DNA of 64,000 nucleotides from Octopus bimaculoides (GCF_001194135.2 NC_068991.1:54668799-54732798); one strand, 5' to 3'; counted from the stretch's first letter, positions 1-64,000 are shown. Translations and numbers: made by a program. The notes: generated by a model from the letters alone, not told the origin.

Positions 1-38
<38 letters not shown>

Positions 39-39
39 A

Positions 40-1400
40 CCAAGGTAATTAGCCCTGACTGTGTTTCTTCCATTACACTCAAGCACCAGAACTTCAGAAC
101 CTTCACCTCAAATCTTGCTCCTATGGTCACTAAACACATTATACTCTCAATCCTCACAGGGATATACCCTGACTTTGGTAGCACTTCTTATTGTCTCCCA
201 TTCCAAAGAAACGCAACTCCTCTGAATGAACAACTATTATCTTATTGCTCTCACTTTTAACATCTCTAAGCTTATCGAAACAACCATTAATAGTAAGATT
301 TTCTAACATTTTGAATCTCTCTCTCTCCTTAGTAACTATTTGGACAGTTTCCCTAGTGCCAGATCTACTGGAGACTTTCTCTTATGTCAGTCACCAGTGG
401 ACTCTTGCTTTTATGGAAGTTCAGTAAAAGCAATATTGTAGCATTGACATCAGCAAAGCCTTTAATGTGTCTGGCATGGAAATGTTTTATCAAAACATCC
501 TGCTTATAATAAGCCCTATGTGTCTCTCATTTCTTAGATCAGTAGCTTCCTATGCCATTGCATGAACATAGTATCTGTTGATGGCACTATTTCTTCCCTG
601 CCCTCAATCAACTCTGGGACTACTTGTGACCACATCCAGCAACTACTACTCTTTTGTAGGTGACATGAGCTTTCATTTGTCCTTAACTTTGCCCAACATA
701 GTCCACACACAATTTAGACATCCTATGTCAAGCTTGGCTGGATTCCATTAAATAAGGATCTTGAGAGCATCCTTTAGTGGGACCTGGCCAAACATTTTTC
801 TTTTAACAGCAAAAAAAATTTAAGCACGACTCATCAAGAAAATACAGCCAAACATGGTCAGCATTCAGTAAATGCCCTTAAAGCCCCTCCAAGTGCTGGG
901 CCTCACTATCATCAAAGATCTCTCCTGGGAAAACATGTCCTTGGCATAGCAAGGACCACATCCCAAAGACTACATCCACTTCACTTCAGGACTAGAAAAT
1001 ATTTCAGTCCTCAACAGCTGCTAACAGTCTGCAAAGCTCAAGTGGATCCCCCAATGGAGTACCACACTCACATCGGGATACAGTCAAGGGAGTGTCATTT
1101 GATGAACTGGAATTCAGTCACAAAGAGATATGCTCCAGCTTCTTGTTGTCTTCTCTCTATATATTTTCTATTACTATAACGGCTTTTGTATCTCAAATAT
1201 GATTTGACTGGTCTTAACTCCACAATTTAAAATCCCATACCTCAATCATCTTTCCACCTCTCATCACACTTGGTGTGTTGAACTTCCTCAGTCTGACACT
1301 AACGGGTATTCCAGCCTTTGGCATCTCCTTCCTGCTTGTGTCTTACCTTCAGGGCATTGACCTTCAGCAGTTTAAACGGTACATTAATGGCATCAAACAC
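40..1400 (+). mobile_element. Decayed Jockey/CR1-like LINE reverse transcriptase fragment
   Basis: Frameshifted RT motifs: RSTGD..., IVALDISKAF..VWH, LGLTIIKDLSW.KH, PMEY, terminal FKRYIN. Confidence 0.75.
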
Positions 1401-1681
1401 ATAATTTTAGGAGAACCTACAGAGAGCATGGTCAATGTCACATTCTCCTCATTCAACAAGAAAATTCATATATATATATATATATATATATTAATCTGAA
1501 TAATACATACCAACACACACATGCACGCATGCACACACACACATAGACAAATGTAAATTGCACTTTCAGTCCCATTATGTAGCACGTTGGGCAAATGTCT
1601 TTTTTTATAGCCTTGTGACCAACAAAGGTTTATGAATGAATTTGATACATGGAAGCTGAAAGAAGCTTATTCTATATATGT

Positions 1682-1712
<31 letters not shown>

Positions 1713-2135
1713 CAGTTAAGTATATATCCGGTCATAGAGTGACCAGTGGTTCCACATCCATAAAGAGCTTAGCTCCATAGACAGCTCGACAGACTCTAAG
1801 ACCGAAAGCATACAATGCTTCAACTCTGGAAGGTGGGAATCCATTATGATCAGTTAGTTAGTAAGTAAACAATCACACACACACACACACACACACACAT
1901 ACATATATATATAAAAATATTGGAAAGTGGAGTTTGGAAATTATATTTGTTGTTACTAAACAATAAACACATATTATTAACACCATTCTTCAATATACTG
2001 TTTTTATCTACACTCTATGGATGGTTTGTGGATTTGGGAATTAATGGGCTACTGCCCACCTTTGAATTTTTTGATAGCCACTATGTGTAGAAGTACATCA
2101 CAAGGTAAACAGCTGGATTATATATTCCAATATCT

Positions 2136-2176
<41 letters not shown>

Positions 2177-2668
2177 NNNNNNNNNNNNNNNNNNNNNNNN
2201 NNNNNNNNNNNNNNNNNNNNNNNNNNNNNNNNNNNNNNNNNNNNNNNNNNNNNNNNNNNNNNNNNNNNNNNNNNNNNNNNNNNNNNNNNNNNNNNNNNNN
2301 NNNNNNNNNNNNNNNNNNNNNNNNNNNNNNNNNNNNNNNNNNNNNNNNNNNNNNNNNNNNNNNNNNNNNNNNNNNNNNNNNNNNNNNNNNNNNNNNNNNN
2401 NNNNNNNNNNNNNNNNNNNNNNNNNNNNNNNNNNNNNNNNNNNNNNNNNNNNNNNNNNNNNNNNNNNNNNNNNNNNNNNNNNNNNNNNNNNNNNNNNNNN
2501 NNNNNNNNNNNNNNNNNNNNNNNNNNNNNNNNNNNNNNNNNNNNNNNNNNNNNNNNNNNNNNNNNNNNNNNNNNNNNNNNNNNNNNNNNNNNNNNNNNNN
2601 NNNNNNNNNNNNNTATATATATATATACACACAAACATGTATGTATGTATATATATATATACATGCAC

Positions 2669-2708
<40 letters not shown>

Positions 2709-2711
<3 letters not shown>

Positions 2712-3330
2712 TGGCCATATTGTTTGAATGGCAGATGAATGCACACCCAAACAGCTGTTTTAGAGCGAACTTGCAGAGGAGAAATGCAATTGGTAAACCT
2801 AAAGAGGTTTAAGGATGGCATAAAGACTATCATGAGGTCACTTGGAATAGACCCAAAGACCAAAGAAATCCTTACTTTGGATTGAGCTGGATGGCAAACA
2901 AAAGTTTGGAGTGGAGTGAAGGCTTTTGAGGAGGCCAGGCTGACACATGCAAATCTCAAGAGAGATTTAAAGAAGAATGCTGCAATCAATGTGAAGGTGT
3001 TTCTCAACAACCGTTTTGTGTGCACAGTTTGTAACAGACCATGCCTTTGCTTTGCTTCGCTCAAATCTCATTTGAAAACCCATGAAAAATGGACCACCAC
3101 CAATTACTCTGCCTATATACCTCTGCACACCTTTCAATGCCACGCATGCCATAAGGTCTGCAAATCTATTGGACACTTCAAAAGACATTTTAAGATCCAC
3201 AAAAATCAGAGCTTAACTGCAGCTCATGGTGGTCCAAATCAGATATACAATTTATGTGGGCGTCTTTTTAATACATTGTCTGGTTTAAGAAGCCACATCA
3301 GACACCCTGATGGATCTAAGGTGTAGGTGC
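2709..3330 (+). mobile_element. RTE-clade LINE 3' end with three C2H2-like fingers
   Basis: GHIV.MADECTPKQLF..EL motif, then KAFEEARL..A..KR and CTVC..HLKTH / CHAC..HFKIH / NLCG..HIRH. Confidence 0.7.
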
Positions 3331-3602
3331 AAGAGGTGGTCAGACTCTGCATAAGGAATAGACAACCACCATATATATATATATATATGTGTGTGTGTAT
3401 GTATGCATATACACATGTATATACACATACACACACACACATATACATATATATACGCATATATGTATATATATACATATATATATATATAATAATAATA
3501 TTAGGGACAAAATCCAAAATTACAAGTAAAAAACTCAATTAAAATCAATTTATAAAAAATTCAAATTAAATTGAGTTCTTGAAAATTGGTTATTTTCCCT
3601 AA

Positions 3603-3636
<34 letters not shown>

Positions 3637-5279
3637 NNNNNNNNNNNNNNNNNNNNNNNNNNNNNNNNNNNNNNNNNNNNNNNNNNNNNNNNNNNNNNNN
3701 NNNNNNNNNNNNNNNNNNNNNNNNNNNNNNNNNNNNNNNNNNNNNNNNNNNNNNNNNNNNNNNNNNNNNNNNNNNNNNNNNNNNNNNNNNNNNNNNNNNN
3801 NNNNNNNNNNNNNNNNNNNNNNNNNNNNNNNNNNNNNNNNNNNNNNNNNNNNNNNNNNNNNNNNNNNNNNNNNNNNNNNNNNNNNNNNNNNNNNNNNNNN
3901 NNNNNNNNNNNNNNNNNNNNNNNNNNNNNNNNNNNNNNNNNNNNNNNNNNNNNNNNNNNNNNNNNNNNNNNNNNNNNNNNNNNNNNNNNNNNNNNNNNNN
4001 NNNNNNNNNNNNNNNNNNNNNNNNNNNNNNNNNNNNNNNNNNNNNNNNNNNNNNNNNNNNNNNNNNNNNNNNNNNNNNNNNNNNNNNNNNNNNNNNNNNN
4101 NNNNNNNNNNNNNNNNNNNNNNNNNNNNNNNNNNNNNNNNNNNNNNNNNNNNNNNNNNNNNNNNNNNNNNNNNNNNNNNNNNNNNNNNNNNNNNNNNNNN
4201 NNNNNNNNNNNNNNNNNNNNNNNNNNNNNNNNNNNNNNNNNNNNNNNNNNNNNNNNNNNNCTGCAGCTCATGGTGGTCCAAATCAGATATACAATTTATG
4301 TGGGCGTCTTTTTAATACATTGTCTGGTTTAAGAAGCCACATCAGACACCCTGATGGATCTAAGGTGTAGGTGCAAGAGGTGGTCAGACTCTGCATAAGG
4401 AATAGACAACCACCATATATATATATATATATGTGTGTGTGTATGTATTTATCTATCTATCTATATATATCTAACAACAAAAGAGATTGGATTCACAAAA
4501 GTCTTATAAGTATGACATAATTTATTTTTCAAAATTATAATCATCTTCAGTTTTGTTTCCTATTTCCTCTTCCCATTTTCAGATTTATTACAAATTCATC
4601 TAATTTATAAAACACCTTCTGCTGTGAGAGAGTGCTTTATCAATTTTTTTCAAAGAGAAGACAAAACAGTAAACTATGTTACTTATGCCAGATGAAGTTT
4701 TAGCCATCAATAGATATAAAATTAATCACATTCAATGATAGAAATCAAAATAGATAAAGCCTTCACTTTTTCACCTCCAAAAGGTTTTCAGCCCAACATT
4801 TTCATACTATTATTCATAACTTTAGTTGCTTCAAGTTCCACCATTTATAACGTTTTATTACAACACATTTCTATGTTTTTGTTGTGAATTGAATAAACCA
4901 CTGTGTACTTGAATGACATGTCATTGAAACATTGGAAGCGTTAAAGCTAGAGTATTCTATTTGAAGGAATCACTCTCTATTTTCTGCTTTTGTTTTCGTT
5001 AGTAAAGTGTTTCTGAATCCAATCTCATTTGGCTTGTTTATTGTACATATAACCCATGTATGTTTATATTTGTGTTGTTAGCCAGTTGAATATTTACAAC
5101 ATCACTTGCACCAATATTCATTCATGCTGCTGCAGTTCTTACAAATTATTTACTATTTTAAGAACAGAATTCCATCATAAATTTTAAATTCTTCTAAAAT
5201 TATCTTTATTTATAAAGAGAAATGAAATTCTTCATTGAATACCATTTCAATAGTTCTTTTAATAGCCACTACATAATAC

Positions 5280-5395
5280 ATGTTCACAGTAGTCTTTAAA
5301 CAGTAACTATATCAATGTTCACAATATTCTTTAGTCATTACATCATTCATGTTCACAATATTCTTTAGTTATTACATCAACCATGTTCACAATAA
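5280..5395. repeat. Minisatellite, about four ~33-35-bp units with core CATGTTCACAATATTCTTTAG
   Basis: Direct reading of the repeated core. Confidence 0.7.
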
Positions 5396-5499
5396 TATAC
5401 TATTGAAAACAGTTTCAATGTCATTATTCTTTTTTTAATTGCAATTGTAGTGAAACAACTTTATAACATTTTCATTATGATTATTAATATTGTAATTAC

Positions 5500-5574
<75 letters not shown>

Positions 5575-7110
5575 AGTTACTATAACTTATTTAGGTGTGA
5601 TGGAGTGGCAGAAATGGCTGAACTTTAGACTAAAATACCTCAGTGTATTTAACTTCATCCCTAGACATTTTAAATCCAATATAGTTGATCTTGATTTTTA
5701 TTGCTCCAGACATGTACTGTGATCAGTTCAATTGACTAATATTGCTCCAACTAGTTCAAGGCTGTGTGTTAATGTAAAAAATCATAATTATAGTAACATT
5801 AGTTTTAATTGCTAATGTAAGAAATCATAATTAATTAGATTTGCTTTTAATCTTTTTAATAACCCAAAATAAGCACCTTTGTACTTTATATTTCAATTAT
5901 TTTGTAAATTCTTTGAAGTTTTGTTGAGGTTAAAGGCTGACACCATGTATTGAGACCTTTCTGTCAAACATCTTTGAATCAACACCATTTCATTTTAATT
6001 AGTTGTTAATTTTTCTGCAAACTGATGGTGATAACAAAATGTTTTGTCAAATAAACAGAATCATTGAAATGTTATACAGTCAAAAGTTTAGTCAATATTT
6101 AAATAATTGAAATAGAAAGTTTATTTTCTAAAACAGATATTTCTACTGAACAATTCTTCTAATTAAATGATTGTCATGAAACTCCATGTATAATATAGCT
6201 TATTTTTCACCAAAATCAAAACTATGATAAGAGGACTATTAGGATACAAAGAATTTGCCAAACACTTTAATTAAAACCACAGTAATATATTAAAAGCCTG
6301 TTAATGTTTTAGGTTGCTTTTTATCATGCATCAATTCAATTTATATAAACTGAAATATTAAAAACTGATATATGGTTCATGATAGCCTATCATCTCTTGT
6401 ATTAGTTAAAGATGCTGTTATAAGTCTTGAAGATAATCAGTGCCCCAAAATTTGGATGCATATTATACATGGTATCTTGGACTTTTAAAGTACTCAACAT
6501 CATCAAAATCATTTTCATACTAATGAATATCTAATGATTTTAGAAGGTTAGATTTCTATAATTACCTAATGAAATCTGCTATGAAATTTAATTTTAAGCT
6601 TGATATATATATATATATATTAAAACTGATAAAAAGAATATAGTGAAGCTGTCATGAAGAATGGAAAATCCATCATTTCAGACAAAGTCCTTCAGAGAAA
6701 AGGTGACTGGAGAAAAAAATTGAAGAGACACAACAGAGTTTTATATTCTCTAAGTTAAAAAAAAAAACAAAGCGAGCTGCAACTTAGAGAGTATAAAATT
6801 CTGCTGTCTTTTAATTTCTTTCCTGTCAACTTCTCCCTGAAGAAGGACTCTGTCCAAAACATTGAATCTTTCCACTCCCCAAGGAAAGTTTACTAAACTC
6901 TTCTTATCAATTTTACTATATAATATAAGTCTTACCAATGCAGACCAAGAGCTGTCTTTTTGATGCTTGATCATGTGTATATATATCATTTGTTGACTAT
7001 ATATATGTATATATGATCATGCATACACATACACACACACACATATATGATCATGTATATACATACATGTATATATATATACACACACACACATATGTAT
7101 GTGTGTGTGT

Positions 7111-7184
<74 letters not shown>

Positions 7185-8492
7185 ACATATATATAAGAAC
7201 AAACAGACTACTTCGATAAGTTATTTAAGGGAGGAAAGGCAGTTTCCCTGACCTTATCTGGTTCTCCCAGATAGGTGACAGTGATGAGACTGTTGGTCAA
7301 CATAAAACCCCTACCGGTATATATCTTCAGTAAACACAAGGATAGATACAGAAACAAGGATCCTGTTTGAATATTTGCAACAAAGTGAACTCTATTCAGG
7401 GCCTCCAAAGTCTAGGTCTACTACACAATATTATGTCTCATGCATTGTGACAGCGTTTTAAGTTTTAATTTCTAATAAGCTTGTTAATTATTTAACCTGA
7501 AGCAATTAGGCAAAACTATTTTTATATGAATTTCCATTTTGAAATATTATCCACATTTTTAAAATTATCTTTTATATATGATGGACTCTCCCATCGAAGA
7601 CAACATATGAATGTTCAGCTTTTGCCGAATGACCTGCAACAAATGATTTGTTTATAGCGATCAAATACTCGTACCACACATTAGTTCACTTTCTCCATCA
7701 AATCGATGTTGTCTGAACAGTGGCATAGTGTACCATGTGTCAGGTATCAAAGTGATCACAGAGCAATGTAAGATGAAGTGTTTTGTTCAAAAACACAATG
7801 CGCCACCTGGTCAAAGAATTGAAATCACAATCGCTAGATTGTGAATGCAACACCCTAACCAATAAGTCATGCACCCTCGATATATATATGATAATAGCCA
7901 TTACTCATGACTTTGATCAGTCAAGTTTGTCTTGGGACTAAATAATAGCATCACGTATATTACAAAGTAGGCAATTAATTGCTTTTCCATTCCATTTTCT
8001 TACCTTCCATAGTCCATAAAATACTCATGAAATCTTGCAGTACTTCTAAAGACTAATAATTCACTGGAAACAAAGTTTTGAAACCAATATATAAGGCTCT
8101 AAATTTTATGGTATGTCACAAGAATTAGAATTAAGGGAAGTGCAAAAATAAGCTACTCAACTTGGTAACACTCTATATAGGTATCACATTCAAATATTTC
8201 TAGGATTTATGACTAAAAGCACTATAGTCTTTGTCACAATAAAACTGATTTTAAACTGATTTTTCGTTGAATTTATCTTTTTGTCAACTGCTACACTCTC
8301 CTAATATTTACAACCAACCAGTTTCTTTTTGTTTTGTTCTTTCTTTTTCTCCCAGTGACATCAAATAAAATAATAATACATCTAAAGTGAGGAAAATATG
8401 TAATTCAAACAATGTCTTCTTGTGCTGTTCTTTGCTATTGTATTGAGTTCAAAATAATTAGGAATAAGGAAAAATGTATCAACTACTTTCTG

Positions 8493-8531
<39 letters not shown>

Positions 8532-8705
8532 GCTACTTCTTTCACTCTAGATGACTTTTTCCCCCATCCTTTCTCTTTCTTTCTTCATCTCTCACTGCCT
8601 TCATTTATACTAATTGCTTTGTTCTAAGACAGATTTTAGTTCTCTATTCTAATCTAAGTTTAATGTAGAGTAAATTTAATTTTCTTTTCGTCTTTCTTTT
8701 GAAAG

Positions 8706-8805
8706 GAACAAGAAATGGAAAAACAACAGCTTCTTTCTGAACAATCTCGATTATCAGAACGTGGAGCAGCAGAGATGATCCTACTTTATATCAGTGCAAC
8801 TAAAG
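8706..8805 (+). CDS. RyR: Ryanodine receptor exon ([34 protein letters not shown])
   Basis: AG at 8704-8705, GTAAGT at 8806; matches the RyR motif EKEMEKQ..L..Q.RL..RGAAEM; phase 0 to 1. Confidence 0.95.
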
Positions 8806-9608
8806 GTAAGTTGGGGGGAAGAATTTTATCATAACAAAATCAATGAAACAAAATATTGATATAAACATTATCATCATCGTCATTTAACATCAATTTTCCA
8901 TACTGGCATGGGTTGGGCAGTTTGACAGGAGCTGGCAAGCTGAATAGTGGCACCAGGCTCTAATTGTGTGTTTTGGCAAGGTCTCTACAGCTGGGTGCTC
9001 TTCCCAATGCCAACCATTCTACAAAGTGTACTGGATGTTTCTTATGTGGCACCAGCATAGGTGCTTTTTTCATGCCCCCCCCCCACATACACACACACGG
9101 GATATATTATTTTAAATTTGATTCAGAAAATACAAAACAAGCCTTTAGTTATATACAGCGAAATTGGAAGCCAACAGGGGAGCTTTTACATGGGCACTCA
9201 AGTTACTAGAAACCTCTCTCAAAATTACACATAACCATCTTAAATAAAGAAAGGTAGTTGAATTATGTGGTCTTACATACCATTAAAAAAGACAGGATGG
9301 CCACATATGAACACCTTGATTATGTCTCACTTGATCAGTGTGGAGCCAAATAACAACAATCGATATATGGAAAAATTATTTTACAAAAATATCCCCAAAT
9401 TTTTTATTATTTTCAAAGTGAATTGAATTTTGGAAATATGATTCTAAGAGGATTTAGATTTTAATGAAATATTTTAAACTTTAGAGACAACAGTTCTTAA
9501 ATTTTTACTCAATCATCAATGCACTCTGCTTTTAGTTTCTTCAACACCTGATTTTGATTTTAACCAAATTAAATAATTTAAAACATTGAATACATTTTAT
9601 CATTTCAG

Positions 9609-9688
9609 GTGTATATAGCCCGATTGTTGATCACACAATTGAACTTGGTATATCTCTACTGAGAGGAGGTAATATTGACGTACAAAAG
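9609..9688 (+). CDS. RyR: RyR exon (VYSPIVDHTIELGISLLRGGNIDVQK)
   Basis: TTTCAG acceptor, GTAAGA donor; LGIS.L.GGN..VQ motif; phase 1 to 0. Confidence 0.95.
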
Positions 9689-10538
9689 GTAAGAACAATG
9701 GAAAATTTACTTTAATTTCCAACATTTTGATTTCTTTTATGTAAAAATATAGTTTTTGTATAATGGCAGCATTATAAATGATGTTACCAACCTCAGTTTC
9801 TTTACAAGTATCAATTTTAGCAACCCCAGCAGAATTAGAATATGTGTGTGCATGTGTAAGACAGTAAGCTCCTAACACCTGTAAAGTTTCTTTATCTACT
9901 AAAGGCTCTCATTCCCTTTGGAGTATAGGCCATTGATAACTTTTCCTCTTTGTACTCTATTCTGAACTGCCTTTTTTGGGCTTTCCTCTCAAGGTCTTGT
10001 TGGTTTTGAATTATCATCAATGCTTCTGTAACTTTGTTTTTTCTCTTAGTAGGGGTGTTGGCTCTACACAAACCCATTTTTACCCCTAGGAAGAGGTGGT
10101 CCATATTAGTGTGGCCGTTGTCCTTTGACCTGCCTAGCATGAGAGGCCCTATCAGGAGCTTGTACTTCACTGACATAGCTCTCAGAGTCAGTGAGGTACA
10201 CAAGCCACCATACTGCAATAAGGAATGGACATTATAGTTGACCTGCAAAGTATATAATCATGTTATTTGTCTTTCCTATGGCTATCAGCCTAATTAATTA
10301 ACTAATATTATAATGAGTCACCTTTGAATTATTGTCAAATTTATGCGGAAGTTAATTATTCAGAAATAAAATGTTCTCACTTTCTCCCTATATCCACTTT
10401 AAAGTAGAGAAAAGAAACATAATCTGTTATCTAAAATTTATTTCAGATAGATTTATTTCATCTGACAATATGTCAATTGATATTTTCTCTGTCTTAAATA
10501 TCATTTTCCATTAACTTTTATTGTTTCATATTTTTCAG

Positions 10539-10615
10539 AGAATGCTAAAACATCTCAAAGACAAAAAAGATGTTGGGTTTTTTACATCAGTGGCTGGACT
10601 TATGCAGCAATGCAG
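10539..10615 (+). CDS. RyR: RyR exon ([26 protein letters not shown])
   Basis: TTTTTCAG / GTATAA; ML..LKDKK.VGFF motif; phase 0 to 2. Confidence 0.95.
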
Positions 10616-12121
10616 GTATAACAACAGCTCTTTGTTATTGATGACATCAAATGATATTGTTAATCCCCATATTTAATTGTACATAAGCTGTTCCCCTAAT
10701 TTAGTGTTAAATTGCTCTTTCCTTCACAGTTTTAGTTTTGCCCATGTATAAGATGCATCCCATTTTCCAATTATAATCAAATAATATAAGACAAAGGCTG
10801 TGAGCTGGCAGAATCCTCCTCCTCATCATCATCATTATTTAACATCCATTTTTCATGCAGTAAGTCCAGGAGTTGTACTAGGTTCTATAGTCTGTTTTGA
10901 CATAGTTTCTACAGCTGGATGCCCTTCCTAATGCTAACCACTTTGCAAAGTGTACAGGGTGTTTTTTACACAGCACCATCAGACAAAGTGCATAGTGGTA
11001 TTTCTCCTGGCTTTTTTACATTTTGAGTTCATAAAATAGTGTAACTTATAACACAAGTAAATACAATAATTTCAAATAATATCCAATAAAGTACAAGATC
11101 ACTTTTTTCCTAAAAAGGAGAGTTGCATATTTCAACATGTTACCAATGTTTACTTTATTAGTGTTAAGTAGTGAAATGATGTAGAGATTAACAGTTGGGT
11201 GTAAGTAAGGCCTACTGAATTACACATCTATTGAACTTTCTTAATGGCAACAATTAATGACAAAAGCAGCAAGCTGACAGAATCATCATCATCATCATCT
11301 TCATCTTCATCTTTCAACCATTTTTCATTCCAACGTGGGCTGGACTGTTTAACAGGAACTGGCAATGCTAGGAGTTGCACCAGGTTCCATGGTCTGTTTT
11401 GACATGGTTTCTTCAGCTGGACACCCTTCCCAACACCAACCACTTTAGAGAGTGTACTGGGTGCTTTCTTCACAGTATTGTCAGATAAAATGCATAGTGG
11501 TATTTTCTCCTGGATTTTTTTACATTTTGAGTTCAAATCCAGTTGAAGTCAACTTTATCTTTCATCCCTTCAGGATCAACATAAAGTACCAGTTAAGTAC
11601 TGGCGTGAATGTAATCAGCTTGCCCGCTTCTGGCAAAATTGTTGTCCTTTGAACCCTACAGCAGACCAGCGTCCCATTCAGGGGTAATGTTGGGATCTCA
11701 GTTACCATGGAAACCTGGTAACCAATCATATGAACCCTAAGACTCAAAGAAAAAAGGAAGCACTAAGTGACAACAGCTGGACAAAAATAATCCTTTCTAC
11801 TATAGGTACAAGGCTTGAAATTTTGAGGAAGTGAGGCTAGTCGATTACATCGCCCCCAGTGGTCAAATGGTATTTAATTTATCGACCCTGAAAGGATGAA
11901 AGACAAAGTCAACTTCAGGAGAATTTGAACTCAGAAGGTGGCGATAGACAAAATGCCACTAAGCATTTTTCCAGCAGTAATGCTTCTACCAGCTTCGACA
12001 AACACAATGTAGAAGTTATTTGAGTAATAGAAAGAATATAAAAATTAATCCATAGAAAAATTATTATTTCTAAAGCTCTCAACAAGAGACATTCAGTAAC
12101 ATTACTCTAAAGTAAAAATTA

Positions 12122-12371
12122 TTTGCCAACACAATGTGGCAATCCTGGTTACTGTTATTTAACCCCAGAAAACATCATCTCCCCAGGAAACATATTTTCA
12201 AACAGGGGAGTTTAGCATCCCCACTCTGTGCTGAGTAGGGGTGCTGAACTCCCCTTTTTGAAAATATAAGGACATAGATGTGTGTTGTATAGCCAGCTGG
12301 AGACGATGATTCCTGAGGCTAAATAACAGAAACATTCATCCCAACCGGGACTGCCGCATTATGTTGGCAAA
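12122..12371. mobile_element. Fully palindromic ~250-bp fold-back element (MITE-like)
   Basis: Three nested inverted pairs: 12122-12150/12343-12371, 12153-12183/12299-12328, 12192-12221/12238-12267. Confidence 0.75.
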
Positions 12372-12459
12372 CAATCTTCACTTTAAAAGTTAATCCTTTT
12401 AATATTCAAATAAACCTTTTCAGAAGTTTTATCCCATATTTTTTGTATTTCTTTTTTAG

Positions 12460-12614
12460 TGTGCTTGACCTGGATGCTTTTGAACGTTGTAACAAAGCTG
12501 AGGGACTTGGAATGAGTACTGACACTGGACCTGGGGAGAAAAACTTACATGATGCAGAATTCACCTGCAAACTATTCCGCTTCTTACAATTGCTTTGTGA
12601 GGGTCACAATCTTG
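12460..12614 (+). CDS. RyR: RyR exon ([17 protein letters not shown]...[14 protein letters not shown]), includes Ca2+ site E/H
   Basis: TTTTTTAG / GTAAGT; LCEGHN corresponds to RyR1 E3893/H3895; phase 2 to 1. Confidence 0.97.
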
Positions 12615-13139
12615 GTAAGTCTGTATTACCAAATATTCAAAGACATTTTATTATTGAAAATAATTTACAATTTGTTTCGTTTTGGGTTTGTTTGGGATTT
12701 TATGTTTATATTTTGTTTCTTTTTTTTTATTGGTAGGTAATTTTTTTACTTAATCCTTAATCATTTATCATTTATTTTTTTACTTATTACAATCATTAGA
12801 CTGTGACACCTTGAAGGGTTTTTAGTCAAATGAATCGACCTCAGTACTTTTTATTTTTTGAAGTCCGGTATTTATTTTGCCAAACTGCTAAGTTACAGGG
12901 ATGGAAACACACCAACACTAGTTGTCAAATAGTGGTGGAGGACAAACATAAACACAAACACTCACATACAGACAGATATTTATATATAACAGACACAGAA
13001 GTCTGGTGTAGTCTTCTACCGGGCTGGCTCCTATCAAAGCATCCAACTCATGGAAGGTGGACGTTAAACAATAATGAGTGAAGACCTCAAGCAGCTTGTT
13101 TTTTACCATCTCAGTTGAGCAATTAGGACACAAGAATAC

Positions 13140-14985
13140 TTTAATACATGTTGAATAGGCATCTACAATTACAAGTATGTTACTGATGTTTGGAACATAT
13201 GCCCAGTCTATATGCTCACATTCCCAAGGCCCAGAAATAGACCATGAATTATTTGCCTTTACTAAATTTTACCTAACTCTCTGTCAACTATCACAAGATT
13301 TGACAAACTTCTCCACCAAGTAAGCCAGCCCAGGCCGCCAAACACAGAGTTGTGCCTTCTTAATTGTTTGTTGAATGTCCATGTGTGTCATATATTTTAG
13401 CTAATACTGCAGCTCTATAAGATGCTGAAATAAACAGACAAGTTTTATGATATATTAAGCCACTTTCGTATGTTAGAAAATCCTTCTCTTTAACAAATGC
13501 ACATCCCAGATTCGAGACCGATCTCCAATTTTGCTGTAAAATTCTTTCCTTTATTTCGTTATATAATGCATTTGCATCTAATTGTTTTCGGATGCCTTCC
13601 ATCATTATGGGATCAATGTTCTGCCACTGTTGCATTTGTCTAAATGCGAAGCAAAGAAAATTATATCATCATCATTAGTCTCATTATACCTTAATCAAGA
13701 GAGGGTATCAACATGCAGAATACTTTTACCTGGAACATGCTTAATGACGAAATCATACTGTGATAGAATCAAACACCACCTGGCTATTTTTTTTTTGCAA
13801 AGTACATCAAGATACATCTAAATCCTTCGCGAACAGGGTTTTTAAAGGCTGGTGATCTGTTTCCAAATAAAACTGCTTTCCTAGAAGGAAATGCTACAGT
13901 CTATCTATGCACCATACCACTGCATAAGCACCTCTCTCTATGTTTGACCAATTTCATTGTGCTTGGCTAAAGGTGTAGCTTATGAATGCCACTGTGTGTC
14001 CTTCCTGGGATAACACCCCAGCTACTACAATCAAGGATGCATCTACAGTGAGAGTGTTTATCTTCTCCATTGAGTATGGTTGCAAAACTGGAGCCTCCAA
14101 AAGATGAGTGATAAGCATACAGAAGGCCTTATCCTGCTCTTTACCCCACTTAAATTCTTTAGATCTAGCTGATAAGAGTGGTTCTACTTTTTCAGCATAT
14201 GCCGGGACAAATCTTCTGTAGTAATTTGTCAGACCCAATATTTTGTCAAAAGCTGCCTTCAATTTTGGTACTTGTATGTCCTTTAGTTTTGCTACCAATT
14301 CCTGAGATGGAGAAATACCTTCTTCAGATATGTTCCTTCCAGGAAAGTCAAATTTCTTCTTCTGGAGAATGATTTTTCTTTGTTAATGGAAACTGCACCT
14401 TGGTTAGCCTTACAACTACCACATTTTCTCTGCTCGTCAATTTTGCTTCACTACTAACATAGATATACCCTGACTCCTTTGATGCCTTTTAGTAGAGTTT
14501 CCATGCAGTTCTGAAATATGCCATTCGAAGTCTGTTATAGACTTTTGAAGTCAGGTAGAGACCATTGGTTGTATTAATAGCACAAAGCTACCTGGCTTCC
14601 TCCACTAAAGATATTTGCCAATGCACATGCTTTAAATTAAGAGTGGAGAAAAATTTCACACCTGACATACCAGAGAAGATAGTGTCAATTGATGGTATGG
14701 GAAAAGAATAGGCGTCAATATGTGCATTTAAATGAGCCTTATAATCGACACACATGTGAAGAGATGCATCTTTTTTCCTCAGCAATATGAGAGGTGAGGC
14801 ACATTTGACTCCAGAGTAATCTGACAGTGTGATGATACCCATCATTTCCAACCTCTTTAACTCATCTTTCACTTCTTTTCCCAAACGTACTGGAACGCCT
14901 CTCACTGAACTCATTACACCATATCTTGCATCAGAGCAGTTAACTCGAGCCACAAAACCTTTAACCACCTTCTTGACTTAAATAT
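13140..14985 (-). mobile_element. Decayed Ty3/Gypsy LTR retrotransposon pol fragment (RT, RNase H, start of integrase)
   Basis: ASPLILLRKKDASLHMCVDYK, PIPSIDTIF, LGLTNYYRRFVPAYA, LTVDAS..VAGVLSQ; many stops and frameshifts; no LTRs seen. Confidence 0.9.
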
Positions 14986-15033
14986 CTAACTAAGCAATCT
15001 CAATAAAAACCACTTTTATCTTTTTCTCTACAG

Positions 15034-15122
15034 AATTCCAAAATTATCTCAGAACACAAGCAGGAAACAATACAACAGTGAATATTATCATTTGCACTGT
15101 GGATTACCTTCTTCGTTTACAA
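15034..15122 (+). CDS. RyR: RyR exon ([29 protein letters not shown])
   Basis: CTACAG / GTAACT; near-invariant RyR motif; phase 1 to 0. Confidence 0.97.
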
Positions 15123-15610
15123 GTAACTATTTTGTTTATTCTGTTATTTTCATTTTCTAATTCATGTTTCTTAAGTTTTCAGAACTTATAATTAATCAGC
15201 TGGTAATTTGATCATCTAATTATTAAATAGAAAAAGTAAAAAATTTTTTTTAAAAGTAAGAAATAAAAGAAGCAGTAAAAAATTAATAATAATGACACTA
15301 AAGCAATGTTACCCAAACTATTTTCCCCCAGGTCCCACTATAGCTTTCCAGAAAAATGTATGCCCCACCGGTGAAATCTCCTTAAAAAAATATCCACTCT
15401 AGGGCATTAGAATAGCACTATACTGTAGCAAAGAGTCTTCACGCAGTGTACTTGGTTGGAGGGATTGGTTTGGCTAGGCTGTGTATAGGTGTATTATGTT
15501 TGTTGTGAAAATTTTAAATTTGAATACTATTCTGTTTACATATACTTTTGAAATATAAAGGACACATTTTCATAGAAATTCTACTAAAATAATTTCACTT
15601 CCCTTTCAAG

Positions 15611-15739
15611 GAATCTATTATGGACTTCTACTGGCATTATTCTGGTAAAGATTTAATTGATCCTGCCGGAAAGGCTAACTTTTGCCGAGCCATCATGGTA
15701 GCTAAATATGTGTTCAGATCACTCACTGAGTATATTCAG
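15611..15739 (+). CDS. RyR: RyR exon ([17 protein letters not shown]...FRSLTEYIQ), includes Ca2+ site E/Q
   Basis: TTTCAAG / GTAAGA; LTEYIQ corresponds to RyR1 E3967/Q3970; 129 nt, phase 0 to 0. Confidence 0.97.
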
Positions 15740-15873
15740 GTAAGAACATATAGAATTAACCACTTTCTTAAATTCCATTTTCACTCAATTCCAGATGTAT
15801 CAAATCATATTTACACTAAACTAACATTCATTGAAGATTTCATTGACAAGCATTTTCAGAGCAAGTGTGTGTG

Positions 15874-15927
<54 letters not shown>

Positions 15928-16146
15928 TGGAGATTGCTGGAGTAAGATATGAAAGCCTATTATAAATGCAATATGAAGAAGTATTAGTTGAGAACCATCA
16001 TACATTTGCATTGGTAATTCTCTTGAATATAACATTGATATTTGTGCCTAAACATTATATACACACGTAAATAGGACATGCTTTTGTTTATTTGAAATTT
16101 CATTGTGAAATTCCTCTTTTGCATTTTCTCTTTTAATTCATAACAG

Positions 16147-16251
16147 GGTCCATGTGCCCAAAACCAATTGGCTTTAGCCCACAGCAGATTGTGGGATGCT
16201 GTTGGTGGGTTTCTTTATATATTTGCCCAAATGCAAGACAAATTATCAAAA
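16147..16251 (+). CDS. RyR: RyR exon ([35 protein letters not shown])
   Basis: TAACAG / GTGAGT; [13 protein letters not shown] motif; 105 nt. Confidence 0.97.
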
Positions 16252-17488
16252 GTGAGTACATTTGAGATTTTATTTTTTTTCTCCTTTTAATTTTATCTTA
16301 GTCGTTTGGTTGTGGAGGCATGTGCCTTAGTGGTTACAGTGTTGCACTCATGATCGTAAGAGTGTGGTTTTGATTCTTGGACCAGGCAATGCTTTGTGTT
16401 CTTGAGCAAAACATTTCATTTAACATTGCTCCAGCTGGAAAAAATGAATATTACCTGTGACAGACTGGTGTGCAATCCAGTGGGAAGTATATATACCACA
16501 GAATCCAGGAAACTGGCTTTGTGAGCCTAAATAATTCAAAAAGGAACTTTATCCCTTTTTTAGTGGTTTGGTTCTTTTTTCCCCTGCTTTCACTGATTTC
16601 CATAACTTTCTGTCACCATCTGATTTCATTATTATGAATTTGAATTGGAAACTTGAGTCACAGGGAATCTTTCATTTACTGATTACACAACCATGAACAC
16701 CACCCCTATGGGTGTGTTTCAGTTACTCTCTTGATAGAGCTTAGTGATCCTAACCGTTGATCTTCTAGGATTCCTACTCTCAGCATCAATGAAAGAAGCA
16801 TTGTTGGCTCAGTTGAACTCTTCTGCTACCTCTTCACAATCTGTCATACTGCTGACCCATGATTTCACTGTATCCCTGGCAGGGTGACTGAACAGGTGCT
16901 ATGCCTTGCCAAAGGGCAGCCCATAAATATGCAGGGCACTGTCATCACTTCATGAGGTATTTTCAAATACCTGCATATCAAAAGATTAATTATCCTGTTT
17001 GATGGTATAAAAGACACACAGGTATATTAGACACTCTTCAATTCCAACAGCACACATTCAGAAAAAAAGTTGTTAGTGCATTAAGGTTTATAAATATTTA
17101 AAGCAAATTAGCAGCACATTCCAAAACATTATTGTGTATAAAAAGTAAGTTACTATTGTGAGATCAGGTTTGGTAGAAGAGACCATCTGCATTAAAATTA
17201 GCCTATAGTAGGGAATATCAAGGACAAAATGAACTTATGAAAGACCCAACTTGGTATATAGTGCCCAGATAATTTTTTTTCTTTTTGATACTTTTTTTTT
17301 AAATGTGTGTATCTTATATGCCATCAAATATGGTACCATTGTCTTCAATTAACTGAATTTTTCTAAATCTATATTTCTCTAAATTAAATTTGAACCATAT
17401 CTATGAATTTGTAAATATATATTGTTATTGTGAAACTATCAGAATAAATATCATTGACACAATTTTGTTTTGTTGTAATTTTATCAAG

Positions 17489-17570
17489 GATTTTGAGCAA
17501 TTGGAGTTATTGCGTGAATTCATGAACTTACAAAAAGAAATGATGATCATGCTTCTTTCAATGCTTGAAG
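17489..17570 (+). CDS. RyR: RyR exon (DFEQLELLREFMNLQKEMMIMLLSMLE-G)
   Basis: ATCAAG / GTATGG; LQK.M..MLLS.LEG motif; phase 0 to 1. Confidence 0.95.
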
Positions 17571-17780
17571 GTATGGAACTTGATTTCATTAATGTTTTTT
17601 ATCTTTAGCATTAAAGTAAAACAACAATATCTACAAGAATTTTACTATTAGTTAAAAATACCTAATATGTCATCATCTCTAATATTATAAAATAACTTAA
17701 AATGAAATTTGAGGTAATATAACAGGCTAGAAATATTAATAGAATTTTAAATATTAATTGTAAATTATATTTTGTTCCAG

Positions 17781-17851
17781 GTAATGTTATGCATGGACCA
17801 ATTGGTAAACAAATGGTAGACACACTTGTCGAATCTTCTGGAAATGTGGAG
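17781..17851 (+). CDS. RyR: RyR exon (NVMHGPIGKQMVDTLVESSGNVE)
   Basis: TTCCAG / GTAAGA; QMVD.LVESS.NVE motif; phase 1 to 0. Confidence 0.96.
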
Positions 17852-18239
17852 GTAAGATAATGGTTAATTTTTTAAATACATTAGTCCCTGTTATATCAAA
17901 TACATTAAAAAAATGTTCCAGTTTAGAATTCCATTTGGCTCAAACATATTCACTGTAAAACCGGAATTAGTTAACAATTTTATAAATTTTTACCAAATAT
18001 ATCCACAAGCTCACACACATTTATACACGTGTGTGTGTATGTGTGTATAACACACTGCTTTCAGTTTCACTCTACCAAATCCACTTATAAGATTTTGGGA
18101 AGTGTGAGGCTGCTAGAGAAGATACTTGCCCAAGATGCTGTACAGTAGGACTAAGCATGAAACAATGTGGTTGCAAAGCAAATTTCTTAATCACATAGTC
18201 AAGGGTTCTTTATAGTTATCTAAAAATATCATTTAAGTG

Positions 18240-18560
18240 ATATTACCATGGTTCTCAGAGTTCTCAATGGTTCTCAGAGTTCTGCTATTGAAGCCGTTGA
18301 TCTCTTTGCCAAAGTCTTTGAGAAGGGCCACATTTGTGCTCCATAGATCATTCTACCAAGGCTTTCCTTTCATTTGATGCATCAGCTGCAGGCTGGAAGA
18401 GACCACATGGTAGGCCTTGCACCAGATAGCTGGACATGATTAGGGAAGATCTCCAGAGGCTCAATGTCACCTTGAGGATGCAGAGGAGCTAACACAGGGC
18501 TACCAGTGGTAGAGACCTGGTCAATTCTACACTTGATAACACTTCTGGGACCACAAACTT
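18240..18560 (+). mobile_element. RTE LINE 3' fragment
   Basis: Translates as AGWKRPHGRPCTR*LDMIREDLQRL, the RTE C-terminal R.RGRP...W motif. Confidence 0.6.
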
Positions 18561-18850
18561 GAGATGAGCTCAGCCACATTAAGCAAGAGCATGAATCAAG
18601 CAAGCATTTAAGTGATGGATCATAGTGTGGCATTATACTGCACCACATAACTTTTAATAGAAAGTGCAAGTAGGTATTAAGATAGCTTTAAACTAGTGAT
18701 CTCTATCAAGATGAAACAAATGATCCTTAAAATATGCAAATAACAATATTATTTTATGCCTATGTCATTATTTGAGAAAATTTAATAACTCATACTGGAA
18801 TCTATTTCGAATTATTAAATATGCATCTTACCTTTTCTTGTATTTTTCAG

Positions 18851-18916
18851 ATGATTCTAAAGTTCTTTGATATTTTCTTGAAAATGAAAAATATTACATC
18901 ATCAGAATCATTCTTG
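18851..18916 (+). CDS. RyR: RyR exon (MILKFFDIFLKMKNITSSESFL)
   Basis: TTTTTCAG / GTAAAA; MILKFFD.FLK motif; phase 0 to 0. Confidence 0.96.
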
Positions 18917-19221
18917 GTAAAATTATATTTTCTTTTTATTCAGTTAGATATTTTACAGAATTATTTATGTGCAGGTGTGTCTTTGCATGTGTGTGTGTGT
19001 GTGTGTGTGTGTGTATAGACACACACATATATATATATATTTATTTATATATATTTCTTTGTATATATGAAACTTTAATTAAATACAGTTATACCCATAT
19101 ATATANNNNNNNNNNNNNNNNNNNNNNNNNNNNNNNNNNNNNNNNNNNNNNNNNNNNNNNNNNTATATATATATATAAATTTACTTATGTATGTACCTAT
19201 ATGCACATATATAAATGTCTG

Positions 19222-19265
<44 letters not shown>

Positions 19266-20299
19266 CATACACCTGTGTATGTATATCTGTGTGTATATAT
19301 TTTATATTTGCAAATATATATATATATTTGCATATGTATTTATTTGTACATGTGTATATATGTATGTACATTTATATACATATATGAATATACATACATA
19401 CACAAATATATACTAGCATATATGTATATATATATGAGTAAATATATATGTATGCATACATATATATATAGAGAGAGAGAGAGACACACACACACACACA
19501 CACATGTATATAAATATACATGGGTGTTGTGTGTGTGTGTGTGTGTGTGTGTGTACAGGTAAAAAAACCATGATATTGATATTCCTGATATATCTCTGGC
19601 TATTTCTTTCTTCATTTCTTTCTCATTTGTCACACAGCTTCTCATTTCTCATTCCTCCTATTCTTCTATACATTTAAGTCTCTCACACATATTTTTATTA
19701 AGTGTCTGTCTACCACTCTCTCATACATTCCTCACCCTCTCTCTTATTGACTCAACCATACTATCTCCGTAATTAGAGACTGAGCGGTTTTGGTTTGGTG
19801 CCACCCATTTGGTGTTGTTGATTCAATGCTGACTACTTTTTTGGTATCAGACATTTCTGTATATGTCTCCACTGCCTTCTCTTCATCCCTCTCTCACTCC
19901 CTCTCTCTCTCTTTATGTGTGTGAAGAGAAGCAAAAGTGTTTATGTCAATCATGATCAGTTAATAAATTATAATACCTCTCACTCCCTATCTTGCTCTCT
20001 CTTTTTCTCTCTTTCTCTATTTGTATGAGTATACTTTTGTACATGCATGCATATGCATGTATGTGTGGTTGAGGGTTGTGTTTGCCTCCAGTGCCAAAAT
20101 TTACTGCCACCAAAGCAGGTTGAATATCCAGTCAGCTGTGCCAAACCGTCAGCATCCAAAACAGCCTTGGCCACTCATTTTATTCCAATAATAAAGGATA
20201 ACATAGGGTCTCTCCTTATACAATTTTCCCACACCAACATTCTTTATCAGTTTATCTCCTTTTCATCAAAACACATGTATCAAGGAATGGCAGTAGAAC

Positions 20300-20460
20300 T
20301 GTCTCGGAGTGGTTGGCGTTAGGAAGGGCATCCAGCTGTAGAAACTCTGCCAAATCAGATCGGAGCCTGGGGTAGTCATCTGGTTCACTAGTCCTCAGTC
20401 AAATCGTCCAACCCATGCTAGCATGGAAAGTGGACGTTAAATGATGATGATGATGATGAT
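20300..20460 (+). mobile_element. Short copy of the RTE-type 3' tail (truncated LINE or RTE-tailed SINE)
   Basis: Near-identical to 59330-59500; related minus-strand copies near 8870-9070, 11290-11470, 38835-39050 and 49075-49350. Confidence 0.7.
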
Positions 20461-22871
20461 TTACTATCACCTTTCTTTATTCCAAGCCATCTTTCTGTCT
20501 CCTCAATATAATCTTTCATTGATAGCCATCACTCTCTCTCTCTCTCACAATTATCCCTCTCTGATGCTATCACTTACTCTCTCTTACTATTTCATACTAT
20601 CTCCCATATTTTTGCTATTCTTCATCACTTCACTCTCCTTTTCATTTTACTTCTATTCTTGTCACTCATTATTGACATGGACATCTCTACTCTTTTTTTA
20701 TATAGGTTTCTCCCCACCATTTCTATTTCTCTTCCTTACACCACCCTGTCTTTATTCTATATGCAACTGCCTATAAATGTATTTCTTTATCAATACTTTC
20801 CACCATATCGCTGTCTAGATTCTATCATTCTGTTCACAATCCTTCTAGAAATCAAAATCTCTTTAGATTTACATGAGACAAGGCCACTACTCTAGTGCTG
20901 GAGCCACAATGAAATGCATCCAGCAGAGTTAAAATATGTTCTGTGAAGTACCTGGTGAACAAAGGAAGACAACTGAGAGCATTCTTTAGTGTTGCCTAAT
21001 ATATATATATACACACACACATACACACTTATTTATATACAGATACACATGTGTGTGTGTGTGTGTGTGTGTATTTGTAGCTTGTAACAAACAGGAATAA
21101 TAGAACTCAATACATAGGAATATATATTTCTTTTGTTCTCTTGTAAAGTTACATAAGTAACTCCAGAGCCAAGAGAGTCATGCATTCCACTTACCAAACA
21201 AACTTTAAGTTCATGGATTCACTCTTTATAAACAGAGGAATTACAATTTTCTTTTTAGAATGTTCAATCAAAACTCCCCAATAGTAATTTTGATCAAACA
21301 TCCTGAGAAAAATTATAATTCAATCCTATTTAAAAATGAACACTTGAGATTATTTTCTCTCAAAACATTTTTTTTATGAAACATACATTTATATTTGACT
21401 TAAGTAACTGTAAGTCATGTATGATTAAAAATTCAGTCAATTAAAATTTTCTGCTTATAATTTTGCATGTAGAAAAGTAATAAAACATTTCAAAAACTAA
21501 CCATAACATGTTCAAATATACTGTCGCCACAAATCAATTGCTTTTCCCTTTGCCTAAAACTTTTAAGGCCTCACCTCCTTACAGTTTATGTGTGTGCATG
21601 TTGATTTTTTTTTTTTAACATAAATTTAATTCTTTTGACATTATCTTAGATTATAAAAAATTACTTTTGTCTTATCAAGAACAAAGTAAATCTAGTTACT
21701 CTTTACCAATAGCAAAAAGCAAGCAATACAACCTGTTTCTACATTAGTCAAAATCTTAGTGTTTTTCTAGTACTTCTACTCTGATAATATTATTGCCAAA
21801 TTTTTTGGTAGTTAAATATGAGGATATCAAACATCATGTGTCAGCAGAGTAGTATACAAGTGAACAAAAAGGTTCTGAATAAACTGTGAATGTGTGTAGC
21901 TTTGAATTTCAAGGAAGTTCAAGGATTTTTTGCTGAGCAAATGTGTTGTTCAAACTCTAAAAATGTATCAGTTTTTAGAATTAGTATGTATTTTTACATA
22001 TTATAGGAGACAACTAAAAGAGTTGGTGTCAGTAAGGGTATCCATTGTAAAATGCTGCCTCAAAATTTCCTGTTTTATACATAGCAGATGAGAAAAGTAG
22101 ATATAAAACAATGTTATAATAGAATGAAATTATAATAATAACACATAGCAAAACTGTATCAGTCATATTTTTCATTCAATAAGATCATTTTGTTTCAAGT
22201 TTCCTGAGAAAATTCATCTTATGCTTTGATTTTCGAAGATTCTTTCATTTATCTTCAAATACTTTCCCAAAGTTCTGTCTTTCCATTATCATCTGAAGAT
22301 TGGAAATGACAAACTCAAACTAATAATGAAATATGATACATTTATATGTTGATAGACATACAGGTATTCATATACTTATATATTTATATATGGTCATCAT
22401 TGTCTTTTAATATACAGCTTTCATGCTGACTTGGGTTTGGATGGATCAACAAAATTTAATAAGATCAGACGACTGCATCATGCTCCAATGTCAATTTTGG
22501 CATGGCTTCTACGATTGGATGCCCTTCCTAATGCAAATAATCTGACAAAGTATACTGAGTGCTTTTCTCATGGTACCAGTAGTGAAGATGGCCTTGTAAC
22601 TTGCAAGGCTAAGAGTTTAAAATGGCCTCTAGAACTGAGGGAGAATTGAAGAGAGAGTGAAAGATGATTCCACATGTGAGGGATGAGGGAGGACAAGAGG
22701 AGAGGAACAGATTTATAGTTGTGATAGGATGGTAGTGGGGAGAGTGAAGGGACTTGTAACAGGCAGTATTGAGAAAAAGGGCAGGAAAAGTGATAGGGCA
22801 GGCTGTGTAGGAAGTGATCTAAGGTTATCCAACATTATAAAGTGCAAATATGGAGAGAAAGCATACAAAAA

Positions 22872-22904
<33 letters not shown>

Positions 22905-22978
22905 CAGGGGCATGTGGTGATCTTTCTGGCTGGAGAAGCAATGACCAAAATTTTCTGTCACATAGATATTTGAATCAA

Positions 22979-23252
22979 ATTGGATTGGTACATAATTATT
23001 GCAGCTTTTTTTCAACAAATTTTGTTCAAAAAAAACAATAGCAATATTGAACAAAAACATCTTTAAATGACAGTTTGGCCGTCTGCCAAGCAAATGAGAA
23101 GCAGTAATTGAAGTAGATGATGAATATGCTCCAGAATAATCATTTAAAGATGTTTTTGTTAAATGTTGTTATTGTTTTTGTTACATGTTGTTATTGTTTT
23201 TGTTGAATAAAATTTGTTGAAAAACGTCGCAATAATTATGCCCCAACCCAAT
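22979..23252. mobile_element. AT-rich fold-back element with ~80-100-bp inverted arms
   Basis: CATAATTATTGC...CATCTTTAAATGA (22991-23070) mirrored by TCATTTAAAGATG...GCAATAATTATG (23140-23240). Confidence 0.7.
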
Positions 23253-23994
23253 ATTTTTAAAATTAAAAAAATCACATTTTATATTAAGGGTGTTCTGTAA
23301 TTTGAAAAATTATAAAATATTAATTGAATAAACACAGAAAACTATGCCATTATCTTTTCACTGTTTTTCTGATGAAAGCAGAATGTCAAATTACTTCCAC
23401 TTTTCCTATGTAAACATAACAACGTAAGATTATATATATCATAGGTATTGCAAATTGATAGAAACTTAATCTAAGTGTATAAGTATTTATTAACATCTAA
23501 AACTATTCATTATCAACTCTTACTAGAAAAAAATTGTCTTTGTGGCATTTTTATCAGAAAAAATGTTTAAAAATTACATCGAAAAGGATGCAATAGCTCA
23601 TATTGCTTCCCTTACAGGTTTTTTGTGTTGTCTGCCACTGCTTGACGTCTCATGCTAATTCTGACAATAAAAATCTGAAGCCTATGATGTCATGTAGTTT
23701 ATATTAATTTTACAGAACATTAGAAGAACGATCTTATGAAAAATAAGTAATATAGTTTCAATTTTGCTTCTATAATTTTTAAGGGAAGCCTCCCTTGCTT
23801 CCATGGACCACACACTTATGATATATATATGTTTATANNNNNNNNNNNNNNNNNNNNNNNNNNNNNNNNNNNNNNNNNNNNNNNNNNNNNNNNNNNNNNN
23901 NNNNNNNNNNNNNNNNNNNNNNNNNNNNNNNNNNNNNNNNNNNNNNNNNNNNNNNNNNNNNNNNNNNNNNNNNNNNNNNNNNNNNNNNNNNNAT

Positions 23995-24026
<32 letters not shown>

Positions 24027-24040
24027 ATACATATATATAT

Positions 24041-24350
24041 AGCCTTAGGCTGACCAAAGCCCTGGTAGACAGAAACTGAAAGAAGCCCATCATGTGTGTG
24101 TGTGTGCTTATGTGTGTTGGTCTGTGTTTGTGTGCCCCCCCCCCCACACACACACACCACCATCACTTGACAACCGATGCTGGTGTATTTATGACCCTGT
24201 AACTTAGTGACTCGACTAAAGATACCGATAGAATAAATACTAGGCTTACAAAGAATAAATTCTGGGGTCGACTTCTATGACTAAAATCCTTTAAGGTGGT
24301 GTTCTAGCATGGCTGCAGTCAAATGACTGAAACAAGTAAAAGAATAAAAG
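24041..24350 (+). mobile_element. Abundant long SINE family with central (TG)n and tail ...GCAGTCAAATGACTGAAACAAGTAAAAGAATAAAAG
   Basis: Related copies near 32462-32665, 43288-43440 (tRNA head), 45713-45860, 48100-48333, 56946-57235, 61345-61476; minus near 12800-12960 and 43790-43890. Confidence 0.75.
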
Positions 24351-24577
24351 AATATCTATCTACACACACTAATCCCTCATCATATCGCAGTTCACCTATA
24401 ACGGTTTATTATTTAAGCTTACGTCAATTCCTCCATAGTGTTGTTTTGCATTTATAATTAAATATATACAAATTATAAAAATAATTAAAGAAATGTACAG
24501 TACTGTTTCTACTTCACAGATTTTCACCTATAGCAGGGAGTTTTGGAATGTGACACCCATGGTAGTCAAGGGATTAC

Positions 24578-24631
<54 letters not shown>

Positions 24632-25448
24632 CTTGGTGTGTATGTGAGGTAGAGAGATGTGTGTGTGTGTGTCTCTCTGTCATACCCAAGCAGTAAGCTT
24701 TCTAACCAAAGAAAACAAAAAAAATATTGTCAGGAATGCTAGAAAATAATTATATTCTGTTGAACTTGGAATCCATAAAACTATTTAATTCTACAAAAGA
24801 GAGTGTGCCAATCTAACATAAATCTTAATTATATGCTGACACCATTTTTTACTTAAAATATTTGTTCATTTGTTGTTGATTTTTTTTTATTCTGTTTCTA
24901 TTAATATCACCATTCCTATTTGTATAAAACCATTTTGGATTTTTATACAACATACAAAAATGGTATTTTACAGCACTGCAATATTTGACAGTTTTGTTTT
25001 ATTTTAACGCAGTACCTAGCAAAATGTCATTTCAAAGAGCTATTTTTTATCAAATTTTTATTTGCCATTACATATCATCATACAACACACACATACACAA
25101 ACACACACACACACACAGCACACACACACATACACACATGCATATAATGAGGTTACAATATATTAAAAGTGGAAAGATTTCTGGTTTTCCTATCCTTTCT
25201 TATCTAAAATGAGGATATTTACATAATTTCTTAATTAGTCTTTAAGTTCTAAAATATATTCTTTAAGTTCCAGAAACCATGAGGCTTTTCATAAATTCTT
25301 TCTGTAAAATTGTACAAGTTTTGACATTAAACTTGTCCCTCAGAAAAGACGTACAAAATCTTTTCATGGCTAAAGAAACTTGCCTCTTCAAATTTGTGCA
25401 TGTAATTTATCTTACCAAAATATAGAATTCTTTCTTACCAAACTATAG

Positions 25449-25528
25449 GACTATGATACTAATCGGGATGGCTACATATCAGTGAAAGAATTCAGGCAAC
25501 TAATGGAATCACAGAAAATGTACTGCCG
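25449..25528 (+). CDS. RyR: RyR EF-hand 1 exon, variant A (DYDTNRDGYISVKEFRQLMESQKMYC-R); absent from the ORF track
   Basis: CTATAG acceptor, GTGTGT donor, 80 nt, phase 0 to 2, no stop; same length and phase as 30000-30079; canonical EF loop DTNRDGYISVKE. Confidence 0.87.
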
Positions 25529-25939
25529 GTGTGTATGATTGCTTTTACACATAACTGTCCAGTTGTGGTCACTATGCCTTCCCTAAAGTGCTATATTATT
25601 ATTACATGATGGTGTTGTTGGTAACGGTGAAGAAAATAACTTGTGTTGTCTTTGTTTTTTGTAGTTCTTGTTGTTGTATCTCCATTTATATTAAGGCAGA
25701 ATTATTGAATATTTTCAATACTTCAACTCATTTATTCAACAACATTTAACTCAGAGAAATATTGTTTTTATTTCTTCTATAAATGAAAGATTGACAATCA
25801 ACAAATTAATATTTTGCAATCAGATTAAACCAATACATTTCAAACTAGATTTATATTTCCTAAGAAATATTGTTATAATTTGATTTCAAATACTGACTGG
25901 AGACACTAACAACATACAACAAAAAACATCATATATATG

Positions 25940-26004
<65 letters not shown>

Positions 26005-27769
26005 ATACATGTATGTATATATACACAAACACACATACACACACATGTGCATAGAGGTGTGCATGATTTCAGTACAATCTTCTATATCTTCAAATATACA
26101 TTTTTTTTTATATTCTTTGCCTGAGTTGGTGCCAGCAAACAGTCAATTTTCTGTGTCTTCATCTTCTTCATTTGGTTTGAATTCTAGTCACCACATAATT
26201 TCATTCTTGAATGTACTTTTCTTTATTATTTAACGAATGCATATCTTTTACTATTCATTAATTAATTTGTTCATTAACAGATATCTGTTCCTGCTTACTT
26301 ATGTCTTTTTCTATTCTATATTCTGCCTTATTTTGAGTCATATATATTTATTTATTTATTTTATACATTTATCTCTTATTTTCAAACTCTCAAACCTATT
26401 CCTTTATGTTGAATGTTTTTGTATCATTTGAAATATTCTGTCGCTTTGAAATAGTTTATTGTTATTGGTGCTATACAATTTGATAGTTTGTTTTTATTTT
26501 ATTTTTTACATATTTCTTTTTATGCATGAAAAATTTAAAAATCGTGTGTTTCATTACAAATTGAAAATGATCCAAATTAGAAAAATGTAAGCATTTGTGT
26601 GTGTCTAGTTTTTCAAAGACATATATTTAAATAAAGGAATGAAGGGAAATTTTCCTCATGATATTGGTGTTGTTAGTCTTACAGGTATGATAAATATTTA
26701 TAGAAAAAGTAGTTATTCTAATTGAAATACAAATATTTATGGCAGTCAGCAAAAATGTATTTTTTGTAGGAGATGGGGTATTTTACAATACTTTCATCAC
26801 CATCATCATTCTTATCATCTTCCACATTAATATTTTCATTAAAATCATCATAATTACAGTAGTTATAACATGGCTACATATCTGAGTAGTAAATATAACC
26901 TTTGCCAGTTATTAACTCTCTAAACACCATTTATCTGACAAAGTCATTTTCAGAATTCTAAACTATCATATTTTGTTGTACCTCAAGAGGGTCCATATTG
27001 CTTGCACTGGTTCAGTTTTTTCTTTTATCTCTTTTGGTTAAGTGAAGGCAGTGAGCTGACAGAATTGTTAGCATATCGGACAATGCTTGGTGGCATTTAG
27101 TCTGTCTTTACATTCTGAGTTCAAATTCCACTGAAGTCAACTTTGCCTTCTATCCTTTTGGAGTCGATAAAATAAGCACCAGTCAAATTCTGAGGACGAT
27201 GTAATCAACTTACCCCTCCCCTTAAAAATTGCTGGCCCTATGCCAAAATTTGAAGCCATTGTTTTTGGTCAATTGGTTAACTATTTAACCAATTAATTAA
27301 TCAATTGTTTGATTAATCATTCGTTCAGTCAGTCAATCAATCAATCAGCTAGGTGATGAAACAACTTTGACAAACATATCACATGTTCTTTACTCAGTTT
27401 TGAAAATTACAGATGACCAAGTCAGTAAGATAATGGCCAATTAGCTAAAGGAGTAACAGCTTATAATCCTCTCCTGGAACTACACTTTCTGTGAAGAAGA
27501 CACTCAGCACACCCATTAGCTTACAGCACCTCTGGTACAATTCTCCATTGCAATTAATGGGTGTTTATCAAATATCAGTGCTGAATTCAACCGTCAACAT
27601 TAAACTACATCATCAAAAGAGTCCTTTCTCTTTTTCAAGAGAATTTGGTATTATATTAAAGATTTATTCACTACTTTTGGTAGATCAAATGACCATATAG
27701 AGATTTCATCATTGGTTCATCAGAAGCAATTATTAAGTTTCATATTTATCACTAATGATACTATTGTTC

Positions 27770-27912
27770 ATATTTACATCATTTACATTTGATGATTATT
27801 TGTCCTCATCTTGTTTGTTGTTAACACATTTCGGCTGATATACCCTCCAACCTTCATCAGGTGTCTTGGGGAAATTTCAAATCTGGGTTCTCATTCCTAA
27901 GGTATTTTCCAA

Positions 27913-27960
<48 letters not shown>

Positions 27961-28060
27961 TATTATTTATTACTATTATTCAGGTCACTGCTTGGAATCA
28001 AACTCAGAATCTTGGGGTTAGTAGCCCGTGCCTTAACCACTATGCCATATGCCCATGGGC
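27770..28060 (-). mobile_element. tRNA-headed SINE-like element with internal (AAT)n and damaged hammerhead motif (copy 1)
   Basis: Minus strand: A-box TGGCATAGTGG, B-box GAGTTTGATTCC, (AAT)n, GACAC-CTGATGA-A-GGTTG..CAGCC-GAAA-T-GTGTT (CGT deleted). Confidence 0.8.
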
Positions 28061-28315
28061 ATTTAGTTGATGTTTTTCCCAATGGTTGTAATGGTTCCTC
28101 TCACAGACGAGGACATGTCCTGCTCTTTCTGCTATTCCTCTAGCTTTATATGAATCTTCTGGTGTCATTATATTCAAGCCAGGTGATATTAGCTTTGAGT
28201 CTCTACATCTACACAAGAAAGTTAGATGGTTTGAAAGACGAGCTAGTTTTGATGGAGTTTCTCTATATGTCTCTATTGAAGTCTAATGTCAGCTCCATAC
28301 TGATTAGATAATATA

Positions 28316-28544
28316 GTTCTATATTTAAGACATGAGGAATTATGTACATTATTTACATTATTTACATTTGACAGACATTTGTCCTCATCTTCTTTGTTGT
28401 TAACACAACGTTTTGGTTGATATACCCTCCAGCCTTCATCAGGTGTCTTGGGGAAATTTCGAACCTGGGTTCTCATTCCTAAGGTATTTTTCGATGTTAT
28501 TATTATTATTATTCAGGTCACTGAACTCAGAATCTTGGGGTTAA
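28316..28544 (-). mobile_element. Same SINE-like element, 5'-truncated, hammerhead core mutated (copy 2)
   Basis: Reverse complement of copy 3; CCGAAA changed to CCAAAA. Confidence 0.8.
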
Positions 28545-28573
28545 AAGATTCCGAGTTCGATTCCAAGCAGTGA

Positions 28574-28617
<44 letters not shown>

Positions 28618-28787
28618 TCAAAAAATACCTTAGGAATGAGAACCCAGGTTCGAAATTTCCCCAAGACACCTGATGAAGGCTGGAGGGTATATTAGCCGAA
28701 ACGTTGTGTTAGCAACAAACAAGATGAGAACAAATATCCATCAAATGTAAATAATGTACATAATTCCTCATCTCTTAAATATAGAAC
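28544..28787 (+). mobile_element. Same SINE-like element, 5'-truncated, intact hammerhead core (copy 3)
   Basis: B-box GAGTTCGATTCC at 28553-28564, (AAT)n, hammerhead motif at 28665-28710. Confidence 0.8.
28665..28710 (+). ncRNA. Minimal type I hammerhead ribozyme motif
   Basis: Stem I GACAC/GUGUU; core CUGAUGA (28670-28676) plus an extra A; stem II GGCUG/UAGCC; GAAA (28698-28701); palindromic ACGU stem III; GUU triplet 28703-28705. Confidence 0.75.
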
Positions 28788-29847
28788 AATACTATTGTTG
28801 TTATCAAAGTCTCTGAGTTACAGACATAATGATGACAATGACAATATTACAATAGTTGCGTGAAGGCAGCAAACTGACAGAATCATAATGTGCCAAGCAA
28901 AATGCTTAGTGGCATTTCGTCCTTCATTACATTCTGAGTTCAAATTCCACTGAAGCCAACTTTACCTTTCATCTTTTTGAGGTCAGTAAAATAAGTTCCA
29001 GTTGAAGACTGAAGTCGATGTAATCACTTACCACCACCTACACCTCCATGCCAAAATTGCTGGCCTTGTGCGAAAATTTGAAACTAATATTACAATAGTT
29101 GTGTTACTATTGGATTATGCCATTATTGCAAATAACATACCTTTTAATTTAAGATTTCATTCTCAGCAACGTTAAGTGATTCGAATAAAATATTAGCTTC
29201 TGTATGGTGAGGAGATAACAAATACCTCTAAAATCGATTGCACTTACAATCGCTAAATCTTGGGTTTAATTCCCAGATCAAGCAATGCTTTGTGTTCTTG
29301 AGCAAAGCACTTCATTTCCCCTCCGACTGAAAGGGACATTGGAGCAATATGTTATTATCCTTATCCTCATTTTAATATATTTTCTTCCCCTGTTAGTATG
29401 GTTCAGACAGATGTACAATAGTCTTATTTCATGCCTCTTGTTTTCTCCTCCTTTATCATATCTCATCAATCTTACAAGTAGTTTTTCTTCTTACACCATT
29501 TTCACTCTGCATTTTCCATTTATAATACATGTAGTATTATCTCCTGTATATGATGTCTACTTATGATTAGCAACTTTTGTTAGATTATTGCCACATTAGT
29601 ATTTTCACTGAAATTTTTTATTAAAATATAATGTTTTTTTAAGACAGTAGGGTGTGATTTGAGGGAAGGTTCACTTCTGTTTTTAGCAGTTTATGGATAG
29701 AATTTCTCAAATTTTCATCTGTACAATACAATTTGTATATATCACCATTTTCTCAGCATTCATTTGAGATTTTGTTTTTTTTATATATTTCCTGTTCTGT
29801 TTTTATTTCACAAGTTTTATAATTTCTTTTTTTATCATTATTATTCC

Positions 29848-29911
<64 letters not shown>

Positions 29912-29999
29912 GCTCTATTTTGCTGGAAATGTCTTCATCAATTTTAGCTGTCCTGCTTAGTTATCAATTATTACCTTTCATTTGCCTCTGCCCTATCAG

Positions 30000-30079
30000 G
30001 AATTTGATGCTAATCAAGATGGCACCGTATCCCTCAAAGAATTCCGTAATGCAATGGAACAGCAAAAAGTGTATTCTAA
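30000..30079 (+). CDS. RyR: RyR EF-hand 1 exon, variant B (EFDANQDGTVSLKEFRNAMEQQKVYS-N)
   Basis: CTATCAG / GTAAGT; 80 nt, phase 0 to 2; EF loop DANQDGTVSLKE. Confidence 0.93.
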
Positions 30080-33000
30080 GTAAGTCAAAAAGCATGTAAG
30101 AAACAAGAAAAAATAAAGTTAAAAAAAAAATTCTTCTGTTGCTGTTTCCATGACTACTAGCACCACTACTACTACTACTATTACTACTACAACTACTACT
30201 ACTACAAACTTTTGTTGATTTTTTTTTTACAATTGTTGCTATCTGCTCTCATTTGTTTTTAGAGTGTAGTTCCTGCTACAGTTACTTCTATTGCCGTATC
30301 AAAAAAAAAAACAAAAAAAAAAAACAAGACAATGTAGAATGGAATTCAGTGCTTGCTCTATTAGTTTGCATGACAAAACAAGAAGAAAGTTGAAATTTAA
30401 AAAATGTGATTTTTCCAAACATCTTTTTTTGCTTTTCAAACAAAATAAAATAGATTTTTGAGAAAAAAATGTTTTAAATATTTTTGAAGTTTATTGAGTG
30501 GTTTTATTAATTAATTATTTTATTAAAGTTGCTATTTAATTATAGTATTTAGATATGCTGGAATTTGTGTTGGGTGCTTTGAAATTAATCTGGTGAATCA
30601 ATGATTATAATTAATACCTAATTAATTTAACTTGTTATTCTAGGGTTTCAAATATTAATCATTAACAGCCAACATGTATTGCTGCTCATCACTGTCTCGT
30701 TTTCTGTTCCTGTCAGTCTCTTCCCCCAACTCATTCTCTCACTCTTCCTTCTCCATCCCATGATAGCTACCGCTCTACTATCGCCCCTTCTTCAATTCAC
30801 CCACTCAATCTTATTTGAGTTGAATGAAAGGAGAGAATGTAAAATCAAGAGAACTCTTTAATCTTGTAAGGTAAAAAGTAGCCTCTCTAGTAGTGATGCC
30901 ATGTTAAAATGTATCTAGTACACCCTTTTAAAATAGTCAGTGAATAAACAGAGACAATATAGAGTCCTCAGAGAACACTTTCACTTTGTCAAAAGCATGA
31001 CTGTGTCTTTAGTACTGGTATAAATTTAACTAGTTCCAGCTCAAGAGTTACAGCCTTGCTAGGACACCACTGTTAGCATTACTATACCTTCACTACTTGA
31101 AACTTCCTCTGACATGTGGAATTTGGTGAATGAGAATGAAGTGAGTTTGATGCTGCAGTCCTCATCTGCATTTCCTGCTGTGAAGTAAGCTCATCCAGAA
31201 CTCCTGACAGGAGGAAATCCAGTTCTGTTTTGATGATACCTATGTCCACAGCATGCAGGTACTCTCAGGTTTCTGGGGTGAATATTGAAGAGCCGTGAGT
31301 CCTTGAAATCCAAGCTGCTGCAGAATTTGTCTTGATGGCAATGTTGGGATCTTTGACATGCAATGGCACCTCGTTCTGATGTTTGTGTAAAGAGATTAGG
31401 GCAAAAAGGACTCAAGCAATAGAGACCATGCTAAGAAAATGGAATATACAAGCAAAAGGTGGTCCTCCACTCTGTCCTGGGGAGATGGTCAGTAACCCCG
31501 AAATGTGGATTGACTTGAACTATGATAATCCATCCAACCCTTGCCTGCATGAAAAACCAATATGAAATAATGATGATGATGATGACAGAAACAAAGAGAA
31601 GGAGACTGCCCAGATTTCTAAGGTCTTTCATATAAATCTGTTATATGATGAAGAAATAAAATATGATGAAGAAATAAAAATAAACAAAATTGTACAATAT
31701 GTTTCCAACCATGTGACATGTATGCCCTTTCTCATCCATTCTCTCTTTGTCTGTCTCTGTCTCTCACTTTGTCTTTCTCCTCCTCCCCTCTCTATTTCTT
31801 TCTCATCTCTTTTTCATCTCTCCCATGTAACTCTCATCCTTACTTATATTTCTCCTTCCTCTCTTAACNNNNNNNNNNNNNNNNNNNNNNNNNNNNNNNN
31901 NNNNNNNNNNNNNNNNNNNNNNNNNNNNNNNNNNNNNNNNNNNNNNNNNNNNNNNNNNNNNNNNNNNNNNNNNNNNNNNNNNNNNNNNNNNNNNNNNNNN
32001 NNNNNNNNNNNNNNNNNNNNNNNNNNNNNNNNNNNNNNNNNNNNNNNNNNNNNNNNNNNNNNNNNNNNNNNNNNNNNNNNNNNNNNNNNNNNNNNNNNNN
32101 NNNNNNNNNNNNNNNNNNNNNNNNNNNNNNNNNNNNNNNNNNNNNNNNNNNNNNNNNNNNNNNNNNNNNNNNNNNNNNNNNNNNNNNNNNNNNNNNNNNN
32201 NNNNNNNNNNNNNNNNNNNNNNNNNNNNNNNNNNNNNNNNNNNNNNNNNNNNNNNNNNNNNNNNNNNNNNNNNNNNNNNNNNNNNNNNNNNNNNNNNNNN
32301 NNNNNNNNNNNNNNNNNNNNNNNNNNNNNNNNNNNNNNNNNNNNNNNNNNNNNNNNNNNNNNNNNNNNNNNNNNNNNNNNNNNNNNNNNNNNNNNNNNNN
32401 NNNNNNNNNNNNNNNNNNNNNNNNNNNNNNNNNNNTATATATATATATGTATATATATATATGTTTGTGTGTCTGTGTTTGTCCCCCAACATTGCTTGAC
32501 AACTGATGCTGGTGTGTTTACATCCCTGTCACTTAGTGGTTCGGCAAGGGAGACCGATAGAATAAGTAGTAGGCTTACAAAGAATAAGTCCTGGGGTCGA
32601 TTTGCTCGACTAAAGGTGGTGCTCCAGCATGGCCGCAGTCAAATGACTGAAACAAATAAAAGAATAATATATCTTGAAAGAGTTTAACTCAGGTATCTAC
32701 TTCTCTAAGAATGGATAAAAATAGATTGCTTACAAAATTTTAAGCAATTATATCATTCAAGTCAGTGAAGATATCAGTCAAATATGATATTAGCAAAGTA
32801 TGATATCAGTAAAGTAATAATTCATATCAGTTTTATGTATCAAAATATTCAAATATTTTTAGATTTATTTTTTACTCTGACTGTTTTTAAACCTTCATGG
32901 CTACATTTCTTAAGGAATATGTTGTGCAAATGTTTCAATTAATTTAGAAAATAATGAAGATTTTGAAGAAGTTTTATTAAAATAGCTGATGATGTCATCG

Positions 33001-33397
33001 CTAGCATGGTAGTTAAAAATATAGCTTAAAAACGGTTCTCATATAAATTATGATGGAAGATTTTAATGTAAATATAGATATTCTGCAACAAGATGTTTTA
33101 TATCATAAGCCCGAAGACATTGTCAACCAGGCTGGTATCAAGAGGGGTTTTTTTTTTTTTTGTTACTAATCCATTTGAAAATTCAAACACCATATGTGAT
33201 GACGTATAAGACAACCCTTTTTCTCAAGAAAAATATCTTAGAAAATTGCTGCAGATCCTGTATGCAAAATTGGGCCTATATTACATGTTTTAATGCACTA
33301 AATATTTGTTTTCCTGAATGTACTCTGCTGAAAATGAAGTGCGTCTAATATATTTGTGTCTCTTTTAGCTATTAAATATAGGAATTAAAAAGTCTTT

Positions 33398-33660
33398 GGC
33401 TTAGTGGTTAAGGTATTCAGTTCACGGTCATAAGGTCATAAGTTCAATTCCTGGTGGTGCATTGTGTCCTTGAGCCAGACCCTTCACATTGCTCCAGTCC
33501 ACTCAGTTGACAAAAATGAGTTGTATCTGTAATTCAAAGGGCCAGCCTTGTCACCTTCTGTATCACACTGAATCTCCCTGAAAACTATGTCAGGGGTACA
33601 CATGTCTGTGGAGTACTCAGCTACTTGCACATTAATTTGACTGTTCCACTAGAACCTTTG
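33398..33660 (+). mobile_element. tRNA-headed CORE-like SINE family
   Basis: TGGCTTAGTGG A-box, GTTCAATTCC B-box, GTGTCCTTGAGC...CACATTGCTCCAGTCCACTCAG core; copies near 16314-16530, 40073-40320, 45146-45460, 54388-54625 and 60433-60560. Confidence 0.7.
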
Positions 33661-34571
33661 TTGTTTTAACAGATTGAGTGCCAGTACAGTAATTAGAATA
33701 TTAAGCTGTTTGTTTTAGCTGGAAGAAATGTATTTATTTGCTGGAACAGTTAAATTAACTTTTCTTATTATGTTAATACTTTATCCAACTGAATTATTTT
33801 CATAACCAGTTTTAGATTGATCATCAAGACAAGTTTCACACGGCATTTCATTATCCTCATTGTTCATGTTTTTTTTTTTCCTTTTATCTGATATCATAAA
33901 CGAACTCAAAATATATTTATTTCTATATCCTTATCTAATGTGATGTTTTATAATGTTCTATGAAATTTCATATCTAAATAGATATTAAATATTTAGTTTA
34001 ATTTTTTAATAGATTCCTTTTTGTTTTTTGTCTTCTTTTTTCATTTCTTTATCTCCTTTTAGCACTTTCAAATCCTTGCCTCTCTCTGTGTGTGTATGTG
34101 CTTGGCACCATTAACAAACATCATCTGTTTACATTTGTTTTTTACATATGTTTACATGTTACTATATTGACACTGTTTATCAATAACACTAAAAAATGCC
34201 TTATTTTTTCTAAATATTTTATTGTTAATTATAAACATTATTGTTCAATGTCATTAATTACCTTGTGAATTACCTTTGGTTATTAGATGCTACTTTACCA
34301 AGAGATTTTATATATGATGTATATGGTTCAGTCTTTTATAACATAATTTGCTTAAATTATTTTATTCTGATAACAAAAATTACAGGAATCCCTTGGTGTG
34401 TATCTTATCATTTATCAACTTGATTGTATATATATGTATATATATTTTAATAATTTATTATTAATAATAAATTATTAAAATATTTTTCAATATACAACTC
34501 AATTTGATATTATCAAATTGTACTTCCTTGTAAGTTCAGATTTTGTAATTCCCTAACATTATAATATATGC

Positions 34572-34603
<32 letters not shown>

Positions 34604-34609
34604 ATATGC

Positions 34610-34644
<35 letters not shown>

Positions 34645-34682
34645 TATGTATGTATGTATGCATATATATATTTATGTATGTG

Positions 34683-34725
<43 letters not shown>

Positions 34726-35482
34726 GGTTTATTTTATTGTTAATATTAACCAAACCACCAAACATTTCTGATTGCAAACACATATAAATAAAAAGACTTA
34801 AGTATATATTTATATTCATGTATTTATGTTTAAGAGAAAATTGTGTATATCCATACTTATATATATGTATCTACCACAAACATATATATACATCAATCAT
34901 ATATGTTTCTAAATATCTTGTTTTCTCATTATTCATTATGGACAATAATGAATAAATATTATATAATGCTAATAAACCATATTTGTATGTAAAATGTAAC
35001 ATTTTAAAACAGATTTATTTATCAACAATTGATTATTGAACTTAAAACTTTGTTAGATCTTACTAATTAATTAAGATTAGCTTGGTTATTTTGTGATGCT
35101 AAGTTTCCATAATCATTAATTTGCAATCTGAACAATGATTAAGATCATTTTGTATCAGTGAAAAGATAGGAAAAAAATATTCCTGCCCAATGTTAACACA
35201 AACTTATGACAAAGAAAATTAACATTTCAGTGTTTATTTTCTTGAAAATATGTATAAATATTCAAAAGTTTCTACTGTTGTTGTTAATTTCATATTGGAT
35301 AAATAGAAAATATCTGTATAAAATTCAATGGAATTTTATTGATATTTTAAAGTATTTCTCAATAGAAATATTCTTCAAATATTTCCAATTATATTTTTGT
35401 ATTTTTGTGATGATATACTTTTACGCCATTTTTTCAATATGGTTTTATTATGATAAATATTTCATTGTGGCTGTTTTTGCAG

Positions 35483-35644
35483 CGAGGAGATTGATTACAT
35501 CATGATGTGTGTCGATGTGGACCAGGATGGAAAAGTTGATTATGATGAATTTACTGAGCGTTTCCATAATCCAGCAAAGGATATTGGTTTCACCATGGCA
35601 GTCTTATTGACTAATCTTTCTGAACACTCACCCAATGATCCACG
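35483..35644 (+). CDS. RyR: RyR EF-hand 2 exon (EEIDYIMMCVDVDQDGKVDYDEFTERFHNPAKDIGFTMAVLLTNLSEHSPNDP-R)
   Basis: TTTTTGCAG / GTAATG; RFH.PAKDIGF..AVLLTNLSEH motif; phase 2 to 2. Confidence 0.97.
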
Positions 35645-35814
35645 GTAATGAAATAAATTACTATTCGATTTTGATTTTACTCTGTGTCCCCTAAAATCTA
35701 AAACATTCTTGTATTATATGTCAAGTTTTGTACCCATTTTTAATGCCGCTCACAAAAATGGATTTTAATGATTAAATACAGTGGAGTATCCTATATACAA
35801 ATTGTTCTCTAAAT

Positions 35815-36181
35815 CAGTGGTTCTCAATTTGGGTTTATATGGCCCTTCAGGGTCCATATGAGATCTGGTTGTTCAAATTTATGTACAATAAAATAGTTAT
35901 ATTTCTACAATTACACAAAATGTTAAATCATAAGGCACAAAAAGAAAATGACTCCCCAGACACAACAGAATATGCTTCAACACACGAAATCACATTAAGA
36001 ATCTTACAAGCCAAATCCAAAAACAAAACAAAATGTTTAAACATTTTTTAATACAAATCTTAATATTTAATCATAAAAATATAATAGGAGATTTTAGGCA
36101 TCAAACAGCTATGAGGGTGTCTCTTTTGAGTAAAATAGAAATCAATGGTGCCTTTAAGCAAAAAATTGTTGAGAACCATTG
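35815..36181. mobile_element. hAT/Charlie-type MITE
   Basis: TIRs CAGTGGTTCTCAA / TTGAGAACCATTG; 8-bp near-TSD CTCTAAAT / TTCTAAAT. Confidence 0.8.
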
Positions 36182-36846
36182 TTCTAAATTAACAAATTGA
36201 ATAAAAAAATTTTCTGAAGAAAATTATATTCACCCAACAAGGTAAAATTTGAACAACAGAGCACAAGCAGACTATGCATGAATATAAGTGGCTCGGAAAT
36301 ATGTACAAACATTTTGTTAATGTCTATAATGTCTATAATTTTCGTATTTTATACAGAAATTGATAATGTTTCTCATNNNNNNNNNNNNNNNNNNNNNNNN
36401 NNNNNNNNNNNNNNNNNNNNNNNNNNNNNNNNNNNNNNNNNNNNNNNNNNNNNNNNNNNNNNNNNNNNNNNNNNNNNNNNNNNNNNNNNNNNNNNNNNNN
36501 NNNNNNNNNNNNNNNNNNNNNNNNNNNNNNNNNNNNNNNNNNNNNNNNNNNNNNNNNNNNNNNNNNNNNNNNNNNNNNNNNNNNNNNNNNNNNNNNNNNN
36601 NNNNNNNNNNNNNNNNNNNNNNNNNNNNNNNNNNNNNNATATATATATATATATATATATATACATACATATATATATATATATGCATTTGCTGTCAATG
36701 GATGGACAAATAAAACAATTTCATATTTTTATATGGAGTTTGGATACGACTTCTATTTATATGTATTTCAATTAATCATGTAACAAATAATTTGGTTAAT
36801 GAACAGGGCTTCAGAATTGCATATATTCATATATAGGAGCGCCACG

Positions 36847-36879
<33 letters not shown>

Positions 36880-37109
36880 TGTATGTATGTATACATACAT
36901 ATATGTGTATGTATACATACATATATGTGTATGTATATATGTATATATATATGTGAATGTATATATGTATGTATGTATGTATGCATGCATGCATGTATGT
37001 ATGTAGTGTGTGTGTGTGTGTGTGTGAATATTATTTATTTGTTGTCACTTAAACTCTTACTTTTTGGCTTATTGTACAAAGACTATATTTTATTATATTC
37101 TTTCCTTAG

Positions 37110-37266
37110 GCTTGAGCGCTTCCTTGAGAAGGCCCGAAGTGTCCTTGATTACTTTAAACCTTACTTGGGCAGAATAGAGATCATGGGTAGTGCCAACAGA
37201 ATTGAACGTATTTATTTTGAGATCAAACAGTCACAGATTGACCAATGGGAAAAACCTCAAATCAAG
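37110..37266 (+). CDS. RyR: RyR exon ([52 protein letters not shown])
   Basis: CCTTAG / GTAAAT; [10 protein letters not shown]...IERIYFEI motif; phase 2 to 0. Confidence 0.97.
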
Positions 37267-37795
37267 GTAAATAAAGATTACTTCTTTTGATTTTGTTAAC
37301 CCTTTTCCATTCAAGTAACTTTCCTTTATAAAATATTTTTCTTTAGATTTATACATCCACACCGCAACATTCTTCTATATATAAGATGTTTTTCCTATTA
37401 GGAATTCTTCAAACAGAGAATCAAATAATAAAAATGATAATATAATGTATAATGTCCAACCCATGTCAGCATGGAAAGCAGACGTTAAACAATGATAATG
37501 ATGATTTGATTCTCAGTCTGAAGAATTTCTAAAAGGAAATTTCTTACATATTTATTTAACATATACAACTTTGCAAGTCCTACTTCTGCTCATGATTAGA
37601 GATGCACATATCGTTAGCCACTTAGGGACATGCTCAACTGGTTCAGGTCAAACAATTGACAAGCAAATCTGTGCTATTTAACAGAATATTTACTGTAACC
37701 CATCTTTTATACCAAGATGAAACAATGTACATGATAACACTTCCAATCAGTTAGGATGAGAAGCCATGAAGGCCACTACCTGGTACTGCATCAGG

Positions 37796-37863
<68 letters not shown>

Positions 37864-39815
37864 GTCAGACTGACACCTGCAACCACATGGTTAAGAAGCA
37901 AGCTTAATAACTAACTAAGCAAGAATGAAAATAAAAATACCTGCTATCGTAGAAGTCAAAACAATAATTCTTTCTAATTTTCAACACAAGACCAGCAATT
38001 TGGAGGGGACAAGAAGTTAATTATATCAACCCTTGTATTCAGCTAGTTTTTATTTTATCAACCCCAAAAGGATGAGAGGCAAAGTCAAAATAAAAATATT
38101 ATAGGTACTGAAAGTCCTTTGTTAAGTGGTTATGTATTTCTAAAACAATATACTACTGCCTTTTGTAAAACTAGCTAATATTAAATAATAGACTCAGCAA
38201 TATTTAGTTAAGTGGTAATGTAGCTATTTTTAAAACTGGAGCTGATCCATAAATTCAGTTTGTCATCTGTATTTGACAATATTAAATACTTCCACACTCC
38301 TCCAATCAGTATACTGATTTCAAGTTTTGGCAAAAGGCCAGCAATTTTGGGGAGTGGGTGTGTCGATTTCATCAACCCCAGTGCTCAACTGATATTTATT
38401 TTATTGACCCCGAAAGGATGAAAGGCAAAGTCGACCTTTCTGGAATTTGAACTCAGAATGTAAAGATGGACAAAATACTGCAAGCATTTTGCCAGTGTGC
38501 TAAGAATTCAGCCAGCTTACCACCGTGACTGCATATTAACATACTGATTTCAAATTTTGGTACAAGGCCAGCAATTCTGGGCAGGGGATAAGTCAATTAC
38601 ATTGATCCCAGTGTTCAACTGGTACTTAGTTTCTATACCCCAAAAGGATAAAAGGTGAGATTGACTAAGCATTTTGCCTGGCATGTTAACGATTTTGCCT
38701 ACACTGTAGTTTAGTCTTTAGATTACTCCTCAAACTGAAATAACCACATCACCTATACAGAAATATTTTAGAGTTTAGACCTAATTTTATTTCAAATGGT
38801 TACTACCTGCTAGTCTTTAATTAGTTCAAATCATCAACTTTATTTAACATCGTGGGCCATGCTGGCATGGGTTGGCCAGCTTAACAAGATTCCATGGGTC
38901 CAAGGACTGCATCATACTCTTGTGTCTGCCTTGGCATAGTTTATACCACTGGATGCCCTTCTTAATGCCAACCACTTTATAACGTGTACTGGGTGATTTT
39001 TTTTTTTATTTTGTGTACCACCAGCACAAGTAAGGTTGCTATGCAGCTCACAAGACTATATAATGCAGGAAGCTTTATGCTAGGAATGGGGGCGAGTAGG
39101 TTCTCGTTGTAGAGTAGCTACATGGCTACTCACATATCAAAGAAAGGGGGAGAATGCTCAACAGGAGTTGCAAAGAGATAAATATAAAAAGTGGTGATGA
39201 AGTGGCCAGGTGGCTCCTCAAAATATGAGCTGGATAGAAGTAACTTGGGACAGAGGAGCTAGGATCGTGGGAGGTAGGGGGAGGTTGGGGGATGCAAAAA
39301 GTGTATGTGGGAGCAAGAGCTGGGGAGATTGGAAAAGAGGAGGTAGGTCACAACTTTAAAGATTGGGTGGGTCTGACGGTCACAACAATAATATTTCATC
39401 ATCTAATTAGTTGAATCAACTAGATATAGATGCCTGACATTTAACCTTTTCATTGTGGGAATCAGTTATATCTGTTACCCTTAACTGTGGAAAGCAATTT
39501 TATATACCAATTTATCTTTAGTTGAAGATTGTCATGCTTGAAGCTAGTTTTTATTGATATATGTCAAGTTTATTAAAGCAATGAGACTTGCATAAAATAC
39601 AGATTCTATTATTTATTTATTTATTTTTTTTGGTAGATGCTTAACATCGTTACTAGAATAAGCATAAAATTTAATTTCACAGTTAAAAAGTTAATGAAAT
39701 TATGTAAATAGGACAGTAAAAGGATAAACAGCCATCCTGTCATTACTTGTAAGGGCTAATATGCTTTATATTCTTCACACTTATCTTAAATGTTTTTTCT
39801 TCTTTATTATCCTAG

Positions 39816-39914
39816 GAATCTAAACGATCATTTTTGCACAGCGTGATCAATGAGGGAGGAGATAAAGAAAAACTGGAAAGTTTTGTCAACTTTTGTGAAG
39901 ACACAATCTTTGAG
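39816..39914 (+). CDS. RyR: RyR exon ([33 protein letters not shown])
   Basis: CCTAG / GTAAGG; [11 protein letters not shown] motif; 99 nt. Confidence 0.97.
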
Positions 39915-40562
39915 GTAAGGAAGGACTTGCCAATGTTTTTTTTGTTATCAATATCATTTTTTACCTTCATTATCATCATCATCATCATCGTTACATTTTT
40001 TCCCATCCTTCTTTATATCATTACCATTAATAATGCTATCGTTATTGTCATTCTCATTATAATCATTATGAAAGCACATGACCGAGTGGTTAGGGTGTTG
40101 TATTCATGATAGTAAGATCGTGGTTTCAATTTCCAGACCTGGCAGTGCATTGTGTTCTTAAGTAAAGTACTTCATTTCATGTTGCTCTTGCTGACTCAGC
40201 TCTAAATGAGTAAACCCTGCAATAAACTGACATCCCATTGATGGGCAGTGCCGTGAACTAAGTCACTTATGTGCCATGAAAATGAAAAAACTGCCTGATG
40301 AGTCATAGAACTCAAGAGAGAACACACTTATTATTATCATTATAAATGATACACATAATATCAATTCGTAGTGAAAGGTAAAAAGATTTAATTTCTATAT
40401 GAAATTTTAGACTGATGTATATATTGTTCTTATTATTAATATTATGACATATTGAATAAAAACATTAATTCATAATATTGTTTTAGACTTCAAATTGTAT
40501 CTATTTAAAGATTAAAATATAGAAGTTCATATTCTAAGAATTGATACCCTAGATCTAAGTAT

Positions 40563-40860
40563 TTAAGGAGTGGGATGTAGATTTTCCTGTAAGTCAGACT
40601 TCATAGCCCTGCCAGACAAAATGGAAAAGGTGTTGTCCCGGAGGACGGTGAAGGAGATGCAGTGGAACTCATGGGACTTGCACTTGTAGACAGACATTTC
40701 TGCCCCTATAGCAGTGAACAAGAATATGGTCCAGAGGCCAAGAACACCAGAGGTCTCCACTACCACAGGCTTCACCATAAACCTGTTAGAGAGAATTTGT
40801 TTCCATTTCTTGCTGAGTGCCTTTCCGACAGCTAAGGCAAAGAAACTCACTGTATACATT
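40563..40860 (-). mobile_element. CRE-clade non-LTR retrotransposon C-terminal restriction-like endonuclease fragment
   Basis: KKWKQI...KPVVVETSGVLG.......IG.......ISFTVLRDNTFSILSG resembles F.PVAVET.G.WG ... ISIA.QRGNA..ILG. Confidence 0.65.
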
Positions 40861-41109
40861 GATAGGCCATTAAAATAAATGCACCAGAGTGCTCATTTAC
40901 AAAATCAAATAAAGTTATGTAGAAAAATAATTTACTATATGGAATGTAATTGTTCTTATGGCAACAATGCTTTTCTCAGCACCTGTGAAGTACCAGTCAA
41001 AACAATCTTCTGCATTTCTTGCAGAGGCCAGGAATCATTCTCAAATAATTTTCAGTTCCTTTTTTAATCATTCCTAGTGCTCCTACAATCACTGGTATTG
41101 TAATGACCT

Positions 41110-41122
41110 TGAGATGCCACAT

Positions 41123-41171
<49 letters not shown>

Positions 41172-41178
41172 CATTATT

Positions 41179-41220
<42 letters not shown>

Positions 41221-41384
41221 TTCATCATCATCACCATCACCATCACCATCACCACCACCACCACCACCACCACCACNNNNNNNNNNNNNNNNNNNNNNNN
41301 NNNNNNNNNNNNNNNNNNNNNNNNNNNNNNNNNNNNNNNNNNNNNNNNNNNNNNNNNNNNNNNNNNNNNNNNNNNNNNNNNNNN

Positions 41385-41421
<37 letters not shown>

Positions 41422-41437
41422 TATTATTATTATTATT
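41110..41437. repeat. Compound microsatellite (TTA)n-(TCA)n-(CCA)n spanning an N gap
   Basis: Direct reading; source of the spurious poly-H/poly-Y/poly-S ORFs. Confidence 0.95.
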
Positions 41438-41823
41438 AAAGACTCTCGCACAGTTCTTAATTACCGATTATTCTTTACTTGAAAGCAGGCAATAACAAAT
41501 CACCAAAGGTTTCAAGTAGTGCCTTCTCCTGTGACTCAAAGAGACAATACTCTCCTTAGAATGCGAACTGTACCCAACAATGCTGTCTTCTGGATCATCT
41601 TGAGCCTGACAGCAGCTCCAATATTCTTAATATGTTTTTCGAAACCTTTGGAAACTGTTCCTAATGCTCCAATTACCACCAGTATCACCATTACTTTCCA
41701 GATACACCATAACTTTCCTATCTTGTCATGCATTGGCTGGTGTTTCTCAATCTTTTCTGTTTCCTTACATTTTACCCTTGAATCACCTGGTATTGCAACA
41801 TCTATTATCTTCACTTCACCCTC

Positions 41824-41824
<1 letters not shown>
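41438..41824 (-). mobile_element. 5'-truncated R4/Dong-like RLE non-LTR retrotransposon in a (TAA)n microsatellite
   Basis: IIDVAIPGDSRV..KE.EKI.K...LW....V..VVIGALG.V...IQK.ALLGT.RILRRVL; (TTA)n on both flanks. Confidence 0.8.
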
Positions 41825-41877
<53 letters not shown>

Positions 41878-41879
<2 letters not shown>

Positions 41880-42114
41880 GATAGAGAGATGAGTTCTTCT
41901 AAAAAGGAATTAGACTGACATTTATTTTATTTTGAACCTGTTGAAGACACACGAGATGTCAAAATATTGTTCAAAGGACCAATAAATAAGTTACTTTCGA
42001 GTTGCGCTTTTCGTCATTGAGTTGGCCGTAGTGATGGATTACGTCAGCTATGTTTACCTTAGTGATGGAATTTGGCAATTGTATACAAAAGTTAAGAACT
42101 CATCTCTCTATCTA
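41878..42114. mobile_element. Small element bounded by a perfect 21-bp inverted repeat, containing a degenerate hammerhead-like motif
   Basis: TAGATAGAGAGATGAGTTCTT (41878-41898) and its reverse complement (42094-42114); motif at 41931-41975. Confidence 0.6.
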
Positions 42115-42151
42115 TTGCATTTCTGCTGAGTTTCCAGTCCTCTATAAAAAC

Positions 42152-42194
<43 letters not shown>

Positions 42195-42203
42195 TATCCT
42201 CAG

Positions 42204-42277
42204 ATGCAACATGCAACGAGTATCACCGGGGAGGAGTTGAAGTTGTCATCTGTGATAGGTGGTGTAGGAGCAGGAAG
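42204..42277 (+). CDS. RyR: RyR exon (MQHATSITGEELKLSSVIGGVGAG-S)
   Basis: CCTCAG / GTGAGT; MQ.A..I continues FEMQ motif; phase 0 to 2. Confidence 0.9.
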
Positions 42278-42626
42278 GTGAGTGTGATTTTGTTTTGTTA
42301 TACAACATAATTTTGTATTATTTTTAAAATTTTGTCTGAAGAATTAAGGATAGGAGATTCTATACATGTTTTTCTACATGTATACCTTTGCAACATTTAT
42401 CCTGTAATGAAACACCTGTAACATAGAATTTAAAATATACCAAATTTTTCTGGTCTTTTGTTTTGACATAAATAAATAACATTTCAATGTGGCATGCATG
42501 AATAATTGTGAAGATCACTTTTCATGAAACCACTGGTTGCCTTGTTAACCCACAAATAAAAAAAATGTATACATATATATATAAAATTCTTTAATTTTGA
42601 CATGTATATCTATTTTCCTTTTACAG

Positions 42627-42827
42627 CATTTTAGAGCCCGTGAAGGCAACATATCGTACCATTCGAGATTTCATCGGATCCTTATTATCATTGTTCACAT
42701 GGTCCAATATCAAGAATACATATCATACATTCCGCAGTATGACCTACGGACAACTGTTTATGATGATCCTAAAAGGAAATTTCCAATTTGGACTATCAAT
42801 ATTAACACTGATATTCCATATATTCTG
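42627..42827 (+). CDS. RyR: RyR exon, start of divergent region 1 (ILEPVKATYRTIRDFIGSLLSLFTWSNIK...LIFHIF-W)
   Basis: TTTTACAG / GTAAGT; 201 nt open, phase 2 to 2, amphipathic/hydrophobic. Confidence 0.88.
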
Positions 42828-43165
42828 GTAAGTTACTTGTTGCAGATATAGAAGTCATTCTCTAGAACAGGGATGGGCAAATTTGATAATGCCAGAAGCA
42901 AATTTCATGTTCTAAACAAACAAATGGGGTGTATGTGAACATAGGAAAATAATGAATGTTTAATTTCAAAAATCCATAAGTTTGTAATTTGTATTAAATA
43001 AGTCTTACAGCTTAATTCAGCAAAAAGAGACAAATAGAATAAACAACAGACTTAAAAAGTAAGTTCTGAGGTCAATTCAGTCAACTAAAAATTCAAGGTG
43101 GTGCCCAAGCATGGCAGTTAATGACTGAAATAAATAAGAAATAAAGATAAGATACACACACACAC

Positions 43166-43207
<42 letters not shown>

Positions 43208-43621
43208 GTAATTGTAGCCAGTAAAACAATGAGAAAAATATAATATATATGTTTGATACATATGTATATATATATATATAATATGTAGGTGTGGCTGTGT
43301 GGTAAGAAGCTTGGTTCCCAACCACATGGTTCTAGGTTCAGTCCCACTGTGTGGCACCTTGGGCAAGTATCATCTATAGACTCAGGCCAGTCAAAGCCTT
43401 GTGAGTGAATTTGGTAGACAGAAACTGAAAGAAACCCATCATATATGTATATATATGTGTGTGTATGTGTGTGCGTGTGTGTGCGCATGTGTGTGTGTGC
43501 ACGCATGTGTGTGTGTATGTATGTATATGTGGTTGTTTGTTGACAACTTTTTCTGCCTTAATAATAATACCCAATCTTTCTGCTGTTTAATGGCTATACT
43601 GTGTTCAATATATATACTTAC

Positions 43622-43661
<40 letters not shown>

Positions 43662-44082
43662 GTATATGTATGTATGTATGTATGTCAGTGTGTGTGCCTT
43701 TGTGTCTGTGTTTTTTCCTCCACCACTGCTTGCTTGATAGCTAACTTACTGATTCAGCAAAAAACAGACATATAGTGTAAGTACCAGGCTTAAAAAGTAA
43801 GTTCTGAGGTCAATTCATTCAACTAAAAAAATTCAAGGTGGTACTCCAGCATGGCCACTGTTAATGACTGAAAAAAATAAAAGATAAAGATAGAGATCAG
43901 ACACACATGTGCGTGTGCACACACACTCATATGCACACGTATATGTATAATATACCTATCTGTAATTTTGATTTGTAATGAAGTCTGTAATTTTCTAATA
44001 TTAAAATAATTCCTATTTCTTAAAATACAGTTGTTGATAAATGTCATCATTTCTTATATTTGTCAATATTTTTTACTAAAAG

Positions 44083-44316
44083 GACTTTAGCCAAATTCTT
44101 GATAAATATGATGATGGGTGATCGAGGTATGGAGGTGACTTCAGATGCTGTAAAGGCTGCTGCTACCAAACACCCCCCTGCTATAATGCCTGCTCCATTG
44201 GCATTAGGAGCCCCAGAAACGCCTAGTGGAGCGGCACCGGCAGGACCAAAGGTTACACAAGAAAATGGAGGACCTGTTAAAACGTTCCCTGCTAAGAAGG
44301 AAAATGGTCTGAAAGA
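44083..44316 (+). CDS. RyR: RyR divergent region 1 exon, Pro/Ala-rich (TLAKFLINMMMGDRG...PAKKENGLK-E)
   Basis: GC-richer 234-nt open frame, AAAAG acceptor, GTAAGT donor, phase 2 to 2 fits neighbours. Confidence 0.82.
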
Positions 44317-44407
44317 GTAAGTTAAAACTCACTCACCTCTTTCATTTCTGACACCGTTATTACTTGTAGTATTGTGATGTTATTATTATTATTATTATCA
44401 TTATCAA

Positions 44408-44615
44408 GGCAGTGAGCTGGCAGAATCGTTAGCCCACAAGGCAAAATGTTCAGTTGCATTTCGTCCCCCTTTATGTTCCGGGTTCAAATTCCGTCGAGGC
44501 TGAGTTTGCCTTTCATCCTTTTGGAGTTGATAAATTAAGTACCAGTCAAGCACTGGGGTCAATATGATCAACTATCCCCCTCTCCTCAAATTCCATGCCT
44601 TGTGCCTATGGTAGA
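44408..44615 (+). mobile_element. Abundant ~210-bp SINE family (GAGCTGGCAGAATCGTTAG...GAGTTCAAATTCC...TTTCATCCTTT...AAGTACCAGT)
   Basis: Related copies near 27049-27260, 28862-29085, 45475-45670, 62958-63100; minus near 11815-11995, 38330-38525 and 52915-53105. Confidence 0.75.
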
Positions 44616-45860
44616 AAGGATTATTATTATTATTATCATTATTACTAGTATTGAATGAGAGAGGAATGCATGCCTTCAAAGTGACACTGGGGTACAAACA
44701 TACAAAGCCCAATATACCCACCATGACTACCTGTCTGATAAGGGTACACCAGGTACATGCATCACAATCATATTTGCATGACATAGTGTTCTCATATCAA
44801 GATAAACGGTACATGACCTTGCAAGTTGGTCCCAGTTAGAACTTTTTTCAGGTCAAGTAACCCATCCCACTTAAAATGTTCCTGAATGAGGTTTGTTTAA
44901 GGATGTTGAGCAAAACACCTATGTTTCCAAAGGTGAATTATTCAAACCCCAAAGAATTCCTCTCAACACATGGCTATGATGCCCCCCCACTACTTCTGCT
45001 CCTGATCAGAGATGCACATATCGTCAGCCACCAAGGGACATGCTCAACTGGCAAAGGTCAAGTAACTGGCAAGTGAATCTGTAGTATTGACCAGAATATC
45101 TGTTGTAACCCATACAATTATTACTAATGCTAATACTAATACTAGGGTGAAGGCACATGGCTAAGTGGTTAGAGCATCAGGTTCACATGAGGTAGTGAGT
45201 TCAATTCCCAGACCACACTGTGTTGTGTTCTTGAGCAAGACACTTTATTTCACATTGCTCCAGTTCACTTAACTGGTACCAAACTGTATTAGCCTTTACT
45301 TTTCTCTTGGATAACATTGGTGGTATAGAGAGGGGAGGCTGGTATGCATGGGTAACTGCTGGTCTTCCATAAACAACCTTGCCCAGACTTGTACCTTGAC
45401 GGGTAACTTTCTAGATGCAATTCCATAGTCATTCATAACCGAAGGAGGTTTTTACCCTTTACCCTTTTACAAGGGTGATGAGCTGGTAGAATCTTTAGCT
45501 CATCAGACAAACTGCTTAGTGGCATTTCTTCTGACTCTTTACATTCTGAGTTCAAATCCCACCAAGGTCAACTGTGCTTTCATCCTACATGGTCAGTTAA
45601 ATAAAGTACCAGTCAAGTACTAGGGTTGATATAATCAACTTGCCCCTCCCCTCAAAATTGCTAGCCTTGAAATGAAAATATTAATATTATAGGCACAAAC
45701 ATGTGTGCGTGTGTGTGTGGTAAGAAGGTTGCTTCCCAACCACATTGTTCTGGATTCAGTCCCCATTGTGAGTCACCTCAGGCAAGTGTCTTTTACAATA
45801 ACCCTAGGACAACCAAACCCTTCTGAGTGGATTTGGTACATGAAAACAGAAAGAAGCTTA

Positions 45861-45919
<59 letters not shown>

Positions 45920-45968
45920 GCTTGGTTTGTCAGTTAAGGATTCACAAGCTCTTTATTTATTCCTTCAG

Positions 45969-46089
45969 ATCTATCAGTGTGACAGAGGGACAGACGGCAC
46001 CAGAAGTTGATGTTACAACAGTAAATGGTAGTGTACCATCAAAGGAATTACCTTCAGCTACCTCTGAAGGTGTAAATGAAATGCTTTTG
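45969..46089 (+). CDS. RyR: RyR divergent region 1 exon (SISVTEGQTAPEVDVTTVNGSVPSKELPSATSEGVNEMLL)
   Basis: CCTTCAG / GTAAGT; phase 2 to 0. Confidence 0.8.
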
Positions 46090-47901
46090 GTAAGTGTTTT
46101 AATAAGTAAAGTATATTTTTTTATAACTGGAGAAAGTATCTCAGAATTATTTTAAGGTGTTGCAGCAAGAATGTTTATTTATTCAAAATCTTTATGAAGA
46201 GGTCTAATAAGAAAAAAATATATCCTTGTTTATCCTTGTACTTGTCAAAAATCACACGTCCTTTCTACCTCATACCCAACTCAACATTTTTAATTAATTT
46301 GAATTTTAAATAAGTCTCTTTCTTATCCAGAATTAATCATTAAAACTAACGATTTCTCCTCTTCAATACAGGTACAATAGTAAATAATTAAAAATTGGTG
46401 ATAGGAGAGGGAGGTTCACTACATTATATTAACCAGAACTAAGCTATATTAGATATATTGTATGTTTTTCAAAATTAGTGTCTTAGGGTAATAATCTACA
46501 GCAGGGGTTTTATAATTAACAGTTGACATTGTTTATTGTTTTTATAAAATAAATATCTTATTCTGACTTAGTACATACTTCATGAAGAATATTACTTTAC
46601 CCAACAACACATATATCATCACCATCATCATCATTATCATCATTTAACATCTGTTGTCCATGCTGGCTTGGGTTGGACAGTTCGACTGGGCTAGCATGCT
46701 GGAAGGATGCACCAACGGTAAATAAATATTTCTTTACCGTTACTTTAATAAATGCCATACCACGACGGGTAGGTTAGTGTAATAGTATAACACAGTTTGT
46801 AAAGCATGCAAGGTAAAGAAAGTTAATTTCGGCCTGTATATGTGTGTACACGATCTTGTAGCAGTATATAGACAGAGATATGGTAATGTTACAGAGAAAA
46901 GAAAGTGAGATAGTGAAAGTTATAGATTGTGGGGCATTGTGTTTCTTAGTTGGCTGGTTGTAACCTTCTTTCTCCCTCTGGTCGTTTGTCTTTAGTGGCT
47001 GCCTGCTTGTGACCATGACTCTAGATGTCTGTTCACTAACTAATTGAGTTGTCACTAGCTGCTTCGCTCTGTTGTCGCCAAGTGACTACTGCTCATTGAG
47101 TCGTTACTGACTGGTGACTAGACTAGTTGAGTCGTCACCGACTGGTGATTNNNNNNNNNNNNNNNNNNNNNNNNNNNNNNNNNNNNNNNNNNNNNNNNNN
47201 NNNNNNNNNNNNNNNNNNNNNNNNNNNNNNNNNNNNNNNNNNNNNNNNNNNNNNNNNNNNNNNNNNNNNNNNNNNNNNNNNNNNNNNNNNNNNNNNNNNN
47301 NNNNNNNNNNNNNNNNNNNNNNNNNNNNNNNNNNNNNNNNNNNNNNNNNNNNNNNNNNNNNNNNNNNNNNNNNNNNNNNNNNNNNNNNNNNNNNNNNNNN
47401 NNNNNNNNNNNNNNNNNNNNNNNNNNNNNNNNNNNNNNNNNNNNNNNNNNNNNNNNNNNNNNNNNNNNNNNNNNNNNNNNNNNNNNNNNNNNNNNNNNNN
47501 NNNNNNNNNNNNNNNNNNNNNNNNNNNNNNNNNNNNNNNNNNNNNNNNNNNNNNNNNNNNNNNNNNNNNNNNNNNNNNNNNNNNNNNNNNNNNNNNNNNN
47601 NNNNNNNNNNNNNNNNNNNNNNNNNNNNNNNNNNNNNNNNNNNNNNNNNNNNNNNNNNNNNNNNNNNNNNNNNNNNNNNNNNNNNNNNNNNNNNNNNNNN
47701 NNNNNNNNNNNNNNNNNNNNNNNNNNNNNNNNNNNNNNNNNNNNNNNNNNNNNNNNNNNNNNNNNNNNNNNNNNNNNNNNNNNNNNNNNNNNNNNNNNNN
47801 NNNNNNNNNNNNNNNNNNNNNNNNNNNNNNNNNNNNNNNNNNNNNNAGGACTGAACCAGTGCATGTGTTTATTACCGGCATAATGCCTCTCCCAAGGTTT
47901 A

Positions 47902-47942
<41 letters not shown>

Positions 47943-48411
47943 TGTGTAAGATATAAGTTAGAGGTAATGTAACCATCTAAGGGATAGAAATATCCATAGG
48001 CACTCCTGGTATTACTTCAGTATGTATGGTCCTTGTTATAAGGTATATGGTAGTAGGTAATTGAAACGGTAAAGCCGTGGTTTAATATATATGTAAGTAT
48101 GTGTTTGTGTGTGGGTCTGTATTTGTCCCCACTGCCATTGCTTGACAACCAATGCGAGTGAGTTTATGTCCTTGTAACTTAGCAATTCAGTAAAAGTGAC
48201 TGACAGAATAAGTACTAGGCTCACAAAGAATAAGTCCTGGGGTCAATGTCTTCAACTAAAACCTTTTAAGGTGGTGCTCCAGCATGGCTGCAGTCAAATG
48301 ACTGAAACAAGTAAAAGAATAAAAGATAAAAGAAAGGATAGTATTGAATATTAAAGAATGTATTGACATTACCAAGTAGATATTTTAATTGTCCATTTTC
48401 TTTCATTATAG

Positions 48412-48482
48412 GAAGAAAAATTCTTGATAGCTGAATCAGTGCCAGAAATTCCAGCTCCAGCTGGAACATCTACAAACGAAGC
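48412..48482 (+). CDS. RyR: RyR divergent region 1 exon (EEKFLIAESVPEIPAPAGTSTNE-A)
   Basis: Polypyrimidine + TATAG, GTACGT donor; phase 0 to 2 bridges both neighbours. Confidence 0.8.
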
Positions 48483-48887
48483 GTACGTTTTTTTTTTCTA
48501 CTTTAAAATATATGAATAATTTAAATCTCTATTCCTTTTCAATAAACTTACACATTTATTGATAGACTCAAAGGAATGTTTGATAAGACACATTCTGGTT
48601 GATGAGACACATGTCAAAGATACACTGGTATCTCAAAATCCTTTGCACCAATAAGCAAAGTATTTTATGAATGCAGTCATAGTAAAAGGAAGAAGTTGTT
48701 CTCCTGTGACATGCACAACGGCAACCAGCATATTTTCATTTGAATCTTTTAGATCATAATCAAGTATAAATCTGCAACTCATCATTTCAGAGCTCCCTGT
48801 AAACAGTGCAAATAATGAAATTTTTATATAAACAGTGATTTTCATAAACAGTATTAATCTAAAACTTTGCTATTTTTGTTTTTATAG

Positions 48888-49014
48888 GACTAATGGTACT
48901 CCAACGACTGAGAGTGGCAAGGGAGAAGAACTGGAAGGTGAAGAAGGTGTTGTTACAGGAGAGGAAGAAGTACCTTATGAAACCAAAGCATTTGATTATG
49001 GAAAATATATCCTG
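48888..49014 (+). CDS. RyR: RyR exon, acidic pre-S1 segment (TNGTPTTESGKGEELEGEEG...AFDYGKYIL)
   Basis: TTTTTATAG / GTAATT; phase 2 to 0. Confidence 0.88.
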
Positions 49015-49968
49015 GTAATTATCAATAATATTTTTGCAATATTGAAGGTTGCAATCTGGCAGAATTGTTAGAACTTCATCATCATCCATATCATCATTTA
49101 ACATCTGGTTCTCCATGCTGGCATGAGTTGGACAGTTTGACAGGAGCTGGCAAGCCAAAGAGCTTCAACGGATTCCAATTGTCTGTTTTGGCATGGTTTA
49201 TATAGCTGGATGCCCTTCCTAATACAAACCACTTTACAGAGTGTACTGGATACTTTTTATGTGGCACCAACACAGGAGCTTTATATGTGGTGCCAGCATG
49301 GGAGCATTTTATGTGGTACCAGCATACCAGCATGGCTAATTTTATGTGGTGCCAGCACAGGTACTTTTTCACTGCTCTTTATGTTCTGAGCTCAAATCCC
49401 ACTGAAATCAATTTTGCCTTTCATCTTTTCAAGGTTGATAAAATACGTTCTACCAGAGCACTGAGGTTGATGCAATCAACTTGTTTCCTCCCCTCAAAAT
49501 TGCTAGCTGGGCCTTGTACCAAAATTAGAAAGAATATAGCCTTCAAATTTTGGCACAAGACCAGCAATTTCAGGGGAGGGAGCAAGTTGATTGAATTTAT
49601 CCCAGAGTTCACCTGATACTTATTTTATCGACCCCAAAATGATGGAAGGCAAATAATATGCTCAGTGCAATCTTCAGACAGACTCAGTCTGCTGCTGTTT
49701 TTTGACAAGGTTAGTTCAGTAAATTATTGGTATGGTCCATTCACTGAAACTTCCACACTGTTTCTATCAACTTCATTTCACTGACAAGGTGCGGGTCGCT
49801 CTAAGACATCGACAGAATCTACTTGTCCTAGATGCCATGCATTGAAATTTAAAACAAGACCTCATGGGTATGAAGTGAATCCTTTAAACACTTGGCCATT
49901 TCCTGTGATCATCAAGGAAACATTAAAACATGCAACATATTTTAACTGAAATTTCCTTAGACTCTACT

Positions 49969-50070
49969 AAGAAGAAGAAGAAGAAGAAGGAAGAGGAGAA
50001 GAAGAAGAAGGAAGAGGAGAAGAAGAAGAAGGAAGAGGAGAAGAAGAAGAAGGAAGAGGAGGAGAAGGAG
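49969..50070. repeat. Polypurine minisatellite, ~21-bp unit GAAGAAGAAGAAGGAAGAGGA
   Basis: Direct reading. Confidence 0.9.
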
Positions 50071-50495
50071 ATTTCATCCTTATAGTTAGCTTGTGAGATT
50101 ATTGGTGTGAACATGTGTGTTGAAACAGATTTTGTTGTATCTTGGGAAATTTGTTATGCTAATGGTAAACACACACACACACACTGGTTCTGTTTCCCTT
50201 TTTTTATTATTATTTATTTGTCAATTGGTTCATTATTCGACCAATTAACTAATTGATAGTTTAATTAATCATTCAGTCAGTCAATCACTCATTTTGGTTT
50301 GTCAGAGTCTTTTCATTGCAATTCACAACCTCATCAACAATGTTCTCTCTACGTCTTCCTAAAATACAACAAAACAGAAGAATATTTTCATTTTCTTTAA
50401 TTCGTGATACAAATTTGATACAGTTTCGAAATTAGCAGACATAACAGAAATTAAACATTTCTGCCATTAATAAACTGTTTCTCTTATCTTTGCAG

Positions 50496-50582
50496 AGTTA
50501 TTTTGCAAGAAACTTTTATAATTTCAAATACGTGGCCTTGGCTCTTGCTTTCTTCATCAACTTTATATTACTCTTTTACAAG
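50496..50582 (+). CDS. RyR: RyR S1 exon (SYFARNFYNFKYVALALAFFINFILLFYK)
   Basis: TTTGCAG / GTATGC; ARNFY...AL..AF.INFILLFYK motif. Confidence 0.97.
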
Positions 50583-51219
50583 GTATGCACATTACTGTTT
50601 TTAATCATCATTAACATTGCCTATAATTAACAATTTTTTTAATCATTTATCTCACTTTTAAACATTGTTGTTGTCAATAATTATTCATCAAATTATGGCA
50701 GCAAGCTGGCAGAATCGTTAGCAAACTGGAATAAATGTTTAGCGGTATTTTGCCCATCTTTCCGATTTGAATTCAAATGAGAGATTCCAAGAAAAATGTC
50801 TCTTCTACAATATAATTCTTTCATTTTCATCTTGTGTTCATTTTAGAATTATCTGAAACAATAACTTTTAAAATAACTTAATCATGTTTTAATTGAATTT
50901 AAAATAGTAAAATTAAATTAAATTCTTTTTTTTAATATCAATATATACATACATACATATATATATATCTAAATATATATATATATTATCCAAAGTGTAC
51001 AGTATTATGTATCCATTACAATTACGGTCAGTCTTACCAATCAACTTTGTGCTAGGGATTCAACAGTGTTGGGTAAAAATCCAATTATGTAGCCCTGCAC
51101 TCATCAGAGGTAGCCGTTATGGAATACATATATATGAGGCAGTAATGTATATTTGTGAAATGGTTTCCAATAAATACATTGTAATCTTTATACCACTAAA
51201 TGTAAATGTATTGTTTCAG

Positions 51220-51591
51220 GTGAACAAGGTAACTCAGGCTATGGTTGGAGGAGAGGAGGAAAGCACTGGAAGTAATGGAACATCTGACGAGGATGATGCT
51301 GAAGAGGTTGTGATGATGGAAGAAGATGTGGACTATTTGTTACCAGTTTTAGAAGTGTTAGCAGTATTACATTCAATAGCCTCCTTCTCAATGTTGGTGG
51401 CTTATTATTGCCTCAAAGTGCCTTTAGTAATCTTTAAACGAGAAAAAGAAATTGCTCGTAAACTAGAATTTGAGGGCTTGTATATCGCTGAACAACCTGA
51501 TGAAGATGATATTAAAGCTCAATGGGATAAGCTTGTCTTAAGTACGGGCTCCTTCCCTCAGAGCTATTGGGATAAATTCGTCAAAAAGAAG
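51220..51591 (+). CDS. RyR: RyR S1-S2 loop, S2 and S2-S3 linker exon (VNKVTQ...[25 protein letters not shown]...[13 protein letters not shown])
   Basis: TTTCAG / GTAAGT; 372 nt; KVPL.IFKREKE.ARKLEF.GLYI and WDKFVK motifs. Confidence 0.98.
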
Positions 51592-53718
51592 GTAAGTTTA
51601 AGGCTATGATGAAAAATACAGAATGTCATTAACAAATAATAAACAGCCATAGAAAAATTTTTTATGCTTTTTTACTGGTTAACTGAACTTGAATATCGAT
51701 TAGAATGTATTTTCAGCTCAGAAAAATTTCGAAATTTTCTTGGTAATTCAGTAATATTTAAGAAATAGAAACAAATATTTTAATTTTATTTGGCAGACAT
51801 GGTAGTGTTTTGGGGGATTCTTTTTTCCATTTTTTCATAATGTAAAACTAATTTTAAAAGTTATTTAAGATCATCAAAACAATCATCAAGCTCATCTGAA
51901 GCAATCTTGTTTGGTCTTACCATGGTTTCTACCAACTTGAGATCCATCATTTTAAAAATATCAGAATCACAAAATACAAAACACATACAGAATGCCTTAA
52001 TGCTTACACAGTATGCTCAAAATAGAGACAATCCCACTAACCCATCACTAAAATACCAACTGAAAAATAAAGCTCAGCCCTTTCAAACATGCTAAGCATA
52101 TTCTTTAAATGTCAGGTTAAAATTTTCTTCCAGAAAGAAATAAAAAGACCCACACAACATCAATCATTATCACCATCATCATCGTCATCACTATTTGGTA
52201 CCTATTTTTCTATCTTCCATGGGCCAGACGGAATTTGTTGAGGCAGATATTCTATAGCTAGATACCTTTCCTGTTGCCAACTCTCACCTGTTGCCAAGTA
52301 AGGTAATACTTCCTCAAGGAAATATAATGAAAGGCTTCTTTCAGTTTCCATCTACCAAATCCATTCAGAAGGCTTGGGTTGGCCAAGGGCTACAGTAAAA
52401 ACACTTGTCTAAGGTACTGTGTAGTTGGATTGAGCCCATGATCACACAATCAGGAAGCAGGGCTCTAAATCACACAGCCATGTCTGTACCTAAACCATGA
52501 TCCTAAAACATTCAAGTTACAATGGAAAGAAAGAAAACTTCACAATATGTTCATCTTTACCTTCCAACGAGTTACAGTTCTCACAAACCATCCACAATTA
52601 TTGATAGAAGTTCTCAAATCTCCAAAACTATGCAAATATACATCATTTACATATGACATTATTATGCTTGAGATGTTTGTACTTGGTGAGATAATGTCTC
52701 AACACAGATTTAACAACTTAAAAGCTCACCGTACTCCATTTTAGCTACAAAAAAATGCGACTGTCTTTGAAATATTATTTGACCTCTTAAAACAATAACA
52801 ACCTACTTTTCAGGCTAACTTCCTCTCAGAAATTTTCAAATTTATAACTTTCTCAATTGGTGCCACAAGGGTCAGTTTTACCAATTATACTCTTCAACCA
52901 ATATAATGATTTCAAATTTTGGCACACAGTCAGCAATTTTGGAGAAGAGTTAAGTCAATTACATTGACCCCAGTACTCAACTGGTACTTATTTTATTGAC
53001 CCCGAAAGGATTAAAGGCAAAGTTGACCTTGGCGAAATATGAACTCAGAACATAAAGACAGACAAAATGCCACTAAGCGTTTTACCTGACATGTTTACAA
53101 TCCTGTCAGTACTTCAACTAATATAATGCAAGACATTTCTCATTTTTTAATGACTATGTAGTATCATAGCAATAATGTCCCACCATAGTTCTTCAAAAAT
53201 AAACCACAAGCCAGCTTGAGCCATACAGCTACTATTTTAAATCCAAGCCCTACAAAAATGGACATCTAGTAACAGCAAACATCACTCTATTTGCCAGCTG
53301 CTCTGGAGAGTATTATCTTATACAACACACAAGCAGCCAACAATACTACCATTTTTCACAAAGAGAATGCTAATACTCTTGGTACTGCCTTATTGTTTAA
53401 CTCGCAATCAGCCCTGATCAAACAGACCTGTAATTAAAGGCATTCTAGTCATAAACACCTCTTCTGTTTTTTAGGGAGAGTGTATCATAGACATTATACA
53501 ATATGCCTTATTTTTTAGATAACAGATTGTGTGTTTTGAGAAGGATTCATTTATTATATCTAGCAAAACAAATTATCAATTAGAGGTTTCTTCAGTGGCT
53601 CATGTATGTCTCTAATAGTAAATAAAAGAGATGAAAGAATAAAGAATTAAATATAAAATCTTTTTATAAATATTTCATTTTAATAGCTGAATTATATTGT
53701 TGATACTTTTTCATCAAT

Positions 53719-53751
<33 letters not shown>

Positions 53752-54119
53752 TGGTCAGTTTTTCATAAGTCAAAAAAAAGCACACTCCAAAAAACATTTT
53801 TCTTTTGAGCAATCATATTTGATGTAATTGTTGATTATGGCCAGTCAGAAAGTTACCATTGCTAAGAGCAATAATAAACAGGAATCGAATTGTAAAATTT
53901 CTCACCAACAATAACCAAAAATTATATAAAATGTATTATTCAAAATTTTTACAAAAAATACTTGATACTGTCACAGATGAAAATTATTAATAATAAAAAA
54001 TAATCTGAAAAAAATACAAGCCTTTTGGAAGGCATTTTCCATATTGTGTGTAAGCACTTCCATTGTTAAGTTTTTGAAATGCACATGTATTTACCTTGAT
54101 GAATGTGTTACTGTTGTAG

Positions 54120-54241
54120 GTCAGACTACGATATGCTGAACAGTATGATTATGAAAGCATCAGTAATCTGCTAGGTATGAAGAAAGGAGATTCAATAACC
54201 ATAGAAGATACAGTACAGCATACTGGAATGTTGCCAGCTTT
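54120..54241 (+). CDS. RyR: RyR exon (VRLRYAEQYDYESISNLLGMKKGDSITIEDTVQHTGMLPA-F)
   Basis: TTGTAG / GTAAGT; I..LLGM motif; phase 0 to 2. Confidence 0.92.
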
Positions 54242-54773
54242 GTAAGTACTCACTTTTCTTGATCTTTATATCTCTTAAGTCATTGTCACAAAATTATGTT
54301 GGTAGTAGCAAGTAGAATGCTTTCAATAGCTCATCTGCTGCTTTGTATAAAATATTCAAATAATTTTACTTTTGCGGTAAAAGGTAAAGGCCTATGGCCT
54401 AGTAGTTAGGATTTTGTCCTCACAATTTCAAGATTGTGATTTTGATTCCTAGTCAAGGTGGTGCATTGCGTTCTTGAGCAAAGCATTTCATCATGCATTG
54501 CTTCAGTCTGCTGAGCTGTAAATGAGTAAATCTGCTAGAGGCTAGCATCTTATTCAGAGGGAATGATGTGATCTTGGTCGCTTAAACACCATGGAAACCA
54601 GATAACTGGCCCTATGAGTCCAGGGTCTTGAGACAGTCATTTCCAAATATTGATAATGATGAAGATGACATAGTAAAAGTAACAATTAAACTAATTAAAT
54701 TGGAAACTTTACACAACTTTATTGACCCATCAGTTTTACCTGATTGTTTGTTTGTTATTTTATCTTTTCTCAG

Positions 54774-54834
54774 TCTCTCAAATATGGATTGGCAATATCA
54801 ACTTTGGAAATGGGGTGTCATTTTTACTGATAAT
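54774..54834 (+). CDS. RyR: RyR exon (LSNMDWQYQLWKWGVIFTDN)
   Basis: TTTTCTCAG / GTAAGT; D..YQ.WK.GV.FTDN motif; phase 2 to 0. Confidence 0.96.
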
Positions 54835-56235
54835 GTAAGTTGAAAGAAGCTTTTTTCTGTTTTGTAGGGAATTTATTTCCTTTCTAGTAAATAAGTAAAT
54901 TTGAAAGTCAGCAAAATGCTTCTGTGGTCTGAGTTTGTTTTTTATATATATATGCTATTTTTGTAACATCAAACTGGAAACATGTCTATAGGACATACAA
55001 ATGTATGTGTTAAACATTTGTATAACACATACTCCAATTGTTATCACATTCCTTATTTTCTTTTTCTTTTACTTCTTAATGAGAAACAGCTTTCTCTCAA
55101 TTGTTTTATTTTAATTTTCTATGTCATGTAAGTTTTATAGGATTGAAACTTGAAAACTTCGTCTTCTCTGAAACAACTGAGTAAAATGTTGATGTAACTT
55201 TTGAAATGGCTGCTAAAACAGAAATTATAGACAAAAAGAAGGTTCTATATTGATATCAGTCTAAGGATAAAGTGAGCTTTTTTACTGTGGTGAGGAGTAA
55301 AATGATGAAAATCAATGTTAGAGAGAAAAAAATATTTTAATTACATTGGAAATTTAAATCATTGGTAGAGGGAGGGGTAAGAAGGAAAGAAGAAGAGGTC
55401 AAACATTATAGATATAACAAAAATTGAAATGATAAGTGAGAAAAGGTATATATGTTTTGTGAGCAATCTTCTAGGTTTAGTTTTAAATATTGTTAAAAAA
55501 GGTAGTCCAAATCCATTCCTAATAGAGAAGTTGTAGAATAAATTTAAAGTAAATTTGAGTGATTGTGATTGGTTGGAGTTTTTCATCTTTAAAGGGAAAT
55601 GTAAGTTTGAAAGTATGTGAATTTTTCCACACAAGATTAAAAGTTTTTTTTTTCCTTTTTCTCATTTCGGAGTGTGACATGGCTAGGTTTAAGATTTTCC
55701 TATATGATTAATTCTTCATGAACAACTTAAATTATATTTCTGCTGTATTAAAGCATGCCATGAGATGTAAAAGGATGTTAAGTTTGTCACCTTTTCTTTC
55801 ATGGATATCTGTGCTGTAGGAAATGACCAGTAGCTGAAACAATGGAAGAAAGGAATAACTATATAAAATGAAATTTTAAAACCTATATATTCTGTACATT
55901 CCCTCCAGAATGTATCTTAATATTTTTTTAAACTAGAAATGTTGTAAATCAGAAATGTTGTAAATCTGAAATGGACTATTTACTCTAGCAACATTTAAAA
56001 CTAAACCAAGATTATCATTCTTGGAATTGTTATGTCTTTTGTCATTATTTTTCATTCCAACTTCTGCAGACATTCTCTGACTGACCTCTTTTTCTTTCCT
56101 CTCCAGGTAATTTAAGCCATCTCTTTTTTTCTTTTTTTTCATTTATTTTAAGAAATTACATGGAAAATGTAATTCTGTTCAAACAGTATAAAAGCTTATT
56201 AACTTACAAGTCATTCCATTTTTGCCTTCCTCTAG

Positions 56236-56382
56236 TCATTCCTGTACATTCTGTGGTATTTCACCTTCTCTGTGCTGGGCAATTTTAACCACTTCTTCTT
56301 TGCTGCTCATCTTATTGATGTTGCTATTGGATTCAAAACTTTGAGAACTATTTTGCAATCCGTTACACACAATGGAAAACAG
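56236..56382 (+). CDS. RyR: RyR S3-S4 exon ([49 protein letters not shown])
   Basis: CCTCTAG / GTAAAT; [24 protein letters not shown] motif. Confidence 0.98.
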
Positions 56383-56995
56383 GTAAATGGAACTTTTTAT
56401 TAAATGGAAATTCTTATGGCAAATTATTGTTGACCTAAATTCTATATACTAAATGAAAAATCTAGTTAATGTCATTTCTGCCCACCCCATTACTCAGATT
56501 TTAGTGAAGCCCCGTCAGTTGATGACCTCAAATCTGTATAAATTTCTATTGCAAAATATAATTTGTAGCTACGCATACACACACACAACACACAGATGAT
56601 GTGTTAAAACAGCTGTAATCTATTGACTGAATATAGCAAATATTTCTTGCAATGTCAAAGCTGACTGGCAAATATTTCTTGCAGTGTCAAAGCTGACTGG
56701 CAGATTTTAATTCAATCATTAATCAATGATATTAATTACTATTCAGCATGTTATCAGTATATTACAGATCTGATAGTGATGTCTCAATAAATTCTATTAA
56801 GATAATAGTAATAATAATAGTTATAAATTTTGGTGCATAACCAGTAATTTTAGGGAGTGGAAGTTAGTTGCACAATAATGTATTTTATGATTTAAGTTTG
56901 CATGTTTTCAAAACAACTCAGTATTGAAATGAAAGAAAGGAAGAGGCATGGCTGTGTGGTAAGAAACGTGCTTCCCAACCACATGTTTCCTGGTG

Positions 56996-57033
<38 letters not shown>

Positions 57034-57312
57034 CTTTGTGTCTGTTTGTCCCCCACCACCACTTGACAATTAGTGTTAGTGTGTTTACATCTCTGTAACT
57101 TAGCAGTTCAGAAAAAGTGACTGATAGAATAGGTACCAGACTTCAAAAGCAAAATTCATTCAGCTAAAAATTCTTCAAAGCAGTGCTCCAGCTCGACCAC
57201 AGTCTAACAACTGAAACAAGTAAAGGAAAAAAACTAAAAGAAAGAGTTCATATTGTATATTTGGAAGGATTAATAAAGTTTGTTGATTAGCTATCACTAA
57301 TCATGCTCATGC

Positions 57313-57635
57313 GTGGAGGCGCAATAGCCCAGTGGGTAGGGCAGCGAACACGCGATCGGAGGATCGCGATTTCAATTCCCAGACCAGGCATTGTGTGTGT
57401 TTATTGAGCGAAAACACCTTAAGCTCCACGAGGCTCCGGCAGTGGGGTGGTGGCGACCCCTGTTGTACTCTTTCGCCCCAACTTTCTCTCACTCTTTCTT
57501 CCTGTTTCTTGGGTAACGCTGCGATGGACTGGCGTCCCGTCCAGCTGGGGGGAACACATACGCCATAGAAACCGGGAAACCGGGCCCATGAGCCTGGCTA
57601 GGCTTTAAAAGGGCGCATAAATAATAATAAATAAA
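57313..57635 (+). mobile_element. Young CpG-rich tRNA-derived SINE with V-domain-like motif and 15-bp TSD
   Basis: TSD TAATCATGCTCATGC at 57298-57312 and 57636-57650; tRNA-like head; GCGATGGACTGGCGTCCCGTCCAG; (AAT)n tail. Confidence 0.85.
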
Positions 57636-58445
57636 TAATCATGCTCATGCAATATCTTACAAGAAACAAAAATCAATTTTAAAAATGTTTTTCCAGTGCA
57701 GCATCGCAAGCAAGCTCATGAGTTGTTGAGAAAAGAAAGATATTTCACATATGAGATAAAATCAATATAAAAAAAATTTTAAGAAAAACAGTGAAGATGA
57801 TTTAGACAACAAAGCAGTGGGCTAAATTGAGAAAGTACTTGGAAAAAAAATCTTGAGTATTTTCAAAGCTTAAATTGGACAGTTGATAAACAATAACATA
57901 GCTGGGGATTGCAAGGGGCTGGTCAGCACAGGGCAACACCTTTATGAGGGTAGCACTTTGGGGTCTGTTGTGTAAGCCAGTAATGAGTTATATTGAAATA
58001 TAGGGGTACAGGCAACAAACCCTCATGAGCACATATTCTAGCTATGTTGAAGTTGATACGACTTCTAATGATGATGTTTGAATAATTTCTAAGTTTCCAT
58101 TGGTATAAAATTATGAAACATGAATTAAAATATGACTGAAAATTATTATTAAAATGCAAAAAAAATATATTGTTATATTTGGGGATGGTCATACTTTTTG
58201 CCAATTAAACACACGCACAATATACATGTTCTTCACTTCAGCTTTATTATTATTCTTATTTTAGTGTCCTTTGTCTGAAATCTTTTGTCAGACACCCTGT
58301 AACTTCCTCAGTGACACTCCATCCCTCGTTGTCTCCTCTTGTTCTGCTTAGTCCATTCTCTCTTTCACAAAATATTTGTAATAAAATTTCATTTTGCTTG
58401 GGAAGATGAAAATTTCTGATGATGTTTATTTGTCTCCTCTTACAG

Positions 58446-58577
58446 TTGGTGCTTACTGTGATGTTGACAAGTATTGTTGTATATATCTACACAGTCATAG
58501 CCTTTAACTTCTTCAGGAAGTTCTATGTCAAAGAAGAGGATGGTCAAGTTGATTACAAATGCCATGACATGGCTACA
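58446..58577 (+). CDS. RyR: RyR S5 exon ([44 protein letters not shown])
   Basis: CTTACAG / GTATGT; [12 protein letters not shown] motif. Confidence 0.98.
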
Positions 58578-58779
58578 GTATGTATTTTCTTTTGTTTTGG
58601 GTCTTTTATTTGTTCATACTACACCTCTCTTATTCAAGTAGCTGCAAGCCAATTTCCCCACACTATGCCAGAAGTTTGTCCCTCATTAGCATTGTTGGGT
58701 TCACAATATGAGGCAGGATCAGAAATTTGAATTTAAAATCAAGGAATATGAGAGAATATGAAGAGTTCACATATATTCC

Positions 58780-59500
58780 CTCAACTGCCACACAATAGCA
58801 GTTGAGGGAACCTGTGGAAGAGGTAGGCCCAGGAAGACCTGGGATGAGGTGGTGAGGCACGACCTTTGAACATTGGGCCTCACCGAGGCGATGACTTCTG
58901 ACCGAGACCTTTGGAAATATGCTGTGCGTGAGAAGACCCGGCAAGCCAAGTGAGACCTAAATCCAAGGCCTCTGCCAGGGGTGTAGCCAGCCCACTTATG
59001 TGTACCTTCCTTCATTGGACACTAAACTCCACTTGCAAAGACCTGTTGAGGCAAGTGAAATCGAAATCGAACTAAATTCGACGACTGGTACCCATGCCAA
59101 CGTCATCTCCTTCATTGGACACTNNNNNNNNNNNNNNNNNNNNNNNNNNNNNNNNNNNNNNNNNNNNNNNNNNNNNNNNNNNNNNNNNNNNNNNNNNNNN
59201 NNNNNNNNNNNNNNNNNNNNNNNNGGCTCCTGTGCAGGTGGCACATAAAATACACCATTTTGAGTGTGGCCATTGCCAGTACCACCTGACTAGCCTTTGT
59301 GCCGGTGGCACGTAAAAGCACCCACTACACTCTCGGAGTGGTTGGCGTTAGGAAGGGCATCCAGCTGTAGAAACTCTGCCAAATCAGATTGGAGCCTGGT
59401 GTAGCCATTTGGTTCACCAGTCCTCAGTCAAATTGTCCAACCCATGCTAGCATGGAAAGCGGACGTTAAACGATGATGATGATGAGGATGATGATGATGA
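58780..59500 (+). mobile_element. RTE LINE 3' end plus 3' UTR with (GAT)n tail
   Basis: AVEGTCGRGRPRKTWDEVVRHDL*TLGLTEAMTSDRDLWKYAV; tail ...CCAACCCATGCTAGCATGGAAAGCGGACGTTAAACGATGATGAT also at ~20300-20460. Confidence 0.8.
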
Positions 59501-59759
59501 TGATAAATATATATTGTAAATTCTGTTTGTTTTTTTTACCTATGGTGAAATTCTTACAATTTCTTATTAGGGGTAAAATCTAAGAGATTTATTTCCCTAA
59601 AACTATATAAATATCCAATATACAAGAAAACTGAATGTAACAGCAATTATTGAATGTAGCATGTAAAATATTCTAGTTTTCCTTACTAAACTGTTGACCC
59701 CAGTTATTTTATTTATCTTCAAACAATCTCTCTACTATAAATTTATTTTCTTTTTTCAG

Positions 59760-59808
59760 TGTTTTGTCTATCATTTACATACTGGCCTCAGGGCAGGAGG
59801 GGGAATTG
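59760..59808 (+). CDS. RyR: RyR pore-helix/filter exon (CFVYHLHTGLRAGGGI-G)
   Basis: TTTTTTCAG / GTAAGT; GGGIG filter (RyR-type; IP3R has GGGVG); phase 0 to 1. Confidence 0.97.
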
Positions 59809-59944
59809 GTAAGTCACTTCTAACCTCAATATATCTTGGAATAAAAAATTTTAGATCATTTTTACGAAGTCCCAACTTGAAATATGAAATTATATAAAAA
59901 ATATTTCATTTTTTAAATTTTATTTTCTAGTTATATCTGAATTT

Positions 59945-60065
59945 GTATAAAATTTACATCTATTTTACATCTAATTTACATCAAATTTACATCTAATTTG
60001 CATCAAATTTACATCTATTTCACAATTTATTTACATCTCTTTTACATCTAATTTACATATATTTC
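59945..60065. repeat. 11-bp tandem repeat TTTACATCTAA/TTTACATCAAA
   Basis: Direct reading. Confidence 0.85.
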
Positions 60066-60692
60066 CACATTTATGTTTTGCAAAGTATCTTTAATGTTTG
60101 ATATGTACAAAAATTATTTTTCATTTAATTTTATACAAGTCCTATACAAGTCCTATACAAGTCTTGTTGATGAGACATAAGGTATTACAAGAACACAAAA
60201 GACTGACTTGCCGTCATATCTATATTTGCAAAGCTATATAAATGCAATCAGGAGCATGAGCATCATGCCTAATCCAGATAAATACAAACCTGAACCAGAA
60301 TGCTATTTCTGGTTTAAACTTTATCAATACAGAATTCAGTTCCTGCACGATTATATAATACCTTCATGGAACAGTTGTACTTTACTGTTTTAACATTTGC
60401 TAACTGTAATTAAGTATAATTATATTTGTACATGAAAGCATGTGGCCTAATGGTAAGGGTGTTATGCCCATGATTACTAGATCATGAGTTCGATTCCCAG
60501 ACTAGGGGACACATTGTGTTCTTGAGCAAAACACTTCATTTTATATTGCTCCAGTCCCCCTTTTGATCAACGGAGAATGTTGACCTACTCACTTAGCCAG
60601 CAAGGTGGCATAATTCGAGGGATAAAACAACTTAAAATGCATTATGACTAGCAATGTGCAACATCTCATAGTCAGGTCAGTCATGTGATCAT

Positions 60693-60740
<48 letters not shown>

Positions 60741-61284
60741 TTCAAGAAGACATTTTTATTCTGTTGTCACCCGAATTCACAATAATTCTAATACCTTCTG
60801 ATAGCAGTAAATGCTAGGAAGTGTCTAAGAATTTAGTGCATCCAAAAAATTCTACTCCCTGTATTTCTCTGCTATGTCTTCAGTAGAATACACTCTGAAG
60901 CAAAGATTTGAGTATAGTATACTCCAGCCATAGTNNNNNNNNNNNNNNNNNNNNNNNNNNNNNNNNNNNNNNNNNNNNNNNNNNNNNNNNNNNNNNNNNN
61001 NNNNNNNNNNNNNNNNNNNNNNNNNNNNNNNNNNNNNNNNNNNNNNNNNNNNNNNNNNNNNNNNNNNNNNNNNNNNNNNNNNNNNNNNNNNNNNNNNNNN
61101 NNNNNNNNNNNNNNNNNNNNNNNNNNNNNNNNNNNNNNNNNNNNNNNNNNNNNNNNNNNNNNNNNNNNNNNNNNNNNNNNNNNNNNNNNNNNNNNNNNNN
61201 NNNNNNNNNNNNNNNNNNNNNNNNNNNNNNNNNNNNNNNNNNNNNNNNNNNNNNNNNNNNNNNNNNNNNNNNNNNNNNNNNNNN

Positions 61285-61349
<65 letters not shown>

Positions 61350-61689
61350 AGAGAGACCAATTGAATAAGTACTAGACTTAAAAAATAAATACTGGGTCAA
61401 TTTGTTCAACTAAACCCTTCAAGGTAGTGCCCCCAGCTTAGCATTGTCCTGTGAATGAAACAAGTAAAAGATAAAAAAGATCTTTTATTTTTGATTAATT
61501 TTCAAGGAACATAGTTTATTTTATACACAAATATTTAATACATTTCTTATTATCAAGTTGACTAAGTACATTTGAACAAATTCAGAATGAACCATAAGTT
61601 TAAAATGATTTTAACCAAAATCAGATTGTTTAACTTGTTTAACAATCTTAATTTACTTTATCCATTTTATCTGTTTTCTTTTCTTTCAG

Positions 61690-61797
61690 GGGATGAAATT
61701 GAGCCAGCTGATGGAGACCCATCAGAAGCATACAGAATTATATTTGATATCACATTTTTCTTCTTCATCATTGTCATTTTGCTGGCTATCATTCAGG
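61690..61797 (+). CDS. RyR: RyR S6 exon ([36 protein letters not shown])
   Basis: CTTTCAG / GTATGT; DEIE.P..D...[19 protein letters not shown] motif. Confidence 0.98.
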
Positions 61798-62700
61798 GTA
61801 TGTAACAAATAATTCAATTAAAATAACTCTCTAATTTGAAAAAATATTATAGTGTTAACTACATCCATTCAAACCTTCATCCATTTTTATTCTTACCTAT
61901 GTAATATTGTCTACATCTACCCATCCCTTTTTATGTGTTTTATACCTACCTATGTAGTGTCATCGACATCCTTCCAACCATCATCTATCCATTTTTATAC
62001 CTATCTATCTACATAGCATATTCCTTCACTAATATTACTGTATTTTGAATACGGTTTCCTTCAAGAAATATCATTATTGAATGAAAAGATTTACAAGTAG
62101 TTATCCCTTACAAGCGTCCAATTTATGAATTTACAGCTTTACAAGAATTTGCTAAGTTAGAAATAAGAACTAGTGAGTAACTCAATGTGTACTGCCCAAA
62201 ACCTTATGTTCAAATCAATGAATATATCTTTCAGGTGAGCCAAAAGCAAAATTACTTAGGTGAGAGCTAGCAATCCACCCACCCAACCTCCCTTGCTCAG
62301 CACCATTGTAGTTGTTTTTATTCAATGTATTGTTCCATACCATATTATTCCTTAGTCGGCATATGGCTTAGTAAATAAGTCATTAACACAGAGAAATTAT
62401 TGGGTTGATATTACGTCAATCACTGATGAACGGTATTTGTTTCAAATCTTTTACCATAGATATTTCCAGTATTTTCTGCAATCCAACTTCGAGCCATAAA
62501 AAAACCATTTCCCCAGTCAGCAAAATACTCTTAAAAAGATGGAATGGTCACAGCTAAAAGGCCTTTGATCACAAGTTTACTTAATTAAGATTGACCTAGG
62601 GCTAAACAATAACAATATTAACAACAATTAGAAATACACATACACTCCAACAAGTTTATATATAATTTAATATTGCTTGGCAAGGAAGAATTTGGCATAA

Positions 62701-62841
<141 letters not shown>

Positions 62842-64000
62842 TGATCATTGTTTAATTCCTTTATTATTGTATTTCAAACAAAAATACACTGTTTATATAT
62901 GTTAAATAATTCTGAAAAAGTTAAAATATTTTAAAGAATACCTAACTTTTTTCCTCCAGCCTTGCATTCTGAGTTCAAATTCCAGCAAGGCTGACTTTGT
63001 CTTTCATCATTTTGGAGTTGATAAAACAACTACCAGTTGAGTGGGGTGATTATTATTGACAAGCTCCTGCTTCCCAAATTTCTGGTCTTGTGCATATCAT
63101 AGAAAGAATTATTAAGTTAGTGTTTGTAATACTAAAATTTTATGTCATTGGCAGTGAAATTTGGCTGGCATGCGGTGACTAATCACTTGCCACTGAGGAA
63201 GTCCACTAGACTGAAATCATGTGTTCTGACAGTTCTGGTACCCATAACAGGCAATTCTCATATGCTACAATTTATGTCTGTGCTTTTACACACCATGAGA
63301 AAACCTCTCAGGAGAAATACTGCAGTATTCAGCATTCTAACAAGACATCCACATTAAGTTGGATTTAATGATTACTATAAATATACTAAATGCAACAACC
63401 TGTGCATCATATTTAAAGCAGATACATCATAGAAAGCCTACTTTGCCTTGAGATATTTGGTATTTGACTTGAGATAATACTTTTTATTGACATATAATGT
63501 TAAAAGCACAGAAACATATCAGTAGCAGACAATACTGTGATAAAGTCAACACAGAGAAATTATTGGGTTGATATTATGCCAAACACTGATGAACGGTATT
63601 TGTTTCAAATCTTTTACCAAAGATATTTCCAGTGTTTTATGCAAATTTAAAGCAAATGGTTTTGTATGACAGAAGCAAAGCCTGTTTCAGACAGAATGTT
63701 ATTAAGAAATTCTCAAAAAAAGATTTCTGATAAAACTGTTTCTGTTTAATTTCAAAGGAATGTACAGCCATCATGGGTTTTAGGTGATTATACAAGGGTG
63801 AGTCAGAAAGTAATGCAAATTTTATTAGCCTTTCTTTCTGATTCACATTTATATTGACCCATACACTCTAGCACTTATGTTTTATCAATCTCTGATTAGC
63901 AAATGGCTAAGTTACCTTTCGACACACCTTTCTACACTAGTATACAGAAATAGAGAGACACTCACTCATGGATATTCTATTCATTTGACATTATTCAATC

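What the first reader, a model, noticed from the sequence alone, without database searches (positions are those of the whole stretch)
25449..30079. Mutually exclusive EF-hand-1 exons: a swappable Ca2+-sensing loop in the ryanodine receptor
Seen: two 80-nt, phase 0-to-2, stop-free GT-AG exons lie between the MILKFFD exon and the EF-hand-2 exon. A (25449-25528) reads DYDTNRDGYISVKEFRQLMESQKMYC-R and B (30000-30079) reads EFDANQDGTVSLKEFRNAMEQQKVYS-N. They align without gaps and keep all EF loop ligands, while the DNA is heavily diverged, which points to an old duplication with protein-level selection on both copies. Including both shifts the frame and gives a TGA early in the EF2 exon; skipping both also shifts the frame, so exactly one must be used. 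Exon A is missing from the ORF track, so single-isoform annotation could miss it. Established: the RyR EF-hand pair contacts the S2-S3 loop of the neighbouring subunit and is implicated in Ca2+-dependent regulation. Inference: one RyR gene could tune Ca2+ inhibition or luminal sensing by tissue (muscle versus neuron) through exon choice. Variant A also adds a Cys that could be redox sensitive. I do not recall this splicing event being described, but cannot confirm novelty.
Basis: partly seen in the sequence, partly recalled or inferred. Interest (0 to 1): 0.9.

Follow-up and report, generated by a model that had tools for sequence, protein, structure and literature searches.

The report
Alternative EF-hand-1 exons in ryanodine receptor
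This calcium-release channel gene carries two interchangeable 80-base exons for its first calcium-binding EF-hand, and the same array of two to four copies occurs in at least a dozen distantly related invertebrate genomes, so one gene probably makes channel versions with different calcium feedback.

Summary
Exons A (25449-25528) and B (30000-30079) are 80 nt each, AG/GT-bounded and stop-free. They lie between the MILKFFD exon and the EF-hand-2 exon of a ryanodine receptor (RyR) gene. Using exactly one keeps the reading frame; using both or neither gives early stops.

The same arrangement, with 2, 3 or 4 tandem 80-nt copies, occurs in 13 other animal genomic loci of unidentified species whose synonymous sites are saturated. 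Both copy classes show pN well below pS. In 18.5 kb, only the four exons are conserved at DNA level.

Exon A belongs to the upstream, more conserved class (Arg split codon, non-consensus donor G|GTNYGT). Exon B belongs to the last-copy class (donor A|GTRAGT). About half the lineages, including this window, have GCATG 13-30 nt downstream of the last copy.

The swapped segment corresponds to rabbit RyR1 4079-4105. It holds the EF1 loop, whose ligands are invariant, and K4101, which contacts the S2-S3 loop in Ca2+ inactivation.

Five spliced metatranscriptome contigs from relatives each carry exactly one copy, always last-copy-like. No transcript of the A type was found.

I found no publication describing this. 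It is a new member of a known kind, the mutually exclusive homologous exons. The effect on Ca2+/Mg2+ inhibition is inferred.

The parts
18851..18916 (+). Constitutive upstream exon (66 nt, ends in phase 0), MILKFFDIFLKMKNITSSESFL. It corresponds to rabbit RyR1 4057-4078 and contains the E4075 equivalent (E19).
25398..25402 (+). GCATG (in context TGCATG) 51 nt upstream of exon A. Candidate Rbfox-type site in a position where such sites usually repress the exon. Also seen upstream of the first copy in L025 (-81) and L026 (-64).
   Evidence: function inferred
25449..25528 (+). Exon A: the first (upstream) copy of the EF-hand-1 exon, 80 nt, DYDTNRDGYISVKEFRQLMESQKMYC plus CG of an Arg split codon. 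Corresponds to RyR1 4079-4104(5).
25529..25534 (+). Donor of exon A, G|GTGTGT. This non-consensus class lacks A at +4 and is shared by 16 of 17 non-last copies in 14 loci.
30000..30079 (+). Exon B: the last (downstream) copy of the EF-hand-1 exon, 80 nt, EFDANQDGTVSLKEFRNAMEQQKVYS plus AA of an Asn split codon.
30080..30085 (+). Donor of exon B, A|GTAAGT. The consensus GTRAG class is found in 14 of 14 last copies.
30092..30096 (+). GCATG 13 nt downstream of exon B. The same pentamer lies at +13 to +30 downstream of the last copy in L023, L025, L026, L055 and L075, of the middle copy of L023 and of the single copy of L024. Candidate Rbfox-type enhancer.
   Evidence: function inferred
35483..35644 (+). 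Constitutive EF-hand-2 exon (162 nt, enters in phase 2). Its first base completes the split codon of A or B. Reads EEIDYIMMCVDVDQDGKVDYDEFTERFHNPAKDIGFTMAVLLTNLSEHSPNDP.
54120..54242 (+). Exon for the part of the S2-S3 cytosolic loop that the EF-hand domain touches in RyR1, VRLRYAEQYDYESISNLLGM.... It has Glu at the D4730 position and Ser at the R4736 position.

Best explanation
The two exons form a cluster of homologous, mutually exclusive exons that arose by an old tandem duplication. Each encodes the first EF-hand of the RyR (equivalent to rabbit RyR1 residues 4079-4105).

Shown by sequence:
- Each exon is 80 nt (3n+2), so a productive mRNA must contain exactly one. Double inclusion or double skipping gives a premature stop, and such mRNAs would be expected to be removed by nonsense-mediated decay.
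- Both copy classes have been kept as coding sequence across lineages whose synonymous sites are saturated.
- The Ca2+ ligands are invariant. The differences sit in non-ligand loop positions, in the exiting helix next to the invariant Lys that matches RyR1 K4101, and in the split-codon residue (Arg in upstream copies; Asn, Asp, Glu or Lys in last copies).

Inferred:
- Exon B, with its consensus donor and the type seen in transcripts of relatives, is the default or major form.
- Exon A, with its conserved non-consensus donor, is a regulated form that needs activation, or repression of B.
- In this lineage a GCAUG-binding Rbfox-type factor bound just downstream of B (and upstream of A) favours B in excitable tissues.
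- The two isoforms differ in how the EF-hand domain docks on the S2-S3 loop of the neighbouring subunit, and so in the Ca2+/Mg2+ concentrations that inactivate the channel. This would give a single-gene animal something like the vertebrate RyR1/RyR2 difference.
For: Identity as RyR EF1 rests on an ungapped alignment of the 103-aa isoform to RyR1, RyR2 and RyR3 (E 1e-31 to 1e-34, query position i = RyR1 residue 4056+i), on Pfam EF-hand hits for both isoforms, and on the window mapping to RyR residues about 3865-5020 with EF1 the only exon hit twice.

Conservation:
- Tandem 80-nt AG/GT stop-free copies occur in L011, L012, L015, L019, L025 and L026 (2 copies), L023 (3), L055 (4), and L075, L081, L082, L086 and L087 (2 or more).
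- pS is 0.53 to 1 or more, while pN is 0.07-0.22 for copy 1, 0.23-0.36 for copy 2 and 0.03-0.14 for EF2.
- The exons are the only conserved DNA in the cluster.

The class signatures replicate in the second, independent set of loci. GTRAG donors occur in 1 of 17 non-last copies against 14 of 14 last copies, and non-last copies mostly end in CG, giving Arg.

GCATG is the top 5-mer at +7 to +40 downstream of last or single copies (6 of 10, p about 1e-7 uncorrected). It never occurs within 40 nt downstream of the other non-last copies (L023's middle copy, which also has a GTRAG donor, is the exception).

Five intronless metatranscriptome contigs (L028-L032) carry exactly one EF1 exon between the flanking exons.

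Functional context from the literature:
- K4101-D4730 and E4075/Q4078/D4079-R4736 contacts form in the Ca2+-inactivated RyR1.
- K4101E and K4101M weaken Ca2+/Mg2+ inhibition.
- The EF-hand region accounts in part for the RyR1/RyR2 difference in inhibitory Ca2+ affinity (PMC8947763, PMC10832476).
- NMD enforces exclusivity of non-3n exon clusters in C. elegans (PMC4165533).
Against: - No transcript with an A-type (upstream-copy) exon was found in any species. All five spliced contigs carry a last-copy-like exon, and the only other RNA-derived contig examined (L027) retains the intron upstream of EF2. Expression of A therefore rests on conservation alone.
- The GCATG element is absent near the last copy in L011, L012, L015, L019, L081, L082, L086 and L087. 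Only 2 of the 8 close occurrences are the full TGCATG. In the replication set it appears in 2 of 6 loci, and those two are probably related.
- The window's S2-S3 loop has Ser where RyR1 has R4736, so only one of the two vertebrate salt bridges can be conserved.
- The species of the comparison loci are unknown.
- A 26-residue tree does not resolve whether there was one duplication or several.
Confidence: 0.75

Rival explanations
1. Only one of the two exons is used. The other, A as the reader feared or else B, is a decaying pseudo-exon left by a duplication.
For: No A-type transcript was recovered. Exon A has a weak donor. The window's exon A is the most divergent of the upstream-class copies.
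Against: Both classes keep exact length, AG/GT boundaries, an open frame and all EF ligands in 14 loci whose synonymous sites are saturated and whose introns share no similarity. pN of the upstream class is lower than that of the last-copy class. The Arg split codon of the upstream class is only meaningful if that exon is joined to EF2.
Confidence: 0.03
2. The extra copy works as a poison exon. Its regulated co-inclusion with the other copy shifts the frame and sends the RyR mRNA to nonsense-mediated decay, tuning RyR dosage rather than making a second protein isoform.
For: Double inclusion does create a stop. Non-3n exon clusters do produce NMD substrates in C. elegans (PMC4165533).
Against: A poison exon needs no amino-acid conservation. 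Yet both classes show pN well below pS, invariant Ca2+ ligands and an invariant K4101 equivalent. The number of copies varies from 2 to 4 while every copy stays an intact EF-hand.
Confidence: 0.05
3. Both isoforms are made but are functionally equivalent. The duplicates persist through neutral subfunctionalisation of splicing regulation (different tissues, same channel properties).
For: The Ca2+ ligands and K4101 are identical in all copies. Last copies vary a lot between lineages (pN 0.23-0.36). D4730 mutations had little effect in RyR1 (PMC10832476).
Against: Class-specific differences at the 4102 and 4105 equivalents persist: Met against V/F/I/L, and Arg against N/D/E/K. These positions flank the contact Lys. 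The EF-hand region sets inhibitory Ca2+ affinity in vertebrate RyRs.
Confidence: 0.15
4. Exclusivity is imposed by competing RNA base-pairing (docking site and selector sequences, as in insect Dscam or 14-3-3 xi), not by frame and NMD with splice-site competition.
For: In L011 the flanks of the second copy pair strongly (z = -11), and in L026 more weakly (z = -3.1). The window's exon B is flanked by complementary T-rich and A-rich tracts.
Against: No pairing partner is consistent across six loci. The window's complementary tracts are low-complexity. No intronic sequence is conserved between genomes.
Confidence: 0.07

Closest known systems
Mutually exclusive exons 37a/37b of vertebrate CaV2.1, CaV2.2 and CaV2.3 channels (EFa/EFb)
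   Same: A pair of homologous, mutually exclusive exons swaps an EF-hand(-like) module in a Ca2+ channel and acts as a switch for Ca2+-dependent regulation, with cell-type-specific use (PMC8205089).
   Different: Different protein family (plasma-membrane voltage-gated channel against intracellular release channel). The CaV2 module is EF-hand-like and works with calmodulin, whereas here both variants are canonical Ca2+-binding loops inside the RyR EF-hand pair. Function here is untested.
Insect RyR mutually exclusive exons ASI a/b
   Same: Same gene family, same splicing mode, and developmental and tissue regulation shown by cloning (PMC3989282, PMC6026295).
   Different: That site lies in the second SPRY domain (residues about 1135-1167), roughly 3000 residues upstream of the EF-hands. 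The one arthropod-like locus examined (L020) has a single EF1 exon.
Vertebrate RyR1 versus RyR2 EF-hand domains (paralog divergence)
   Same: The same structural element, residues 4079-4105 within the 4065-4298 region, helps set inhibitory Ca2+ affinity through contact with the S2-S3 loop. K4101 is conserved here.
   Different: Vertebrates obtain the variants from separate genes and have non-canonical EF loops. Here one gene offers the variants by splicing, and the R4736 partner is Ser.
Rbfox (FOX-1/ASD-1)-regulated mutually exclusive exons, such as the C. elegans clusters with UGCAUG in flanking introns
   Same: GCAUG lies close downstream of one exon of a mutually exclusive pair. Eleven of 29 C. 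elegans clusters carry UGCAUG, and non-3n clusters rely on NMD (PMC4165533).
   Different: Only the core GCATG is conserved here, in about half of the lineages. No binding or dependence has been tested. unc-68 (the worm RyR) is not among the C. elegans clusters.

Membership tests
Ryanodine receptor EF-hand domain, EF1 | Sequence homology to the RyR EF-hand pair region, in the right place in the protein | tested here: met
   Ungapped phmmer alignment of up+A+EF2 to RyR3, RyR2 and RyR1 chains, E 1e-34 to 1e-31, RyR1 4057-4159. Neighbouring exons match RyR residues about 3865-5020 and Pfam RR_TM4-6.
Ryanodine receptor EF-hand domain, EF1 | Canonical 12-residue EF loop (D1, D/N3, D/N5, G6, hydrophobic 8, E12) in each variant | tested here: met
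   A has DTNRDGYISVKE and B has DANQDGTVSLKE. Pfam EF-hand_1 and EF-hand_7 score above their cut-offs for both isoforms. The ligand positions are invariant in the 19 copies tabulated; the copies from the later loci were read from their translations, where one (L082 c2) has Val in the residue before the loop.
Ryanodine receptor EF-hand domain, EF1 | Actual Ca2+/Mg2+ binding and contact with the S2-S3 loop | not testable with these tools
   Only inferred from rabbit RyR1 structures and mutagenesis. The K4101 and D4730 equivalents are present, and the R4736 equivalent is Ser.
Cluster of homologous mutually exclusive exons (tandem exon duplication) | Adjacent exons of equal length and phase, with sequence homology and their own splice sites | tested here: met
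   80 nt each, phase 0 to 2, AG/GT, 53/80 nt and 14/26 aa identical. The same holds in 13 other loci.
Cluster of homologous mutually exclusive exons (tandem exon duplication) | Joint inclusion or joint skipping is non-productive | tested here: met
   Both give frameshifts with early stops.
Cluster of homologous mutually exclusive exons (tandem exon duplication) | Mature mRNAs contain exactly one exon of the cluster | tested here: inconclusive
   This is true in five spliced metatranscriptome contigs of related RyRs (L028-L032). At least one of these (L028) resembles a lineage with a single EF1 exon. No transcript of the window's own species was available.
Cluster of homologous mutually exclusive exons (tandem exon duplication) | Each exon of the cluster is used in some mRNA | not testable with these tools
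   Last-copy-like exons are seen in transcripts. No upstream-class exon was seen. Purifying selection on both classes is the only support.
Rbfox-regulated alternative exon | (U)GCAUG in the proximal downstream intron (activating) or upstream intron (repressing), conserved across species | tested here: inconclusive
   The window has GCATG at +13 of B and TGCATG at -51 of A. The motif lies at +13 to +30 in 6 of 14 last copies, in L023's middle copy and in L024's single copy, and within 40 nt downstream of no other non-last copy. It is the top 5-mer in an unbiased scan, but it is missing in 8 lineages.
Rbfox-regulated alternative exon | Exon choice depends on an Rbfox protein | not testable with these tools
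   Needs a minigene or knock-down experiment.
Docking-site/selector (competing RNA structure) exon clusters | Conserved intronic complementarity between one docking site and a selector next to each variant | tested here: inconclusive
   An RNAduplex screen of 150-nt exon flanks in six loci found no consistent pair. It gave only lineage-specific signals in L011 and L026, and low-complexity repeats in the window.
U2/U12 spliceosome-incompatibility exon pairs | One flanking intron of U12 type (conserved /RTATCCTT donor) | tested here: not met
   All donors are GT followed by non-U12 sequence, and all acceptors are AG.
Insect RyR ASI a/b exon pair | Located in the second SPRY domain (about residues 1135-1167) | tested here: not met
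   The pair here maps to RyR1 4079-4105. The insect site is described in PMC3989282 and PMC6026295.

The most novel reading that the evidence does not exclude
An ancient array of 2-4 interchangeable EF-hand-1 exons, widespread in spiralian (mollusc-like) animals, lets a single RyR gene produce channels with different set points for Ca2+/Mg2+ inactivation or luminal Ca2+ activation. This would be the splicing counterpart of the vertebrate RyR1/RyR2 paralog split. The choice would be made in excitable tissues by an Rbfox-type factor acting on the GCAUG next to the last copy, against a deliberately weak donor on the upstream copy.
Probability: 0.3. Interest if true: 0.75.

Novelty: new member of a known kind. 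Interest (0 to 1): 0.62.

Why it matters
The role of the RyR EF-hand pair is still debated. It has been linked to Ca2+/Mg2+ inactivation in RyR1 and to luminal activation in RyR2, but not to cytosolic activation.

Natural variants retained by selection in many lineages exchange exactly residues 4079-4105, keeping the Ca2+ ligands and K4101 while changing their surroundings. They are ready-made chimeras for asking which features of EF1 set inhibitory affinity.

For invertebrate physiology, the cluster would explain how animals with one RyR gene could fit Ca2+ release to muscle and to neurons.

For genome annotation, the upstream copy has a weak donor and no long ORF, so single-isoform gene models can easily miss it.

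Tried and rejected
1. Transcript evidence from the protein database. Two word-indexed protein searches, one with the A-form peptide and one with a 10-sequence profile of both forms, returned almost only exon-sized genomic fragments and no spliced A or B peptide of this species.
2. P0013 looked like a spliced transcript, but its contig (L027) retains the intron upstream of EF2.
3. The exhaustive representative search with the EF2 exon gave no full-length mollusc-like RyR. Cluster look-ups only named outgroups: Macrostomum, Dicrocoelium, Pomphorhynchus, Rhipicephalus, Lytechinus, Helicoverpa and Cooperia. Annotated isoforms could therefore not be checked. That look-up also corrected my first guess that P0004-type sequences were arthropod; they are nematode-like.
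4. The closest relative's contigs (P0005, L001-L010) are under 1.8 kb and do not reach the EF1 exons.
5. Haplotype contigs L013-L016 differ by 0.5% or less in introns, so they give no power for a within-species selection test.
6. The full-intron RNA duplex search timed out. The reduced screen was inconclusive.
7. The species behind the ENA and JGI contigs could not be identified. A search for assembly GCA_013332715 in papers found nothing.
9. The redox-Cys idea was dropped because the Cys is not conserved.
10. Steric hindrance as the exclusivity mechanism was rejected for this window, where the intervening intron is 4471 nt. It remains possible where that intron is 64-74 nt (L082, L087).


Full report
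**Observation**

The sequence is as described. The exon MILKFFDIFLKMKNITSSESFL (18851-18916) is followed, 6.5 kb and 11 kb downstream, by two 80-nt segments. Exon A is 25449-25528 and exon B is 30000-30079. Each is preceded by a pyrimidine-rich tract ending in AG, is followed by GT and has no stop in frame 0. The EF-hand-2 exon follows at 35483-35644.

Joining the upstream exon to A or to B and then to EF2 gives an open frame. A+B gives ...RRLITS*, and skipping both gives RGD*. A and B align without gaps, with 53/80 nucleotides and 14/26 residues identical. A six-frame motif scan finds only three EF loops in the 64 kb: A, B and EF2.

**Identity**

The 103-residue isoform aligns without gaps to solved RyR3, RyR2 and RyR1 chains (E 1e-34 to 1e-31). 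In full-length rabbit RyR1 the query position i equals residue 4056+i. The alternative exon therefore replaces residues 4079-4104 plus the split codon 4105. That segment is the last turn of the entering helix, the whole EF1 loop (4081-4092) and the exiting helix.

Both isoforms pass the Pfam EF-hand models. tblastn with two full-length invertebrate RyRs maps window 8.7-62.8 kb to RyR residues about 3865-5020 on the plus strand. Only the EF1 segment hits twice.

**Comparative evidence, first set**

The protein databases hold mostly exon-sized fragments of animal genomic contigs. I used those fragments to fetch nine other loci with up to 10 kb of flank. Between the MILKFFD exon and the EF2 exon:
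- L011, L012, L015 (with haplotype contigs L013, L014 and L016), L019, L025 and L026 have two EF1 exons.
- L023 has three.
- L024 and the compact, arthropod-like L020 have one.
- Rotifer sequences have one, fused to the upstream exon.

Every copy is exactly 80 nt, AG/GT-bounded and stop-free, with D1, N3, D5, G6 and E12 of the loop and the K4101 equivalent invariant.

Among five genomes the synonymous differences are saturated (pS 0.53 to 1 or more). Non-synonymous differences are 0.07-0.22 for the first copy, 0.23-0.36 for the second and 0.03-0.14 for EF2. A sensitive blastn of window 18000-36500 against eight loci returns only the four exons, plus one 50-nt match outside the cluster. Exon A matches the first copies of L012, L015, L019 and L023, and exon B matches the single copy of L024 and copies of L023. 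Both exons are therefore islands of selection in otherwise unalignable introns.

**Two exon classes**

Upstream copies mostly end in CG (once AG). With any first base of EF2 that gives Arg. Their donors are G|GTGTGT, GTCTGT, GTTCGT and the like. Last copies mostly end in GA or AA, giving Glu, Asp, Asn or Lys, and have A|GTAAGT or GTGAGT donors. At protein level the classes differ most consistently at the 4102 equivalent (Met against Val, Phe, Ile or Leu) and at 4105 (Arg against Asn, Asp, Glu or Lys). These positions flank the invariant Lys. Exon A belongs to the upstream class and exon B to the last-copy class.

**Replication set**

One scan of the metagenome collection with the profile gave 70 more loci. 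New tandem clusters appear in L055 (four copies), L075, L081, L082, L086 and L087/L088 (two or more), again all 80 nt.

The donor rule held in the new loci. No new non-last copy has GTRAG, and all six new last copies do. Overall that is 1 of 17 against 14 of 14.

A large group of related contigs has a single EF1 exon of last-copy type. I suspect from the sample series, but cannot show, that these come from annelids. The intron between copies ranges from 64 nt (L082) and 74 nt (L087) to 4471 nt (window).

**Transcripts**

Five contigs of that scan (L028-L032) are intronless across at least five exon junctions of the window. They read ...NGPIGKQMVD...MILKFFD...EF1...EEI...LERFLEKAR, and one comes from a 16.7-kb contig, so they are mRNA-derived. 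Each contains exactly one EF1 exon. In every case its junction residue (D, N, N, E, P) and its 4102 residue (I, T, T, V, L) are of the last-copy type.

This shows single inclusion and use of the last-copy class in relatives. No upstream-class transcript was seen anywhere, and none from the window's own species. The only other RNA contig examined retains an intron.

**Cis elements**

I tested three motifs known to bind splicing regulators and then ran an unbiased 5-mer scan. GCATG is the most enriched pentamer at +7 to +40 downstream of last or single copies (6 of 10; binomial p about 1e-7 before correction for 1024 words).

It lies at +13 of exon B (30092-30096). It does not occur within 250 nt downstream of any of the eight first copies in the first set, and it lies upstream of the first copy in the window (TGCATG, 25397-25402), L025 and L026.

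In the replication set it is present at +29 or +30 in L055 and L075 but absent in L081, L082, L086 and L087. The element is therefore real but confined to about half of the lineages. Regulation by an Rbfox-type protein is a hypothesis.

A screen for complementary intron segments found nothing consistent. None of the donors is of U12 type.

**Function**

Cryo-EM and mutagenesis of rabbit RyR1 show the following (PMC8947763, PMC10832476):
- The EF-hand domain meets the S2-S3 loop of the neighbouring subunit in the Ca2+-inactivated state.
- The contacts are K4101-D4730 and E4075/Q4078/D4079-R4736.
- K4101E and K4101M weaken Ca2+ and Mg2+ inhibition.
- The EF-hand region explains part of the tenfold RyR1/RyR2 difference in inhibitory Ca2+ affinity.

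The alternative exon contains the D4079 and K4101 equivalents. In the window's S2-S3 exon (54120-54242) the D4730 position is Glu and the R4736 position is Ser.

The most likely consequence of exon choice is therefore a change in EF-hand/S2-S3 docking, or in the metal affinity and kinetics of EF1 through second-shell residues, and hence in inactivation. This step is inference.

**Novelty**

Full-text searches found the well-known insect RyR mutually exclusive exons in the SPRY2 domain. They found no mention of alternative EF-hand exons in any RyR. The C. elegans catalogue of mutually exclusive clusters does not list unc-68.

The nearest functional precedent is the EFa/EFb exon pair of CaV2 channels. 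Automated isoform annotations of mollusc genomes may already contain both forms, and I could not inspect them. I class the finding as a new member of a known kind.

**Limits**

- The species of all comparison loci and of the window are unidentified.
- Assembly gaps lie inside the cluster's introns (19106-19163, 23838-23992, 31869-32435), so a further hidden copy cannot be excluded.
- A 26-residue tree does not resolve one duplication from several.

Noticed in passing
L023 10052-11239; L055 6066-7472: Some genomes have expanded the cluster. L023 has three tandem EF1 exons and L055 has four, all 80 nt with intact EF loops. In L055 copy 1 the K4101 equivalent is Arg.
   Followed up: partly
L082 1313-1536; L087 759-992: The intron between the two EF1 copies is only 64 nt (L082) or 74 nt (L087). 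That may be too short for donor and branch point to be used together, so steric exclusion could operate in those species, unlike in the window (4471 nt).
   Followed up: no
window 19106-19163, 23838-23992, 31869-32435: Runs of N (assembly gaps) lie inside the introns of the EF1 cluster. A further exon copy hidden in a gap cannot be excluded.
   Followed up: no
L012 about 5455, L015 about 7150, L026 about 7475 (16-25 nt upstream of first-copy acceptors): The heptamer CACTTGT recurs just upstream of the first-copy exon in three unrelated loci. ACTTG occurs within -3 to -60 in 5 of 8 first copies (p 3e-5 uncorrected). Its meaning is unknown.
   Followed up: no
window 54120-54242: The S2-S3 loop exon has Ser at the position of rabbit RyR1 R4736, a malignant-hyperthermia site and EF-hand contact, and Glu at D4730. 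Only one of the two vertebrate inter-subunit salt bridges can exist here.
   Followed up: partly
window 13954-14968 (minus strand): ORFs with a reverse-transcriptase RNase H-like domain (Pfam RT_RNaseH_2, E 6e-12): a retrotransposon fragment inside a RyR intron.
   Followed up: partly
window 2916-3326 (+), 3327-3542 and 4371-4520: A C2H2 zinc-finger ORF lies upstream of the first RyR exon match. Next to it, two near-identical short ORFs (MQEVVRLCIRNRQPPYIYIY...) flank an assembly gap. This is probably a repeated mobile element.
   Followed up: no
window 29770-29850 and 30105-30130, 30296-30327: Exon B is flanked by a T-rich tract upstream and A-rich tracts downstream that are complementary. 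Pairing could loop the exon out, but the sequence is low-complexity and the feature is not seen in other loci.
   Followed up: partly
L029 (contig Ga0123370_1041863, 16.7 kb): This appears to be a near full-length RyR mRNA from a marine metatranscriptome. It could serve as a reference cDNA for a mollusc-like RyR and for finding other alternative regions.
   Followed up: no
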